DNA of 64,000 bases. Origin: Dehalococcoidia bacterium. Lineage in GTDB: Bacteria; Chloroflexota; Dehalococcoidia; Plut-88900. The stretch lies in NCBI GenBank assembly GCA_965197645.1, contig OZ240219.1:2048001-2112000 (forward strand), in the 5' to 3' direction. The stretch's first letter is position 1. The number at the start of each line of letters is the position of its first letter. A program made the translations under genes and the position numbers. The notes under the pieces were generated by a model. It saw only the letters and a program-made list of their open reading frames with translations, had not been told where the DNA came from and ran no database searches. Shown one piece after another: positions 1 through 64,000 of this stretch.

Positions 1-2790
1 CAAGACCGTGTACCCGTACTCGTCTCTAGCCAGAATGTCGGCACCGTAGTCGAGCAGCAGGAACATGATTGCAGGGTCGTCATGCCATCCAGCCCTTATC
101 AATGACGTGCCGCCATGGTGTTCTCTGATCTCGATGTCGGCGCCATGCTCTAGGAGCAATTTTATGACCGCCGGCTCATTGTTGCCGTATAGCGCAGCCA
201 TAAGAGGAGTCTCACCGTAAATGGTCCTGGCATTGACATCCGCCCCGTGTTCCAGCAGCAGCTCAAACAACGTTGGGTCGGTGCTTGATCTTGCCGCCGA
301 GTGCAGAGGCGTAGACTTGTTCCTGTCCACGGACATGATATCGGCGCCCCTGTCCAGAAGCTGTTCAACCAAAGCCTCGGCGTCATGACCCGCTGCCCAA
401 TGCAAGGGGGTTTCGCCGTCAATGGTCCTAACATTGATATCCGCCCCATGTTCCAGCAGCAGTGAAGCGACTGCGGAGTCGCTGTTTAATTCCAGCGCCC
501 AGTGCAAAGGCATCTGTCCTTGAGACGCCTGTGCGTTTACATTTGCGCCCCGGTCCAGCAGCAGCTTGACTATGGACTTTACGTTGTATCCTGCGGCCCA
601 ATGCAGTGGAGAGGCAGCGACATCGGTCCTGACATTGACTACAGCGCCCCGGTCCAAGAGTAACTGAACGACTCGGACAGCGTCATTACCGGCGGCCGCC
701 CGGTGCAGTGGAGTAGCACCGGAATCGTCCCTGGCATTAGCGTCTGCTCCGTGTTCCAGCAGCAGCTCGATAACGCCTGTCCTCGTATTGCATTCTGCCG
801 CCCAGTGCAGCAGGGTGCGGCCATTCTCGTCTGTGGCGGTGACTTCTGCACCTTCCTCCAGATCGGCGAAGAGTCTTTCTTCGTCAACCTCGCTCCACGA
901 AGAAACGGAGGAAATTCCAGCCCAGGGTGCAGCGCCACTCTCCGTATCGCGATAGTATGATTCCTCGCAGCCATTCAGCTCATTACGGAGAGGCGGGTCC
1001 TCCGGTTTAGGATCGGAAACTCCGAAGAATGATCCGGGAGACCGTTGGCTCCAGCAAGACACCGAGCCGTCGGGTCTTAACCCGCATGCGTAAGAAGATC
1101 CCACCCCGACGGAGGCGAACTTCCCAGTCGGCGGCGTAGCGCCGCCTTGATATCTCTTGCCCCAGCAAGCTACCGAGCCGTCGGTCTTCACGCCACATCC
1201 GTGGTAAGTCTCGTTGCTGACAGAGACGAACTTTCCGGGCGGTAGATAGGCATCACGTTGAAAATCCTCTCCCCAGCAAGCTGCCGAGCCATCGGTCCTC
1301 ACCCCGCAGGTGGGGCCGTAGCCAGCGCTGACGGAGGCAAACTCTCCCGACGTCGGCGCGTCCTCTATTAGCCAGTACACACCCCAGCAGGCTACCGAGC
1401 CGTCGGTCCTCACACCACACGAGTTCCGATACCCGGCGCTGACGGAGGCGAACTCCCCCGGCGGCGGCGAAGCCTGCCCATCTTCGTTATAACCCCAACA
1501 TGCCAATGATCCATCGGTCTTCACTCCACAGGTGTGTTGCGGACCTGCGTCGATGAAGGCAAACTTCCCTGGTGGCGGATCGGATCGGCTATCCAGGCCC
1601 CAGCACTCTACTGAGCCGTCTGTCCTCAGCCCGCACGTATGGGATCCCCCCGCGCTGACGGAGGCGAACTTCCCCGAAGGAGGCGTGGACTGGCCATAGT
1701 CATTCTCACCCCAGCAGGCCACCGAGCGGTCGTTCTTCAATCCACATGAATGCCATGTTCCTGGGCTAACGGAAGCGAACTGGCCTGGCGGCGGCCTAGC
1801 AGGGTGCCAATAGGGACTGCCCCAGCACTCCACCGTACCGTCGGGCCTCACACCGCACGTGTGGGAATGCCCGGCACTAACGGAAATGAACTTCCCCGAC
1901 GGCGGCGTGGCCTGGCCTTCGTTGTCCTCTCCCCAGCAGGCAATCGAGCCGTCAATCTTCACCCAGCAAGCGTGAAGACGCCCGACGCTGACAGAGGTGT
2001 ATTTACCCAACTCTGGCGTGGTCAGCCCCACGGGGGTCCCGGTGGGTATCCCTCTCCAAGGCGGCATCCCGCCCCAGCAGACTGCTGAACCGTCGGTCCT
2101 CACTCCGCACGAGTGGATAGCCCCGGCGCTAACGGAAGCGAACTCTCCGGGCGGCGGCGTGGCCTGGCCATATTCGTCATAGCGCCAGCAGACCACTGAG
2201 CCGTTGGTCTTCACTCCGCATGAGTATCGATCCCCCGCGCTGACGGAGACGAACTCTCCCGACGGCGGAGGAGACTGGCCGTATTCGTCATACCCCCAGC
2301 AAGCCAGCGTGCCGTCAATTCTCACTCCGCAGGTGTGGCCTCCGCCAGCACTCACGGAGGCAAACTCTCCGGGCGGCGGCGTGGCTTGTCCCCATTCGTC
2401 GTCGCCCCAGCAGGCCGCCGTCCCGTCGTGCCTCACTCCGCACGTGTGACGTCTCCCGACACTGACCGAAGCAAACTCTCCCTGCGGCGGCGTGGCCTGA
2501 CCAAATTCGTCATTGCCCCAGCACACTATTGATCCGTCGGCGCTCACCCCGCAGGTGTGAGATTCTCCGGCGCTGACGGAAGCGAACTCAACCGACTTCG
2601 GCTCTGAAGCGAGGGTGGAAGGGAATGTTGAACCAGGGGGCAATGCGGGTTGGGCAGGTCCGTCAGGCAGGGTCGTGCCGGTACATGCTGCTAGGAACGC
2701 AGTGAGCAAGAGCACCAAGAGACCTATCTGCGCGGCCCGACGAATTCCTCTCCACGAACTGCGGGCTACAGTGACAAGTGGTTCATACAA
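1..2790 (-). CDS. Lipoprotein with 14 RCC1/BLIP-II-like repeats fused to >=9 ankyrin repeats (3' end outside the window)
   Basis: Absent from the ORF track because there is no stop in the window. Manual minus-strand translation of sampled segments stays in one frame. TTG at 2790 follows GGAG; signal ...IGLLVLLLTAFLAA-C; repeats of type FASVSAGxxHTCGVxxDGSxxCWG from ~2590 to ~1050; ankyrin motifs (GRTLLHWAA, GETPLHWAA, LLLDYGADI) from ~860 to 1. Confidence 0.9.
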   Translation of the reverse strand, partial: MYEPLVTVARSSWRGIRRAAQIGLLVLLLTAFLAACTGTTLPDGPAQPALPPGSTFPSTLASEPKSVEFASVSAGESHTCGVSADGSIVCWGNDEFGQATPPQGEFASVSVGRRHTCGVRHDGTAACWGDDEWGQATPPPGEFASVSAGGGHTCGVRIDGTLACWGYDEYGQSPPPSGEFVSVSAGDRYSCGVKTNGSVVCWRYDEYGQATPPPGEFASVSAGAIHSCGVRTDGSAVCWGGMPPWRGIPTGTPVGLTTPELGKYTSVSVGRLHACWVKIDGSIACWGEDNEGQATPPSGKFISVSAGHSHTCGVRPDGTVECWGSPYWHPARPPPGQFASVSPGTWHSCGLKNDRSVACWGENDYGQSTPPSGKFASVSAGGSHTCGLRTDGSVECWGLDSRSDPPPGKFAFIDAGPQHTCGVKTDGSLACWGYNEDGQASPPPGEFASVSAGYRNSCGVRTDGSVACWGVYWLIEDAPTSGEFASVSAGYGPTCGVRTDGSAACWGEDFQRDAYLPPGKFVSVSNETYHGCGVKTDGSVACWGKRYQGGATPPTGKFASVGVGSSYACGLRPDGSVSCWSQRSPGSFFGVSDPKPEDPPLRNELNGCEESYYRDTESGAAPWAGISSVSSWSEVDEERLFADLEEGAEVTATDENGRTLLHWAAECNTRTGVIELLLEHGADANARDDSGATPLHRAAAGNDAVRVVQLLLDRGAVVNVRTDVAASPLHWAAGYNVKSIVKLLLDRGANVNAQASQGQMPLHWALELNSDSAVASLLLEHGADINVRTIDGETPLHWAAGHDAEALVEQLLDRGADIMSVDRNKSTPLHSAARSSTDPTLFELLLEHGADVNARTIYGETPLMAALYGNNEPAVIKLLLEHGADIEIREHHGGTSLIRAGWHDDPAIMFLLLDYGADILARDEYGYTVL

Positions 2791-3221
2791 GAGCCCTACT
2801 CCGTCTTCGATAGACCCAAGGCTTCTTTAACTGAGTGTTCTTGTGAATGTGACCGTAGGGAGTCTTGATTTTGTGGGAGGGGTGGTGGGCGTTTCTCGTA
2901 CGATAGACCGAAACATCTTAGCATAGTGGCTAGAAAGCCGGTCGGCTTAGGGAGACCGAGTGGACGGTGCTGCAGCAAAGGCTCCGATAGTCTCTTGGCT
3001 CCCTCTTCGGTTCTCCGATAAGGGGCATGCCTGCGTACGCTCCAAGACTGGCATTGACCGCCCGCAGGGTCGGAAGCGCAAGAAACGCCGCATACTAAAG
3101 CATCTCTGCGAGACTTTAAGGAATTGCCCAGGCACACTATAAGGACGGAGAGCCGGATACCCTACCCTAGTCTGTTATCATCTCTAGTCTACGAGCGAGT
3201 AGAAAGGGCCTGTTTTCAGCC

Positions 3222-4454
3222 ATGCCGAACCTGGTCCGGCTCATATTGGTGGCTGGCCTGATGATCGGCGCCGCTGCCTGCGACGACGGAGCTCCGGAGG
3301 AGCCGAGGGGCTCCGGGCCCATGAAGATCGGGCTGATGCTGAACTACAGCGGCGCCCCTGAGACCGCAGCCGATAGGAAGCGCGCCTTCGATCTGGCGAT
3401 ACGGCACATCAACGAGGCCGGCGGCGTGCTTGGCATGCCCGTGGAAGGTGTGGAGGCCGACTCCACGCGAGACCCGCAGCTGGGGGTTGAGGCAGCGCGG
3501 CGCCTGGCGGAGGTGGAAGGCGTTCATGCTATCGTGGGCCCCACCGCCAGCGTCATAGCATTGCCCGTTGCAGAGATGGTGGCAGGGTCGGCCGGCGTGC
3601 CCACCATCAGCCCCTCGGCTACTTCCCCCCAACTGACCCTCGCGGCGGACGACGGCTACTTTTTCCGAACGGCCCTTTCCGACACCGCCCAGGGCCCGGT
3701 TCTCGCCGGCGTGACCAGCGAGCGAGGCTTCGACAACGTGGGCTTGGTCTACATCGATGATCCGTACGGTCAGGGGCTAGCTCGCAGCTTCGAGGAGTCG
3801 TGGGACGGACAGTTGCGCTCCGTCCCCGTCGACCGCCAACAGACGACCCACATTGCGGAGCTGCAGGAGAGTGCGAGCGCAGGCGCCCAGGCGTTGGTAG
3901 TGATTACCTTCGAGCAGCAGGCGCTGGCCATAGTCCGGGAGGCGCTGGAAGAGGGCATCTACACCCAGTTCGTCTTCGGCGATGCCGCCAAGAGGTTGAG
4001 CCTGGTCACAGAGATAGGCGGCGAGCGGCTTGGCGATATGTACGGTACCGCAGGGGCCCCCGCCCCGGACAATGACGCCACCGCCGCGTGGGAGACGGCC
4101 TTCAAAGACGCCTATGGCGGGCCGCCTCAGCTCACCTACGTCAAGGAGACCTACGACGCGACCGTTGCCTTAGCCCTGGCCGCCCAGGCGGCTGGAAGCC
4201 TTGACGGCGCAGCCATTCGGGACCATCTGCGGACCGTCTGCAGTCCGCCCGGGGAGATCGTCCTGGGGACTGCAGACGGAGTCGCCGAGGGCCTTCGCCT
4301 GCTAGCCGCGGGCCGCCAGATCGACTACGAGGGTGCAGCCAATTCCCTGGACTGGGACGAGAACGGGGATCTGCTGCAGGGCTACATCGGCATCTGGCGG
4401 TATACGCGAGACGAGCGGATCGAGGAGCTGGATACGATACTCTTCCAATACTGA
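3222..4454 (+). CDS. Leu/Ile/Val-type (PBP1) ABC substrate-binding lipoprotein, orphan
   Basis: Lipobox AAAC; motifs INEAGGVLG, SPSATSP, YFFRTA, YEGA..LDWDENGD. No permease nearby. Confidence 0.9.
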   Translation: MPNLVRLILVAGLMIGAAACDDGAPEEPRGSGPMKIGLMLNYSGAPETAADRKRAFDLAIRHINEAGGVLGMPVEGVEADSTRDPQLGVEAARRLAEVEGVHAIVGPTASVIALPVAEMVAGSAGVPTISPSATSPQLTLAADDGYFFRTALSDTAQGPVLAGVTSERGFDNVGLVYIDDPYGQGLARSFEESWDGQLRSVPVDRQQTTHIAELQESASAGAQALVVITFEQQALAIVREALEEGIYTQFVFGDAAKRLSLVTEIGGERLGDMYGTAGAPAPDNDATAAWETAFKDAYGGPPQLTYVKETYDATVALALAAQAAGSLDGAAIRDHLRTVCSPPGEIVLGTADGVAEGLRLLAAGRQIDYEGAANSLDWDENGDLLQGYIGIWRYTRDERIEELDTILFQY

Positions 4455-4621
4455 GGGCGCCCTGGACGAGCTCACTCTTCCGCCCAAGTTGAGGGATCAG
4501 AGAGATTATGCCTAGGCATGGGGAGCTAGGGGGGATGTGCGCCCGGATATGAAACCCCATCTATGGCGGACACAGCGGCCGAGGTGGTGTCCTCCCTTCT
4601 CAGCAGGATGAACGCCCTTGC

Positions 4622-5482
4622 GTGCTACACTGGCAGCTATGTTCCCGGCCACCTAACACAGGAGAACGCTTGGGACCCTTAACCGGGCAGACCAGCAAAT
4701 CAGGACCGAGCCGTTTCAGGTTCGCAGGCCTGGGACTCCTGTTCTCCATAGTCGTCGGCTTACTTTCAGCCTGCGATAACCCCCAATCTCCGCCTGCACC
4801 GATAGACATCACAGCGCCAGCGGTCACCGCCACATCTAGTCCTGAACCCACGCCAACAGCCACACCCAGTCCGACAGCGGAACCCACGGCTACGTTCATT
4901 CCCACTCCCGCCCCTGCGGACACACCTACGTCAACCCCGACGGTTACGCCCCTGGCTTTGTCAGCCAAGGAGATGTTGAAAGCGGCTAACGCTGCCGTCA
5001 AGGGCATCGACTCCGGACACTTCGAAGGCGAGTTCACATTGGAAGGAGAAATCGAAGAGACGAAGCAAGTCCTATCCATAAGTATATCCGGGGTCTTTCT
5101 TGCACCTGAAAGCGCGCACTGGTCGACGACCTACGACTTTGAGAGCCCGTTCATTGTTGACGTAGGTGGCGCCGAAGTGGATATCGCCAGTGAGAATTGA
5201 ACACAGGAATGGTTTACGGTGGGAGACTATGTCTATTGGTTGGACTCCTTAGGAGGGAACGAGCGGTACACAAGAGACAGCATCATGTTGTCCTTTGAAC
5301 CAATGGATCTCTTCGAGTTAGACCTCCTGGACGTCGACGGTGAAATCTCTGCATACGAGCAAGAGTATTGACGCTGACGCCCTTAACGAGAGGCCCCGAT
5401 CGACGTATCCTACCGCGTAGCGGAATGCTCCAGTGACTACGATCAGGTCAGGATGTCACACCCTCCTGTGCCAGTCAACTAG
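4622..5482 (+). pseudogene. Decayed Pro/Thr-linker lipoprotein (LppX/LprAFG-like fold suspected)
   Basis: Lipobox LSAC and PT-rich linker. The in-frame TGA at 5198-5200 is followed by more coding-like sequence (TQEWFTVGDYVYW...) to a second stop near 5370, then frameshifted remnants. Confidence 0.6.
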
Positions 5483-5588
5483 GTACCCATCTCCAACTGG
5501 ATCGAATCACTGGGCCCATATTCGTAGTTAGTGGCTTGATATCGCACCTCCCCAAAAAGGCGCTGAGTCAGATCTTCTACCAAAACCG

Positions 5589-5664
5589 TTTGTGGTAAGA
5601 ATGGGGGGAACCAACGCTGTATTGTAGCCGGTTCACAGCTAAATCCGAATCCCACCTTTTCGCC
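5589..5664 (+). repeat. Degenerate att-like direct repeat (copy 1) ending in a tRNA-Ser 3'-end remnant
   Basis: 55/72 ungapped identity to 19777-19848 by hand alignment; ends CGAATCCCACCTTTTCGCC. Confidence 0.75.
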
Positions 5665-5699
5665 TGCCTGGTTTCACCTCTGAGCAGGCCGCTTTCCGG

Positions 5700-6022
5700 G
5701 AATGTTCAGTCAGGATGCCGACCTTCTACCATTACCCGAGAGAGCACTGTGTCACCTGCTTACAACCAACCTAATGAAGTCGGCAGTGCAGCGCTGTGAT
5801 TCAGTACAGGTGCGGCCAAGCGCTATCAGAGAGTGGACAAAACGATATCTATTATCCGGAAGACGCGTATGGTGACTGCGAAAGGGTAGCGTCGATTGCG
5901 GGCGGCAGAGTTGATAAGAGACGTATATCTCGGCACTAGGTACGTGGATGGGAGAACCCCCGAAGCTATGGCGGGGATGGACACTGGCTGATCATGGCTA
6001 CACAACTCTCGGGGCTACCCCT
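5700..6022 (+). mobile_element. IS256-family transposase C-terminal remnant with degenerate right end
   Basis: Frameshifted translation FYHYPREH..HLLTTNLMKS...AAKRYQRV...RRLRAAELIRDVYLGTRYVDG resembles IS256 C-termini (FYxFPxEHWxHLRTTN). Followed by TACACAACT, which resembles an IS256 terminal repeat. Confidence 0.7.
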
Positions 6023-6061
6023 GGGAAGAAATAGAGGAGAAGCGGTCTGGGTTCAGGGCAG

Positions 6062-6067
6062 TATAAT
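6062..6067 (+). promoter_or_regulatory. -10 box TATAAT, probable leaderless promoter of the transglutaminase operon
   Basis: Perfect TATAAT 6 nt before ATG 6074; no Shine-Dalgarno in between. Confidence 0.5.
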
Positions 6068-6073
6068 GGGCGG

Positions 6074-9000
6074 ATGAAGAGCATGTTTCGGAGGGTCAGG
6101 TCCCATTTCGCCCTGCTTCTTGTCTTGGCGGTAGTTCTTGGTGGCTTGCTCTTCCTCTTCGAGCTTTTTGGCGGGCTCACCAGCGACGGCCCCAAGGACC
6201 TGCTAACGACCAACGACTCCGCCGACTCAACGGCGGAGATGCCAAGCGGTGCCCGCCTCATCGCATTGTTGACACCGGGTATGTTTGTCCTGCTGGGTAT
6301 CGGGGCGCTTGCGCTTCTTAGGCGGCGGCTGAAACACGGACACGGGCGTAGATGGGCTCCCGTCCTGCTGGGAGCGATGGCGGTGGGACTATTGGGGTCG
6401 GGTGTGTACCTGTCGGTTGGCACGGTACTGGGCGGAGTGGATGACGGTGGACATTCGGTCGCCACCGAGTATGTGACGCCCCTGGGACTGACGCTGCTAG
6501 CGGCGTTCATAGTGACCGTCGGTGTGGTGGCCGTTACGAAGCCCCGGCTCTTACCTATACCCCTGATTGCGTGGCTAGTTCCCGCACTGATATTCGGCAT
6601 GTTGGGCTCAAATGCCATAGCCGGGATGAATCTATTCAACCATCATTCGAAGGTGGAGACGACGCAAGGCTACGAGAATGCGGTAAACGTGTACTGGCAG
6701 GCTGGAGTAGGGCCCCCTGCAGAAGAAGGGCAGCCGGGTAACGTTAGTGATACGGGTTCACTAACGGGAGCGGAGTACCACGTCAACGCCTTGTTACACG
6801 GAACTCCCGAGGAAAGAGCCGAAGCCGTATCTGAACTAGTAAGGACGCCCGACCCGGCCGTAGTACCTCCTCTTGTCCAGGCACTGGGCGACAGTGACGA
6901 GGAAGTCACTACGGCAGCAAGAGAAGTCCTTCAGGAGGCATTGGAGAGCGACGATCCGGAAGTGAAACAAGCAGCAGAGTCGGCGCTGGTAGAGGCGTTA
7001 GGAGATGGGGACCTGATTGTGAGGGCCGCGGCAGAAAGGATCATGGAGGAGGGTGACAATTTCATCGCACTGTTGGAGAGTGGTGGGGCCCTGGTCTACT
7101 TGAGTGACCGGGTGTATTGGGCGCCGGGGACAACTACCGACACAGCATCGGAGCCGGCAACGATCGCCGTATTCGAAGTGACTGGAGCGAGTGCGACGGG
7201 CTACCTTCGTGTAGATGTCGGGGATGAATACACGGGACAGGGCTGGGTCAGACTCGATCCGGTGGAACTCTCGTATCCGGCCAGGACGCCGACACAACGG
7301 CTGGTTTACTCCAACGTAATCGAAGATGAGGCCTTGGAAATCCTTCCGCGGCAAGATGCAGCAACTGCGTTGCTGGCCTGGCCGGAAAGCTCGGCTGAGG
7401 AGACGCTAAAACAACGAATTACCATTTCAGCCCCCGAACAGGAACAAAAAGTGCCTGCAGGCTCAGTGCCGACTTCCATCGGTGCGGACTTCTTCGATGC
7501 CGACGGGCGCTATAGACCTTTCAGCGGCACATTCTCGACCGACCAGGAAGTCGAACAGTATGGGTGGACGTCCACCGTACACCGGTTCTCCGAAGATCAA
7601 CTGCGGGGTGCACAGACTTTTTCGGATTCCGCCGCCCTTGCGCTGCCGGAAATCGTAACCGAAAGGGTACGTCTGCTAGCCGAGGAAATCACCGGAGAGC
7701 ACGCTTCACCGTATGAGAAGGCCAGGGCCCTGGTCTGGTACCTGCGGGAGACATACGAATACGAGTTCGTGTCGGAGGATGATGAGGCCTTGCCGGAAAA
7801 CGGTGATGCAGTCGATCGGTTCCTCTTTGAGACCATGAAGGGCACGTGCGGCGATTTCAGCAGTGCGTTCGTGGTGCTTGCCAGGTCGGTGGGGATACCT
7901 GCGCGCGTGGTGTCGGGGTGGGTAATTGAGGAAAACGCAGAGCGGCAAACGGTCTACACGGACCAAGCGCATCAGTGGGCAGAAGTGGCATTCGAAGAGC
8001 TGGGTTGGCGGCGGTTCGAGCCGACACACATTAACGGCCCCCCTTTCCGCGCCCAGGTGACTGAGGTCTGGGAAGACGAGCTGCATCGTTTGGAAGAAAA
8101 GCTCTTCAGCAGACCTGACCCGGGCGAACGCATAGACGCTGTTGATGACCTGGTGGAATATTCGACAAAAGCGCCGTCTGAATTGAGGGATGTCAGTAGT
8201 CTATTGATCGGCGCATTGGGCGGTGACGAGGCGGTGGAGGTTCGGGCCAGGTCCGCCGAAGCCTTGGGAGACAAAGCTTATTGGAATGCACGACATGCCC
8301 TGATTACTGCTCTCTACGAGGATGGTGCGGAAGAGGTGAGGGCCGCCTCGGCAGAAGCTCTGGTAAAGCTACGTGGGGAGGATTCGGTGAGGGCGCTGAT
8401 CAGAGCGTTGCAAACGGACGAGTCCCCAAAGGTCAGAACCATCTCAATCGCCGGTCTGACGGAGCTGAAAGACCTGAGGGCGATCGGACCGATACTCGGG
8501 GCCCTTTCAGATCCAATCGAGGAGGTGCGGGAAGCGGCAAAGGCGGCATTGAAGGAGCTCGGGGCCACGGTAACCGAATTGGAGGGCGGTGGGCGGACGG
8601 CCCTAGTCGAAGGTCAAGCGATAGCGTTCAATCCAAGCACAACGACGGCGCAGGCGCAAGAACCGCCGCAGAAAGCGTTATTCGAGGTCACGGCCACAGG
8701 GGCAATCAGCTATCTAAGAACGGGAGTGGGAGACATCTACGAAGACGGGCGCTGGACGCAGACCGACCCGGTTGAGGCGTCCTTTGAAGCCAATGAGCTG
8801 CTGGTGGCAGTTGAGAGATTGGCGTCGGGCAGAACAGATCGGCGACCACCACCAAGCTCATCCCTTGCTCCCCATCTGGCTAGCGAGAGCACCTTAATCA
8901 CTGTAAGAATTTCGCCGTTGAATTCCGGCGAGGTCATCTCGGCCGGCGTGATTCCCGCCCCCGAGGGCATGCGTATTGTGTCTGAGCCGGGCGTGTACAT

Positions 9001-12000
9001 GCCGTACAGCAGTACGGTTCGCATTAATGACGTAGCAAGTGAAGTGCTGTGGACAGCCAGAACGGTGGAGTACGACGAAGATATCCTAACGGAGGCGCAG
9101 CCATACGATGACCCAGCGTACACGCAGCTGCCGGGGAGCTTGCCGGAACAGATCGGGGAGCTGGCGAGGCGGATTACCGAAGGCCATGCGGGGACTTACG
9201 CGCAGGCGGTGGCGATACAGGACTACTTGAGGCAGAGCTATTCATATGCCTTCGCGGCGCCGGGGGCTGCCGGCCCTCCGGCAAGTCAAGACCCTGTGGA
9301 CTGGTTCCTGTTCGACAGCCGACAAGGGACGTGTGGCCAGTTTAGCAGCGCGTTCGTCGTGCTGGCGAGGTCGGTAGGTATACCGGCGAGAGTTGTATCG
9401 GGCTGGACGATTGGCCGGACCGATGCCACGCAGACCGTCTATGCCCACCAGGCGCATCAGTGGGCGGAGGTGGCACTGGATGAGATCGGATGGGTGCCGT
9501 TGGAGCCTACGGCACAGGGAGCTCCATCTCGTACGCCGGACTTCGACTCCGGTGAAGCGGGAAGCGAGCTGAGCGATGAGAGTGACGGGTCCACGGATGC
9601 AGACGATACGACGACAATCCCACCGGAGGACTCCCAGGCGATCAGTGACAGAGTCGCTGAGAACCTGGATATCCTCGGTGAAGACAGTGGTACGGGACTG
9701 CATGATCTGAACCAACTCCTTGGGGACACGAGGCCGGGATATGGAGAGGCGGCCCGAGAGCTTCTGGAGCAGCAGGGGGCCTCTGTTACCGAGTTGGAGA
9801 ACGGGACCTCGCTGGTGGTATTCGAAGACCAGGGTTACTGGGTCCCCGGCACCACAACTTCGCAAGCTCCGGGACTGGCCCACAACCCGATCTTTCAGGT
9901 CCGCGGCGCGGCCCATACAGGCTACCTGCGGACCGCGGTGGGCGACCTCTACGAGAACGGCAAGTGGCGTCAGCTCCACCAGGCCGGATTCTGGGTCTTG
10001 CCAGGTCAGAACGTGCCGCATGCGGTACGGAAGGAGATGGCAAAAGAAAATGGCGCGTTCTCCGGCATTCCGCCTGACCGGCTTGCTGTCTCATTGTTGG
10101 CCGGCTTCCAGACGACACCCGTAGAAATACACACAGACGTGATCCGTATGAACCCCATCGGCGAGCAGCAGTACTTCCCCGATGGGACGTTACCGACTTC
10201 CCTGCACGTGCAAAGCATCGATACCTTGTCATGGTTTTGGGCCCACAACTTGACCCTCGGTTCTGCGGATCCGGTGTCGGGATACATTTGGACTTCGAAA
10301 GTCCCCTACTACTCAGAAACACAGCTAATTGCGGCAAGGGCCTCGTCAGACCCGACGTACACCCAGCTGCCTCTGAGCGTTCCGGACAGGGTCCGTCAAA
10401 AAGCGCTGGAAGTAACTCGAGGCTTCAACGGTCCCTATGGAAAGGCCAAGGCGCTGGAGCGATTTCTCAGCACAACTTACGCTTACGCGTTCGCAGATTC
10501 GCCCGGAGATGCGCCCCCCGCAGGCCGGGATCCCGTGGACTGGTTCCTGTTCGATCATCAGGAAGGGACGTGCGGAGTGTTTAGCAGCGCGTTCGTGGTG
10601 ATGGCGCGATCGATAGGCATTCCGGCCCGTGTGGTGTCAGGGTGGATGATATCCGATTATCCTGGCACGCAAACGGTGTTCACCGACCAGGCCCACCAGT
10701 GGGCGGAGATAGCGTTGGACGGAATTGGATGGCTAACCATCGAACCGACGGCGGCAGGAGGAGCGCCTAGCCGGGTAAGCCGTGCCGGTGGGGCTTCCAC
10801 AGGTTCTTCGAGCGTGCAGATAAAGCGCGGGACCGTAACAGAGATAGATCAATGGCCTACGGAGACGCGAAAGGGAATACCGTTCACCATAGGTGGTTCG
10901 GTGCTTACACTATCGGGCAATCCGGTGAATGGGATCGAGGTAGAGGTATTCGTCAACGAGGAGAAGGAAAATGGGGGGTGGAGGCTCGGCACGACTACGA
11001 CGGAAGCCGGCCGCTTTGAGATTGAGGTCACAGTGCCGACCAGCTTCGAGCCGGGAAGCTACCAGTTGATAGCCCACGCAATTGACAACGAAGCCTTTGA
11101 AGGTTCGTGGAGCGACCCGGAGGTAGGGGTCTACTCCGGGACCGAGTTGATATTCAGCGGCCCCACAGAGATTTCGGTGGACGTCAAGGGGATCTTCCAC
11201 GGGACGCTTACGGAGGAAACTGGCGGGTCCTTGGGAGGCCGCATGATTCAAGTGAGGGTTGAAGGTGAATCTCCATTCCAGGTGACCACCGACAACGGTG
11301 GAGAATTCGGCTTCACAAGGACATTCGAGCAGTCGGGAGAAAGAACAGTGGAAGTATCGTTCGATCAAGAAGGGTACTTCCTGAGCAACGAGGCACGGCT
11401 GGACATCAGGGTCACGATGCCAACGGTCTTGAGCATTGACGCAGTGGACCGGATACGGGTGGGGGAGGAGTACAAAATTCGGGGTAGATTGCGGGATGTG
11501 CGTGGCGAGGGACCATCTTCGAAGCAGATCAAAGTAACCCTACCGAGTGGGGAGGTGGTCTCGGCCGAAACCGACGTTTTAGGAGCCTTCACGGTGACAG
11601 GTATAGCGGACCAACCGGGAATGTATGGCCTGGAGGCTTCGTTCGGAGGCGACGGAGTCCTGGAGCCCAGCAAGACGGGATATACCCTTCTGATCATCAA
11701 TCCCGTCGTCCTGGAGCTGAGTGGATACGACAACGTCCGGATCGGTGAGGAATACGTGGTTAGAGGGACGCTGAAGGACAGTCGAGGTACACCACTGGCC
11801 CAGTCGGAGGTCCTCCTCACTATGCCGGAAGGGGTGACCTCGGTTCTGACGGATGAGCAGGGCGCGTTCGAAGTTTCGGATACGACAGACCAACCGGGCA
11901 GATATGATATCGAGGCGTCTTTTGCCGGAAACAATCTTCTGGAGCCGGGCAGCGCCGCGCATATCTTGAGCGTGGTCGAACCGGTCAACCTGGACCTATC

Positions 12001-13855
12001 GGGGGAACCGGTGGTGCGGGTTGGCGCTCCGTACCGGATGGAGGGAACGCTTTCCAGTGTCCGGGGTCAGGTGCTGGAGGGGCACACTCTGATCGTCAGT
12101 ACGGGTCCGGATGAGACGGTGGAAGTGGTCACCGGACCACTCGGATCATTTGCTTGGGAGACGACGTTCGAGGAGGAGACAGAAACGGCGTTCAAAGTCA
12201 GGTTTGCGGGCACGGACGAGTTGGAGCCAGCCCAGGCCGCGCTCTCGGTGAAGGTTGGAAGAGTACAGATCGTGGTGGAAGACCCGGAGCCCGTGGCCCG
12301 GGGCAGCACCCTGACCCTGAGGGGGGTTATGGAGCTGAGCGGTCAAACCGTTCCCGACGCCATCGTCTCGGTGAACGGGGAGCAGTCGGCGGCCACCAAT
12401 GCAGTAGGGGTGTTTGTGGTGCGGGTACCCGTGGATACCGATGCCGAGCTGGGCGAAATGGAGTTCACGGTGTTGGCGGTAGACCTGGAAGCGGAGACGA
12501 TGGTCTCGGTGCAGGTCATGTCGACGACTAGCTTCCTGGTTACACCGCAGGATGACGTGAAACCCGGTCGGCCCGTTCTCGTCGAAGCGAGGCTGCTGGA
12601 CGATTTCGGCATGGGCGTCCCGGGCGTCGCTGTCAAGTACGGCGAGACCGGTCGGTCGGTAACGGATGAATTCGGTGCAGCGTTACTGACGGTCGATGTA
12701 CCCGACGAGGACGACCTCTCTATCGTGCCCCTCAGGGTGAGCTATGAAGGAGATGAAGCCAATTTCCCGGTATCCTATCTGGCGACTCTGCAGATCCAAA
12801 AAGGCGGTTCGGGTTGGCTGATCTGGGCGCTCCTGCCAGTTCTGCTTATCCTCGGTCTTGGAGGCGGCTATCTGGGCGGTCGCAGGTTTGGGAGACGGAC
12901 CGTACTGGCATCCGTCAGGGCCTCAGCTCCCCCAACAACCATTTCAGCACCTCAGGCCCCAGTTGAGCAAGCGTTGGAAGAGGCATTTCTGGAGATGGGA
13001 TTTGTAGACCAGTCACCCGAGGCCCGAGATGCGTGGCAGGTGGGGGAGCGGGTGCAAATTCGGTGTGTGCTGAGCGACGGTGTGGGAAGGAGGATAGCGG
13101 AGGCTGAAATACGGGTGGAATGGGGAGATGGCGACTCGGTGGTGGAGCTGGTAACGGATCGAAAGGGTGAGTGCTCAGCGTCGTGGACGGGGAATGAACC
13201 GGGCCTGTACCAGGTGAAAGGGGAGTTCGCAGGCACGGGCCGATACTTGTCGGCTGAAGCATCGCTGAGTTTCGAGATCAGGCTGTTGATGCCGACGCGT
13301 CTTGAAGTCATTTTCGCCAAGCCAGCAGACGACCTGCCGCCGGTATGGGGCGTCGGCGAAGAAGTACGGGTCGCCTTTGCACTAACGGACGATGCGGGAC
13401 GTGGGCTGGAGGGACGCCCAATTCGGGTAGCAATTGGGGACGCGGGGGAAACGAGGGAGTTGACCTCCGGCAATGACGGTCGCTGCGAGTTGGTCATGAC
13501 CGGGGAGACACCGGGTGAGTACAGGGTGGAAGCGGAGTTCCAAGGGGACGAAGGACATCTGCCCTCAGACGCCCGAGACCGGTTCGAGGTTGTTGAGTTC
13601 AGGGACGATGTGGTGCGAAGGTACAATGCGTTCTTGGCAGGGGTTCGGGAGAAGGTATCCGGGATCTCCCCGAAAGCAACTCCTCGGGAGGTGGAGTCCA
13701 TAGTCGTCGCGCGTGGCCTACCGCTGGACCAGAGGGCATTGGAGGAGCTTATTGCCCGGTTCGAAGAGGCGGACTACAGCGAGCACGAGATAGCCAGGCA
13801 GCAGTTCGAGGCGGCATACCGGGCCTGGCGACGGCTGGAGAAGGAACAGGAATAG
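6074..13855 (+). CDS. Giant membrane protein: 5 TM, HEAT repeats, three transglutaminase-like domains, Ig-like repeats, TM, DUF4129-like C-terminus
   Basis: Three copies of GTCGxFSSAFVVxARSxGIPARVVSGW...HQWAE...EPT (Cys at aa 592, 1087, 1500); HEAT motifs such as VRAASAEAL; ~93-aa beta repeats (GTLxD..G..L); C-terminal TPRE...FEEADYS. Confidence 0.9.
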   Translation: MKSMFRRVRSHFALLLVLAVVLGGLLFLFELFGGLTSDGPKDLLTTNDSADSTAEMPSGARLIALLTPGMFVLLGIGALALLRRRLKHGHGRRWAPVLLGAMAVGLLGSGVYLSVGTVLGGVDDGGHSVATEYVTPLGLTLLAAFIVTVGVVAVTKPRLLPIPLIAWLVPALIFGMLGSNAIAGMNLFNHHSKVETTQGYENAVNVYWQAGVGPPAEEGQPGNVSDTGSLTGAEYHVNALLHGTPEERAEAVSELVRTPDPAVVPPLVQALGDSDEEVTTAAREVLQEALESDDPEVKQAAESALVEALGDGDLIVRAAAERIMEEGDNFIALLESGGALVYLSDRVYWAPGTTTDTASEPATIAVFEVTGASATGYLRVDVGDEYTGQGWVRLDPVELSYPARTPTQRLVYSNVIEDEALEILPRQDAATALLAWPESSAEETLKQRITISAPEQEQKVPAGSVPTSIGADFFDADGRYRPFSGTFSTDQEVEQYGWTSTVHRFSEDQLRGAQTFSDSAALALPEIVTERVRLLAEEITGEHASPYEKARALVWYLRETYEYEFVSEDDEALPENGDAVDRFLFETMKGTCGDFSSAFVVLARSVGIPARVVSGWVIEENAERQTVYTDQAHQWAEVAFEELGWRRFEPTHINGPPFRAQVTEVWEDELHRLEEKLFSRPDPGERIDAVDDLVEYSTKAPSELRDVSSLLIGALGGDEAVEVRARSAEALGDKAYWNARHALITALYEDGAEEVRAASAEALVKLRGEDSVRALIRALQTDESPKVRTISIAGLTELKDLRAIGPILGALSDPIEEVREAAKAALKELGATVTELEGGGRTALVEGQAIAFNPSTTTAQAQEPPQKALFEVTATGAISYLRTGVGDIYEDGRWTQTDPVEASFEANELLVAVERLASGRTDRRPPPSSSLAPHLASESTLITVRISPLNSGEVISAGVIPAPEGMRIVSEPGVYMPYSSTVRINDVASEVLWTARTVEYDEDILTEAQPYDDPAYTQLPGSLPEQIGELARRITEGHAGTYAQAVAIQDYLRQSYSYAFAAPGAAGPPASQDPVDWFLFDSRQGTCGQFSSAFVVLARSVGIPARVVSGWTIGRTDATQTVYAHQAHQWAEVALDEIGWVPLEPTAQGAPSRTPDFDSGEAGSELSDESDGSTDADDTTTIPPEDSQAISDRVAENLDILGEDSGTGLHDLNQLLGDTRPGYGEAARELLEQQGASVTELENGTSLVVFEDQGYWVPGTTTSQAPGLAHNPIFQVRGAAHTGYLRTAVGDLYENGKWRQLHQAGFWVLPGQNVPHAVRKEMAKENGAFSGIPPDRLAVSLLAGFQTTPVEIHTDVIRMNPIGEQQYFPDGTLPTSLHVQSIDTLSWFWAHNLTLGSADPVSGYIWTSKVPYYSETQLIAARASSDPTYTQLPLSVPDRVRQKALEVTRGFNGPYGKAKALERFLSTTYAYAFADSPGDAPPAGRDPVDWFLFDHQEGTCGVFSSAFVVMARSIGIPARVVSGWMISDYPGTQTVFTDQAHQWAEIALDGIGWLTIEPTAAGGAPSRVSRAGGASTGSSSVQIKRGTVTEIDQWPTETRKGIPFTIGGSVLTLSGNPVNGIEVEVFVNEEKENGGWRLGTTTTEAGRFEIEVTVPTSFEPGSYQLIAHAIDNEAFEGSWSDPEVGVYSGTELIFSGPTEISVDVKGIFHGTLTEETGGSLGGRMIQVRVEGESPFQVTTDNGGEFGFTRTFEQSGERTVEVSFDQEGYFLSNEARLDIRVTMPTVLSIDAVDRIRVGEEYKIRGRLRDVRGEGPSSKQIKVTLPSGEVVSAETDVLGAFTVTGIADQPGMYGLEASFGGDGVLEPSKTGYTLLIINPVVLELSGYDNVRIGEEYVVRGTLKDSRGTPLAQSEVLLTMPEGVTSVLTDEQGAFEVSDTTDQPGRYDIEASFAGNNLLEPGSAAHILSVVEPVNLDLSGEPVVRVGAPYRMEGTLSSVRGQVLEGHTLIVSTGPDETVEVVTGPLGSFAWETTFEEETETAFKVRFAGTDELEPAQAALSVKVGRVQIVVEDPEPVARGSTLTLRGVMELSGQTVPDAIVSVNGEQSAATNAVGVFVVRVPVDTDAELGEMEFTVLAVDLEAETMVSVQVMSTTSFLVTPQDDVKPGRPVLVEARLLDDFGMGVPGVAVKYGETGRSVTDEFGAALLTVDVPDEDDLSIVPLRVSYEGDEANFPVSYLATLQIQKGGSGWLIWALLPVLLILGLGGGYLGGRRFGRRTVLASVRASAPPTTISAPQAPVEQALEEAFLEMGFVDQSPEARDAWQVGERVQIRCVLSDGVGRRIAEAEIRVEWGDGDSVVELVTDRKGECSASWTGNEPGLYQVKGEFAGTGRYLSAEASLSFEIRLLMPTRLEVIFAKPADDLPPVWGVGEEVRVAFALTDDAGRGLEGRPIRVAIGDAGETRELTSGNDGRCELVMTGETPGEYRVEAEFQGDEGHLPSDARDRFEVVEFRDDVVRRYNAFLAGVREKVSGISPKATPREVESIVVARGLPLDQRALEELIARFEEADYSEHEIARQQFEAAYRAWRRLEKEQE

Positions 13856-13861
13856 GCGGGG

Positions 13862-16003
13862 ATGAAGACAATTGAACGGTTGAGGGTCTCAGCGGCACAC
13901 ACGATCGCAATTGTCATTGCGGCGTGGGCGTTGTGGACGTTGCAACTGCTGGTACCGCCGGAAACGGAACTCCAATTCAGGACCCTTCTGGGACCTGTGC
14001 TGGCCGCGGCTCTGGTCTCTTTACTTGTAAGCCTCCTGCTCTGGACTCAGGGACGAGAAGGCTGGCGGCGAGTTCTAAAACTTCCGGACCAGTTCAACAC
14101 CAAGCTCTGCTTTGCTCTGTGGGTTCTTGTGCGTCTGCTGAGGGTCGGGGCCTGGTTGGCTATAGTACTGAGTGTAGGCCTGTCCTTTGCCAGTACACGG
14201 GCCGAACCGGGCACTTACTACTATCTGATAGGTGGATTGGCAGGAATACTTGCATTTGTGGCGCTGGTTCGGGTGTCGAGCATACGGTTCCCGGCCGCGA
14301 GTCTGATCTTTCCTGTGCCTTGGGTGCGCCTTGGAGCGTTCATCACGATATACCTCTTGTTGCATATCGACCGGTTGACCGAGCACGGTTTTCCCAATAG
14401 CCAGCTGATACTTGCTCTGTGGACTGCATTGTCGGCCAGCTACGCCGGCGACACCCTGGGAAAGACGGCGGCGATCGTGGGAGAGATGGAAGAGCCTAAA
14501 TGGTGGCTGCCACCACCAGCGTTGCTCCGAAGGGCTTCCGCCCTCTTGGTAGGGACGAGCGCGGGGCTGATTGTGTGGGGGGCTCTTAGCTCCCTCCCCA
14601 ACGTGAGTGCCCTATTGCTGAACGAATGGCCTCGACTTCTGATCGGATACGCTACTCAACCTTACTTCAGCCAGTTCTACGAGGCGAGGCACTTGAGCGC
14701 AGCATTCGTTGCCGGGCTGTACTTCGTGATCAAGTTGCCTCCAGGGGAGGCCGTAGCTGACAGAGTAGACTACAGGCCGCTGGCCAAAGCGGTTGGATAC
14801 AGTGTGGTTGGGGCGGCGGCCTGGCTGATAGGGGACGAGTTGGCTGACCTGGGGCACGGGTTTCCGTTAGCGGCAGCGGCGATTGCCTGCGGATTCTTCG
14901 CAGCAGGACTGTCTCACATGGCCCGATACCACATCTCCAGTTCCATATGGGTACTCAGTGCAACGGCTCGGCTCCTGTCGAAATCGGTCTACAGGACCGC
15001 CATGTTGGGAGTCTTCCTGGCCATGTACGGTCTTCTCGTCCGGCCCTTGGTATACGACGTGATGTGGTTTGCGCCGATCTATGAGTGGGTTGCGGTGGTG
15101 CTGTTCGCCGTGGTCGCGATAAACCGTATGAGAGGCCATACGAGGACCCAGGTGCTCCCGGAGGGAGGGCCACCGGCAGACTGGCCGCGCTGGTCCAGGC
15201 ATGTTCAAACTGTGGAGCAGCGGCCGGACACGCGCTTCGAAGGTCTGTTGGACCTTCAGAAACGTTACGTGGACACGGGAAGATGGGGTTATCTTTGGAG
15301 GTACATGCTGGGACTGCTCCTTCGAAACCGGGCGCCGCTGGACGCTATTCCAGGGGTCTTCGAGCCGATGAGGCGCGGTTTCGAGGACTCGCTCAAATGG
15401 GACCCCTTGCCTCGAAGAGGAGTGAGGGCCAAACGGCGGCGGGATTCGGCTCTCACCGAAACGATGAGTCGGATGGACGCTGCCCTTGCCAAGGGCCCCG
15501 AGCCTCTTCCGGAAATCAGTGAGGAGCGGGTGAGGTCGGTGGGACAATCCTTTGTGGAGGATGGGGCACGACCCGAGCTCTTGGCCGTCACAATGGCGTC
15601 AGCCTATTGGCAAAAAGGCGCGCCCCTGGACCTGGCGGTGAGTTTCTGGTTTCCCCTGCTCACAATGACCAAAGGAGTCAGACTGGGACTGTTCTCCCTG
15701 GTCAGGTCCGGCGAAAGATCTGGGCTTGAACAAAAGAAGCGGCGGCTGCGAGTATTGGATGCGGCGATCTCTCACTTGTTCAGGGGAGGAACGGCCAATG
15801 AGCTGCCCCTGGGGGTTTTAGCGGACCCCGCGCCCGTCTCCGACCGAGCCGGGGGCTATGTCACTTCGGATATTCCGGAAGGTCAGGCTATAGAGGTGCT
15901 TTCGGAGGATGGTGGGTGGTGGAGAGTGAGGACAGGCGATGACCAGAAGAGCTTTATGACTCCGGCGGACGCCGTGCGGCGGCGGATACTGCCGGGAGAC
16001 TGA
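13862..16003 (+). CDS. Polytopic membrane protein with soluble C-terminal region ending in an SH3-like domain
   Basis: About 12 hydrophobic segments; C-terminal IPEGQAIEVLSEDGGWWRVRT; starts 6 nt after the upstream stop. Confidence 0.75.
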   Translation: MKTIERLRVSAAHTIAIVIAAWALWTLQLLVPPETELQFRTLLGPVLAAALVSLLVSLLLWTQGREGWRRVLKLPDQFNTKLCFALWVLVRLLRVGAWLAIVLSVGLSFASTRAEPGTYYYLIGGLAGILAFVALVRVSSIRFPAASLIFPVPWVRLGAFITIYLLLHIDRLTEHGFPNSQLILALWTALSASYAGDTLGKTAAIVGEMEEPKWWLPPPALLRRASALLVGTSAGLIVWGALSSLPNVSALLLNEWPRLLIGYATQPYFSQFYEARHLSAAFVAGLYFVIKLPPGEAVADRVDYRPLAKAVGYSVVGAAAWLIGDELADLGHGFPLAAAAIACGFFAAGLSHMARYHISSSIWVLSATARLLSKSVYRTAMLGVFLAMYGLLVRPLVYDVMWFAPIYEWVAVVLFAVVAINRMRGHTRTQVLPEGGPPADWPRWSRHVQTVEQRPDTRFEGLLDLQKRYVDTGRWGYLWRYMLGLLLRNRAPLDAIPGVFEPMRRGFEDSLKWDPLPRRGVRAKRRRDSALTETMSRMDAALAKGPEPLPEISEERVRSVGQSFVEDGARPELLAVTMASAYWQKGAPLDLAVSFWFPLLTMTKGVRLGLFSLVRSGERSGLEQKKRRLRVLDAAISHLFRGGTANELPLGVLADPAPVSDRAGGYVTSDIPEGQAIEVLSEDGGWWRVRTGDDQKSFMTPADAVRRRILPGD

Positions 16004-16018
16004 CGCCGGGGAGGCGGA

Positions 16019-17020
16019 ATGGACAAGAGCCAGAGTCAATTGGCGGTTGAACAGGCAGGACCTCTTTGTGAAAGTATCATAGACCGGGTCTCGGAAGTTT
16101 TCGTCGGGAGCCGCCTCGTGCTGCGGAAACTGCTGGCGGCGGCCCTGGCCAACGGCCACGTCCTGTTCGAGGACTACCCGGGGCTGGGGAAGACACTGCT
16201 GGCTAAAGTATTCACCAAGGCCATCGGAAGTGAGACGCAAAGGGTGCAATTCACACCGGACATGCTGCCCGCCGACATCCTGGGGGCGAAGGTATGGCGG
16301 CAGAACAGTGGCGTGTTTGAACTGATCAGAGGACCCGTATTCACCAACGTGCTGCTGGCCGATGAGATCAACCGCGCTCCCCCGAAGACCCAGGCTGCGT
16401 TGCTGGAGGCGATGGAAGAACGACAGGTCACCATCGATCGGGATACCCTGTCCCTGCAACCGCCCTTCCTGGTAATCGCCACCCAAAACCCCATAGAGCA
16501 GGAGGGAACTTATCCGTTGCCCGAGGCCCAACTGGACAGGTTCCTGTTCCGGCTCGGGACCGGATACCCGACGAACCAGGAGCAAGAGAGCAGGATTCTG
16601 CATCGGCGCATCCAGTGGCGGAAGGATGATCCGACCGAAGATCTGGACCCTGTGCTCGACGCCGAGAGTTTCGTCAGATTGCAGCGAATCGTCGAGACAA
16701 ACGTGTACATAGACCAGGTGATGATCGACTACATTACCCAAGTAGTGCGCCTGACGCGGGAGCATCCCCACGTAACCCTCGGAGTAAGTCCTCGGGGAAG
16801 CCTGGCGCTTCTGAAATTGTCGAGGAGCATGGCGCTTATCAACGGCCGTGACTTCGTGATCCCGGACGACGTGAAGGCGATAGCCGGGGATGCGCTCGGG
16901 CACCGGATCATCCTGAACATCGAGGCTACCCTGCAGGGAATGAGGCCGGAGTCGGTGGTCGAAGACGTGGTGGAACAGGTGCCGGTCCCGACCGAGCTGG
17001 GCCGTAGAGACGCCGGCTAA
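16019..17020 (+). CDS. moxR: MoxR family AAA+ ATPase
   Basis: Walker A PGLGKT, RVQFTPDMLPAD, LLADEINRAPPKTQAALLEAM, ATQNPIEQEGTYPLPEAQLDRF. Confidence 0.97.
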   Translation: MDKSQSQLAVEQAGPLCESIIDRVSEVFVGSRLVLRKLLAAALANGHVLFEDYPGLGKTLLAKVFTKAIGSETQRVQFTPDMLPADILGAKVWRQNSGVFELIRGPVFTNVLLADEINRAPPKTQAALLEAMEERQVTIDRDTLSLQPPFLVIATQNPIEQEGTYPLPEAQLDRFLFRLGTGYPTNQEQESRILHRRIQWRKDDPTEDLDPVLDAESFVRLQRIVETNVYIDQVMIDYITQVVRLTREHPHVTLGVSPRGSLALLKLSRSMALINGRDFVIPDDVKAIAGDALGHRIILNIEATLQGMRPESVVEDVVEQVPVPTELGRRDAG

Positions 17021-18354
17021 TGCTCTCCGCTCTTCCCGCCAACTGGTTGGCGCTGTCGTTCCTACTCCTGTCCATTGCCTTGGTATTCGGAAACCCGATT
17101 CTGCTGGCGGGTGCGGTATTCGGGTTGCTGTTTGTTCTGTTGGCGACACTGCTGACACCCCCGAGTGGCATTGAAGTGGAACGGGAGATGACACGAGTGG
17201 TGTGTTGGGCGGGGGACAAACTGGAAGTCAGGCGAAGGGTGAGGGTCAGGTCGGGGGTTGGGATGCTCTATGTGCACGATGAGCTTCCCGCGGAAATGGA
17301 GGTGGTGGAGGGGAACAATCTACGGGCAGTATGGAAGTGGCCCGGGGCCAAGAGTTTCGACCTTCCCTATGAGTTCTTGTGCCCCAAGAGAGGCCTCTAC
17401 ACCCTGGGGGAGACGGCATGGAACGCGGAGGGGCCCATAGGACTTCAGCGTCGAAACCAGGGGACGGCCGGTGAACCGCAGGAGTTCTCGGTGATGCCGC
17501 GATTTCAGGCGGTGCATCGCGTAAAGGAAATTCGTGCCAGGGCGCATACACGCTACTTCCGAACGGACGTGACTCCGCTGGGCCCGTCAACGACGGATTT
17601 CAAAGAGCTTCGACCATATTCTCCCGGAGACCCGATGAGCATCGTCAATTGGAAGGCAAGTGCACGAAACTCCTATGGCGCCAGCCCACTGCTGGTCAAC
17701 CAGTACGAGTCGGAGGGCAGGAAGGCGATCTGGATCTTCGTGGACGGGGCCGAGTACATGGATGTCGGGACGTCCCTGTCGTCGTTGGTAGACCATGCCG
17801 TAGAAGCTGCGGGCAGCATAGCACAATACTACCTGTCCCGGGGGTATACGCTAGGGGCATACATATACAACACCCCGAACGATGTCCTCACTCCGGACCT
17901 GGGCCAAAAACAGTTCAAGCGCCTGACCGATATGCTCACAACGCTCCAGCCAGGGCGAGCTACCCAGGACCTGCCGGAGGCGGTGGAGAGGTGTAAGAGC
18001 TTCCTTTACCGCCTTCAGCCCGAGGTGTATGCCATCACCCGGCTGGATGCACACTACCCGCGCAGCGGGGTTGGAGCCCCATCCATAGATAGCTTCATTG
18101 CCGGGATACAACGTCTGGTGGCGCTGAGATCCAGGTCCCGAAGCCTGAACCCCGTCAGGGTGGTCCACTTGGAGTCGGCGGGAGTCAGGCAGGGGGAAGC
18201 CGCCATGGCATCGCGAACGCAAGACCTGATCCGGTGGGAAGCCCGCACAATACTCAAGCCTATCCGGGACGTTGGGGCTTCGGTCGTGGCGTGGAACCCA
18301 ATGGAACAGGACTTCACCACTACGCTTATGAAACACATCTACTTCGGGACGTGA
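17020..18354 (+). CDS. DUF58 domain protein (vWA-like MoxR partner) with 2 N-terminal TM
   Basis: FKELRPYSPGDPMSIVNWKASAR motif; TAATG overlap with moxR. Confidence 0.92.
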   Translation: MLSALPANWLALSFLLLSIALVFGNPILLAGAVFGLLFVLLATLLTPPSGIEVEREMTRVVCWAGDKLEVRRRVRVRSGVGMLYVHDELPAEMEVVEGNNLRAVWKWPGAKSFDLPYEFLCPKRGLYTLGETAWNAEGPIGLQRRNQGTAGEPQEFSVMPRFQAVHRVKEIRARAHTRYFRTDVTPLGPSTTDFKELRPYSPGDPMSIVNWKASARNSYGASPLLVNQYESEGRKAIWIFVDGAEYMDVGTSLSSLVDHAVEAAGSIAQYYLSRGYTLGAYIYNTPNDVLTPDLGQKQFKRLTDMLTTLQPGRATQDLPEAVERCKSFLYRLQPEVYAITRLDAHYPRSGVGAPSIDSFIAGIQRLVALRSRSRSLNPVRVVHLESAGVRQGEAAMASRTQDLIRWEARTILKPIRDVGASVVAWNPMEQDFTTTLMKHIYFGT

Positions 18355-18358
18355 TCGG

Positions 18359-19057
18359 ATGGTGCAATTACGGGTTGTAGAGACGGGGCTTCTGGTCTAC
18401 CTGTTCGGGATGGCCGCATGGGTAATATGGCAGACCGGGGGCGCGGCGGTGGACATCGATAAGGGATGGGAGTGGATTTCGGATGTACAGGAATGGGAAG
18501 ACTGGGGATCAACGGTGTTCGCCCTGATCCTGGCCGCTATCGTTCTGGTGCCGATAGGGTTGTACTGGGGGCTCCAGGCTCGAGGTAAGCATCGGGTGTC
18601 GTTCTGGATGGTAAGCACGCTTGCTCTCGCGCCGCAAATGCCTGCTGCGCTCTCATTCAATCGAGTTGACTGGCTGTCCTTCTGGAAATACCCGATGTTC
18701 ACGACGACCATTCCCCAGTCAGTGGTGGCGTTGCTGTTGTTGGTGTCGCTGTTGATTCTCTTAGTATTGCACAGGGCTGGAGATCTGAGACGGCTGAGGG
18801 AAAAGCTGTCGGAGCTGGGATTGGAACGAAAAGAGCGTGGCCTCGTAGTGAGGAACGAGGCCCTGATACTGGGGGCAATTGCCGCAGCTAACCTGGGGAT
18901 AACGGGTGCTCTGTTGACGGCAGGGATGGCCTTGTCGGAGCTGGGAGGTCCCTTGGAACAGTCTCCGTGGCCGGTTGTCAGTATCGGGGCGGTGGCAATA
19001 CTGCTGCTTGCGGTAATCATGGCGCTATGGGTGAGACGGGCTGGCCCTTCCCACTAG
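18359..19057 (+). CDS. Membrane protein (~6 TM), last gene of the operon
   Basis: Hydrophobic segments; 4 nt after the DUF58 stop. Confidence 0.75.
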   Translation: MVQLRVVETGLLVYLFGMAAWVIWQTGGAAVDIDKGWEWISDVQEWEDWGSTVFALILAAIVLVPIGLYWGLQARGKHRVSFWMVSTLALAPQMPAALSFNRVDWLSFWKYPMFTTTIPQSVVALLLLVSLLILLVLHRAGDLRRLREKLSELGLERKERGLVVRNEALILGAIAAANLGITGALLTAGMALSELGGPLEQSPWPVVSIGAVAILLLAVIMALWVRRAGPSH

Positions 19058-19164
19058 CCGGCAACGAAGGTGAGCGATGATTGGACTTAACATTTTCCGT
19101 GTTGGGGGAAGCTAGGCTAGGAGTCGATCGTGACAGCAGAAGTAAGGGAGCAAACGGCACAGAT

Positions 19165-19385
19165 TAGAAACGTGAACGTACGTTGGGCGCATGTTGTTGT
19201 TGAAGGACATACCCTGGTGCAGGTTCAGCGCTTTGTTCAACTTCCGTGAGCTCGTCGAATACCGTGTCAGTCAGCACTAGAGTGCGCTCCTGACTCGACC
19301 CAGCCACCAGATGCCTCAGCTTGCAGATCTAGGCCGCGCCGGTCATCTTTGGTATCGGGGAGTCCAGGACGATTGTCACTTGGAC
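19165..19385 (-). pseudogene. Possible decayed response-regulator receiver fragment
   Basis: Minus-strand VTIVLDSPIPKMTGAA*ICKLR...LVLT...GYVL loosely matches the receiver consensus; internal stop. Confidence 0.3.
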
Positions 19386-19592
19386 ATGAAACGCGTCGCT
19401 CGGACCTCACTGTCTACGTGCCTGTTGTGGAGTAACTCAAAGCCTTGCGCAATGAGCCGTTAGGCGTAGTCATCATTCGACTACGAGCCAAGCAGATATA
19501 TGGGGCTCTAATGCCTTGCAGCTAACTCACCCGAATCCTAATTTGGGCACCGGTACCTGACCTTAAATGGGCACGACATACTGAAAAGTTCG

Positions 19593-19622
19593 CACTTGGG
19601 TACAGGGTGGGATACCCAAGTG
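19593..19622. repeat. Perfect 10-bp inverted repeat CACTTGGGTA-N10-TACCCAAGTG
   Basis: Read directly; two nearby TGGGCAC repeats at ~19544 and ~19568. Confidence 0.6.
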
Positions 19623-19776
19623 AGCTGGAACGTCCAAACGGAATCCTACCCATCTGTGTCCGTCAACCAGATGCGTCCAGTAAGCCGGGGCGAGTTACTC
19701 CAGTTACATTCTTGGGCGAAGGCCTGATGTCCTGCCTTGTCAGGTAACTGATTGGTACGTTTACTTTCGGCGTATT

Positions 19777-19854
19777 TTTGTGGTAAGCATTGTGGGAATG
19801 CATGCCAAATTGTAGCTGTTTCACACCTAAGTTCGAATCCCACCCTCTCCGCCA
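19777..19854 (+). repeat. att-like site (copy 2) with intact tRNA-Ser 3' end GTTCGAATCCCACCCTCTCCGCCA at 19831-19854
   Basis: T-loop, acceptor strand CTCTCC, discriminator G and CCA, but no 5' half. Preceded by direct repeats TGTGGTAA/TGTGGGAA. Confidence 0.85.
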
Positions 19855-19970
19855 TCAACCCTGCCAACTCTACCTTCTGTCGTTTCTTCCTGCTCTCATT
19901 TCATAGCTAATTCACACTCTTTGGTTCCTATTCGTCCCGTATACATCTCCTCTTATTCCGCCTCACATGT

Positions 19971-20113
19971 GAGCCTGTCTCAGAACCCTGCTTTGAGAGA
20001 GTCCAGAGGGAAACTTCCCTCTGGCAGGGGGCCTGGAGGATGTTCCCCCAGCTACAAAACCTTCCGAGGGCGGGTGGTTGGGACTAAGACGTACGTACTT
20101 TTGAGACAAGCTC
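19971..20113. mobile_element. 143-bp MITE with 15-bp terminal inverted repeats and 4-bp target duplication
   Basis: GAGCCTGTCTCAGAA ... TTTTGAGACAAGCTC (13/15), flanked on both sides by ATGT (19967-19970, 20114-20117). Confidence 0.85.
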
Positions 20114-20500
20114 ATGTAGGAACGTTTCGTTACTGAGGAGAACTTGCGACGCTATCGGCGACGCGGGTCTAGGCCTCAAAGAAACCGGGGAGATAATCCG
20201 ACGGCGGAGGCTTGCATCTATATGCGGCTGGGCACTCATTTTTGAGTCCACAGAGACGTTCTCAGTTCAATCGTTAGGTAGTACGGGGACTAGGGCCCAA
20301 CCCCGGTATGTCCTTTCGGAGCCGAACTAGGAGTTTGTGGCCCGACGCACCACTGCCAGTTTCGCCCTATCTCGGATGTGCGGTTCCTACCAAGGCCACC
20401 GGCTTTCCCGTCCAGCGAAGTAGAAAAGAAGGCAGGATTTGTGCAAAACAGTACAATGGAAGACGAATAGCGCGCTAAGAGACGGTTCCCATGCGCGCAT

Positions 20501-22237
20501 ATGGGACAAGTTTTGGCTGCTGAAATCGTCAACGAGCACGTCCGCTACGAACCGGAAGAGAGCCCACCGCCGCTCATAGCTCTGGGAGCAGGCGCACAGG
20601 CGGCGTTGCTCATCGTGGCCCCGGTGGTACTAACCGTGGTCGTAGTGGTCCGCATAGCGGACGCACCCGAGAGCTACTTGGCGTGGGCCATATTCGCCGC
20701 GATGGTCGTCTGTGGCCTGACCACAGTGCTCCAGGCGGCGCGATGGGGTCGCTTCGGCTCTGGGCACGTGCTGATCATGGGCACGTCTGGGGCTTTCATC
20801 GCTGTTTGTGTGGCCGCCTTGGAGTTGGCCGGTCCAGCGACACTGGCCAGCCTTGTGGTCATTTCGTCTCTGTTCCAGTTCATGCTGGCGGCCAGACTAT
20901 CCCTGCTCCGACGCATCTTCACGCCGACTGTAACGGGAACCGTGATAATGCTCATTACCGCCACGGTAGCGCCGGTAGTCTACGATACGGTGGGCAACGT
21001 GCCGGAGGGTACAGACCCCATCGCGGTTCCATTGGTCGCCGTAATCACCCTGGCCGTCGTGGTGGCCATGGTGCTCCGTGCGCCTCCTTCGTTGCGACTG
21101 TGGTCTCCCATCGCCGGCATCGCCGCCGGGTGTGCCGTTGGAGCTCCCTTCGGCGTGTACGACGTCGCGGCTGTCACTGATGCAGCCTGGTTTGGCGTGC
21201 CGTTTCAAGATTGGCCCGGTCTTGACCTAACGCCCGGCACCGACTTCTGGGCGCTGCTGCCTGCCTTTGTAGTCGTTACGCTCGTGGGGGCCATCGAGAC
21301 CATCGGCGACGGTGTGGCCATCCAGCGCATCTCGCGTCGCCGCCCGCGCGCTACCGATTTCCGGGTTGTCCAGGGAGCCCTCAACGCAGACGGTATAGGC
21401 AATCTCCTCTCCGGCTTGGGTGCCACCCTGCCGAACACCACTTACTCCACCAGCATCTCCCTTGCCGAGGTCACCGGTATTGGCGCACGGCGAGTGGGCG
21501 TCATCATCTTTGCGCTGGCCTTCTTCCCCAAGTTCGCTGCACTACTCATCGCCATTCCCGCGCCGGTAGCTGCCGCCTACCTTCTCGTCCTAATTACGCT
21601 GCTGTTCGTGCAGGGTATGAAGATCGTCGTCCAAGATGGGGTTGACCACCGCAAGGCCGCAGTGACGGGGCTGTCCTTCTGGATCGGCGTGGGATTCCAG
21701 AACGGGTGGCTGTTTTCAGACCAACTGGGCGGATTCCTTGGTGTTCTGCTGGGCAACGGTATGACCTCCGGGGCGATCGTAGCCGTCATTATGATGGTGT
21801 TCTTAGAGCTGACCGGCCCCAGGCGTAAGCGGTTGCGCATCAACATGGATGAGGAAACGCTTACCAAACTCGGTGACTTTCTCAGGGGGTTTGCGAAAGA
21901 CGCCGGGTGGACCGACGCCTCAGTCGACCGGCTGGTGCTGGTGGGCGAAGAGACTCTGCACAGTATGACAGACGACGATGACGACCCAGAGCTGGCAAGT
22001 GGCCGACGTCTGGTGGTCACCGCCCGCTCCGTCGGTGGCAACGCCGAGTTGGAGTTTGTCTCCGCAACGGAAGAGGACAACCTGGAGGACAGACTCGCCT
22101 ACATGGGCGAGAACCCGGAGGTTCCCGACGACCGCGATATCTCGTTCCGGCTGCTGCGCCACCTCTCCTCGTCCGTCAAGCACCAAAAGTACCATGGCGT
22201 AGACATCGTTACGGTGAGCGTAGCCGGCCGGCCTTAG
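20501..22237 (+). CDS. NCS2 (xanthine/uracil permease family) transporter fused to a C-terminal RsbW/HATPase_c-like domain
   Basis: NCS2 motifs TTVLQA, MGTSGAFI, ETIGD, GALNADG, PNTTYS; soluble tail RLVLVGEE...ISFRLLRHLSSSVKHQKYHGVDIVTV. Confidence 0.85.
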   Translation: MGQVLAAEIVNEHVRYEPEESPPPLIALGAGAQAALLIVAPVVLTVVVVVRIADAPESYLAWAIFAAMVVCGLTTVLQAARWGRFGSGHVLIMGTSGAFIAVCVAALELAGPATLASLVVISSLFQFMLAARLSLLRRIFTPTVTGTVIMLITATVAPVVYDTVGNVPEGTDPIAVPLVAVITLAVVVAMVLRAPPSLRLWSPIAGIAAGCAVGAPFGVYDVAAVTDAAWFGVPFQDWPGLDLTPGTDFWALLPAFVVVTLVGAIETIGDGVAIQRISRRRPRATDFRVVQGALNADGIGNLLSGLGATLPNTTYSTSISLAEVTGIGARRVGVIIFALAFFPKFAALLIAIPAPVAAAYLLVLITLLFVQGMKIVVQDGVDHRKAAVTGLSFWIGVGFQNGWLFSDQLGGFLGVLLGNGMTSGAIVAVIMMVFLELTGPRRKRLRINMDEETLTKLGDFLRGFAKDAGWTDASVDRLVLVGEETLHSMTDDDDDPELASGRRLVVTARSVGGNAELEFVSATEEDNLEDRLAYMGENPEVPDDRDISFRLLRHLSSSVKHQKYHGVDIVTVSVAGRP

Positions 22238-22321
22238 CCCCCGCTACCGTACTACGTCGTGTAGAACGCGTTGTAGCGCGTCAAGATGCGACGCGGTCTA
22301 GCGTGGGAAGGGGAGTACACC

Positions 22322-22500
22322 ATGGACCGGCTTCCCGGCGTACGCTTCGTTCTTGGCGTCTGGCCAGGACCACCGCGAGCTTGAACCGCAGGCCTTCAAC
22401 ACCAATCGCTCCGAGGGTCTGAGCCGTTTCGATGAGTCGCTGGATGTCACGAAGCTACCGTGGAGGGTGAGGAAGTTGACTTTGATAGGCGATTTGGAAT
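22322..22500 (+). pseudogene. Frameshifted fragment of a luciferase-like monooxygenase
   Basis: MDRL.G.RFVLGV / EPQAFN..R...SRFDESLDV.KL.W / GEEVDFD across frames; parallels the intact LLM at 38286-39287. Confidence 0.65.
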
Positions 22501-22606
22501 GTCCGCGGAGCCGGCATCGTCATCACACCGGCACAACAGCTCCTTCCGATGACCTGGTTGGCCCCCATGGCCTCGTAGCGTGGGCCCCTTCGCCCGCTAG
22601 TCCAAA

Positions 22607-23353
22607 TCAACTCAAGTCCCTGAGAGGGGCCACGCTGAATATAACCGAGAAGGGCTTGCAGTAGATCACAACGCTCATCTGCGCGGTGACGTCCACTCCG
22701 TCGGGCACCTCGTAGTTCTGATTGCCGATGTTACCCTTCAGCCTTCCGAGGTCGTGGTAGCCGCCGTCCTTCACTTCGCTCCGAGTCGTCGGATCGTTGT
22801 GCGCCGATAGCAGAACGTGAAGCTGCGGCCCGTTGGTGACCTCGAAGTCCTCCAGCCGGATAACATGGGAGCCGTCCGGGCCACGATAGACTGCTGCCGT
22901 GCCGCTGCCCTTGTGGAAGCTGTCCTGGTCCCGGAAATTACCCTCCTTCAGCTTTATGGCCTCCCCGCTGCCTTCCTCCATCATCTCGGGCATGACCTCC
23001 GCTACCGGTTCGTTGTCCATCTTAGACATGGCAGCCATTGTCATCTCGATGTCCTCCCGCTCCATGTCGGCGGGCACGACTGCCGAGTATGCGAAGGGGA
23101 ACTCCTCTTCGACAGTCTTGCTGAGGAACAGTGGGGATCCAAGGTCCCAGGCTATGAATCCGGCCACGACCAGCAGTGGCGTGCCGACGATGATAAAGGG
23201 CCGCTTGTGCTTCCAGACCACCATATGCCACCGGCGCCGGCGGACGTAGAACCCTATCGCTGCGAGTACCGCCACGACACCAGCTAGGATCGGCCACCGG
23301 TACGGGTAGAGGTCGGCGGCGAGCCGTTCAAGATCCCCGAAGAACTCAGCCAT
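22607..23353 (-). CDS. DM13 domain membrane-anchored protein
   Basis: Two TM, then HKGSGTA...RLEDFEVTNGPQL...LGRLKGNIGNQNY...VVIYCKPFSV. Confidence 0.92.
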   Translation of the reverse strand: MAEFFGDLERLAADLYPYRWPILAGVVAVLAAIGFYVRRRRWHMVVWKHKRPFIIVGTPLLVVAGFIAWDLGSPLFLSKTVEEEFPFAYSAVVPADMEREDIEMTMAAMSKMDNEPVAEVMPEMMEEGSGEAIKLKEGNFRDQDSFHKGSGTAAVYRGPDGSHVIRLEDFEVTNGPQLHVLLSAHNDPTTRSEVKDGGYHDLGRLKGNIGNQNYEVPDGVDVTAQMSVVIYCKPFSVIFSVAPLRDLS

Positions 23354-23704
23354 ATTACGCTCCCTCAGCTTGATTGATGGGCTCGGAAACGATGCATCGC
23401 TAGTTTACCCTACAGCGAAGCCCATGTAATAGACCATACGCAGGGCTGGAGCTGGATTGGTGGGATGTGATCTCGTTCAGAAAGATGGGTGACACAGCAA
23501 GACGGACCTGATTACGGCCCCCCAAAGTGCGCCTACCACCCGGACTCTCCGACCAAACTCGAATCGGGCCTGTGGAGAAGAGTACGTTCGTAGTCAGCAA
23601 CGGGGAGACCAGCCGGTGGACGCCGACGCCGATACGACCATGGCCTCGTTAAACACCATGCCACCGGCAACCGGCTTCTGGAAAGACTCTGGCCGTTCGA
23701 ACGG

Positions 23705-24925
23705 TCAAGGTTGTGCGGACGGGGTTGGTTGATCCTCGGGTGGGGTTGGGGCGTACCCCACCATTTCCACGAAACCTCGGCCCGCTACAGGCGCTCCGTC
23801 CCTGGTTCCCACCGCCGAGACAGACCCCTCCCAGTAGACCACAGGGATAAAAGCGCTCAGGGCGAATTCCGCCTCCTCCATCGTGGGAGTCAGCGTCAGG
23901 TCCAGCTCCAGTGAGTCGACTCGCAGTTTCCAGCTCATGGGGTAGACCGCCCCTGTGACAGGGCTGGTCCAAGTTCCGGTGGAGTCCAGGGAGATGTCAT
24001 CGCCGGGCAGATGCAGCGGCACGGAGTCGGCCGGGACGTAGGTACCGTAGGCGGCGATGGGCTTGTGCCCGTCCTGTTCCCACACCATCGAGACCGTGAG
24101 GTCGGAGCCATCGTCCAAGTTGAGGCTTAACCAGTCCCAACCAATGTCGCTAATCGTGAATTCGCCCCACTGATGGTCCATCCAGGAAACTCCTGAGACA
24201 GAGTGGGAGACGCCGGAAACAGAGACGGTGCCGGAGGTCTCCAGCCGAGTACGGGAGTAGTAGAAGGTCTTACCTGCTATACCCAAGTCCACTAGCCCGG
24301 TGCCGTAGTGGAGCACGGCGGGTTTTAGCGAATCCGCTTCCAGCTCTACCGTGTAGTCCCCAGCCGCGAAGCTGAGATGGTACACCTCGCCGTTGCCACT
24401 CATCCGCCAGTCCTCCGTGGACAAATCGAACTCACCCGACGACTGCTCTGCCAGGGGAAATACAGCCTTCTCCTCGGTCAGGTGCAGCCCTTTGGCGTGA
24501 TCGGCCCAACTTAGCTGCGCCAATCGCGATGTCAAGTTGAAGGGCAGCAGGGATTGAAAAGTGACGAAGTGATAGCTGAACTCCTGATCGTTCTCCGTCG
24601 TCAGGTGGCCGTTGAAGTACCACCACTCCAGGTCGGACAGATGGGGCCCCTCGTCGTGGGGCAACCGGACCGTACCTTCCGGTGCAGCGGTCACGGTGGC
24701 CGGGAGGGCCGTGGCCGTGGGTACCGGATCTGGAGACGACTGAGGAGCGGGAGATGGCTCTGGAGATGGAGACTGGGCGGGAGTGGTGATCGGTGAAGCA
24801 GCTGCCTGAGGGGTTGATCTCGGAGCGTCATCGGCTGCGCCGGAACATGCCAACGCAACAATGATTGGCAACATCAGCCCGAAGCGAGGTGAAAGCATTC
24901 GTACCAGGTAGGATATAAGCATCAC
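23705..24925 (-). CDS. CrtC/AttH-like lipocalin-fold lipoprotein (predicted secreted hydrolase/hydratase)
   Basis: Lipobox ALAC; EWWYFNG, YYSRTR, WMDHQWG, GWDW, YWEG, GFVEM. Confidence 0.88.
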   Translation of the reverse strand: MMLISYLVRMLSPRFGLMLPIIVALACSGAADDAPRSTPQAAASPITTPAQSPSPEPSPAPQSSPDPVPTATALPATVTAAPEGTVRLPHDEGPHLSDLEWWYFNGHLTTENDQEFSYHFVTFQSLLPFNLTSRLAQLSWADHAKGLHLTEEKAVFPLAEQSSGEFDLSTEDWRMSGNGEVYHLSFAAGDYTVELEADSLKPAVLHYGTGLVDLGIAGKTFYYSRTRLETSGTVSVSGVSHSVSGVSWMDHQWGEFTISDIGWDWLSLNLDDGSDLTVSMVWEQDGHKPIAAYGTYVPADSVPLHLPGDDISLDSTGTWTSPVTGAVYPMSWKLRVDSLELDLTLTPTMEEAEFALSAFIPVVYWEGSVSAVGTRDGAPVAGRGFVEMVGYAPTPPEDQPTPSAQP

Positions 24926-25163
24926 CTATTCAAGGTGCTCCGAGTTCAAGCCCCTAACCTGGAACGTCTCATGCACGGACCGTCACTGCGGGGTGTCCGG
25001 TCGTGCCGCCGGCCGAAGGAGCGAACGACCCAAGGTCGAGAACAGCGAGAGGGGACCCTGTGCCTTCCCAGAGAATTCCGTCGGGTTCGGCAGGACCTTC
25101 TCGCCGGAGTCCGAGCTGATGGCGACGGAGCCAGGGAGTAGTTCGGCGCCCCTATCGGAATGG

Positions 25164-26558
25164 CTAGTCTTCGTCGTCCATCTCCGGCATCAACACGAAC
25201 TCGGGGTAAGACTCCATGCCCAACTCGCCGACATCCTGTCCCAGCCGTTCCACCTGTGGAGATACCCGCGCTCCCATGAGCCTGTTGAGCGCGTGCCACA
25301 GGACGAAGGACACCGAGAACACGAAGGCGCCTATTGCCAGTATGCCAATCAGTTGTAAGTGGAAGGTCGCGCCCCCGGCGATGCAGGCGGCTATGGTGCC
25401 CCATATGCCGGCGAACAGATGGGCCGGCACAGCGCCTACCACATCGTCCACTTTGACCTTCTCCATGAGCTTGATGCCGGCTACGCAAATGACGCCGCCT
25501 ACGGCCCCTATGATCACCGCCCAGTAGTGGTCAGTCATGGTGGGGGCTGCGGTGATGGAGACCAGACCGGCGATGGCGCCGTTTAGCCCGGCGTACAGGT
25601 CGATGCGTCCCAGCAGATGCCGGGAGGCGATGATGGCAGCCATCACTCCGGCCGCGGCGGCCAGGTTGGTATTGACCAGTACGATGCTCATGGCTATAGC
25701 GTCGAAGGCGCTGCCCAATGCTAGTTGAGAGCCGCCATTGAATCCAAACCATCCCAGCCAAAGGATGAACACGCCCAGGGTCACGACCAGGATGTTGGAT
25801 GGCGGCGTAGGACGAACCGAACCATCGCGCTTGAACTTGCCTAGCCTCGGCCCTACTACCAGAGCTCCGGCGAGTGCAGCCCAACCACCGGTGCTGTGTA
25901 CGATGGTCGACCCGGCGAAATCTACGAAACCCAGGTCATAGAGCCAGCCGGTTCCCCATGTCCAAGCCCCTACGATGGGGTAGATGATGGCGGTTAGTAG
26001 CAGGGTGAACAGGAAGAAGGGCCATATCTTTACCCTCTCCGCCAAAGTACCGGATACGATGGAAGCAGCAGTCGCAACGAACACCATCTGGAAGAACCAG
26101 TCCGACATGGTAGAGTAACCGGGCTCCAACACCTCCGCCAGCATACCTTCTGCCCCGTCGATCAACGCTACCTCCATCGCCGACGACGTATAGAGGCCCT
26201 TGAATGTACCGATAACGCCGGCGTAATCGCCGACATCCACGTACATCAGGTTGTAGCCAACGAAGTAGAAAGCCAACCCAGCGATAGAGTAGATGCCGAT
26301 GTTCTTCAAGCAGATCATAGCGGCGTTCTTCGTTCGGACGGAGCCCGACTCCAGCATGGTGAATCCCGCGCACATCCACATCACCAATACGCCCCATATC
26401 ATGAAGGCGAAGGTGTTGAAAATGAATGCGGTCTCGTCCCCTACCCCGGCGGCGTGAGCTATGCCGGGCTTCAAGAGAAAGAAGATGAGAAACAGGATGC
26501 CGGCTGCGGCCATTACGGCCGCGAGACGATGGTATGACAGAAATCGTATTAGCGTCAT
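25164..26558 (-). CDS. amtB: Ammonium transporter
   Basis: DFAGSTIVHSTGG, WFGFNGGS, DDVVGAVPAH; start placed at ATG 26558. Confidence 0.96.
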   Translation of the reverse strand: MTLIRFLSYHRLAAVMAAAGILFLIFFLLKPGIAHAAGVGDETAFIFNTFAFMIWGVLVMWMCAGFTMLESGSVRTKNAAMICLKNIGIYSIAGLAFYFVGYNLMYVDVGDYAGVIGTFKGLYTSSAMEVALIDGAEGMLAEVLEPGYSTMSDWFFQMVFVATAASIVSGTLAERVKIWPFFLFTLLLTAIIYPIVGAWTWGTGWLYDLGFVDFAGSTIVHSTGGWAALAGALVVGPRLGKFKRDGSVRPTPPSNILVVTLGVFILWLGWFGFNGGSQLALGSAFDAIAMSIVLVNTNLAAAAGVMAAIIASRHLLGRIDLYAGLNGAIAGLVSITAAPTMTDHYWAVIIGAVGGVICVAGIKLMEKVKVDDVVGAVPAHLFAGIWGTIAACIAGGATFHLQLIGILAIGAFVFSVSFVLWHALNRLMGARVSPQVERLGQDVGELGMESYPEFVLMPEMDDED

Positions 26559-26687
26559 AAAATGTACACCCCTACGAGGTGGCGTTGCCTGACACCTCAA
26601 CACAATGCCGCCGATTCCATACTCCCGATGCCGTCGTGCCCTCCGCGGCCAACCCGAACGCATCGGCTGCCTATGTATTCAATCGCT

Positions 26688-26716
26688 AATTTAGTCACAA
26701 TCAGGCCTCTTGTCAA
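26688..26716 (-). promoter_or_regulatory. Sigma70-type promoter for amtB
   Basis: TTGACA-N17-TAAATT on the minus strand. Confidence 0.6.
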
Positions 26717-26840
26717 CGGGAATTGGTAGAGAAACCGGGTTAGTCCCGGGCGCCGATGTGTAGATGCACACCCCATAGTTCATCAACCTGCTGACGCTGA
26801 CTGTGCCGAACATCGCAGAGCACGTGGCTCCGTCATAAGC

Positions 26841-26876
26841 AGAGGGGGCGTCCCGATGCATCGGGACGCCCCCTCT
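26841..26876. terminator. Perfect 36-bp palindrome, probable terminator of the ThDP enzyme gene
   Basis: AGAGGGGGCGTCCCGATG/CATCGGGACGCCCCCTCT, 30 nt after the stop codon. Confidence 0.6.
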
Positions 26877-26906
26877 TTAACGGCTAGTCTATTTCGTAGG
26901 CTCGGC

Positions 26907-28556
26907 TTAGTGTTCGTAGGGCTGGAAGTTCTGGGTCGTCGAGGCCGCCCACCGGTCGGTGACCACGTTGACGATGGCCGGCTTGCCGGAGGCGTAAGCC
27001 CTCTCGAGAGCGGGCTTGATGTCCTCGGGCTTGTCCACGTACTCGCCGTGAGCCCCCAGGGACTCGCCTAGCTTGTCGTAACGCTGCTCGAAGCCCAGCT
27101 CCACTCCCGTCTTCAGGTCGTCCTCCGACCGCCCGGCAGCCCAGCCTCCGTTCTGATTGACCACGCAGACGACGGGTATGTTGTGGCGCACTGCCGTATC
27201 GATGTTGATGGCGTTGATCCCGAAGGAGCCGTCGCCGTGAATGACGAGGGTCTTCTTGTCCGGCTTGGCAGCGGCGGCCGCTATTCCGAAGGGAAGACCG
27301 ACACCCATGCAACCCGATGCGCCGGAGTTTAGCCTGTGGCCCGGCATGTAGGTGGGGAGACTCTGCCGGCCGAAGTTAAGGGTCTCGTGGCCGTCAACCA
27401 CCAGGACAGCGTCCCTGGGAAGGAAGTCTCGTATCTCCTTCATCATTCGCAACGCGTGCATAGGGCTCTGGTCGGAGTTGAGGAGAGGCTCGCTCCTCTC
27501 GGCGTTGGTCGCCTCTTTGGCGGCCAGCTTCTCTACCCACGGGGTACCGCTCTTGTTGGGGAAGTTCTGCTCCTTCGCCTCTTGCGTAAGCTGCTGGAGC
27601 ACCATCTTGGCGTCCCCGACGATACCGACGTCGGCCGCCCGGTTGTGTCCTATCTCCTCGCGATCGGTGTTGATCTGGATCGTCTTGAGGTCGGCGGCGA
27701 ACCTGGGCGCCTGCATGTACTGCCATATCCAGTTGATCCTGGTGCCGATGACCAGCGCAACGTCGGCCTCTCGGAAAGCCGTCGATCGGGCAGCCGGGAA
27801 CGACAGACCGTGGTCTTCGGGCACTACGCCCCTACCCTGGGGAGTCGTGTAGAAGGGTATGCCGGCGGCGTCGACAAACTCCTCCAGCTCCTTCCACGCC
27901 TTGGACCAGAACACTCCTGTCCCGGAGAGCACCAGGGGCCTCTCCGCCTTGGACAGCAGATCTATGGCCGCTTTTACGTCGTCGGGATTGCCCATTGGCC
28001 GGGACTCGGTCCTGGATTGCTCCGGATAGAAGATATCGCCCTCGTCTGCCAGCTCATGGAGGACGTCTCCAGGCAGGTCCAAATATACGGGGCCAGGCCT
28101 GTTGCCCCAGCACTTGCGGAAGGCGACGCTTACAAGTTCGGGAATTCTCCTTGCCTCGTTGACCTGGGCCGCCCACTTGGTGATGGGTCTCATCACGCTG
28201 ACCTGGTCTACTTCCTGGAAGTCCTCCCAGCCGGTTAGCCGAGAATTGCTGGACCCACCGATGGAGACCACGGGGCAGGCGTCGGTAAAGGCCGTCACTA
28301 TACCCGTTACCAGGTTTGTAGTGCCCGGTCCGGAACAGGCGGCGCACACGCCGGGTTCGCCGGTGACGCGGCTCCAGCCATGGGCCATCATCGCTGCGCC
28401 CTGCTCGTGCCGGGCGTCTATCAGTCGAATGGCTCCTTCCTTCTCGATTTCGTAGTAGAAGGAGTCCATTGGGCCCCCGGACAGGAAGAAAAGCGTGCTT
28501 ACTCCCTCGTGCTTCAGGGCCTTCGCTAAGATCCGATTGCCTGTGACTTCGGCCAT
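26907..28556 (-). CDS. Thiamine-diphosphate enzyme (acetolactate synthase / 2-hydroxyacyl-CoA lyase-like)
   Basis: RHEQGA, SGPGTTN, GPVYLDLP, ThDP motif GDGSFG...NQN. Confidence 0.92.
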   Translation of the reverse strand: MAEVTGNRILAKALKHEGVSTLFFLSGGPMDSFYYEIEKEGAIRLIDARHEQGAAMMAHGWSRVTGEPGVCAACSGPGTTNLVTGIVTAFTDACPVVSIGGSSNSRLTGWEDFQEVDQVSVMRPITKWAAQVNEARRIPELVSVAFRKCWGNRPGPVYLDLPGDVLHELADEGDIFYPEQSRTESRPMGNPDDVKAAIDLLSKAERPLVLSGTGVFWSKAWKELEEFVDAAGIPFYTTPQGRGVVPEDHGLSFPAARSTAFREADVALVIGTRINWIWQYMQAPRFAADLKTIQINTDREEIGHNRAADVGIVGDAKMVLQQLTQEAKEQNFPNKSGTPWVEKLAAKEATNAERSEPLLNSDQSPMHALRMMKEIRDFLPRDAVLVVDGHETLNFGRQSLPTYMPGHRLNSGASGCMGVGLPFGIAAAAAKPDKKTLVIHGDGSFGINAINIDTAVRHNIPVVCVVNQNGGWAAGRSEDDLKTGVELGFEQRYDKLGESLGAHGEYVDKPEDIKPALERAYASGKPAIVNVVTDRWAASTTQNFQPYEH

Positions 28557-28721
28557 ACTATCCTCCCCTGTTATCTGGGTTTAAACGCTCGAAAACGTGT
28601 GCTGCGCCCGCGAAGGCAGAAATGTTCAGAATCAGTCGCCGGGAGCCTCTCCGCCACTCCCAGGATGGCACGTCATTATATGGGTTACCGCCGGACTTAG
28701 TCAACGCAGAAGCCGGGAGCT

Positions 28722-29384
28722 CTACAGCTCCATCTCTTTCAGCTCGGGGCTGGCCGTCAAGACGGCCTCGGTAGCGGCCTGTATCTCCTCGAAGGTGAAC
28801 CCCGGAGCGTACTCGGTCAGCTCCAGTCCCTGTGCCGTCAATCGAATCACGGCCATATCGGTCACGATGGTGTCGACACACCTCATGCCCGTCAGGGGCA
28901 GAGTGCACTCCTTCAGGATCTTGGGGTTGCCCTGCCTGTCGACGTGCTCCATGGCCGCGATGACGCGCTTGGCGCCCGTTGCTATGTCCATCGCCCCGCC
29001 TATCGCACCGATGACGCCGCCGGGCCGCATCCAGTTGGCCAGGTCGCCCTGTTCCGACACTTGCATTGCTCCGAGGACGGTAATGTCCACGTATCCGCCG
29101 CGCACCATGGCGAAAGCTTCAACAGAATCCATCAGGCTCATGCCCGGCAATGGCGTAATGAACTGGCCGCCGGCATTGACCAGTAGGATATCCTCCTCGC
29201 CCTCCGGAGCGAAGGAACCGTAACCCAGGGTGCCGTTCTCGGCGTGAAACAGCACTGTCCTGCCCTCGGGGATGTAGTTGGCTGCCAATGTGGGCAGACC
29301 TATGCCCAGGTTCACCACGTCCCCGTCCTGGAACTCCAGAGCCACCCGCAGGGCCAAGGTCTCTCTATCCAACCGTTCAGCCAT
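28722..29384 (-). CDS. 3-oxoacid CoA-transferase subunit B (copy 2)
   Basis: NLGIGLPT, catalytic AENG, GDLANW, GGAMD. Confidence 0.93.
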   Translation of the reverse strand: MAERLDRETLALRVALEFQDGDVVNLGIGLPTLAANYIPEGRTVLFHAENGTLGYGSFAPEGEEDILLVNAGGQFITPLPGMSLMDSVEAFAMVRGGYVDITVLGAMQVSEQGDLANWMRPGGVIGAIGGAMDIATGAKRVIAAMEHVDRQGNPKILKECTLPLTGMRCVDTIVTDMAVIRLTAQGLELTEYAPGFTFEEIQAATEAVLTASPELKEMEL

Positions 29385-29401
29385 CCCCGTCCTCTTTACT
29401 T

Positions 29402-30157
29402 TCAAGACAGTCGCTTTTTCGCCCTGGCGACGATCCTATCTACGTATATCCCCGGCGTGACTATCCTTTCCGGGTCCAGCTCTCCGGGCTCTACCACCTC
29501 GTCCACCTCGGCTATTGTGATGTCCGCGGCTGTAGCCATGGAAACGTTGAAGTGCCTGGTGTTGCCCTTGTAGACCAGGTTGCCCATGGTGTCCGCCCTG
29601 TGTGCCCGGACCAAGGCGTAATCGGCACGGAGAGCGGTCTCCAGGATATACTCCCGGCCGTCGATGACCCGGCTCTCCTTGCCTTCTGCCACCATTGTTC
29701 CCACGCCGACGGGTGACCAGAAGGCCGCGATCCCGGCGCCCCCGGCCCGAATCCGCTCTGCCAGTATACCCTGGGGGTTCACCTCGATCTGGATACGACC
29801 AGCCTTGAAGCCATCCTCCAGCGCATTGGGACGAGGCGCCAGCGGCGAGCGGGTGAATGAGGCTATAACCTTCGATATCTGGTCGTTGTCGACCAGCACC
29901 CCCTGGTCCATGGCCATGTCTTCTCCGCGCACCCCGAAGGGGACCCCGATTCCCGCCGTATTGCCGATTATCGTCAGGTCCTTGGAGCCGTGGTCCCGCA
30001 GGGCGCGGATCAAAAACATGGGCATCCCGCCCGGCCCGCCGAACTGCCCTATCATGATGCTGGCGCCGTCCGGGATATCCGCCACCGCTTCCGCGAACGT
30101 AACGTAGACCTTGCTCTTGGCCTGGGGTTTGTTGCTGAACCAGGGCTTCTCTATCAA
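29402..30157 (-). CDS. 3-oxoacid CoA-transferase subunit A (copy 2)
   Basis: PQGILAERIRAGGAG, GNLVYK...FN, TPGIYVD; TTG start overlaps the upstream TGA. Confidence 0.92.
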   Translation of the reverse strand: MIEKPWFSNKPQAKSKVYVTFAEAVADIPDGASIMIGQFGGPGGMPMFLIRALRDHGSKDLTIIGNTAGIGVPFGVRGEDMAMDQGVLVDNDQISKVIASFTRSPLAPRPNALEDGFKAGRIQIEVNPQGILAERIRAGGAGIAAFWSPVGVGTMVAEGKESRVIDGREYILETALRADYALVRAHRADTMGNLVYKGNTRHFNVSMATAADITIAEVDEVVEPGELDPERIVTPGIYVDRIVARAKKRLS

Positions 30158-30819
30158 AGCTCTATCTCTTTCAGATCGGGGCTTACGTTCAATCTCGCAG
30201 CAGTCTTGGCCTGCACCTCTTCGGGATCGAATCCGGGGGCGATCTCCAACAGGGAAAGGCCCTCCGCAGATACGTCGATTACTCCCAGGTCGGTCACCAC
30301 GAGGTCGACGCAACCCCTGCCGGTGAGCGGATAGGCACACTCCGGCACCAGCTTCGGCTCGCCTTCTCGAGTAGCGTGTTCCATCGCTACTATCACCTTC
30401 TGGACCCCCGACACCAGCTCCATCGCCCCGCCCACGTTGCCCGTGCCCCGGCCTGGTATCATCCAGTTAGCCAGATCGCCCTGCTCCGATACCTGGTAGG
30501 CGCCCAGTACCGCTATGTTGACGTGGCCGCCCCGGATCATGTTGAAGGCGTCGGCGGAGCTGAAGAAAGAGATGCCGGGTTTTGGGGTGATGAACTGGCC
30601 ACTGGCGTTGAGCAGATCGGCGCTTTGCTGGTCTTCCTCCTCGGCTAATCCCCCGTATCCCAACACCCCGTTCTCCGATTGGAACCAGACGCTCTTGCCC
30701 TTGGGGACATGGTGGGCGCACAGGGTGGGGATGCCGGCCCCCAGGTTCACTACGTCGCCATCTCGGAACTCCTTGGCGACACGGCTCGCGATGGTTTCTC
30801 GGTCCAGCTTTTGCTTCAC
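30154..30819 (-). CDS. 3-oxoacid CoA-transferase subunit B (copy 1)
   Basis: NLGAGIPT, SENG, GDLANW. Confidence 0.93.
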   Translation of the reverse strand: MKQKLDRETIASRVAKEFRDGDVVNLGAGIPTLCAHHVPKGKSVWFQSENGVLGYGGLAEEEDQQSADLLNASGQFITPKPGISFFSSADAFNMIRGGHVNIAVLGAYQVSEQGDLANWMIPGRGTGNVGGAMELVSGVQKVIVAMEHATREGEPKLVPECAYPLTGRGCVDLVVTDLGVIDVSAEGLSLLEIAPGFDPEEVQAKTAARLNVSPDLKEIEL

Positions 30820-30823
30820 GGCC

Positions 30824-31537
30824 CTACAAGCTCTCCTGCCGCACGATCCGGTCGACGTACACCCCCGGGGTGACGATCGCCTCGTAATCCAAGTCGCCTA
30901 CGTCCACCAGCTGCTCCGCCTGAACTATGGTTATCTTTGCCGCCGCTGCCATCAGCGGGTTGAAGTTCCGGGAGGTGCCTTTGTACACCAGGTTTCCCAT
31001 CATGTCGGCCTTGTGGGCCTTGAGAAAGGCGTAGTCGGCGCGAAGGGGAGTTTCCATAACGTACTCCTCTCCATCGAAGACCCGTTTCTCCTTGCCTTCC
31101 TCCAGGGGCGTCCCAACCCCGACCCGTGTGTAGAAACCCCCCAACCCGGCCGCCGCCATCCGTATCCTCTCCGACAAGGTGCCCTGGGGTACGGCCTCGA
31201 TTTCCACTTTGCCATCCAGGAACAGGGTCTCCATGGCAGTCGGATGGGAGGCGGAGGGGGAGGCGGGGAAGGATGCGATGCCCTTCCTGACCTGGCCGTT
31301 CTCCGCCAGGGTCCCAACGTGTCCTTCGATGCGTCCCCACTTCCGCTCCTCCGCGTAGCTGGAACCCAGGCTGTTGGCGATGATAGTCAGCCCCTTGGCC
31401 CCCTGGTCTCTCAGTGCGAGGATAAGCTGGTCCGGCATGCCCCCGATGCTGGTGAAGCCGCCAATCATTATCGAGGCGCCGTCGGGAATGTCGGCGACAG
31501 CCTGTTTCGTGTTGGAGTAGACTTTATCCACGGTCAT
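30824..31537 (-). CDS. 3-oxoacid CoA-transferase subunit A (copy 1)
   Basis: PQGTLSERIR, GNLVYKGTSRNFNP, TPGVYVD. Confidence 0.93.
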   Translation of the reverse strand: MTVDKVYSNTKQAVADIPDGASIMIGGFTSIGGMPDQLILALRDQGAKGLTIIANSLGSSYAEERKWGRIEGHVGTLAENGQVRKGIASFPASPSASHPTAMETLFLDGKVEIEAVPQGTLSERIRMAAAGLGGFYTRVGVGTPLEEGKEKRVFDGEEYVMETPLRADYAFLKAHKADMMGNLVYKGTSRNFNPLMAAAAKITIVQAEQLVDVGDLDYEAIVTPGVYVDRIVRQESL

Positions 31538-31589
31538 TGCCAGATACAACGAGATTTTAGCACGTAAGCTCTCCGGCTAGAAATCGCCG

Positions 31590-31618
31590 TTGACATCACC
31601 CAGAGGTATTCCTACCAT
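31590..31618 (+). promoter_or_regulatory. Sigma70-type promoter for the amidohydrolase-dehydrogenase-GGT operon
   Basis: TTGACA-N17-TACCAT. Confidence 0.6.
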
Positions 31619-31659
31619 AGGGGGCGCCCTCTTCCATCCATAGCTTGAGGAGTATCATC

Positions 31660-32796
31660 ATGACCACCAGGATCATCGACGCCGACAGTCACATCGTAGA
31701 GCCAAGCAATCTCTGGGAGACCTATCTGGAACCCGAGTATCGTGACCGGGCCATGAGGGTCAAGCTGGACGAGAAGGGCCTGGAGTACCTGGAGATCAAC
31801 GGCAGACCCTCCAACGTCATCAAGGGAGGCGTGCTGTGTAACCTCATGGGCACGGGTCGAACGGACCTGGAGCACTTTCTCACTCCCGGCGCCTTTCCCT
31901 TCGATGAGGCCCGGAAGTCGCTGCCCGCAGCGGGAGAACCTAAGCCCCGGGTGCAGTGGTTGGACGACGAAGGTGTGGACGCCACGATTCTGTATCCCTC
32001 GGTGGGGCTGGACTGGCCTCAGGACTGTGCCGACCCAAAGGTGGCCGCTGCCTACTGCCGAGCCTACAACAACTGGCTGGCCGAGTTCTGCCAGGAGTCA
32101 CCGGATCGGCTGCTGGGGATAGGCCACATAACGTTATTGGACGTGGACGAGGGTGTTTCGGAGATGAAACGAGCCTTGAAGCTGGGCATGAAGGGGATCT
32201 ATCCTCCCACGGTAGCCTTCAATGGCATTCCCTACGGCGAGCCCCACTACGACGCCTTCTGGGCCGAGGCCCAAGACCAGGGCACGCCTGTGAGCCTTCA
32301 CGTTACGGGCCTCGTCAACGGCTTCGGCGGACACCTGTACCCAAAGTCCTACGACACTCCCTTCTGGTGGTACCTGGTCATGGACATGGGCGAAGTCCTC
32401 TCCGCCTTCACCAGCCTATTCCAAGGTGGTGTCTTCGAGAGGTTTCCGGGAGCGAAAGTCGTCGTGGTGGAGACCGGCTCCGGCTGGCTGCCCTACTGGC
32501 TGGAGCGGATGGACCATCTCTTCGACAAGCTCCACTTCACCACACCCCTGAAGCTGCGACCCAGCGAGTACTTCGAGCGCCAGTGCTGGATAGTCATCGA
32601 TCCCGACGAGAAGACCGCTCCCGCGACCCTCGGGTTCGTGAGCCACGATCGCTTCCTCTGGGGCTCCGACTATCCCCACACCGAGGGCGAGTCCGGTGCG
32701 TTGGACGAACTGAAAGAGAACATAGCTCCTCTTCCCGACGATACCAAGGACAAGATTCTAGGCGCCAACGCAATCCAGCTCTACAACCTCAACTAG
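31660..32796 (+). CDS. Amidohydrolase family 2 protein
   Basis: IDADSH, AYNNWL, SLH, GVFERFP, WGSDYPH. Confidence 0.93.
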   Translation: MTTRIIDADSHIVEPSNLWETYLEPEYRDRAMRVKLDEKGLEYLEINGRPSNVIKGGVLCNLMGTGRTDLEHFLTPGAFPFDEARKSLPAAGEPKPRVQWLDDEGVDATILYPSVGLDWPQDCADPKVAAAYCRAYNNWLAEFCQESPDRLLGIGHITLLDVDEGVSEMKRALKLGMKGIYPPTVAFNGIPYGEPHYDAFWAEAQDQGTPVSLHVTGLVNGFGGHLYPKSYDTPFWWYLVMDMGEVLSAFTSLFQGGVFERFPGAKVVVVETGSGWLPYWLERMDHLFDKLHFTTPLKLRPSEYFERQCWIVIDPDEKTAPATLGFVSHDRFLWGSDYPHTEGESGALDELKENIAPLPDDTKDKILGANAIQLYNLN

Positions 32797-32809
32797 AGCC
32801 ATCCTCGTT

Positions 32810-33793
32810 ATGAAGATTCTCTTCTGTACCGATGTCTTTCCCAACGCCGTGGAGATTCTTCGCCGGTACGTTGCCCAAGACGAAGTGGTCACCTGCGCAC
32901 CGGCCGAGATACCGGTCCAATCCAGGGATGCCGACGTGCTTGTTCCTGGCATGTCCCGTATCGGGGCCGATATCATCGATCGGACCGCCGCCCGGATGGT
33001 GCACCAGTTCGGGGTGGGGCTGGAGGGGGTGGACATACCCGCCGCCACCAGCAAAGGCATCTACGTGGCCAACGTCCCCAGCAACGAAGCCGGCGGCAAC
33101 GCCATCTCCGTCGCTGAACACGCCATCTTCCTCATGCTTGCCCTGGCGAGAAAGTACCCGGCCGCCTCGCGGAACCTGGTACAGGGAACAACCTGGGGTG
33201 CTCCCATCGGGGCCCAACTCCGAGGCAAGACGGTAACGATAGTCGGACTGGGCAACATCGGAGCGGCCCTCGTCGAACGGCTGAAAGCCTTCGGCATGCG
33301 GGTCCTGGGCACCAGGCGCAATCCCGACCTACCGGTAAGGAACATCGATTATCTCGGAGGCCCGAATGACCTGCCCCGCCTTCTCGGCGAATCGGACTTC
33401 GTGGTCATGGCCGTACCCGTAACCGATGAGACCCGGGGCATGATCGGCCACGCTGAGCTGGCTGTGATCAAGAAGGGGGCATTCATCGTAAACGTGGCTC
33501 GTGGCCCTCTCATCGATTACGATGCCCTGGTACAGGCATTGGAAAACGGCCAGCTGGCCGGCGCCGGACTGGACGTGTTCTGGCACGAGCCTGTGGACCC
33601 CACGGACCCCCTGTTCCAGTTGAATGTCATCGCCACGCCCCACGTGGCCGGGGTCACCGATACCTCGTACGACGAGATCGTCAGGGACATGGCCGCTAAC
33701 GTGGACCGGCTTCGCCAAGGGCTGCATCCCGTCAACTGCGTGAACCTGGAGGAGCTGCAGGCTGCATCGCAAGAAAGCCAAGGAGGACGCTGA
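32810..33793 (+). CDS. D-isomer 2-hydroxyacid dehydrogenase
   Basis: GLGNIG, NVARG, GAGLDVF..EP, TPHVAG. Confidence 0.95.
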   Translation: MKILFCTDVFPNAVEILRRYVAQDEVVTCAPAEIPVQSRDADVLVPGMSRIGADIIDRTAARMVHQFGVGLEGVDIPAATSKGIYVANVPSNEAGGNAISVAEHAIFLMLALARKYPAASRNLVQGTTWGAPIGAQLRGKTVTIVGLGNIGAALVERLKAFGMRVLGTRRNPDLPVRNIDYLGGPNDLPRLLGESDFVVMAVPVTDETRGMIGHAELAVIKKGAFIVNVARGPLIDYDALVQALENGQLAGAGLDVFWHEPVDPTDPLFQLNVIATPHVAGVTDTSYDEIVRDMAANVDRLRQGLHPVNCVNLEELQAASQESQGGR

Positions 33794-35541
33794 TGGGCAC
33801 AGGTATAGGTTCCTACAGGCCGCCGATAATGGGCGTGACCCACATGGTATCTTCGGGGCACTATCTGGCCGCCGCGGCTGGTTACCGCATTCTGGAGGAA
33901 GGCGGCAACGCCGTGGACGCCGGGGTGGCCTCCGGGATCGCAGTCAACGTGACCACTCCGGAGAACACCAACTTCGCCGGAGTGGCACCCATCATCATCT
34001 ACCTGGCCGAACAGGACCGGGTGGTGACCATCAGCGGCCTGGGCAGGTGGCCCCGGAAGGCGTCCATCGACTACTTCCTCAAACACTGCGACGGCGATCT
34101 TCCCCAGGGCATTCTCCGGGCCGTCGTGCCCTCGGCTCCCGACGCCTGGCTCACCGCCCTGGAGCGCTACGGCACCATGACCTTCGAGCAGGTCATCACC
34201 CCGTCCATCGAGTTGACGGAGGGTGGCTATCCTGTAACGGCGGTGGTGCAGGCCGAGCTGATGGAGGACTCCGAATCGGAGTACGGGACCGTCGCCCGCT
34301 GGTCCTCCACCCGCGACGTGTTCATGCCCGGTGGCAGGGTGCCCGACGTTGGGCAGGTGCTGATCCAGCGAGATCTGGCCAGTACTTTCAGGCGGCTGGT
34401 GGAGGTGGAGCGGGCCAACGCCGGAAAGGGTCGGGCCGCCGCCATTCGTGCCGCTCGAGACTACTTCTACAAGGGTGACTTGGCGCAAGAGATGGCGGAG
34501 TTCAGCCGGGAGCAAGACGGCCTCATCCAGCTGGAGGACATTCAGGACTTCTCGGTCAAGATCGAGGAGCCGGTTAAAGGACGGTTTCGAGACTACAACA
34601 TATACACCTGTGGGCCCTGGTGCCAGGGTCCCGTCGTTGCCCAGGTGCTCCAGATGCTGGAGGATGACGACATGAACGCCCTGGGACACAACAGTCCCCG
34701 GTACATTCACCTGGTGTCCCAGGCCTTTGACCTGGCCTTCTCCGATAGGGAGCACTACTACGGTGACCCCGATTTCGTCGACGTGCCCATGGAACAGATG
34801 ATGGCCAAGCAGTACACGTCGGCGCGGCGGGAAGTGCTCGACATGAACAGGGCCTACTCCGAGCTGCCTCCGCCGGGCGACCCTGTGTCCGGGCTCGCCG
34901 TCCTGGAAGGCGCGAAGAGACTGGCCCCCTCCTCGGCTTCCGCCGACCCACAGCACGATACCAGCTACACCTGCGCCGTCGACCGCTGGGGCAATGCTTT
35001 CTCCGCCACGCCCAGCGACTCCAATACCAACGGACCGCTGGTCCCCGGCCTCGGCTTCAGCCTATCGTCGCGGGGCACGCAGAGCTGGCTGGACCCTGGG
35101 CACGCGTCCAGTCTTCAACCCTGGAAGAGGCCTCGTTTGACTCCCAACCCGGCCATCGCCTTCAAAGGCGGCAAGCTGTTCATGCCCTTCGGGTGCCCGG
35201 GTGGAGACGCCCAGTGCCAGGCAATGGTGCAGCTCTTCCTCAACGTGGTCGAGTTCGGGATGAACCCTCAAAAGGCGCTGGAGGAACCCCGGTTCACTAC
35301 GTGGAACTTCCCCGACTCCTTCTGGCCCCACACCTACCAGAAGGGCCGGCTCAACCTGGAGGGAAGAATACCTCAGCCCACCGCCGACGAGCTTGTCCGC
35401 TTGGGCCGCGACGTTAGGGTGGTCGACGACTGGGAGCCGATGTCGATGGGGGTGCCGGCGGCCATTATGGTAGATCCGGAGACCGGCGTCCTGTCCGGCG
35501 GTGCCGATCCCCGGCGGGACACGTATGCCATTGGGCGGTAG
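33793..35541 (+). CDS. ggt: Gamma-glutamyltransferase family protein
   Basis: GGNAVDA, DTSYTCAVD (Ntn Thr), KRP, PGGD, GGADPRR. Confidence 0.93.
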   Translation: MGTGIGSYRPPIMGVTHMVSSGHYLAAAAGYRILEEGGNAVDAGVASGIAVNVTTPENTNFAGVAPIIIYLAEQDRVVTISGLGRWPRKASIDYFLKHCDGDLPQGILRAVVPSAPDAWLTALERYGTMTFEQVITPSIELTEGGYPVTAVVQAELMEDSESEYGTVARWSSTRDVFMPGGRVPDVGQVLIQRDLASTFRRLVEVERANAGKGRAAAIRAARDYFYKGDLAQEMAEFSREQDGLIQLEDIQDFSVKIEEPVKGRFRDYNIYTCGPWCQGPVVAQVLQMLEDDDMNALGHNSPRYIHLVSQAFDLAFSDREHYYGDPDFVDVPMEQMMAKQYTSARREVLDMNRAYSELPPPGDPVSGLAVLEGAKRLAPSSASADPQHDTSYTCAVDRWGNAFSATPSDSNTNGPLVPGLGFSLSSRGTQSWLDPGHASSLQPWKRPRLTPNPAIAFKGGKLFMPFGCPGGDAQCQAMVQLFLNVVEFGMNPQKALEEPRFTTWNFPDSFWPHTYQKGRLNLEGRIPQPTADELVRLGRDVRVVDDWEPMSMGVPAAIMVDPETGVLSGGADPRRDTYAIGR

Positions 35542-35574
35542 CCGGGGCTGGGTGCTATAGGCCGGTAGCGGGGT

Positions 35575-36177
35575 TCAGGGCACCAGCACCTGCACTGACC
35601 AACCCTCGCCGGCGCGGGTGTAAAGTCGCCGGTCGTGGAGACGCTCGCTGCCGCCGTGCCACGCCTCGATGTGTTCAGGCACTACCCTGACGCCTCTCAG
35701 CTCGTCCGGAAGAGGCACGCTGTCGGCGCTGGGATGCTTCTGCTTGAGCGCCTCCATGTTCTGTTGCAGGTGTTGGCGGGAAGGCACGGCGGTTGTCTGT
35801 CTTTCGAAGGTGGGGTAGTAGAGATCCAGCAGTCGAGACCCCAGGCTCTTCCTCTCCCAGTAGACCAGGGTCTTCTCCCGCTCCAGCGGCTCCATCGAAC
35901 CCCTTATCCGATACTGGCGCACCACCGAGTGCCAGAACATCAGCAGCTCGAATCCTTTACCTTCCTGCAGCTGGTCCCATTTCGGTGTCTCGCTGTTGAG
36001 CAGCAACTCGAACCCGCGCTCATCGATGTCTCTCAGTGAGATGGCCCGGACCGTGGGATGGCCCGCCGCCGTTATAGTACTCAGGAAGCAGACATCCACG
36101 TTGGCGTCGCCCAGCTCTCGGGCCTGTTTACGCTCGGCTATGATCTCGTCTATGGGGCTGTTCATATGCCCATTCAA
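35575..36177 (-). CDS. Pyridoxamine 5'-phosphate oxidase family protein
   Basis: LST...G.P.VR, RQYRIRG, EAWHG...RLHDR. Confidence 0.85.
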   Translation of the reverse strand: MNGHMNSPIDEIIAERKQARELGDANVDVCFLSTITAAGHPTVRAISLRDIDERGFELLLNSETPKWDQLQEGKGFELLMFWHSVVRQYRIRGSMEPLEREKTLVYWERKSLGSRLLDLYYPTFERQTTAVPSRQHLQQNMEALKQKHPSADSVPLPDELRGVRVVPEHIEAWHGGSERLHDRRLYTRAGEGWSVQVLVP

Positions 36178-36290
36178 ACATAACTCAGGCCTGGATTAAA
36201 CCCCGATTATCGCCCTATGCGCATCTGTGGTAGAATATACGCGAACAGACTTTGAGACGGACAACTCTCTAAAACCCGAAAGGACCCGAT

Positions 36291-37574
36291 ATCACCTCCA
36301 CTCCTACTGACCACAAGACCCAGACCCCGGCTTCCCATCACTCCAACAGTTCCCGACGCCGACCCCAAGGCCCCCGTTCCAAGAACCCACACCCTTCATC
36401 CCCCAGACCCACCTCCCAGAACGCAGACCTTACCGTCGAGCCCGCGACCTTCGGAGATATACCCGTCTCCCCAGAGGTTGCCAGATCCCTATCTGATATG
36501 GGTTACGCCTCTCCGACCCCGATACAGGCGGAGGCCATCCCCATTCTCCAGAGGAGGAAGGACCTCGTCGGGCAGGCGTTGACTGGCAGTGGCAAGACCT
36601 CGGCCTTCGGCATCCCCATCATCGAGCGAGTCGATCCCCAAGACAGGGCCACCCAGGCCATCGTACTGGTGCCCACCCGAGAGTTGGCCCTCCAGGTTAC
36701 CAAGGAGCTGACCCGGCTGGCGAAGTACAGGGGAGTGAGGGTTGTAGCCATTTACGGCGGACAGCCCATCGTTCGACAGTTCAAGGCACTGGACGAGGGA
36801 GCTCACGTCATCGTGGGCACCCCCGGTCGGGTCATCGATCATCTGGGCCGGAGTACCATGGACCTTGGAAACGTGCGAATCGCCGTGCTCGACGAGGCCG
36901 ACGAGATGCTTGACATCGGCTTCGCCGAGGATATGGTGCGAATCCTCAGAAAGACACCCAGAAACCGGCAGACGGCCCTGTTCTCCGCCACTGTGCCCAC
37001 CTTCATTAAACGCCTGATCTACTATCACCTGCGAGAGCCGGTATGGGTACAGATCGGCGAGGAGATAGAGACGGTACCGGAGACCCGCCAGCTCTACTGC
37101 GAAGTCGCCGACCGCGACAAGCTGGAAGGCTTGAAAGAGGTCCTGGGATCTCCAGGCAAACAGGCCCATACCCTGATCTTCTCCCGAATGCAGGTGAGGG
37201 TCGATGGTCTGGCGAGGGATCTCCAGCGCGCCGGATACGACGTGCGGGGTCTCCACGGCGGCATGAGACAGAGGGAGCGCGACACCGTCATGCGAGGCTT
37301 CCGAGAGGGCCGTCCCAAACTGCTGGTGGCAACCAACGTCGCCGCCCGCGGTCTCGATATCCCCTCTATAGAGTGCGTAGTAAACTACGACGTTCCCGAT
37401 AACATCGAACACTACGTGCATCGCATCGGACGGACCAGCAGGATGGGGCGTCCGGGCACCGCCATAACCCTGGTCAGCGAGTGGGACGTCTACACTTTCG
37501 ACGACATCCGCGCCAAGCTTGGTGACGAGATAGAGCAGCTGCCCCTGGCCCTCTACCAGTCCTCAGCGAGCTAG
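36291..37574 (+). CDS. DEAD-box RNA helicase (start probably ATC at 36291)
   Basis: Q motif F..GYASPTPIQ, TGSGKT, PTRELA, DEAD, SAT, ARGLD, HRIGRT. The frame is open upstream of ATG 36498 to a stop at 36270. Confidence 0.93.
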   Translation: MTSTPTDHKTQTPASHHSNSSRRRPQGPRSKNPHPSSPRPTSQNADLTVEPATFGDIPVSPEVARSLSDMGYASPTPIQAEAIPILQRRKDLVGQALTGSGKTSAFGIPIIERVDPQDRATQAIVLVPTRELALQVTKELTRLAKYRGVRVVAIYGGQPIVRQFKALDEGAHVIVGTPGRVIDHLGRSTMDLGNVRIAVLDEADEMLDIGFAEDMVRILRKTPRNRQTALFSATVPTFIKRLIYYHLREPVWVQIGEEIETVPETRQLYCEVADRDKLEGLKEVLGSPGKQAHTLIFSRMQVRVDGLARDLQRAGYDVRGLHGGMRQRERDTVMRGFREGRPKLLVATNVAARGLDIPSIECVVNYDVPDNIEHYVHRIGRTSRMGRPGTAITLVSEWDVYTFDDIRAKLGDEIEQLPLALYQSSAS

Positions 37575-37607
37575 AGGTTCGTCCGCTGCACCCCACGAGG
37601 TAGAGCT

Positions 37608-38273
37608 ATGGCAGAGTTCGAAGTCGTCTCCTTCGATTGCTACGGCACCCTGATTGATTGGGACCAGGGGATGAGCAATGCCGTCAACAAGCTGCTCGAA
37701 AAGGGGAATCTGGACCTGGACGCCGATGGCCTGCTCGCCAGGTACCGACTAATCGAGATGCAGCTGCAGCGGGGCCCCTACATGACCTACCGTCAGTACC
37801 TGGCGGTTGGGCTGAGCATGGCCTTCCAGCAGCGGGGAGTCAGCTTGAGTGGAGACGACAGCGGCATTTTCGCCGATACTCTACCGGCCTGGCCCAAGTT
37901 CGCCGAGACGACCGAGGTGCTGACCCAGCTCAAAGACAAGGGACTGAAGCTCGTCATCCTGTCCAACATCGATGACGACCTCATTCAGGGCGCTTTGGAG
38001 CTCATCGGGGTGGACTTCGATGCTGTGATCACCGCGGAGCAGGTGCGCTCCTACAAGCCGGCCCCGGGCCACTGGAACCGGATGTTAAGCCAACTCGATG
38101 TAACCAAGGACAAGGTGCTCCATGTGGGCGCCAGCGACGACCACGATATCCAACCCGGCAAACGATTCGGCTATACCGTTGCCTGGATAAACCGCACCAA
38201 CGAAGAGCCTTCGGGCGCCGAGCTACCCGACCACCAGTTCTCCGACCTTCGTGGTCTCCTCGATATAGTCTAA
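37608..38273 (+). CDS. HAD-family hydrolase (haloacid dehalogenase type II-like)
   Basis: FDCYGTL, LSN, SYKP, HVG...HDI. Confidence 0.92.
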   Translation: MAEFEVVSFDCYGTLIDWDQGMSNAVNKLLEKGNLDLDADGLLARYRLIEMQLQRGPYMTYRQYLAVGLSMAFQQRGVSLSGDDSGIFADTLPAWPKFAETTEVLTQLKDKGLKLVILSNIDDDLIQGALELIGVDFDAVITAEQVRSYKPAPGHWNRMLSQLDVTKDKVLHVGASDDHDIQPGKRFGYTVAWINRTNEEPSGAELPDHQFSDLRGLLDIV

Positions 38274-38285
38274 GTCGACGGCCTC

Positions 38286-39287
38286 CTACCGAACCCTGGG
38301 CAACACCTCTTCTCCCAGCAGCCGCAAGCAGTCCAGAGCCATCTTTCCCGGCATGTCCGCCCACTGGATCGTCAGCAGTATGTAGTTGTATCCCAGGGCC
38401 TCGTATCGCTTCAGCTCCCGGACACAGTCATCAGGGTCGCCGATGATGAACCTGTCTTGGGCTAGCTCTTCGAAGGTCCGGCTCCAGGTGTCCTCGCTGG
38501 GAAGCTCCTTGTCCTGCCCCTGGTCCACATACACGTCGTACCGGTGACCGATATACGGCTCGCTGGCCTCGAATGCAGCTGCCCGCGTCTCGGCCACGAA
38601 GCAATCTCTCAGGACAGCGATCTCTTCCGGCTCCGGTTTGCCCAGCTCATTCAACGCCTCTTTATAGGCCCCTATCTGCTCCTCCAGCGTGGATATATGG
38701 GCGTGGGGGCTGGCGTAGAGAACGTCACCGATCCGGGCGGCCCGTCTCACCGCCGGATGGTTGTTGGCCGCTATCCAGATGGGGGGATGGGGTTTCTGTA
38801 TCGGCCGGTTGGTGGGCACGACGTCGGATACGGAGTAGTGCCGCCCTTCGTAGGTCACCGAGTCCTCGGTCCACATCCGTTTGATGATCTCCAGCGACTC
38901 TTCGAACCTTCCCACCCGGTGCTTCCTATCTATGCCGAAGGCCTGGAACTCCTCCTCTTCGTATCCAAGCCCCACACCGAAGATGAGCTTCCCGTTGGTG
39001 ATGGTGTCCAGGGTGGCCATCTGCTCGGCCACGTCCACCGGATGGAAGAGAGGGAGCAGAATGATGCCCGTGCCCAGCCGCATCTCATCGGCCTCGGCGG
39101 CTAGACGGCCCAGTAGTGGTATAGGCTGTATGGTCTGCAGCGGATGGGTGAGGAAGTGCTGACCCACGAAGATGCTATCGAAATCGTAGGTCCTCGCCAG
39201 GGCTACCTGCTCCAGCAGCTCCTCGAAACGGAGCCGCGCCGGCTTACCGGCGACGTACTCGTTGGATATCTCAATACCGATTTTCAT
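38286..39287 (-). CDS. Luciferase-like (LLM) flavin-dependent oxidoreductase
   Basis: GQHF, HPVDVAEQMATLD, QKPHPPIW. Confidence 0.93.
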   Translation of the reverse strand: MKIGIEISNEYVAGKPARLRFEELLEQVALARTYDFDSIFVGQHFLTHPLQTIQPIPLLGRLAAEADEMRLGTGIILLPLFHPVDVAEQMATLDTITNGKLIFGVGLGYEEEEFQAFGIDRKHRVGRFEESLEIIKRMWTEDSVTYEGRHYSVSDVVPTNRPIQKPHPPIWIAANNHPAVRRAARIGDVLYASPHAHISTLEEQIGAYKEALNELGKPEPEEIAVLRDCFVAETRAAAFEASEPYIGHRYDVYVDQGQDKELPSEDTWSRTFEELAQDRFIIGDPDDCVRELKRYEALGYNYILLTIQWADMPGKMALDCLRLLGEEVLPRVR

Positions 39288-39446
39288 CTGCAACTCCCTA
39301 CCGGGTGAACGCCGGCATTCGAGATGGTCAGCACACCTCTCGATGAGCCTGAGATGTCAGGGTGGCAGGCCTAGGCGAGGCTCCCGACGGGCGAGCGACA
39401 GGAAGCGTTACTCTACCGCTGGGCCGTGGTACCGAAGCGGAGTGGA

Positions 39447-39905
39447 CTAATCGTTGACGACGGCGTGGACCCGGTACGCTACTCCGTCGGACGTGGTCTT
39501 CCCCTCGGCGACGCAGACCAGGCCGTTTAGCCAAGCGTAACGCTCGTCCCCCGTCTCGATGCTGGGAACGGTCATGAAGTACATGTCGCCGTACTCGGTT
39601 GGCCCAACGGCGGAAGGCTCGGGTTTGCCCGGATCCGGTCGAGAGATGCCTGTATAAGTCAGGTACAGGAGTGCGCCGTCGTCCGTCTCCATCGTGGCCC
39701 GCACGTCCAGCCGGGAGACCCCTTTCGAGTCGGTCAGCAGCCAGTCGCCGGCCGCGCCCTTCCGAACGGTCCCCTTGAGCTTGGGCCCCTCGAACTTGCC
39801 TCCGCTCACGTTGTAGATGATGCGGGTGCCGAAGGGGCCTTCGCCCACGTCCATAGTGGCCTCGTCCACCAACGCGTTGAACTCAAGCAGAAACTCCAGC
39901 TTCAT
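39447..39905 (-). CDS. DUF3237 family protein
   Basis: GPFGTR...GGKFEGP...GDW...LDVR...TDDGA...ETGDERYAWLN. Confidence 0.9.
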   Translation of the reverse strand: MKLEFLLEFNALVDEATMDVGEGPFGTRIIYNVSGGKFEGPKLKGTVRKGAAGDWLLTDSKGVSRLDVRATMETDDGALLYLTYTGISRPDPGKPEPSAVGPTEYGDMYFMTVPSIETGDERYAWLNGLVCVAEGKTTSDGVAYRVHAVVND

Positions 39906-39906
39906 G

Positions 39907-41280
39907 TTAGCTCCTCAGGGGGGCTACCCCATCTTCGATGGCCGAGTTGAGGGAACTCTCGAATGCGTCCAGGGTTCGCTGTATGTCCTCGTCGGAGTGG
40001 GCCATCGAGCAGATCCCCAGCCGTACCCAGCAATCGACTCCGTTGAACACCATGTTCTTTCGCAGCGCTCCCATGGCAGCGCCCGCCTCGGGATGGTTCA
40101 GCAGGGTGGCGGTGCTCAGGGGCGGTTTCTCGCTGTACTCGGTGGGGTCCGATTCGCAGTCACCCAGATAGACGTGGAACATCGACTTCGTGCCGTAGCA
40201 GGCACCCGATATTCCGTTCTCCTGGATTATGCTGTGGATACCCCTCCGAAGCTTGTCGGCGACCTCGTTGGCCCGCCGGTGGGGCTCGCCGGTGGCTATC
40301 ACCTTCAAGCATGCAACCCCGGCCGCCACTGAGATGGGATTGGCATTGAAGGTACCCGGATGAGGCATTCGCTGGTGCCGGTTCCAGTGCGGGTCGTCTC
40401 GATGCTGGATCATGTCCAGCAGGTCGGCCTTGCCGGCGACAGCGCCTCCGGGCATGGCCCCCATCAGTATCTTCGCCATCGTCGAAAGGTCCGGGCTTAC
40501 ACCGATATCGCCCTGCCAGCCTCCCGGGGTCCAGCGGAACCCGGTCACCACCTCGTCGAAGACCAGGACGGTGCCGTACTTGTCACACAGCTCCCGTGCG
40601 GAGCGAGCGTACTCTGCGGTAGTGGGAATGGTGCCCATGTGAGCGCCCCCACCCTCGATGAGCACCGCCGCCACCTCTCGGGTCGAGAGGGCGTTTTCCA
40701 ACGCCTGGGTATCGTTGGGAGGCACTACTATGACGCTGTCCTGGATGCCGGCCGGCATGCCAGATGTGGGCTCGTCGTAGGGAGAGTCCACGCCGACGTA
40801 GACCGCATCGGCCCAGCCGTGAAAGTTGGCCTGCAGCTTCACTATCTTCGGGCGGCCCGTGTAGGTCCGGGCGAGGCGGATGGCCATCATATTGGCCTCC
40901 GTCCCCGAGTTGACGAACCGCATCTTCTCCACGGAGGGATAGAGCTGCTTTATCTGCTCGGCCAGCTCTATCTCCATGTTGTGGGAACCGCTGTAGTGCG
41001 ACCCCTTGGCCGCCTGCTGCTGCACTGCCTCTACCACTTCCGGGTGGGCGTACCCCAGAATGGATGCGCCGTGACCCATGGCGTAGCAGACGTAGTCCGT
41101 GCCGTCCACGTCCCACTTGTGAGAGCCCCGAGTCCGCTCGATGTAGGGAGGAAAGGGTGAGAATGCCCGGCTGTCGTGGGTAACGCCGTCGGGGAAGAGG
41201 GTGCGAGCCTTCTCCGCCATAGCCTGGGACTTGGGATGGGTCCGGATATAGTTGGCTTCCGCCTCTTGAGTCTTCATCAT
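39907..41280 (-). CDS. Class III PLP aminotransferase (glutamate-1-semialdehyde aminomutase-like)
   Basis: NSGTEA, FDEVVTGFR, MAK, GTFNANP. Confidence 0.92.
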   Translation of the reverse strand: MMKTQEAEANYIRTHPKSQAMAEKARTLFPDGVTHDSRAFSPFPPYIERTRGSHKWDVDGTDYVCYAMGHGASILGYAHPEVVEAVQQQAAKGSHYSGSHNMEIELAEQIKQLYPSVEKMRFVNSGTEANMMAIRLARTYTGRPKIVKLQANFHGWADAVYVGVDSPYDEPTSGMPAGIQDSVIVVPPNDTQALENALSTREVAAVLIEGGGAHMGTIPTTAEYARSARELCDKYGTVLVFDEVVTGFRWTPGGWQGDIGVSPDLSTMAKILMGAMPGGAVAGKADLLDMIQHRDDPHWNRHQRMPHPGTFNANPISVAAGVACLKVIATGEPHRRANEVADKLRRGIHSIIQENGISGACYGTKSMFHVYLGDCESDPTEYSEKPPLSTATLLNHPEAGAAMGALRKNMVFNGVDCWVRLGICSMAHSDEDIQRTLDAFESSLNSAIEDGVAPLRS

Positions 41281-41499
41281 TCCTCCTGGCTATCGAAAGT
41301 GGGGTGCGGGAAAAGAAGCGATATTATAGCACAGGGCGCCCCAGCCTCTTCGGTTTCAGCATCACTCTCTCCTGTCTGCGACCGTTTCGGCTATTTTAAT
41401 CCCTTGCGATGACGAAGGTCGTTGTCACGGTATCAAACTGCCTGTATATTATCAGTCGGCCTCGGCCTGAAGTCGCGAGCAAAGGGAGGAGACGATATC

Positions 41500-42525
41500 G
41501 TGGTTAGACTAGCCTACAGCTTGGGCAACAACATGGACCCCGATGTGCTGATCGAACGGGCAAAAAAGATAGAGTCGGCTGGCTTCGAGATAGCGTTCTC
41601 CAACGAGCTTTTTGCCTCCCCCTTCGTTCCCCTGGCGGCCGTCGCTCCCCAAACCGAGCGGCTAAAGCTGGGCTGCAGCATCGCCTACGCCTTCACCCGG
41701 AGCCCCCTGGAGACAGCCATAACCATGCTGGACCTGGACCAGATCACCAGGGGCAGGTTCATCCTGGGTCTGGGCTCTGGGGTGAGGCGGCTCAACGAAA
41801 ACTGGCACGGCGTGTCCAACTACGGCCGGCCCGCGCCCCACATGAAGGAGTGCGTGCGGGCCGTCAAAGCCATCCTCGATGGCATCGTCTCGGGGAACCC
41901 GGTGCAGTTCCAGGGCGAGTACTACAACCTGGACATGCGGGGCTGGGATAGGGACGACACGCCGGTCAACGGCACCATACCCATCTACATGGCCGCCGTC
42001 CGAGAGGGCATGTGCCGGGCTGTCGGCGACGTGGCCGACGGGGTCCTGGGATTCCCTGTGTGGACGCCCCGATGGTTGAAGGAGGTGGTCCTGCCGAACA
42101 TCGCCATCGGGTTGAAGCGTTCTGGCCGGAAGAGGAGCGACATCGATATCTGGGGTTCGTTGACGGTAGCCATCACCAACGATAAGAAACAGGGCTACAT
42201 GGACGCCCGGAGCATCCCCGGGTTCTACGCAACCATTCGTACCTACGAACCTGTGTTCACCCATCACGGCTTCGAAAAAGAGGTGGCCGAGATAAGGGAA
42301 GCCTTCATGAATCTACAGGGCTTCGGCGACGAGGTGCTGGCCCCTATCAGCGAGGAGATGGCCGGACAGTTCGTTGCAGTAGGCTCCGCCGACGAGGTGA
42401 GGAAGCGGGTCAACGAGATGGCCGAGCTCTGCGATGGCGTCGACCTCAACGTACCGTCCGACTCCGTGCCGCCGGAACGGGTCGCCGAGTACGAGAAGGC
42501 CATGTTCGAGACCTTCGCCAGCTGA
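41500..42525 (+). CDS. LLM-class (probably F420-dependent) oxidoreductase
   Basis: IAYAFTRSP, GRFILGLGSG; GTG start after GGAGG. Confidence 0.9.
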   Translation: MVRLAYSLGNNMDPDVLIERAKKIESAGFEIAFSNELFASPFVPLAAVAPQTERLKLGCSIAYAFTRSPLETAITMLDLDQITRGRFILGLGSGVRRLNENWHGVSNYGRPAPHMKECVRAVKAILDGIVSGNPVQFQGEYYNLDMRGWDRDDTPVNGTIPIYMAAVREGMCRAVGDVADGVLGFPVWTPRWLKEVVLPNIAIGLKRSGRKRSDIDIWGSLTVAITNDKKQGYMDARSIPGFYATIRTYEPVFTHHGFEKEVAEIREAFMNLQGFGDEVLAPISEEMAGQFVAVGSADEVRKRVNEMAELCDGVDLNVPSDSVPPERVAEYEKAMFETFAS

Positions 42526-42609
42526 CATGGCCATCAGGAAGGACTCCCCTTCGATCCGTGTCCGGTTTGACAGGACTTATGCCATAGGGATTTGAGGCAG
42601 CTACCGAAT

Positions 42610-43263
42610 ATGATAATAGACATGCACTCCCACTCGATCTTCTCCGATGATGCTCGGGCCACCGTCGAGCAGTACGTGAAGTGGATTGCCAAAGTGGTCA
42701 GGAAAAACCACAAGCTGGACGCCGTCGTCCTGACCGAGCACCGGGGCTTCGACTGGAAGTCCGACTACTCGGACCTGGAAGAAGAGTACGATATCAAGAT
42801 CTTCAAAGCCTCGGAGCTGGACACCAATCGAGGGCACGTTCTGCTCTACGGTGTCAACGATCGTCTCCTGGAGCGGTTCAACTTCGCCGACGTTACCATG
42901 GACGCGATGGCACTGGTCGAAGAGGCGAAGGCCTCGGGCGCCTTTGGTGTGCCGGCCCACCCCGGTCGAAAACGGATCGGGTTGTGCGAGTTCCTGGAGA
43001 ACGGGATGGACATCCCGGACGTCCAGGTGATGGAGGTATTGAACGGCGGCAGCACCCCGCCGGAGAACGAGCGCGCCAGCCAGCTGGTGCAGGAGCGAGG
43101 CTACAAGGGTATCGGGGGCAGCGATGCCCATTTCGTCAACGCCATCGGCAAGTACGCCACCGAGTTCGAGAACGAAATCGGCACCATAGAGGACCTGGTC
43201 GAGGAGCTCAAGAAGGGCGCTTTCGAACCGGTACGTCTGGACGATACCACCCCAAGCTCGTGA
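42610..43263 (+). CDS. PHP-domain metal-dependent phosphoesterase
   Basis: DMHSHS, LTEH, GH, AHP, GSDAH. Confidence 0.9.
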   Translation: MIIDMHSHSIFSDDARATVEQYVKWIAKVVRKNHKLDAVVLTEHRGFDWKSDYSDLEEEYDIKIFKASELDTNRGHVLLYGVNDRLLERFNFADVTMDAMALVEEAKASGAFGVPAHPGRKRIGLCEFLENGMDIPDVQVMEVLNGGSTPPENERASQLVQERGYKGIGGSDAHFVNAIGKYATEFENEIGTIEDLVEELKKGAFEPVRLDDTTPSS

Positions 43264-43273
43264 GCTTGTAATC

Positions 43274-43711
43274 ATGGCGGAGCTGCAGTTCAACAGAGAG
43301 GTCCTGGGCAAAAGGTACGAGGTCGGGCCTTACCACGTCACCCGAGAGACAGTGCTCGACTACCTACACTCCGTGGGTGAGACCAACCCCCTCTACACCG
43401 GCGTTGGCCAGGACGGTAAGCTCTCGGCGCCCCACGCCCTGCTCAACATCTTCTTCGACGACTGGGAGTCGCCGGACCTGGACATAAAGTTCGAAGGGGT
43501 CAACTACAAGGCCGGGCACTGGCTGGAGCCGCTGGCGCCCATCAAGGCCGGCGACGTGATAATGGCCAGCTTCTGGATCAAGGACGTCTTCGCCAAGACG
43601 GGGCGCTCGGGCCCGATGGCCTTCATTCACGCCGAGGGCCTGCTGACCAACCAGGACGGCGTCGAGGTGGCCAAGGTGGGTTTCTCCAGCGTTCTCCGCA
43701 AGGAGTCGTAA
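43274..43711 (+). CDS. MaoC/HadA-like hotdog-fold dehydratase subunit
   Basis: VGETNP...AP...PIKAGD...KTGRSGPM...NQDG. Confidence 0.85.
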   Translation: MAELQFNREVLGKRYEVGPYHVTRETVLDYLHSVGETNPLYTGVGQDGKLSAPHALLNIFFDDWESPDLDIKFEGVNYKAGHWLEPLAPIKAGDVIMASFWIKDVFAKTGRSGPMAFIHAEGLLTNQDGVEVAKVGFSSVLRKES

Positions 43712-43716
43712 CCCCG

Positions 43717-44114
43717 GCAGGGTGTCGAACACCCTCTCGACCATCCGCCTAGCCCCCTTCCTGGCCAGGAAGAGGGGAAAAATAAGATAATTTCTGAGGG
43801 ACACCCCTTCGGTGGGCTCAGGGCAGGCTCTCAGACTCCCGGCAAAGGGGCTTCGCTCCTCTATACACCCCATGGTCGATTAGCTCGTGAAGGGAACCTG
43901 TTGAGACTGCTCCGGGACTTCGTGTCCGGGAGTCCAGAGGGCTTCCCTCTGGCAGGGGGCCTGGGGGGCGTACCCCCAGAATACTAAGACATCCCAAGGC
44001 GGGTGGGAGGGCAAACAAACCTGGGGTGGGGGCCTTCTTCCTGACCACGAGCGAGGATGGCGTTGCTGCAGAGGGGCGCAGCCCCTCTGTACACCTCATA
44101 TTTGCTCCGCCTGC
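43717..44114. repeat. Cluster of GC-rich hairpin repeat elements
   Basis: 43930-44011 matches 19999-20082 and the reverse of 53811-53895; related hairpins at 43717-43871 and 44067-44091. Confidence 0.8.
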
Positions 44115-44199
44115 TAGACTGCTATTGACCGGACAGCCTCTCAGCGGCCGGTATTGGTCTCAGGGTACGAGGATTCACAACGACATGTAGGAGCACACC

Positions 44200-45168
44200 A
44201 TGCCCAAGCTGGACTTCGGCGTATGCGTCGGCGAAAATTTTTCGATGACTGAGGGCCTGGAAACAGCCGCCGCCGTAGAGGAGATGGGCTTCGATTCTCT
44301 CTGGCTAGTGGAAAGCGTGGGCTCCGGCACCACCCTATTGGAACCTCTAGTCACCCTTGCCGTCTTCGCCACCCGCACCCGGAAGGTATCCCTCGGTCCC
44401 GCCGTCGTCATTCTTCCCCTGCGCAACCCGGTGGGACTGGCCCATGCCGGCGCCACCCTGGACATGCTCTCCAACGGCCGCTTCGCCCTTGGTATAGGTG
44501 TAGGCGAAAGATCGCCTCAGCCCTTCGAAGCATACGGCGTCCCCGTCAAGGAGCGAGGTAGTCGCTGTGAGGAAGCGCTGGAGATTATCAAACGTCTCTG
44601 GACCGAGGAAACGGTAACCTATGAAGGGCGCTACTGGAGCCTCGATGATTATGGATTGGGACTCAAGCCGGTCCAGAAACCGCACCCACCCATCTGGTTT
44701 GCCGGAGCGAGAGCCGAGTCGGTTGTGAAACGGGCGGCCCGGCTAGGAGACGCCATCTACCCGACCCGCACCACTCCTTCCGAGCTGGCCGGCATTTTCC
44801 AACGTCTCGACGGCTACCGGCTGGAGTACGGTCGCAGCGGAGACCCATTCGTAAAGGCCGTCTATCTGCGTCTGTGCATCTCGGACACCGTACAGCGGGG
44901 CCGGGACCTGTTCGTCAACACGCTGGAGAGCCGCTACAAGATCAAGATAGCTATAGATGACGACCCCGGCTCATCCGGTGGGAACGGCGCTGCCCTGACC
45001 TTTGGCAAACACGAGCTGATTGGAGACCCGGACTACATCTCCGAGAACATCCGGGAGTACGCCGAGGCCGGAGTCACCCACGTGGTATTGGACATGTCGT
45101 GCCCCCGAGAAGAGATCATTCCCCAGCTCAAACTTTTCACCGATCGAGTCATGCCTAAGTTCAAGTAG
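44200..45168 (+). CDS. LLM-class flavin-dependent oxidoreductase
   Basis: GFDSLW, PLRNPV..A...ATLD.LSNGR, KPVQKPHPPIW. Confidence 0.93.
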   Translation: MPKLDFGVCVGENFSMTEGLETAAAVEEMGFDSLWLVESVGSGTTLLEPLVTLAVFATRTRKVSLGPAVVILPLRNPVGLAHAGATLDMLSNGRFALGIGVGERSPQPFEAYGVPVKERGSRCEEALEIIKRLWTEETVTYEGRYWSLDDYGLGLKPVQKPHPPIWFAGARAESVVKRAARLGDAIYPTRTTPSELAGIFQRLDGYRLEYGRSGDPFVKAVYLRLCISDTVQRGRDLFVNTLESRYKIKIAIDDDPGSSGGNGAALTFGKHELIGDPDYISENIREYAEAGVTHVVLDMSCPREEIIPQLKLFTDRVMPKFK

Positions 45169-45268
45169 CGGCTGTAGCGGAAGGCTTGACTATGGAGGTT
45201 AGAAGGGACTGAATACTGGGGGCTCCAACATAGTGATTCTGAACGCGTGGGATTAGGAGATTGTCGAG

Positions 45269-46402
45269 ATGGAGGGTTTAGTGCTCCCCGTCATCGCGTT
45301 GATCATATTCGCTGTCCTGGTTGGCAACCTAATCGGATGGTGGAGAATAAGGAGTAGGACCGCTACGGTACTGGTCGTGGTGTTCGTCGCTGTCATCTTG
45401 GCCTTGGTCGCTGGCTGCGCCTCTGAGCCCACCCAGGAGATTTCGACACCGACCTCCGCTCCGGCAGCCACACCCATGCCGACACCGACATCGACTGCCG
45501 AGCCAACAACGGCGTCCATGCCGACTCAAGAGGTACCGCTCACTCCGGCAGCGACGGAGGAATCGGCAACCCCAGCCGCCACCACCGCAACGCCGGCAAC
45601 TACGCCGACCTCTACCACAACGCCGAATCCGGATCCCACCGCAACACCTACCCCTACTCCAGAACCTACGCCTACTCCCACAGCAACGCCGGCCCCTACG
45701 CGTACCCCAACTCCGACACCCACACTAACGCCCGATCCCACCCCCGTACAGCCCATCAGCGTCTCCGGGCAGGGGACGTCCACCCGAGCCATCGACCTGA
45801 GCGAGGGCCTGTGGGTTGTTGACCTGAGCCTGTCAGGGAGTCAGGGCTACCTCGGCATTGTCATAGAGTCGGTTGCCGTCAGCGCAGACGGTTCTGGTCG
45901 AGCGTTGCTTTTCAACGAGGTCATGGACAGTGATGACTGGAGCGGTAGCGTCACCCTGCGGGTGGGCGATGATTGGTCGGCTGATATAGGCCCGGGCCGG
46001 CAGATCATCAGCGCAGAGGCCACCGGCTCTTGGACGCTGACGTTTGCTCACCAGTCGCACATCCAGAACCCGACACAGGAGTCGACCACTGTTGGGCCTA
46101 TCAGTGTCTCCGGGGAGGGGACGTCCACCCGAACCATCGACCTGAGCGAAGGCCTGTGGATTGTCGAGCTGAGCCTGTCAGGGAGTCAGGGCTACCTCGG
46201 CATTGTCATAGAGCCGGTTGCCGTCAGCGCAAACGGTTCTGGTCGAGCGTTGCTTTTCAACGAGGTCATGGACAGTGACGACTGGAGCGGTAGCGTCACC
46301 CTGCGGGTGGGCGATGATTGGTCGGCCGATATAGCCCCGGGCCGGCAGATCATCAGTGTCGATGCCACCGGCTCCTGGCAGCTAACCTTCACCAGGCAGT
46401 AG
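45269..46402 (+). CDS. Membrane/lipoprotein with Pro/Thr stalk and two near-identical ~98-aa beta domains
   Basis: TM plus VAGC lipobox-like motif; DNA repeat 45752-46045 / 46097-46390. Confidence 0.85.
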   Translation: MEGLVLPVIALIIFAVLVGNLIGWWRIRSRTATVLVVVFVAVILALVAGCASEPTQEISTPTSAPAATPMPTPTSTAEPTTASMPTQEVPLTPAATEESATPAATTATPATTPTSTTTPNPDPTATPTPTPEPTPTPTATPAPTRTPTPTPTLTPDPTPVQPISVSGQGTSTRAIDLSEGLWVVDLSLSGSQGYLGIVIESVAVSADGSGRALLFNEVMDSDDWSGSVTLRVGDDWSADIGPGRQIISAEATGSWTLTFAHQSHIQNPTQESTTVGPISVSGEGTSTRTIDLSEGLWIVELSLSGSQGYLGIVIEPVAVSANGSGRALLFNEVMDSDDWSGSVTLRVGDDWSADIAPGRQIISVDATGSWQLTFTRQ

Positions 46403-46457
46403 CGGAAAATAGGGTCTGCTTTGGGACCCAGCGCGTATTAACCAGACTCGAGCTATC

Positions 46458-48203
46458 TCAGCCGGCGTTAGCGTGCATCTTCCGGCAGTGGGGGCAGCGC
46501 AGCTCCTCCACGTTCTCCGCGCCGTAGTCCCTGGTCGCCGCTTCCTCGGAGACGTAGCCGTTGGTGAGGTCGTTCCTCAGCAGCTCCCTGTCCCGCTCCG
46601 ACGGATCGCCGTACCCCCCCGAGCCCGCCGCTTCGTACCAGACGGCGTCGTCGCTGGCGAGCTGAAAGGCCGGCCCTTTGCTGTTACGGGGCGTCTCGTT
46701 GCCCTGGCTGTCCCTGATGTGAATCCTCGTGGGCGATCCGTCCTTGCCGCCCAACAGCCCGAAGGGCGCCACCTTGGTCCGCTCGGCGCAGACGGCGGCC
46801 GTCGCCGTGTGGTCCAGCACCCTGGTGACCCTCCTGGCCCCGCACCCGCCCCGGTACTTGCCCGGCCCGCCGGTATCGGGAAGTATCTCGTATCTTTCTA
46901 TGAGCAGCGGAAACCGCATCTCCATCTGCTCCACGGGGGTGTTCATGGTGTTGCTGATGCCCACCTTGACCGAGTTGATCCCATCCTGGTTGGGACGGGC
47001 GCCCATGCCGCCGGCCAGCGTTTCGTAGCTGACGTACCGCTTCTTGGTCTCAGGGTGAAGCCCGCCGACGGTCAGGATGGCCGAGGTACCCTGGGAGCAG
47101 GCGAGAACGTTCTGGGGGTAGCCCGATGCCACCGCCCCGAAGAGCATGTCGCAGATGTGATGGGTCATCTCGTGGTTGGCGAACACCACCGGCGCCGGGT
47201 GGAGAACGTTGACCACGCTTCCCTCGGGCGCCGTGACCCGTATCGGCCGCCACGCCCCCGAGTTGGGAGGGATCAGGTCGTAGGGGTCGACGATCATCTT
47301 CACCGCCGTGTAGACCCCTGAGGCGGTCACGGCGAGGGGGGCGTTCATGGGGCCGTCGACCTGGGCATCGCTGCCCGTGAAGTCGACGGTCATCTCGTCG
47401 CCCCGCTTGCTCACCCTGATCTGGAGGTGAATCATCTCGTCCTCGGTCTGTCCCAGGGAGATCAGCCCGTCGCCGTCTGCGTAGTCCTCGAAGAAGAACT
47501 CGCCGTCGTCCAGCCGCTCGAGCTGGGCCCGCGTCATCCGGTCCGAGTAGTCCTGGATCCCCTGCATGATATCGATCAGGACGTCAGGGCCGTACTTGTT
47601 CGCCATCTCCTCCACGCGAAGCGCTCCCCGGCGGTTGGCGGCCACCTGTGCTCGCAGGTCCCCTCGACGCTCTTCGGGAGTACGAACGTTGGCCCAAATC
47701 AGGCTATCGATGTCAGTGTTCAGCTCGCCGGCGTTATACAGCCTGACACCCGGCAGACGGAGTCCTTCGCCGTATATCTCCGGGGTGGCGCCGTAGCTGC
47801 CCGGCGTTGCGCTGCCGATGTCGGGCCAGTGGGCCCGGGTGCAGGCGAACCCCAGAAGTTTCTCCTCGTCCAGAAAGATGGGTGACACTACGTTGACGTC
47901 CGGCAGGTGGGAGCCGCCGAAGTATGGATCGTTGTGAATGAACACGTCGCCGGGGGCGAAGGTGTCGGCAACGGACATGATCGCCTTCACCGTCAGCGGC
48001 ATGGAGCCTAGGTGTATCGGGATATCCGGGCCCTGGGCCACCATGTTGCCCTCGGAATCGAAGATTCCGCAGGAGTAGTCTCCCGCCAGCTTGAGAAGTG
48101 GGGAGTAGGCCGTCTTCGCCAGCACCACCTTCATCTCTTCGGCGGCGGACAGCAGAGCGTTCTTCACCACCTGAAACGTTACGGCGTCTACGTCTCTATC
48201 CAT
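46458..48203 (-). CDS. Hydantoinase B / oxoprolinase family protein
   Basis: TAYSP, IPIHLGS, NDPYFGGSHLPD, HWPDIG, NTPVE..E, GGYGDP. Confidence 0.95.
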   Translation of the reverse strand: MDRDVDAVTFQVVKNALLSAAEEMKVVLAKTAYSPLLKLAGDYSCGIFDSEGNMVAQGPDIPIHLGSMPLTVKAIMSVADTFAPGDVFIHNDPYFGGSHLPDVNVVSPIFLDEEKLLGFACTRAHWPDIGSATPGSYGATPEIYGEGLRLPGVRLYNAGELNTDIDSLIWANVRTPEERRGDLRAQVAANRRGALRVEEMANKYGPDVLIDIMQGIQDYSDRMTRAQLERLDDGEFFFEDYADGDGLISLGQTEDEMIHLQIRVSKRGDEMTVDFTGSDAQVDGPMNAPLAVTASGVYTAVKMIVDPYDLIPPNSGAWRPIRVTAPEGSVVNVLHPAPVVFANHEMTHHICDMLFGAVASGYPQNVLACSQGTSAILTVGGLHPETKKRYVSYETLAGGMGARPNQDGINSVKVGISNTMNTPVEQMEMRFPLLIERYEILPDTGGPGKYRGGCGARRVTRVLDHTATAAVCAERTKVAPFGLLGGKDGSPTRIHIRDSQGNETPRNSKGPAFQLASDDAVWYEAAGSGGYGDPSERDRELLRNDLTNGYVSEEAATRDYGAENVEELRCPHCRKMHANAG

Positions 48204-50298
48204 TGGGTGTTCCTTCCAGTGTAAGCACCACCGATCCCGATTCCGTCAGTCGAGCGCTCTGTCCAGGGTAAACAACGATGGTAGAGCTCGGCTCCTGGAT
48301 CACTGCGGGTGCGGGAATGGGCGCGTTGATGGGAAGCAAGTCCCTGTCATGGACCTTGCAGCTCGATAGCCCGGTCTCCTTGAAGTAGACATAACGCTCT
48401 CCCGACACGCTCCGCGCCATGTCTCGACCGTCCGGGCCAATCTTCTGGTTGATGTAGTTGCTGCCTAGCGCTCCGATAGCCGTGAGCCGGAGGTTCACCA
48501 TCTGCACCGGCTCGCCGGGGGCGTTGTACCCATAGGTCCTGCGGTGCTGATCGTGGAAGCGGTCCGCTATCCCGGCCGTCGACCCCGAATCGACGTCCGA
48601 TGAGTCCAGGGGCACGGTCAGCTCATATGCCTGGTGTCCGTAGCGCAGGTCCACAGAAGCCTGGAAGCTCCATCCCGCTTCTTCTGCGCCCGACTCGGCC
48701 AGCATCACTCTTGCCTCTTGCTCCATCTCGGCGATGACGCTGCGTACGTCATTCAGCGCCTCGTCTTCCAGGGGAGTGTATAGAGTTCGGACGTAGTCGC
48801 GCTTGAGATCGGTGCAGACCAGCCCCATGGCTGAAAAGGCGCCGGGGTTGGGCGGGACTATCACCCTGCCTATATCCAGCTCTACGGCCAACCGACCGGC
48901 GTGCACGGGGCCCGCTCCGCCGAAGGCCACCAGGGAGAACTCTCGTGGGTCGTAGCCCCGCTCGATGGAGATCATGCGGATGGCGTTGGCCATGTTGGAG
49001 TTGACGATGTCCACGATCCCCTGGGCCGCCTCACTGGTGTTCAGCCCCAACCGCTTGCCCACCGACGAGTCTATCGCCTTTTCGGCTCTCTCCAGGTCGA
49101 TGGTCATCCTTCCACCCAGCAGGGTTTCCGGGTCCAGGTACCCAAGCACAACGTCGGCATCGGTGACCGTGGGGTCTTCCCCGCCCAGGCCATAACAGGC
49201 GGGGCCGGGCGATGCGCCGGCGCTCTGCGGGCCAACGCGCAACCCTCCGCCGTCGTCCACCCAGGCGATGCTTCCCCCGCCGGCGCTGACCTCGGCCAGG
49301 TCTACCACCGGCACCTTGATGGGGTGGCCCGTGCCCTGTAGCCACCGGCGGAAGCTGCCTTCGCCGCCCACCTCGTACTCCGTGGTAACCGTTACCTCCC
49401 CGTCGTCGATGAGGCTGGCTTTAGCCGTCGTGCCGCCCATGTCGAAAGAGATCAGCTTTGGGATGGAGAGCGCCTCGCCCAGGGCCGCAGCCGCCGTAAC
49501 TCCTGCTGCCGGGCCCGACTCGATGAGCATGGCCGGCATCTCCAAGCCCTGCTCCACGGAGAACACGCCGCCGCTGGAGCCGGTGAGGTACATCGGGGGG
49601 TATGCGTCCGATTCGAGAAACCGGTTGAGCCGGTCGAGATAGCCCTCCAGTATCGGGGCCACGTACGCACATACCGATACCGTGCTGGTCCGCTCGTACT
49701 CCCGCATTTCCGGTAGCACCTGGCTGGAGAGGAAGACCCGCACGTCGGGCAGCTCTCGCCGGAGCGCCTCACCTATCTTTTGCTCGTGCGAGGGGTTAAG
49801 GAAGGAGAAGAGCAGACATACGGCTACCGCCTCGACCTCGTGGGCTTTGAGGAACTCGATGATTTCCGCCATGCTCGATTCGTCCAGGGGAGTCCGCACG
49901 TTGCCATGGGCATCCACCCGCTCCGTGACCTCCAGCCGCAGGTGCCGGGGTATGAGCACCCGCGGGGGCGGCTGGAACATGTTGTACAGCTCGGCCCTGG
50001 CCTGACGGCGTATCTCCAGTACGTCTCTGAACCCGCTGGTGGTTATCAGCGCCGCCCGCGCCCCCTTGGATTCGAGGATTGCGTTGGTCACGACGGTCGT
50101 AGCGTGGGACAGGAAGGAGATATTGTCCGGGGTTATGTTGCGGTCGTTACTCAGGGTCCTGAGAGCATCGATTACCGCGGTGGCGTAGTCCTGCGGAGTG
50201 GACGAGAGCTTCCAGATCGCCTGCTCTCCGGTGTCCTCATCTACGATGGCGAGGTCGGTAAACGTCCCGCCAATATCTATCCCGGCTCTGATACCCAA
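48196..50298 (-). CDS. Hydantoinase A / oxoprolinase family protein
   Basis: IDIGGTFTD, EYERTST, ESGPAAG, DMGGTT, AGGGSI; TTG start after AGGAG. Confidence 0.95.
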   Translation of the reverse strand: MGIRAGIDIGGTFTDLAIVDEDTGEQAIWKLSSTPQDYATAVIDALRTLSNDRNITPDNISFLSHATTVVTNAILESKGARAALITTSGFRDVLEIRRQARAELYNMFQPPPRVLIPRHLRLEVTERVDAHGNVRTPLDESSMAEIIEFLKAHEVEAVAVCLLFSFLNPSHEQKIGEALRRELPDVRVFLSSQVLPEMREYERTSTVSVCAYVAPILEGYLDRLNRFLESDAYPPMYLTGSSGGVFSVEQGLEMPAMLIESGPAAGVTAAAALGEALSIPKLISFDMGGTTAKASLIDDGEVTVTTEYEVGGEGSFRRWLQGTGHPIKVPVVDLAEVSAGGGSIAWVDDGGGLRVGPQSAGASPGPACYGLGGEDPTVTDADVVLGYLDPETLLGGRMTIDLERAEKAIDSSVGKRLGLNTSEAAQGIVDIVNSNMANAIRMISIERGYDPREFSLVAFGGAGPVHAGRLAVELDIGRVIVPPNPGAFSAMGLVCTDLKRDYVRTLYTPLEDEALNDVRSVIAEMEQEARVMLAESGAEEAGWSFQASVDLRYGHQAYELTVPLDSSDVDSGSTAGIADRFHDQHRRTYGYNAPGEPVQMVNLRLTAIGALGSNYINQKIGPDGRDMARSVSGERYVYFKETGLSSCKVHDRDLLPINAPIPAPAVIQEPSSTIVVYPGQSARLTESGSVVLTLEGTPNG

Positions 50299-50444
50299 TG
50301 AACGTCTCCTCGCAACAGAAGGATTGGTGTTCGGCCTGCGGCGAATATATATTTCGCTTACTGGGGTGTCAAGGATGTCCGGCTGAAGATCCGGGGTGGA
50401 TAGGCGAACTCCGTAGAGGATAGAATGACTTGAAGGACTCTGGG

Positions 50445-51056
50445 ATGAACACGAAGCCGACAATGCGATGGGCGCTCTTGCTGGCCCTGCTGGTGGTTGT
50501 CCTGATCGTGGCCGGATGCAGGATACGGATCCACGATACGGAGCAGACCGACGATACAGACCAGGTCCACGATACAGAACAAAGGCTGGGGCTGATCGAT
50601 ACTCCCAACCCTGATGGTCTTCAACTGGGCCCGTTGATCGGGCGGCTCGCCCCTAACTTCCGGCTCGAAAACATGGACGGCGAACACGTGGTGCTCAGCG
50701 ATCTACGAGGCACCCCCGTTTTCCTCAACTTCTGGGCCGTTTGGTGCGGGCCCTGTCGCTACGAGATGCCCGAGATGGAGAAGGTCTACCGGCAGTTGGG
50801 CGATAAGGTAGCCTTCTTGGCAGTGGACCTGGATGAGCCGAAGGAACGAGTTGAGGTGTACATCGATCTGCTGGAAATCACGTTCCCGATAGTTCTGGAC
50901 GATGGCGCCGTGGTCACCCGGGCCTACGGGGTTGTTGGGTTTCCATCGACCTACCTGATAGACGAAGTTGGGGTCCTCCGCAACATAAAGGTGGGCGCCT
51001 TCCTCAGCGAGGCTGAGATACTGGACAGGTTGGAGGGCCTCGGGTTTCTGGACTGA
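50445..51056 (+). CDS. TlpA/ResA-type thiol-disulfide oxidoreductase lipoprotein
   Basis: VAGC lipobox; NFWAVWCGPC..EMP; GFPSTY. Confidence 0.93.
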   Translation: MNTKPTMRWALLLALLVVVLIVAGCRIRIHDTEQTDDTDQVHDTEQRLGLIDTPNPDGLQLGPLIGRLAPNFRLENMDGEHVVLSDLRGTPVFLNFWAVWCGPCRYEMPEMEKVYRQLGDKVAFLAVDLDEPKERVEVYIDLLEITFPIVLDDGAVVTRAYGVVGFPSTYLIDEVGVLRNIKVGAFLSEAEILDRLEGLGFLD

Positions 51057-51087
51057 GAAATGCAACAGACCGGCATCCCGTTATCCC

Positions 51088-51236
51088 TTGACTTGGCCGC
51101 TTGGTGTGAATAAAGTAACAATCCAAGAACCCGGCGGTATGAACTCACTCAGACGATTATCAGCACTATCAGAGCGCAGGAGACGAGGCGAAATTTTGGG
51201 GGTGCTCCCTGCCTGTTGGGGCATCCTTCTTTTTTG
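51088..51236 (+). promoter_or_regulatory. Promoter plus terminator-like hairpin upstream of the glycosyltransferase (sRNA or attenuator candidate)
   Basis: TTGACT-N17-TAAAGT at 51088-51116; hairpin 51198-51228 followed by a T-run. Confidence 0.45.
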
Positions 51237-51272
51237 CACTTTGACTTGTCCGTTATCTAAATTGGAGGGCCT

Positions 51273-52529
51273 GTGACCACACTGCCGATACGGGAGACCG
51301 GCGAGAAGCGCCTGGAAGACTATCGGCCCCTGGTAGGCGATAGGGTAATCGAAGAGATTCTCGCTTTGGCCGAGCCCCTACGCGGGAAACGGGTACTGCA
51401 CGTCAACTCCTCGGGATTTGGCGGCGGAGTAGCCGACCTGCTTGAGGCGCTCGTCCCCCTGATGAACGACGTCGGGCTGCAGGCGGAATGGCGCACCATT
51501 CGCGGCGATAGCTCCTTCTTCGACGTCACCAAGGCCATGCACAACTCTCTGCAGGGCAAACCGATGCGCTGGACCGCCGCCATGTGGGATACCTGGCTCA
51601 AGTTCAATCAGCAGAACGCAGCCGAGCTGGACCCGGATTACGACGTCATCATCATCCACGATCCCCAGCCCGCAGCCCTGCTTCATTATCTTCGCCAGCG
51701 CAACGGTACAAACCCGGCTTGCTGGCTCTGGCGATGTCATATCGACCTTACCGACATGCCCCGCTCCCTCTGGCGCAGGCTGCTGCCTTACCTCCGGTCC
51801 TACGACGGCACCGAGTTCAGTATGCAAGAGTTCGTGGGGCCGAGTCTGGCCGGGCCCCGTATCTTCATCTCCACCCCGGCCATCGATCCTCTGAACCCCA
51901 AAAACGTCCCGCTCAACAAGAGGGCAGCCGCCAGGGCGTTGAAGCCCTTCGGCATAGATCCCCAGCGCCCTTTAATGGCCCAGGTCTCACGCTTTGATCC
52001 CTGGAAAGACCCCCTGGGCGTCATCGACGTCTATCGCCTAGTGAAGACAGAGGTCCCCGATCTTCAGTTGGTAATGATAGGGCCCATGGCTGCCGACGAC
52101 CCAGAAGGGCTGCTGTTTTTCGAGCTGGCGGCTCGGCGGGCCGGCGAGGACCCGGATATTCACCTGCTGACCAATTTGAACGGCGCCGGAGATATGGCAG
52201 TGAACGCGGTGCAGACTCGGGCCGACATCTTACTGCAGAAGTCGGTACGCGAGGGCTTCGGGCTCAGCGTGTCGGGTTCGCTCTGGCATTCCAAACCGGT
52301 GATCGCCAGCAGGGCCGGCGGCATAGTCATGCAGGTGCTGGACGGAGAGACCGGGTTCCACGCCGAGTCCACCGGTGAGTTCGCCGACAAAGCACTGACC
52401 CTCCTCAGCGACCGGGACCTTTCGAGGAAGATGGGCAGGAAGGCCAGGGCCCACGTCCGCAGCAACTTCCTGGTAACCAGGTCCCTTCGAGACAATCTTC
52501 AGACCTACGGCGCCCTGCTGGGTAACTGA
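51273..52529 (+). CDS. treT: GT4 glycosyltransferase, trehalose synthase TreT-like
   Basis: HVNS..FGGGVA, TK..HN.LQG, HDPQP, WRCHID, QVSRFDPWKD, QKS.REGFGL. Confidence 0.85.
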   Translation: MTTLPIRETGEKRLEDYRPLVGDRVIEEILALAEPLRGKRVLHVNSSGFGGGVADLLEALVPLMNDVGLQAEWRTIRGDSSFFDVTKAMHNSLQGKPMRWTAAMWDTWLKFNQQNAAELDPDYDVIIIHDPQPAALLHYLRQRNGTNPACWLWRCHIDLTDMPRSLWRRLLPYLRSYDGTEFSMQEFVGPSLAGPRIFISTPAIDPLNPKNVPLNKRAAARALKPFGIDPQRPLMAQVSRFDPWKDPLGVIDVYRLVKTEVPDLQLVMIGPMAADDPEGLLFFELAARRAGEDPDIHLLTNLNGAGDMAVNAVQTRADILLQKSVREGFGLSVSGSLWHSKPVIASRAGGIVMQVLDGETGFHAESTGEFADKALTLLSDRDLSRKMGRKARAHVRSNFLVTRSLRDNLQTYGALLGN

Positions 52530-52589
52530 AGCCCCGTCTATCCTTGACCGCAGCGTTGGTGCTATCTAGTATGTACCAGCAGCCCTTGA

Positions 52590-52664
52590 GCGGGAGTAGC
52601 TCAGTGGTAGAGCCCCTGCCTTCCAAGCAGGTTGTCGCCGGTTCGAATCCGGTCTCCCGCTCCA
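52590..52664 (+). tRNA. tRNA-Gly (TCC)
   Basis: Full cloverleaf: GCGGGAG/CTCCCGC acceptor, anticodon loop CTTCCAA, TTCGAAT, CCA. Promoter TTGACC-N17-TAGTAT at 52544. Confidence 0.97.
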
Positions 52665-52737
52665 TGTACGCCGATGTATTACTACGAAGTGCCCTCATAT
52701 ATCCTCTGTGCATCACTATGTGTGTGTCGTAGGGCAA

Positions 52738-53127
52738 ATGAATCAGGAAGTGATTACAGCGGTGATTTCAGGTGTGATTTCGGGAGTTGTTAGCGGGTTG
52801 ATTGTCGCTGCAATCCTAGGGCTTCGTAGCGGGCTATTTCGGCAGTTGTTCTGGAACATAGTCGCCCGATGGAATCGCCGGAGACAGCAGAGAGAAATGG
52901 AACGCAACGAGAGGGAAGAATACCGAAATGAGCCCGTAAAGCTCTCAACAGAAGAATTGATACACCGGGGTTGCAAGGCGAAGAGTGACGTGATTATCGA
53001 GAAGCCAAATGTATCGCATCTTCCGATGGCAAATACTCCATGCCCACGTTGTGGTTGCCGTCTACGGGGCCCTAGGCGCGGCTCCAAGCGGAAGTCTACC
53101 GAAGTGTTTATAGCCAGGAGCAACTAA
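52738..53127 (+). CDS. Hypothetical protein, N-terminal TM and Cys motifs (HRGC, CPRC)
   Basis: ORF with lower GC directly after the tRNA. Confidence 0.5.
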   Translation: MNQEVITAVISGVISGVVSGLIVAAILGLRSGLFRQLFWNIVARWNRRRQQREMERNEREEYRNEPVKLSTEELIHRGCKAKSDVIIEKPNVSHLPMANTPCPRCGCRLRGPRRGSKRKSTEVFIARSN

Positions 53128-53369
53128 TCTAAGTCCTCTAACTCTCCGCACACACTTCCTATCCCGGGGGTGTTTTCTTTTGTGAGACATCCCGCACGGT
53201 CTGGGAAATGTCCGATAACTTTCCCACCGGCGAATGCCAGGTCACGGACACAGCCGGCACACAGCTTGACGTAGTGTCCGACTCGTCGCTGCCTAGTTCA
53301 ATTTCGCCTTGACGCCTCCGTTCGTTTCGCCTTATCATCGGATCTACCTGAATGAGTGGAGGTGTCGCT

Positions 53370-53777
53370 ATGTCCATAGTCTTGGATCACCTGATCATGG
53401 AGTCCAAGGACATCGACGAGTCAGTCAAGTGGTACGAGGACGTTTTCGGGTTCGAACACGAAATCGTTTCACATGAGTTTGTGCAGAAGATGGCCGTTGT
53501 CAAGGTGACTGATGAGTTCGTGATCCTGATGACGCCCGCTGAAGAGCCCCAGGTCCAGCACTACGCCTTCGCCATGGACTCCGACGAGTTCAAGGCCCAG
53601 TTCCAGAAGGTAAAGGATATGGGACTGCCCTACGGGGATGGATCGGGCGGCTATGAAAGCAGCGAGGCGCTCCTGAACGGGCAAGCGCCCGGCCGGGAGC
53701 CCGGCGCCAGGGGTGAAGGGGACGCAGTGTACCTCGTCGATCCCACCGGCCACCAGATCGAGTTCATGGCCTACTAG
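53370..53777 (+). CDS. VOC (glyoxalase) family protein
   Basis: LDH..., HYAF, YLVDPTGHQIEF. Confidence 0.92.
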   Translation: MSIVLDHLIMESKDIDESVKWYEDVFGFEHEIVSHEFVQKMAVVKVTDEFVILMTPAEEPQVQHYAFAMDSDEFKAQFQKVKDMGLPYGDGSGGYESSEALLNGQAPGREPGARGEGDAVYLVDPTGHQIEFMAY

Positions 53778-53794
53778 GGCACGGGGAATCCCCG

Positions 53795-53932
53795 CCACCC
53801 AGGTGATTCTTCCCACCCACCCACCCTGGCATGTTTGTTGTTTGGGAGCACATCCCCCAAGCCCCCTGCCAGAGGCAGGGCGAGGCCCTGCACCCATAAC
53901 ATGAGAGAAGAGGGGGCGAAACACCTTGGTGG
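53795..53932 (-). repeat. Structured repeat element with 15-bp imperfect terminal inverted repeats
   Basis: CCACCCAGGTGATTC / GAAACACCTTGGTGG (13/15); core shared with the 20-kb and 43.9-kb copies. Confidence 0.75.
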
Positions 53933-53947
53933 GTCTAGGGACAGAGG

Positions 53948-54979
53948 TTACGCCTTCTGATATATCTGGAACCGGCCCCGGTTGCTCTCGGTAACGTAGA
54001 GCCGTCCCGCCCTGTCCACCTTGACCGATACCGGCCCCCAGAAATAGGACTCGGTGTGTGCCGAGACGTGGTAGGGAGTGCTCAGGTGAGGCTGTATCTG
54101 GGGGACCATGTTGGACCTGTCCCGCTCTCGTCTCTCGTCGGGATTGGAGGCGAAGAAGTCCTCGGCCCACTTGGAGAGGGTGGCCTGACCCCGTAGCTTC
54201 TGCAGGTAGCCGCCGTCCGGTCCCAGGGCCTGGACCCGTTCGTTACCCCAGTCTGCTACGTAGATGTGGCCCTCCGGGTCCACCGCCACACTGGAGGGTC
54301 GGTGGAACTGGCCGTCTCCATCTCCCGATTCTCCGAACTTGGCGAGGAACTCCCCATCGGATGAGAACTTCTGAATGCGGTCGTTGCGCCAGTCCGCCAC
54401 GTAAACATCGCCCTGCGAGTCCAGCGACACGCCCCAGGGGAGATTGAACTGGCCATCGCCGCTGCCGGCCTCTCCCCATTGCGAGAGATACTGGCCGTCG
54501 GTTGTGAACTTCTGGACCCGGTTGTTGCCTTGATCTACCAGGTAGACGTTGTCATCGGCGTCTATCGCTATGCCGGCAGGACCGTTTATCTCCCCATCTC
54601 CGTCGCCGCCCGCCCCCCATTTGCCCAGGAAGCTTCCGGACGAGTCGAAGACGGTGATGCGATTGTTCTGCTCGTCGGTGATGTACAACCGGTCCTTGCT
54701 GTCGAAGGCCATGGCCACCGGCCACAGAAACTGGCCGTCATCGGCGCCATAGCCGCCCCCGAACTCACCTAGATACTCCTCGTCGAAGTTGCAGATGCCC
54801 ACCCGAATGGCTTCGTAGAGGAAGGGCTCGGCCCTGTTCAGTACAAAGATGCGATTGTCCTTGCTGAACGCGAGGTCATAGGGGCTGGCGAATCCCCGTC
54901 CATCGGGGCTTTCGTTCACTATCCCGATGGTCTTGACGTATTCCAGGTTGAACGCCTTGGTAGGCGCCTGCGTGCTCAC
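53948..54979 (-). CDS. NHL-repeat beta-propeller protein
   Basis: Repeats of GxGDGQFxxPxGxxxDxxGxVYVADxxNxRxQKF. Confidence 0.93.
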   Translation of the reverse strand: MSTQAPTKAFNLEYVKTIGIVNESPDGRGFASPYDLAFSKDNRIFVLNRAEPFLYEAIRVGICNFDEEYLGEFGGGYGADDGQFLWPVAMAFDSKDRLYITDEQNNRITVFDSSGSFLGKWGAGGDGDGEINGPAGIAIDADDNVYLVDQGNNRVQKFTTDGQYLSQWGEAGSGDGQFNLPWGVSLDSQGDVYVADWRNDRIQKFSSDGEFLAKFGESGDGDGQFHRPSSVAVDPEGHIYVADWGNERVQALGPDGGYLQKLRGQATLSKWAEDFFASNPDERRERDRSNMVPQIQPHLSTPYHVSAHTESYFWGPVSVKVDRAGRLYVTESNRGRFQIYQKA

Positions 54980-55039
54980 CGTTACACCTCCGTAGCTAGC
55001 AGGTCGTGGGGAAATCCGCGGGGCTGTGCTTTGCAGCGA

Positions 55040-56455
55040 TCAAGCCAGCTGGTACTCTCTGGTCGAGGCCACCATGCCTAGCATGGAGCCTACGCGCTGT
55101 TCAGCCTCGTCATCGGGTTGGTGTCCCCGGAGATCGAGGGCGCCCTGCTCGGCCGCGAATGCGACCAGAGAGGCCCGGGTCTCGTCGGAGACGACGACAG
55201 GCCCCAGCAGGTCCAGGCAGCGGTCCACCAGCTGTTCAGGAGAAAGAACGCCTCCGTTTTCGGTGGCAAGCCTCTCGATCATCGCTCGGACTCCGGGGTT
55301 CTGTACGTTGCTCAGCTCTCTGGCGCCGAAATTGACCCGTTCCACCAGCGCGCCGCTATCGATCCACTCGACGCCTTCGTGCCACCCCTCGACGCTGGGG
55401 GGCAACAGCAGGCCCTGTCCCATGTATAGGATCTGGTCGGCCAGATCATTAGCACCGAAAGTGGGGGTCTGATAGCTTCCCGCCATGCGCACCGTGCCGA
55501 TGACCAGCTCGATAGGCCCCTTCACCCGGGCGAACCGTGCCTTCTCCGACTTGAAGTAGTCCGAGTTGAACAGGGTCTGTAGTATCGACCGTATCTCGTA
55601 GCCGGAGTCGAAATAGGTCTTCATCATCGCCTGGATGACCTGCTCCCCTTCATCGTCCACCTCGTCGGCGACGAAGAACTGGAACAGCCTCCTGCTCACG
55701 AAGCGTGCCGTCGCTTCCTGTTCAACGATGATATCGATCACATCCTCACCGTTGAACCGACCAGTCTTGCCCAGGAAGGTCTTCTCGCTGTCGTCGTGAT
55801 CGTAATCTCGATACTGGTAGTGCCAGTCTATGCGGGCATAGGGCCATACCGAGTCCTGGAGGGCTCGGTACCCCAGGTACTCAGCGTTCTCCAATGTCCA
55901 GCCCGTAAAAGCCCGGGCGCATTCCTTGACGTCCTGCTCCGTGTAGCTGCCGATGCCCATGGCGAACAGCTCCAACAGCTCCCGGCCATAGTTCTCGTTT
56001 ACGGCGCCCTTGTGGTTATCGTTGTTGTCGAGCCAGAAGAGCATGGCCGGGTCCCTGGAGAGCTCGAGCAGCAGGGTCTTGAAGCTGCCCAGTCCACACC
56101 TTCGGAACATCTCTATCTGGTTGAGGAGCGCCTTCCCGTGGTTTAGCTTGCTGAGGCTCACGGCGAAGAGGCCGTGCCAGAAAAGGGAGATCTTTTCCTC
56201 CAGCCCGCACCGGGAAGTGATCATCCGGTACATCCAGTAAGTGGCCGAGGCCGGAGGGTGGCGCAGCTCCGACATGTCCACGTGGTACCGGCGAATCAGA
56301 TCGTCGGGCATGTTTTGAGGGTTGCTTGGGTTGGTCAGCTCCTCCACCACCGTCTCGTAGCCCTTGGCCACGTACTCTTCGAGGTCCTGCCGGGTCGCAC
56401 CGAACCCCGCTCGGCGCAGCAGGTGCGCCATCAACGCAAGATCTTCGTTGCTCAT
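55040..56455 (-). CDS. DUF1800 family protein
   Basis: AHLLRRAGFG, LFWH, PAMLFWLDN, NENYGRELLELF, ARAFTGW, PPSVEGW. Confidence 0.93.
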   Translation of the reverse strand: MSNEDLALMAHLLRRAGFGATRQDLEEYVAKGYETVVEELTNPSNPQNMPDDLIRRYHVDMSELRHPPASATYWMYRMITSRCGLEEKISLFWHGLFAVSLSKLNHGKALLNQIEMFRRCGLGSFKTLLLELSRDPAMLFWLDNNDNHKGAVNENYGRELLELFAMGIGSYTEQDVKECARAFTGWTLENAEYLGYRALQDSVWPYARIDWHYQYRDYDHDDSEKTFLGKTGRFNGEDVIDIIVEQEATARFVSRRLFQFFVADEVDDEGEQVIQAMMKTYFDSGYEIRSILQTLFNSDYFKSEKARFARVKGPIELVIGTVRMAGSYQTPTFGANDLADQILYMGQGLLLPPSVEGWHEGVEWIDSGALVERVNFGARELSNVQNPGVRAMIERLATENGGVLSPEQLVDRCLDLLGPVVVSDETRASLVAFAAEQGALDLRGHQPDDEAEQRVGSMLGMVASTREYQLA

Positions 56456-56511
56456 CTCTTGTCCTCCCAAACTAGCGTGGTCCGTTGTACCGACAAAGGG
56501 GACTGCGACGA

Positions 56512-57645
56512 TCAGTTCTTGATAAGGTCGAATTGCTCGAAGTGGCCGTTGACTATGGGCGCCGCCTCCAGGTCCAGCACGCGCTCCAGCATGGTCGAGT
56601 AGGTGGAGCGGAAATCGTTGTTGAAGTGGAGATCGCCGTCCAGCTGGTCCTCCTCTTTGATAGACGGGTACTCGCCGTACATCCCCTTCTTCACGGGTTC
56701 GCCGATAACGAAGGCTATGCCTCCGGAACCGTGGTCGGTGCCCGATCCATTGTCCTTTATGCGGCGGCCAAACTCGGAGAACAGGAGTATGACTACGTCA
56801 TCCTGCTTGTCGTGCTCCTTGAGGTCGTCCATAAAGTCGCTGACGGCGCCGGAGACCTGCTGCCACAGGTTGGCGTGGCTGGCCATCTCACCGGCGTGGG
56901 TGTCGAAGCTACCGTGCTCCGTGTAGTAGATCCGAGTTCCCAGGTCGGCGAACAGTACCTGGGCTGCGCTCTTCAACGCCTGCGCAATGGGATTGGCGCC
57001 GTATTCCACGGTGGAAGAGTACAGCCCGGGCGCGGTCCTCAGGATGTCTGCTCCCTTGAGTGCATCCCTACCTGTCTGCCCGAGGTAGTCGCTGACCGGT
57101 TCCTTTCCCTCTGCGCCGCCATACATCTTGGAGAAGGCGTCCAGGGCGTACTTCTTCAGCTGCTGGTCCTGGAAGTCGGGGAATAGACCGTAGGTCTCCA
57201 GGTTGCCCACAGACGCAACAGGGACGCCTCGGCATCCAAGGGCCCTTGGCAGACCTCGGCCGAAGTTGACCCCGGTAAGCACGTTTTCGCCCTTGGGGTC
57301 CAGGTCTCTGATCGCCCGGCCCAGCCAGCCCTCGGTGGCTATCTTGTCCGGCTCGGCGGTGTGCCAGATGTCCATGGAGCGAAAGTGGGACCGATTGGGC
57401 TTGGGGTACCCGATGCCGTTGATGATGGCCACCTTGCCATCTTCCCAGAGGTCTTTGATCGGCGCCATGTTGGGGTTGAAGGCGTACTGGTCGTCTATGG
57501 GCAGCACCTCTTCGGGTTCGAGCCTCACCGTGGACCGCAGATCGTAGTACAGCCCCTCGTTGTACGGCACCAGGGTATGAAGGCAATCATTGCCTCCCGA
57601 AAGCTGTATCACCACCAACTCCTTGTTTCGTTTGCTTGAAACCAT
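56512..57645 (-). CDS. DUF1501 family protein
   Basis: QLSGGND, NRSHF, FDTH, SEFGRR, GTDHG, DFR. Confidence 0.93.
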   Translation of the reverse strand: MVSSKRNKELVVIQLSGGNDCLHTLVPYNEGLYYDLRSTVRLEPEEVLPIDDQYAFNPNMAPIKDLWEDGKVAIINGIGYPKPNRSHFRSMDIWHTAEPDKIATEGWLGRAIRDLDPKGENVLTGVNFGRGLPRALGCRGVPVASVGNLETYGLFPDFQDQQLKKYALDAFSKMYGGAEGKEPVSDYLGQTGRDALKGADILRTAPGLYSSTVEYGANPIAQALKSAAQVLFADLGTRIYYTEHGSFDTHAGEMASHANLWQQVSGAVSDFMDDLKEHDKQDDVVILLFSEFGRRIKDNGSGTDHGSGGIAFVIGEPVKKGMYGEYPSIKEEDQLDGDLHFNNDFRSTYSTMLERVLDLEAAPIVNGHFEQFDLIKN

Positions 57646-57765
57646 GTGATTTCTCCTCCCCGGGTGCTGGGCGGACGCCCTTTACATCAAAGCCGCACTA
57701 AGGTCACTCCATGCTTGCGCTGGGTGTCTTCTGTTTTCTAAGGCGGGACGGCTCTCACTGAACCT

Positions 57766-57794
57766 ACTTTATAAATACATCGTGGTGGTGTCAA
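57766..57794 (-). promoter_or_regulatory. Sigma70-type promoter of the DUF1501-DUF1800-NHL operon
   Basis: TTGACA-N17-TAAAGT on the minus strand. Confidence 0.6.
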
Positions 57795-57918
57795 TGCCCC
57801 TAATCACCCGACCATTACAGCTGCCGATGACCTGTAACAGGGAATCCCAGCGATTTATCGGAGCGTGGGATCGTCTACCGGCATGGGGTGCGGAGATTCT
57901 GACGAACGGGCGCTCCGA

Positions 57919-59319
57919 TTAGACCTGTGGCCTCTGATCATGCCACTCGGTTGCGTTTTCGAAAGCATGACCTATGCGGCAGAGCAACGGCTCCTGCAGC
58001 TGTTTTCCTACGAACTGGAGGCTGAGCGGAAGGCTCTCGCTGTTCAGACCACAGGGGACCGATAAGGTTGGAGCGCCATTGTAGTCGAACGGGACGGAGA
58101 AGCGGCCCCAGGCCATATCGTAGTCCACCATCGGCCCGTAGAGCTCATCCCTGCTGACCGATCTCGGAGGTCCTATCATAGATGGGCAGGCCAGTACGTC
58201 GATCCCCTCGAACACCTGCCGGAGCAGTCCGTTGCAGGCGTTTCGTAGGTTGTTGGCCTTGGCGTACTCGGCGCCGGTCACCTTTGCACCGAGGTCGAGC
58301 CAGTCACGAAATCCAGGGCCGTACTCGTCCCGCCGAAGGGGATAGGTCTTATCGTGGGCCGCGACCGCCTCCGCCGTGCACAGCACCGTCCAGGCGTTCA
58401 AGTACTCCTCCATGTCGGGCATGCCGACTTCTACGATCTCGCCGCCAAGCCCCTCGATGACGCGGACCCCTGCCAGGATGGCTTCGGCCAGTTCCGGATC
58501 GACGTCCTTGGTGACATAACTCTCATCCAAGCCCAGCTTCAGTCCCCGTATGCCTTCCTCGATGTCTCCAACCATGTTGGGTACGGGGTCGATCAGCGAC
58601 GTTGGGTCGTTCGAGTCGTGTCCCGCTATGGCCTGGAGCATGATTCCGGCATCGGCCGCAGACCGGGTCATAGGCCCCACGTGGTCGAGCGACTCGGCCA
58701 GGTCCAGCACGCCGTACCGGCTCACCCTTCCCCACGTTGGCTTGAGGCCGACGATACCGCAAGCTGCCGACGGAAACCGAATGGAACCTCCCGTATCGCT
58801 GCCCAGGGAGCCATAGCACAGCCCAGCCGCGGTCGCCACACCAGAGCCGCTGGACGATGCCCCACAGTCCCTTTCCGGATGCCACGGGTTCACGGGTATT
58901 TCGAAGTCCGGGTGATAGTTGCCCATTGCCCCTTCGGTAAGGTTCAGCTTGCCCAACAGGACTGCCCCTGCCGACTCCAACCTGGCTACGACGGTGGAGT
59001 CGTATGTTGGCACATTATCGGCTAGGACGCCGGTACCTCCCATAGTACGTACTCCCTTGGTAGCGCACAGGTCTTTGACCGCTATGGGGATGCCGTGAAG
59101 AGGACCCTTGTAGTCGCCTGAACCGATCTCCTTTTCAGCCTTCCGCGCTGATGCCACGGCATGCTCCGACATCACCGTCGCGTAGCTCTTGAGATCACCG
59201 TCCATCTCCTCTATCCGGCCAAGCAGGGCCTGGGTCAGCTCCACCGGCGACAGCCGCCGGGACCGCAGAAGCTCAGCCACCTCGGTTATCGTCTTGAAGT
59301 GCAGGGGAGTCTCAGGCAT
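57919..59319 (-). CDS. Amidase signature family enzyme
   Basis: GPLHGIPIAVKD, GASSSGSG, GSDTGGSIRFP. Confidence 0.95.
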   Translation of the reverse strand: MPETPLHFKTITEVAELLRSRRLSPVELTQALLGRIEEMDGDLKSYATVMSEHAVASARKAEKEIGSGDYKGPLHGIPIAVKDLCATKGVRTMGGTGVLADNVPTYDSTVVARLESAGAVLLGKLNLTEGAMGNYHPDFEIPVNPWHPERDCGASSSGSGVATAAGLCYGSLGSDTGGSIRFPSAACGIVGLKPTWGRVSRYGVLDLAESLDHVGPMTRSAADAGIMLQAIAGHDSNDPTSLIDPVPNMVGDIEEGIRGLKLGLDESYVTKDVDPELAEAILAGVRVIEGLGGEIVEVGMPDMEEYLNAWTVLCTAEAVAAHDKTYPLRRDEYGPGFRDWLDLGAKVTGAEYAKANNLRNACNGLLRQVFEGIDVLACPSMIGPPRSVSRDELYGPMVDYDMAWGRFSVPFDYNGAPTLSVPCGLNSESLPLSLQFVGKQLQEPLLCRIGHAFENATEWHDQRPQV

Positions 59320-59375
59320 TTGCAAGCTCCTATGAGGCGGTATGAATAGTAATGACCTCTAGTATGACACAGGGA

Positions 59376-60398
59376 CTATCTGCCAATCGCCGTTCCCAGC
59401 ATCTCGACGGCTTTCAACGGTTCGAGGTCCCAGTCGGCGAGAGACAACAACCAGTTTTCCAAGCCCTGGGCGCGGAGCTCCTCAAGCCGGTCGCCGATAT
59501 CGTTCGGGGTACCCCAGAGCCGGGCCGAGCGGGCCGCGAGCCAGTCATAAAGCCCAAGTTTCTTCGCCCGCTCTACGAGGACCCGGTTACGGTCGGGGTC
59601 CTTGAGATACGTTTCCAGGTCGAAGGTGTCGTCGTGAAGCTGGTGCAGCAGCGGCTTGTACTCTTCGGGGATGCGCTTACCCTCGGTGCCGCCCATGATC
59701 AGCCAGTGGCTCCCCGATCCCACACCGACTTCCATTGCCGTCTCCACATCCGGGCCGAAGGTGAACTCGCTGTACCACCACACCTCGACCTCGTTTGGGT
59801 TGCGCCCGGTCTCGGCACAGCCCTCGGAGATCACTGAACGCACGTAGGCGATGTCCTCCGGGGAGTAGCCCATCGATACTATCACTCCATCGGCAACCTG
59901 AGCGGCCATCTTGAGCACCCTCGGGCCGGAGCAAGCCACGTAGACCGGAGGAGCCATGTTCGGATCGATGTCATCCCACTGGGCCTTGAAGGTGTGCCCT
60001 TGCCAGGTTGCCTCTTCACCTCTCATGAGCGCTTTGATCGCCACGATGTACTCGCGCAGGAAGGCAAGCTTCGCCGGCCGAAGTCCCACTCCCCACAGCG
60101 CGCTGTCCCCGGTGGCTATGCCGATGGCCACGCGCTGCGGCGCCATCTGCGACAAGGATAGTGCGGAGGAAGCGGTGATAGAGGGATGACGGGTGACCGG
60201 ATTGGTGACGCCGGTGACCACGCTGAGCCGGGAAGTGGCGAACAAACTGGCCCCACAGGCGAGATACACTTCCGGCGAGACCAACGGCGAGTCGCCAAAG
60301 GCGATGGAGTGCAGGCCGACTTGCTCGCATGCCATGGCGAGGTCGGGGACATCCTTGAGCGGAGGAGACATTATGTTGAAGCTGATCTTCGTAGCCAT
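59376..60398 (-). CDS. LLM-class oxidoreductase (Mer-like, probably F420-dependent)
   Basis: GDS, VTNPVTRHP, GIATGDSA, ACSGP. Confidence 0.9.
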   Translation of the reverse strand: MATKISFNIMSPPLKDVPDLAMACEQVGLHSIAFGDSPLVSPEVYLACGASLFATSRLSVVTGVTNPVTRHPSITASSALSLSQMAPQRVAIGIATGDSALWGVGLRPAKLAFLREYIVAIKALMRGEEATWQGHTFKAQWDDIDPNMAPPVYVACSGPRVLKMAAQVADGVIVSMGYSPEDIAYVRSVISEGCAETGRNPNEVEVWWYSEFTFGPDVETAMEVGVGSGSHWLIMGGTEGKRIPEEYKPLLHQLHDDTFDLETYLKDPDRNRVLVERAKKLGLYDWLAARSARLWGTPNDIGDRLEELRAQGLENWLLSLADWDLEPLKAVEMLGTAIGR

Positions 60399-60483
60399 GT
60401 CCACTCCTCGGTAATCTATTCAGCGTCGTGCTGTGAGCACTTCCGTCCAGTCCTCGCAACGGGCCACCGCAATCGGGAGCTCA

Positions 60484-61608
60484 CTATATGCTGTACAGCT
60501 TGGCGCAGTTCCCGCCGGCGATCTTGGCCTTCTCCTCCTCGGTACAGCCCACCAGGATCTCCTCGAGGATCTGCTGGCTCCTGGGGAAGGTGGACTCGGG
60601 GTGAGGATAGTCCGATCCCCACATAAGGGTATCGATGCCTATCAGGTCCCGCAGGCGTATGCCGATGTCATCCTCCTGGAACCCGAGGAAGCAGTTGCGA
60701 TGGAAATAGTCGCTGGGCGTCATGTCCTCCTGGAACCTGTACCCGACAGTAGTGCCGGGCACCTGGGTGTAGGTGTAGTCCATCCGGTTCAGGAAGTAGG
60801 GCACCCAGGACGTTTCATACTCGATGGACCCCACCCGCAGTTTCGGGTAGCGTTCGAACACACCGCCAAAGATCATGTTGGCCAGCGACATGCGGACCGC
60901 GTGTTCCCCCAGGGCTGAAGAGGCCGCCGCCCCGGCGGCCTCCAGGTCAACGGAACCTCTTTCCTCGGTGTATCGATTGGTGACCGTGTGGAGGCTCAGA
61001 GGCGTACCCAGGTCCTGGGCCGCGGCCCAGAGCGGTTCGTACTCCATCGAATCGTAGGTCCTGTCCTCGGGGGGTTCGATGGTGATCATGGCCCCGGCGA
61101 GACCCAGCTTCGCCGACCTCTCCAGCTCTTTCACCCCTTCGTCGACGTCGTCCAGGTTGATCATGGCGATGCCTTTGGTCCGTTCGGGGAACGGCCGGCA
61201 GAACTCGGCCAGCCAGTCGTTGTAAGCTCTGAAGACGGCCGATACCAGGTCGCCGTCGGGCACACCGTAGAACAGCAGGCCGGCGGTGGGATAGAGGAAG
61301 TCCGTGTCCACCCCATCGATATCCAGGTCCTTGACGTGGTCTTCGGGTATGTAACCTCCGGGGCGCACGTCGTCCAAAGCGCCGGCGAAGAGCAGATTAT
61401 CCGGGTCGGTGAATCTCTGGCCCGCTCCGCTCCCCGACCCGCCGCTCACGGCCTTCACGCCCTCGCAGACCCACCAATCGCTTCCGTCCTCATCTCGATG
61501 GACGATCCGCGGCGCCCTATCCTTGAACTTCGGGTCTATCCTGGTGGTCCACAAGTCCTCAGGCTCGAACACGTGGGAGTCAGACGATATCACTCTGTAG
61601 CTGGCCAT
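60484..61608 (-). CDS. Amidohydrolase family 2 protein
   Basis: ISSDSH, AYNDWL, LSLH, GVFERYP, WGSDYPH. Confidence 0.93.
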   Translation of the reverse strand: MASYRVISSDSHVFEPEDLWTTRIDPKFKDRAPRIVHRDEDGSDWWVCEGVKAVSGGSGSGAGQRFTDPDNLLFAGALDDVRPGGYIPEDHVKDLDIDGVDTDFLYPTAGLLFYGVPDGDLVSAVFRAYNDWLAEFCRPFPERTKGIAMINLDDVDEGVKELERSAKLGLAGAMITIEPPEDRTYDSMEYEPLWAAAQDLGTPLSLHTVTNRYTEERGSVDLEAAGAAASSALGEHAVRMSLANMIFGGVFERYPKLRVGSIEYETSWVPYFLNRMDYTYTQVPGTTVGYRFQEDMTPSDYFHRNCFLGFQEDDIGIRLRDLIGIDTLMWGSDYPHPESTFPRSQQILEEILVGCTEEEKAKIAGGNCAKLYSI

Positions 61609-61754
61609 GGCCGTCCTCCGTTTGCCTGGTGTATCCGCCACTGCTCAAAAGGTATTATATTGACATTCGACACGTTTTGCTTAGAGTGTCGAATAGACCG
61701 GCTTCAGAATACCCTCGACGAGCTGCTTAGCAGACTGAATGACAGGTGATTAGC

Positions 61755-63359
61755 ATGACCCAGCTCAACTTCCAGAACCGCACCCTCTACCACGGAGACA
61801 ATCTGGTCTTCTTACGCGGCATGAACTCCGGTACGGTCCATCTCATCGCTACCGATCCTCCCTTCAACAAGTCAAGGGACTTCCACGCCACGCCCGATAG
61901 CCTGGCAGCTGGAGCGCAATTCCAGGACCGCTGGTCGTGGAAGAACGACCTCCACGACGACTGGCTCATCCAAATCCAGCGGTACCACCCCGAGGTGTGG
62001 CACGCCATCAATGCCGCCAAAAACGTCCACGGTGACGGTATGGGGGCCTTCCTGTGCTGGCTCGGCGTTCGACTCCTGGAGATGCGCCGCGTCCTGCGGG
62101 ACGACGGGAGCATCTATGTGCACATCGACGACACTGCCAACCACTATGTGAAGGCCCTCATGGATGCGGTGTTCGGGGCAGACAACTACTGCAATCAAAT
62201 CGCCTGGAGGCGCGCAACTTCCCATAACGACCCAGCTAACTATGGACGCATTGTAGAGTACCTTCTGTATTATAAGAACGGAACTGCACCGACGTGGAAC
62301 GGGTTCTCAATCGCTGATATGAAGACGCCGGAGGCTCTCAAGAAAGCATATTCCTCAAAAGACAGCCGGGGCAGTTTCAGGTCGGATAACTTGACTGGCC
62401 CATTACACAACTCCAAGGAAGGCAGCGAGAGTACTCTTCCCTGGCATGGGTATGACGTTTACGCGATGGGCCGGTGTTGGTCAGCCCCTAAGACCGGTAA
62501 ATATGCAGAATATATTGAGGAGCAATTTGTACCGGGATACCGATCCATAGAGGGCGTTCATGCGCGCCTTGACGCTCTTAATGAGGCTGGGCTGATTCAC
62601 CACCCGACCAGAGGGAAATGGCCGGGCCTCAAGAGATACGCTGCAGCTGATGAAGGCACTCCTCCCCAGAATCTTGTACTCAAACCTACTGGGTTCACGA
62701 ACTACAACGTGAAAGGTGGTGAGTATGTTGGCTATCCCACGCAAAAACGGCTCGCGCTCTATGAACGCATCATATCAGCGAGCAGTAACCCTGGCGATAT
62801 CGTACTCGACCCTTTCTGCGGCTGCGCTACCACTCCTGTAGCCGCCGAGAAGCTTGGACGCCAATGGGTAGGCATGGACATATGGGATGGGGCGCATAAG
62901 GTAGTATTGGAGCGCATGGAGGACAACCGCCAGTTGCTAGCCGACCGCAACGCGCAGGTCCACTACACGACGACCCCTCCGGTCCGCACCGACACCGGAG
63001 AAGAAGCTGTGCTCTACCTGCGTACTCCGCCCGGGAAAGCACCGAGATACCCGGCTCCCAGGACTCAACACGCCACCCTGCTGGTCGATATCGGTGCCTT
63101 CTGCCAGGGCTGTGGCCGGGACTACAACTTTGATCCGAGGGTGCTAGAAGTAGACCACATAAGGCCTAAGTCCGACGGAGGCACGGACGCTTACGACAAC
63201 CTCACCCTGCTGTGCCCGCCCTGTAACAAGGAGAAGCGTGATAGGATGACGCTGACGGGACTACAGGACTTCAACCGTAGGCATGGTCACCTGCCCCAGG
63301 AACGCGAGCAAAACATCCGGCACGGGCGGACTGGTAAGAGCCGCCGAAAGCGGAAATAG
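61755..63359 (+). CDS. Beta-class N4/N6 DNA methyltransferase fused to a C-terminal HNH endonuclease
   Basis: GDNL, TDPPF, YPTQK, DPFCGCATT; CQGC...VDHIRPKSDGG...NL..LC..CN. Confidence 0.92.
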   Translation: MTQLNFQNRTLYHGDNLVFLRGMNSGTVHLIATDPPFNKSRDFHATPDSLAAGAQFQDRWSWKNDLHDDWLIQIQRYHPEVWHAINAAKNVHGDGMGAFLCWLGVRLLEMRRVLRDDGSIYVHIDDTANHYVKALMDAVFGADNYCNQIAWRRATSHNDPANYGRIVEYLLYYKNGTAPTWNGFSIADMKTPEALKKAYSSKDSRGSFRSDNLTGPLHNSKEGSESTLPWHGYDVYAMGRCWSAPKTGKYAEYIEEQFVPGYRSIEGVHARLDALNEAGLIHHPTRGKWPGLKRYAAADEGTPPQNLVLKPTGFTNYNVKGGEYVGYPTQKRLALYERIISASSNPGDIVLDPFCGCATTPVAAEKLGRQWVGMDIWDGAHKVVLERMEDNRQLLADRNAQVHYTTTPPVRTDTGEEAVLYLRTPPGKAPRYPAPRTQHATLLVDIGAFCQGCGRDYNFDPRVLEVDHIRPKSDGGTDAYDNLTLLCPPCNKEKRDRMTLTGLQDFNRRHGHLPQEREQNIRHGRTGKSRRKRK

Positions 63360-63372
63360 GAAGGAGAAGAAG

Positions 63373-63600
63373 ATGGCAGAAGATACAGACCAAGTTCTTC
63401 ACAGAATCGATGGCGTCAGTCGTAGTGGGCAGGCCTTCGTGGCGCTGGAGTCGCTTGGATCCGAACTGTGGTTCACAGTAGGATATCCAGACGATCTGAA
63501 GCACACCATCACCATACCGATCCCAAGCGAGAAGACCCGCTTGTTGGCTGACGGTCTCGAGAGCATATCCAAGATACTGCGCATGAACGATGAAGAGTGA
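63373..63600 (+). CDS. Hypothetical protein (75 aa)
   Basis: Strong AAGGAG RBS before ATG. Confidence 0.6.
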   Translation: MAEDTDQVLHRIDGVSRSGQAFVALESLGSELWFTVGYPDDLKHTITIPIPSEKTRLLADGLESISKILRMNDEE

Positions 63601-63623
63601 GTGATGGCCGAAAGGAGAAGAAG

Positions 63624-63920
63624 ATGGCTGACCGAGCTATCGAAGTGGATGAAGACATAGTCACGATCACCGTGACAACTACTGATGGGAGCAAAGCAGA
63701 GCATCGCTATGCTGTGGCTGATGACGCCATAGCAGACGGTTGGTGGGATGATCTCTATACCAGCATCGACCTCGCATTAAAAGGAGTCAACCCAACCCTA
63801 GAGCTTCACTACCCTATCGCCTTCTACAAAAGCGAGCATATTGTCAGCGTGACGCTACCGCGGACTCTGAGAGGCAAGAACCCACCGTCGTTAGGATTCA
63901 AAGGCACCAAGAACGATTAA
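63624..63920 (+). CDS. Hypothetical protein (98 aa)
   Basis: Same 17-bp RBS/start as the previous gene. Confidence 0.6.
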   Translation: MADRAIEVDEDIVTITVTTTDGSKAEHRYAVADDAIADGWWDDLYTSIDLALKGVNPTLELHYPIAFYKSEHIVSVTLPRTLRGKNPPSLGFKGTKND

Positions 63921-64000
63921 AAGGCTCCATCCGCCACCGCAACCCTGCTCCCGGCTAGCTGTTGAGGAAACCGAGGGTAGCCTCGAGGAACTGCGCCGGT

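Follow-up and report, generated by a model that had tools for sequence, protein, structure and literature searches.

The window, the whole 64,000-nucleotide stretch of Dehalococcoidia bacterium contig OZ240219.1 that was analysed, contains five open reading frames packed within positions 6074-19057, all on the + strand. They are separated by gaps of 6, 15, -1 and 4 nt, the tight coupling already reported in the preliminary description of this DNA. The first gene (6074..13855, +) encodes a giant membrane protein of 2593 aa with a tripled TgpA-like transglutaminase fold; its database copy is the 100% identical cluster P0006, which starts at the second ATG (position 6083) and has 2590 aa. Downstream lie P0002 (13862..16003, +; 713 aa), a polytopic membrane protein without a known family, and a MoxR-type AAA+ ATPase (16019..17020, +; 333 aa). 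A DUF58 protein with two N-terminal membrane helices by hydropathy (17020..18354, +; 444 aa) shares 1 nt at its start with the MoxR stop, and P0005 (18359..19057, +; 232 aa), a membrane protein of about five helices by hydropathy and without a family, completes the set. Neither an Rfam family nor a tRNA is found within 1-26000, scans for promoters and terminators return fewer sites than in shuffled sequences, and no RNA holder is listed for 9100-19057.

By Pfam, the giant matches Transglut_core in three stretches (E 2.6e-75), HEAT_2 in three stretches, DUF4129 at aa 2516-2586, and also Big_1, CarboxypepD_reg, Big_3_5, MG2 and Filamin. It opens with a polytopic anchor (aa 1-177; 6074..6604, +) in which hydropathy identifies five or six hydrophobic segments within aa 14-177 and Lys/Arg clusters fall on alternate loops. 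No Pfam family matches this anchor or any of the relatives' anchors examined (about 11-12). A first set of HEAT-like repeats (about aa 231-340, boundaries approximate; 6764..7093, +), recognized by Pfam HEAT_2 and delimited by the sequence and the BLAST repeat unit, precedes module 1 (aa 346-660; 7109..8053, +), a beta-rich domain joined to a transglutaminase core with Cys592, His633 and Glu649. Further HEAT repeats (aa 661-850; 8054..8623, +; best HEAT_2 stretch 711-794, HEAT 806-830, PADLOC HEAT-ARM 661-832) lead to module 2 (aa 851-1155; 8624..9538, +), with Cys1087, His1128 and Glu1144. An acidic linker and a short helical stretch of low conservation (aa 1156-1255; 9539..9838, +; 18-56%) then separate it from module 3 (aa 1256-1570; 9839..10783, +), with Cys1500, His1541 and Glu1557, which is the best conserved module (identity 48-69%) and the one that was modelled. 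In all three modules the His belongs to an AHQW motif and the Glu to an EPT motif. Pairwise identity between the repeat units, delimited at aa 286-656, 775-1151 and 1207-1567, is 39-40% (BLASTP E 1e-66 to 1e-79).

Seven Ig-like repeats (aa 1580-2234; 10811..12775, +), delineated by iterated HMM searches and matched in part by Pfam Big_1, CarboxypepD_reg, MG2 and Filamin, extend from the last module to a membrane helix listed as the sixth (aa 2249-2267; 12818..12874, +; hydropathy), after which the sequence reads GGRRFGRR. Two more Ig-like repeats (aa 2314-2499; 13013..13570, +; iterated HMM) follow, only the second of which is kept in distant relatives. Repeats of one family flank the last helix, an arrangement that one would not expect of a simple in/out layout. 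The chain ends in the DUF4129 tail (aa 2516-2586; 13619..13831, +; Pfam E 1.7e-6, alignment), whose core motif RFEEADYSEH is identical in 14/14 aligned sequences. Identity to relatives is higher in this tail (47-80%) than in any other part of the giant, and the tail and module 3 are its best conserved parts. The preliminary description had read off the letters a module repeated three times, three intact catalytic sets, and about seven Ig-like repeats followed by a membrane helix, two further repeats and a DUF4129-like tail, and each of these elements has stood.

Clusters of Lys and Arg lie at the N-terminus, in loops 81-96 and 158-161, and past helix 2249-2267, with RRRLK, KPR and RRFGRR at the positions first claimed for them. 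Hydropathy and this positive-inside charge, read by hand, combined with the fold match to the periplasmic domain of TgpA, would place the three modules, the HEAT repeats and the seven Ig units outside and anchor the protein at both ends, which supports the layout originally proposed. The same positive-inside reading predicts a cytoplasmic position for DUF4129 and the two Ig units near the C-terminal end.

Operons that combine MoxR, DUF58 and transglutaminase genes are common in bacteria and archaea. To our knowledge, neither the function of these systems nor the connection between an ATPase in the cytoplasm and an enzyme domain beyond the membrane has been explained. The giant belongs near them, as had been suggested, both by its Pfam matches and by fold. 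The AF2 model of module 3 (pLDDT 92.6, pTM 0.91) matches the TgpA periplasmic domain by Foldseek (6g49, E 3.3e-15; 6g4h, E 2.0e-14; 310-321 columns, TM 0.56-0.66), and the alignment to 6g49 (310 columns, TM 0.56/0.63) covers the whole of that domain, both its beta-rich part and its core. At the level of sequence, phmmer reaches 6g49 with an E of 1.3e-13, and 6g49/6g4h is the only solved sequence matched. Because the module model matches the entire TgpA periplasmic domain, the giant is, judged by this model, TgpA in triplicate, extended by HEAT spacers and by a stalk of Ig units; the TgpA system, known but unexplained, thus occurs here in an enlarged form. With its tripled catalytic domain, the Chloroflexota form sharpens the TgpA puzzle and makes it easier to test. 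Neither the anchor of the window protein nor those of 11 relatives match, at E up to 1, the Pfam family for the N-terminal part of TgpA, which we take to be DUF3488/TgpA_N (PF11992); one relative, P0089, does have a PF11992 entry.

Pseudomonas TgpA, as outlined in its published description, is a protein of 688 aa with six membrane helices and a periplasmic domain at 180-544; it has transglutaminase activity in vitro, and its gene, reported essential in Pseudomonas aeruginosa, is co-transcribed with PA2875 and PA2874 (PMC3507681). Both proteins possess an N-terminal polytopic anchor, an outside domain that starts near residue 180, a periplasmic-type domain with a transglutaminase core, and a further helix with a C-terminal tail. 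Linkage to MoxR and DUF58 is also common to both, the TgpA operon consisting of PA2875 (MoxR), PA2874 (DUF58) and PA2873 (TgpA). In contrast to TgpA, which has a single catalytic domain, the giant carries three, adds HEAT spacers with seven outside and two inside Ig-like repeats, and is 2593 aa long. Its acidic residue is Glu in all three window modules, as it is in 28/40 modules of relatives, whereas TgpA has Asp. The giant gene also comes first in its operon while tgpA comes last, the membrane genes P0002 and P0005 are additional, and the cassette is dispensable in relatives, unlike the reportedly essential tgpA (PMC3507681).

The partner proteins range from familiar families to orphans. The ATPase matches AAA_3 (E 2.3e-62) and AAA_lid_2 (E 5.9e-22) and contains PGLGKT and LLADE motifs, and its neighbor matches Pfam DUF58 (E 2.1e-12); with identities of 69-89% for MoxR and 46-82% for DUF58, these are the most conserved proteins of the cassette. 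P0002 consists of a helical membrane part (1-431), a helical domain (457-640) and an SH3-like end (650-699). Its only Pfam signal is a weak SH3_3 match, NCBIfam gives nothing and the Atlas no usable match, a PDB profile search returns SH3 domains only (E 0.2-0.6), and the Foldseek match is limited to roughly 60 residues of the SH3 end. The best VIA-align Z, 9.9, falls on generic helical bundles and does not exceed the background for helical models, and no Pfam family was found in eleven relatives of P0002. Membership in DUF4350 was considered and rejected, with 0/57 family members matching at E up to 0.1, as was kinship with the single-transglutaminase protein or the DUF4129 protein encoded elsewhere in the same genome (hhalign probability 0.3% and 22.7%, respectively). 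Among 1.84 billion clustered proteins, just 290 represent the P0002 family. P0005, a homologue of which is present in 13/13 loci, has no Pfam family at E 0.01, FtsX alone (E 0.024) when the threshold is relaxed, and unnamed Atlas matches with a score of 0.82 at most. The cassette therefore defines two membrane-protein families without annotation, P0002 and P0005.

The function that we consider somewhat probable, arguing from domain content and predicted topology, is that of a surface enzyme that cross-links or cleaves proteins under cytoplasmic control exerted through the conserved DUF4129 tail. With both ends anchored in the membrane, the giant would present the complete TgpA periplasmic domain in triplicate on the outside, with HEAT repeats as spacers and seven Ig-like domains as the support. 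One head at least, the last and best conserved, may be an active thiol enzyme, which at the cell surface would form Gln-Lys isopeptide cross-links or cleave proteins; its companions would raise the valency for catalysis or binding. The Glu that stands in place of the Asp of TgpA counts against such an activity. The cytoplasmic tail of the giant, comprising one or two Ig-like units and DUF4129, could serve as the docking point for DUF58 and MoxR, and the strong conservation of its DUF4129 part points to it as the coupling site. Membrane-tethered DUF58 and MoxR may then serve the outside enzyme as chaperone and switch while it is exported, folded or activated, with P0002 and P0005 as putative cassette-specific membrane subunits. 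A bolder version, which we judge quite unlikely, is an ATP-controlled transmembrane protein-stitching machine, where a pull of MoxR-DUF58 on the DUF4129 tail would activate three extracellular heads that covalently cross-link or trim a protein surface layer. If true, this would be the first case in which a MoxR ATPase controls an extracellular enzyme mechanically from within the cell, and it would give a working function to the whole MoxR-DUF58-TgpA class.

The rest of the genome offers some context for surface cross-linking or cleavage. It also has one MoxR-DUF58 locus with a single transglutaminase and another with DUF4129 but no transglutaminase, the latter of which links DUF4129 to the ATPase pair. 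A profile of the giant's own DUF4129 tail finds no match in the single-transglutaminase and DUF4129 proteins of these loci. At 94.5% completeness, the genome yields 0 matches to the PBP transpeptidase family and 0 to FtsW/RodA. With no peptidoglycan synthase matches in this lineage, murein is an unlikely substrate, and the proposed surface activity would take place in a setting in which no such synthases were found.

Relatives bear on whether the heads are catalysts. The survey of homologues for core copy number covered 121 proteins (119 relatives plus the query and its copy in the database), the search admitting only lengths of 1426-4538 aa; every one of these long proteins carries two to four cores (77 with three, 24 with four and 20 with two). 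The tripled architecture is thus not rare, contrary to the first impression that a multi-domain form is exceptional. The preliminary description had also raised the question of whether the architecture is both described and widespread; widespread it is, but our literature searches found no description of it. Modules cluster by their position in a tree, which indicates that the tripling is old. Among 40 modules of relatives the His is retained in 40/40 and the Cys in 29/40; in the other 11, which include 8/13 first modules, Ala, Ser or Asp stands in its place. Extra heads can thus lack catalytic function and still persist, and the Cys-less modules retain their length and fold signature. Such persistence, together with a head number that varies from two to four and the accessory nature of the cassette, would suit a surface binding scaffold or adhesin, in which heads, HEAT repeats and Ig stalk bind peptides or particles, catalysis is secondary or absent, and MoxR and DUF58 serve assembly only. 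Inactive TGL domains are likewise read as peptide binders in the account of Zhang and Aravind (PMC3495828). Against binding as the main role, Cys and His are present in every head of the window protein, whose 2071 predicted outside residues contain only three Cys, exactly the catalytic ones, and the Cys of the last module is retained in 12/12 proteins. A pure scaffold is rather unlikely, and the position-specific degeneration of heads suggests that the working head is the last.

Gene order is far more constant than occurrence. The order giant-P0002-MoxR-DUF58-P0005 is found in 13/13 Dehalococcoidia loci and in 3/3 further loci, one of them of another class, so that it is kept in all 16 related Chloroflexota loci examined; recurrence across loci shows that it is not a chance pattern. 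Beyond the five genes no neighbor is common to the loci, and the flanks differ between them. Scored by the partner gene P0002, the cassette is present in 3/401 genomes of a phylum sample and in 35/401 genomes of a class sample, 4 of the latter being weak partial matches; within the order the figure is 6/12, and even inside one genus it is 5/9. Single-contig relatives without the cassette exist, and one metagenome contig (run X4) joins position 6166 to 19105, leaving the cassette out. It is an optional, dispensable and self-contained unit of Dehalococcoidia and some other Chloroflexota, and natural genomes, and possibly community variants, with and without it are available for comparison. The building of a wall layer, one of the roles first proposed, fits this patchy presence poorly, and an essential wall builder is unlikely.

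The same patchiness, the contig that skips the cassette, the changing flanks and the variable number of modules could also reflect a mobile surface device used against phages or neighbor cells, with MoxR-DUF58 as a threshold switch. MoxR-vWA pairs act as switches in the ternary conflict systems outlined by Kaur et al. (2020, PMC7159879), which resemble the cassette in pairing a MoxR-type ATPase with a vWA-like partner, in their patchy, cassette-like distribution and in a variable effector-like architecture. However, the third components that define those systems (VMAP, iSTAND, FtsH or beta-propeller) are absent here by Pfam, the bpMoxR score of the ATPase (26.1) falls below the cut-off of 27, and the partner is a DUF58 protein whose metal-site-like position reads D-G-A-E-Y, the Asp alone remaining; the term 'DUF58' is absent from the main text of PMC7159879. 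PADLOC returns nothing beyond its generic HEAT-ARM model, the scanned flanks show neither an integrase nor a phage gene, and the base composition of the cassette matches that of its surroundings. A role in conflict or competition seems about as unlikely as a pure scaffold.

For the same association of three families in prokaryotes, MoxR-vWA with a membrane-linked, YebA-like TGL protein, Zhang and Aravind (2012) proposed membrane-proximal ATP-dependent degradation, with the TGL domain in a cytoplasmic loop (PMC3495828). Applied here, DUF58 would recruit a substrate, MoxR would unfold it and the TGL domains would cleave it on the cytoplasmic side, and the position of MoxR and DUF58 as the most conserved proteins of the cassette agrees with this scheme. 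The charge pattern, read by hand, would instead put MoxR inside and the three modules on the outer side of the membrane. The giant also bears long arrays of domains of the Big_1, MG2-like and CarboxypepD_reg-like kinds, which are typical of surface proteins. Cytoplasmic degradation is a decidedly improbable alternative to a surface enzyme that cross-links or cleaves proteins.

The PFNA cluster of Bifidobacterium comprises pkb2, fn3, aaa-atp, duf58 plus tgm (PMC8430577, PMC6803598) and, as far as the published gene content goes, is likewise a five-gene unit in which MoxR and DUF58 accompany a transglutaminase-like membrane protein and in which Ig-type repeats are part of a large surface protein. 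The cassette differs from it in the absence of the Ser/Thr kinase Pkb2 (Pfam detects neither a kinase nor an fn3 family among the five genes and in the scanned flanks), in having its Ig-like repeats fused to the enzyme instead of placed on a separate FN3 protein, in its three catalytic domains and in its membrane partners. The organisms described here are furthermore known solely from metagenome assemblies, with no host on record. Modification of host proteins had been offered as a possible role; nothing was found that points to it, and a host-directed role was dropped.

That the modules stem from misassembled repeats, or that the frame is no real gene, has a practically negligible probability: the gene is split into two ORFs in some relatives, which may partly reflect sequencing errors in their assemblies, but the modules share only short DNA repeats (68-75% identity over 90-137 nt) beside their 39-40% identity in protein, the same architecture occurs in 13 independent assemblies, and one-piece contigs from two studies cover 6160-13784. 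On these data, the divergent module DNA and the spanning contigs rule out misassembly, which had been thought unlikely from the outset. In run X1, which may be the source sample, a 7625-nt contig spans 6160-13784 with 0 differences, and a contig from run X4, which belongs to another study, covers the same positions with 122 differences and 2 gaps.

The cassette comprises five genes packed as tightly as the preliminary description had it, the ORF coordinates agreeing exactly with its positions and its intergenic gaps of 6, 15, -1 and 4 nt. The first gene (6074-13855, +) encodes a giant protein of 2593 aa in which Pfam recognizes three stretches of Transglut_core (E 2.6e-75), three stretches of HEAT_2, the Ig-type families Big_1, CarboxypepD_reg, Big_3_5, MG2 and Filamin, and a DUF4129 domain (aa 2516-2586). 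Next comes P0002, the second cassette protein (13862-16003, +, 713 aa), then a MoxR-type ATPase (16019-17020, +, 333 aa) that matches AAA_3 and AAA_lid_2 (E 2.3e-62) and carries PGLGKT and LLADE, as read from its sequence. The fourth gene (17020-18354, +, 444 aa) encodes a DUF58 protein (Pfam, E 2.1e-12). Where vWA proteins have their metal-site motif, this protein reads D-G-A-E-Y, and only the Asp is conserved across the DUF58 proteins of the cassettes. The fifth protein, P0005 (18359-19057, +, 232 aa), has no Pfam match, and NCBIfam gave no further name to any cassette protein. A TATAAT lies 7 nt 5' of the ATG at 6074 (window 6062-6083), and a leaderless transcript of the giant gene is possible. 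The database copy of the giant (P0006, 2590 aa) begins at the second ATG, 6083, not at 6074.

Three regions of the giant, residues 286-656, 775-1151 and 1207-1567, are copies of one module, with pairwise identities of 39-40% (E 1e-66 to 1e-79) in an alignment that spans the whole length of each. The three cores anticipated from the sequence are all present, with Cys at 592, 1087 and 1500, His at 633, 1128 and 1541, and Glu as the acidic residue at 649, 1144 and 1557. No Cys besides these occurs among the 2071 residues that separate the fifth membrane helix from the sixth, which we take to indicate retention for catalysis; the remaining three Cys of the giant lie behind the last helix.

Module 3 (aa 1250-1575) was folded using an alignment of 40 modules (pLDDT 92.6, pTM 0.91). 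By far the top Foldseek match in the PDB is the periplasmic domain of TgpA, a membrane transglutaminase of Pseudomonas aeruginosa (6g49, E 3.3e-15; 6g4h, E 2.0e-14), aligned over 310-321 columns on a target of 278-288 residues with TM 0.56-0.66. The next matches, at E 6e-7 and weaker, are the putative cysteine protease 3isr and animal transglutaminases. The two TgpA entries also hold the only solved sequence matched in a sequence search (E 1.3e-13), over the core only. Judged by this match of the model, each module appears to be the whole TgpA periplasmic domain, more than its catalytic core. TgpA has 688 aa and six helices, its periplasmic domain spanning 180-544; it displays Ca-independent transglutaminase activity in vitro, is essential, and is encoded by a gene co-transcribed with PA2875 and PA2874 (PMC3507681). 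Like TgpA, the giant begins with an anchor, continues with an outside domain that starts at about residue 178, and ends with a helix followed by a tail. Its outside part differs from that of TgpA in being present three times over and lengthened by HEAT arrays and an Ig stalk, and the Pfam family of the TgpA N-terminus does not match the giant. The TgpA operon is the closest system, and its core features recur in the cassette, which differs in having Glu for Asp, another gene order and extra genes.

An iterated HMM found nine Ig-like repeats, seven of them within aa 1580-2234 and two within aa 2314-2499. With hydropathy and Pfam, this recovered the series of parts expected beforehand, about seven Ig-like repeats followed by a membrane segment, two Ig-like units and a DUF4129-like tail. 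By hydropathy, aa 14-177 contain five or six segments, and a further one spans 2249-2267. Lys/Arg clusters occur at the N-terminus, in the loop 81-96, at 158-161 and after 2267, while the two other short loops carry two and zero positive charges. From this pattern we infer that aa 178-2248 lie outside the cell and that the tail, with its two Ig-like units and DUF4129, lies inside, on the same side as MoxR and the main part of the DUF58 protein, which has an N-terminal helical hairpin by hydropathy. The outward placement of enzymes, HEAT repeats and most Ig units in the preliminary description is thus retained as a prediction, and the two tail Ig units are predicted to lie inside.

A word-indexed protein search (E <= 0.001) returned 220 proteins of 1426-4538 aa. 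Cores were counted with an HMM of the three window cores in the query and the 120 of 220 matches listed, a set that includes the window's database copy; three cores were found in 77 proteins, four in 24 and two in 20. The triple catalytic layout had been regarded as exceptional, a view that does not survive this count, as all 121 proteins have two to four cores. Many two-core proteins (1878-1892 aa) represent the second half of a split gene, and about a dozen protein clusters of 1878-1892 aa match the second half of the giant. At two related loci (L009 and L010) the giant is encoded by two ORFs, of 822 or 804 aa and of 1895 aa. At L042 it is split into 957 and 1551 aa, and at L008 it is broken inside module 3. 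The only named match among those listed is a 'HEAT repeat domain-containing protein [Chloroflexi bacterium]', and ten homologue clusters looked up had no protein name on record.

A genome scan yielded 13 Dehalococcoidia bacterium loci and one weak Anaerolineales locus. The order giant-P0002-MoxR-DUF58-P0005 is kept in all 13 Dehalococcoidia loci (tblastn; blastp on ORFs), where blastp identity to the window is 69-89% for MoxR, 46-82% for DUF58, 30-66% for P0002 and 28-69% for P0005. Gene order is identical, with three cores each, in three further loci drawn from 35 matching genomes as the best matches outside the family and the sole match from another class. The flanks of the 13 loci share no further ORF, and those of the window encode an RCC1/ankyrin protein, a periplasmic binding protein and a permease, none of them related to the cassette. 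The first of these is a eukaryote-like repeat protein upstream of the cassette region, an open-ended frame of 930 aa (1-2790, -) with ten RCC1_2 repeats followed by ankyrin repeats. The 1.4 kb 3' of the cassette (19058-20500) are free of ORFs of at least 80 aa, Rfam families and tRNAs.

In a maximum-likelihood tree of 40 modules, the modules group by position, not by genome. The modules of L013, removed by a coordinate filter, and L008's broken third module are not in this set, and in five proteins two adjacent HMM matches were merged into one module row. First modules of close relatives form one clade (support 100/100), and all last modules fall in a single 14-row clade (93/89) that includes two lineage-specific duplicates from the four-module proteins of L015 and L018. 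Position labels change 7 times on the tree vs a shuffled mean of 19.2, a value as low being reached in 0 of 200 shuffles. By this grouping, the tripling predates these lineages, and fourth modules are later duplications.

The His is kept in 40/40 modules, and the acid is Glu in 28 and Asp in 12. The Cys is kept in 29/40 and otherwise replaced by Ala (7), Ser (3) or Asp (1), the losses falling in 8 of 13 first modules, module 2 of L015 and modules 2 and 3 of L018. The last module retains it in 12/12 proteins. We lean, if only slightly, towards the view that the cassette builds a multi-headed thiol enzyme of TgpA type, which the three-headed giant would display at the surface, where proteins would be cross-linked or cleaved; the last head would be the constant catalytic one, and the other heads would add valency or binding. 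It seems unlikely that the giant is mainly a binding scaffold.

Coupling of the surface enzyme to its ATPase may run through the tail. When the window giant was compared domain by domain with ten unsplit relatives, identity was 47-80% for the DUF4129 tail, 48-69% for module 3, 28-60% for the N-terminal anchor, 10-46% for HEAT1 and 4-51% for the first tail Ig unit. The core of the DUF4129 tail, RFEEADYSEH, is invariant in 14/14 sequences, and in distant relatives the tail is shorter, with a single Ig unit and DUF4129. The window's genome (one contig, 3.21 Mb, 94.5% complete by marker genes) encodes three MoxR-DUF58 pairs including that of the cassette, the two others lying at G000:C1:1471000-1480000 (L040) and G000:C1:1493500-1503500 (L041). 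Of these two, one has the classical order, with an 862-aa membrane protein that contains a single Transglut_core next in line; the other precedes a 513-aa DUF4129 protein without transglutaminase and then four tandem arginase-family genes. DUF4129 therefore accompanies the ATPase pair also where the enzyme is missing. As it is strongly conserved too, it is proposed as the docking site. MoxR and DUF58 would act through this tail from the cytoplasmic face, helping the 2071-residue outside loop to be exported and folded or switching its activity. MoxR1 and RipA of Mycobacterium tuberculosis offer a precedent, as this MoxR ATPase aids export of a papain-fold wall enzyme (as cited in PMC12067865).

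P0002 and P0005 would be the remaining members of the membrane complex. A P0002 profile of 14 sequences matched 290 representatives at E <= 0.001, and 96 at <= 1e-30, among 1.84 billion clustered proteins. Its sole Pfam match, SH3_3, is sub-threshold, and eleven relatives scanned matched no Pfam family; SH3_3 is found in 5/57 family members and DUF4350 in 0/57. The P0002 model (pLDDT 87.2, pTM 0.60) begins with a helical membrane part (1-431). After a disordered link (432-452) comes a helical domain (457-640), and a small beta domain (650-699) follows. In a structure search the beta domain alone was recognized, as an SH3 fold, and a wide structural search with P0002 gave nothing beyond background for helical proteins. 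P0005 has about five helices, and searches assigned it no family.

P0002 also served as the cassette marker in genome samples, all counts including the window's genome. It occurs in 3/401 genomes of an evenly drawn phylum sample, in 35/401 genomes and 11/222 genera of the class sample (with four weak partial matches, E 1e-11 to 1e-13), and in 6/12 genomes of the window's order. For the neighbouring genus the figure is 5/9, and some of the genomes that lack it are single-contig assemblies with a completeness of 91-92%. In the public metagenome run X4, a contig of 1061 nt connects 6166 and 19105 through 116 other letters, skipping all five genes, and other contigs of the run contain the cassette, which hints at presence/absence variation inside one community. 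This patchy presence makes the cassette accessory, which argues against an essential wall-building role and fits poorly with the protein wall layer suggested in the preliminary description. PBP transpeptidase and FtsW/RodA families were not found in the window's genome (94.5% complete), and Mur_ligase_M has one match there. Cultivated Dehalococcoides reportedly have no peptidoglycan wall. The family search fits a cell without peptidoglycan, and a murein substrate is therefore unlikely.

An accessory cassette could also be a conflict or competition device, which is improbable; MoxR-vWA conflict systems have their ATPase logic in common with it but not their third components (PMC7159879). The cytoplasmic degradation model of Zhang and Aravind is likewise improbable. 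Artefact is negligible. Misassembly of the giant is ruled out by divergent repeats, single-piece contigs and the same architecture in 13 other assemblies, in keeping with the earlier judgement that it was improbable for modules so divergent in DNA. DNA repeats among the modules reach at most 68-75% identity over 90-137 nt, and 6160-13784 is spanned unbroken by a contig of run X1, which may be the source sample (0 differences), and by one of run X4, from another study (122 differences, 2 gaps). Elsewhere in the cassette, summed contig depth over all four runs peaks at 16241-16707, in the MoxR gene (15.7-43.7 vs about 2-9 in neighbouring bins), and contigs break within this gene at 16150-16531; a conserved MoxR stretch is probably shared with paralogues or other community organisms.

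The literature searched, with subscription journals outside its coverage, yielded no description of multi-transglutaminase HEAT giants or of the five-gene cassette, and none linking Dehalococcoidia with transglutaminase. Among the matches listed for tandem or multiple transglutaminase domains, there was no prokaryotic protein of the giant's kind. In the Bifidobacterium PFNA cluster, MoxR, DUF58 and a transglutaminase also occur with an Ig-type surface protein, but there is a kinase in addition, and the repeats sit on a protein of their own (PMC8430577). The surface enzyme proposed here is not a new kind of machine; the cassette provides handles on an old unsolved system. Downstream and unrelated to it, the window encodes a DM13 domain protein (22607-23353, -) and a CrtC-like double-lipocalin protein (23705-24925, -).
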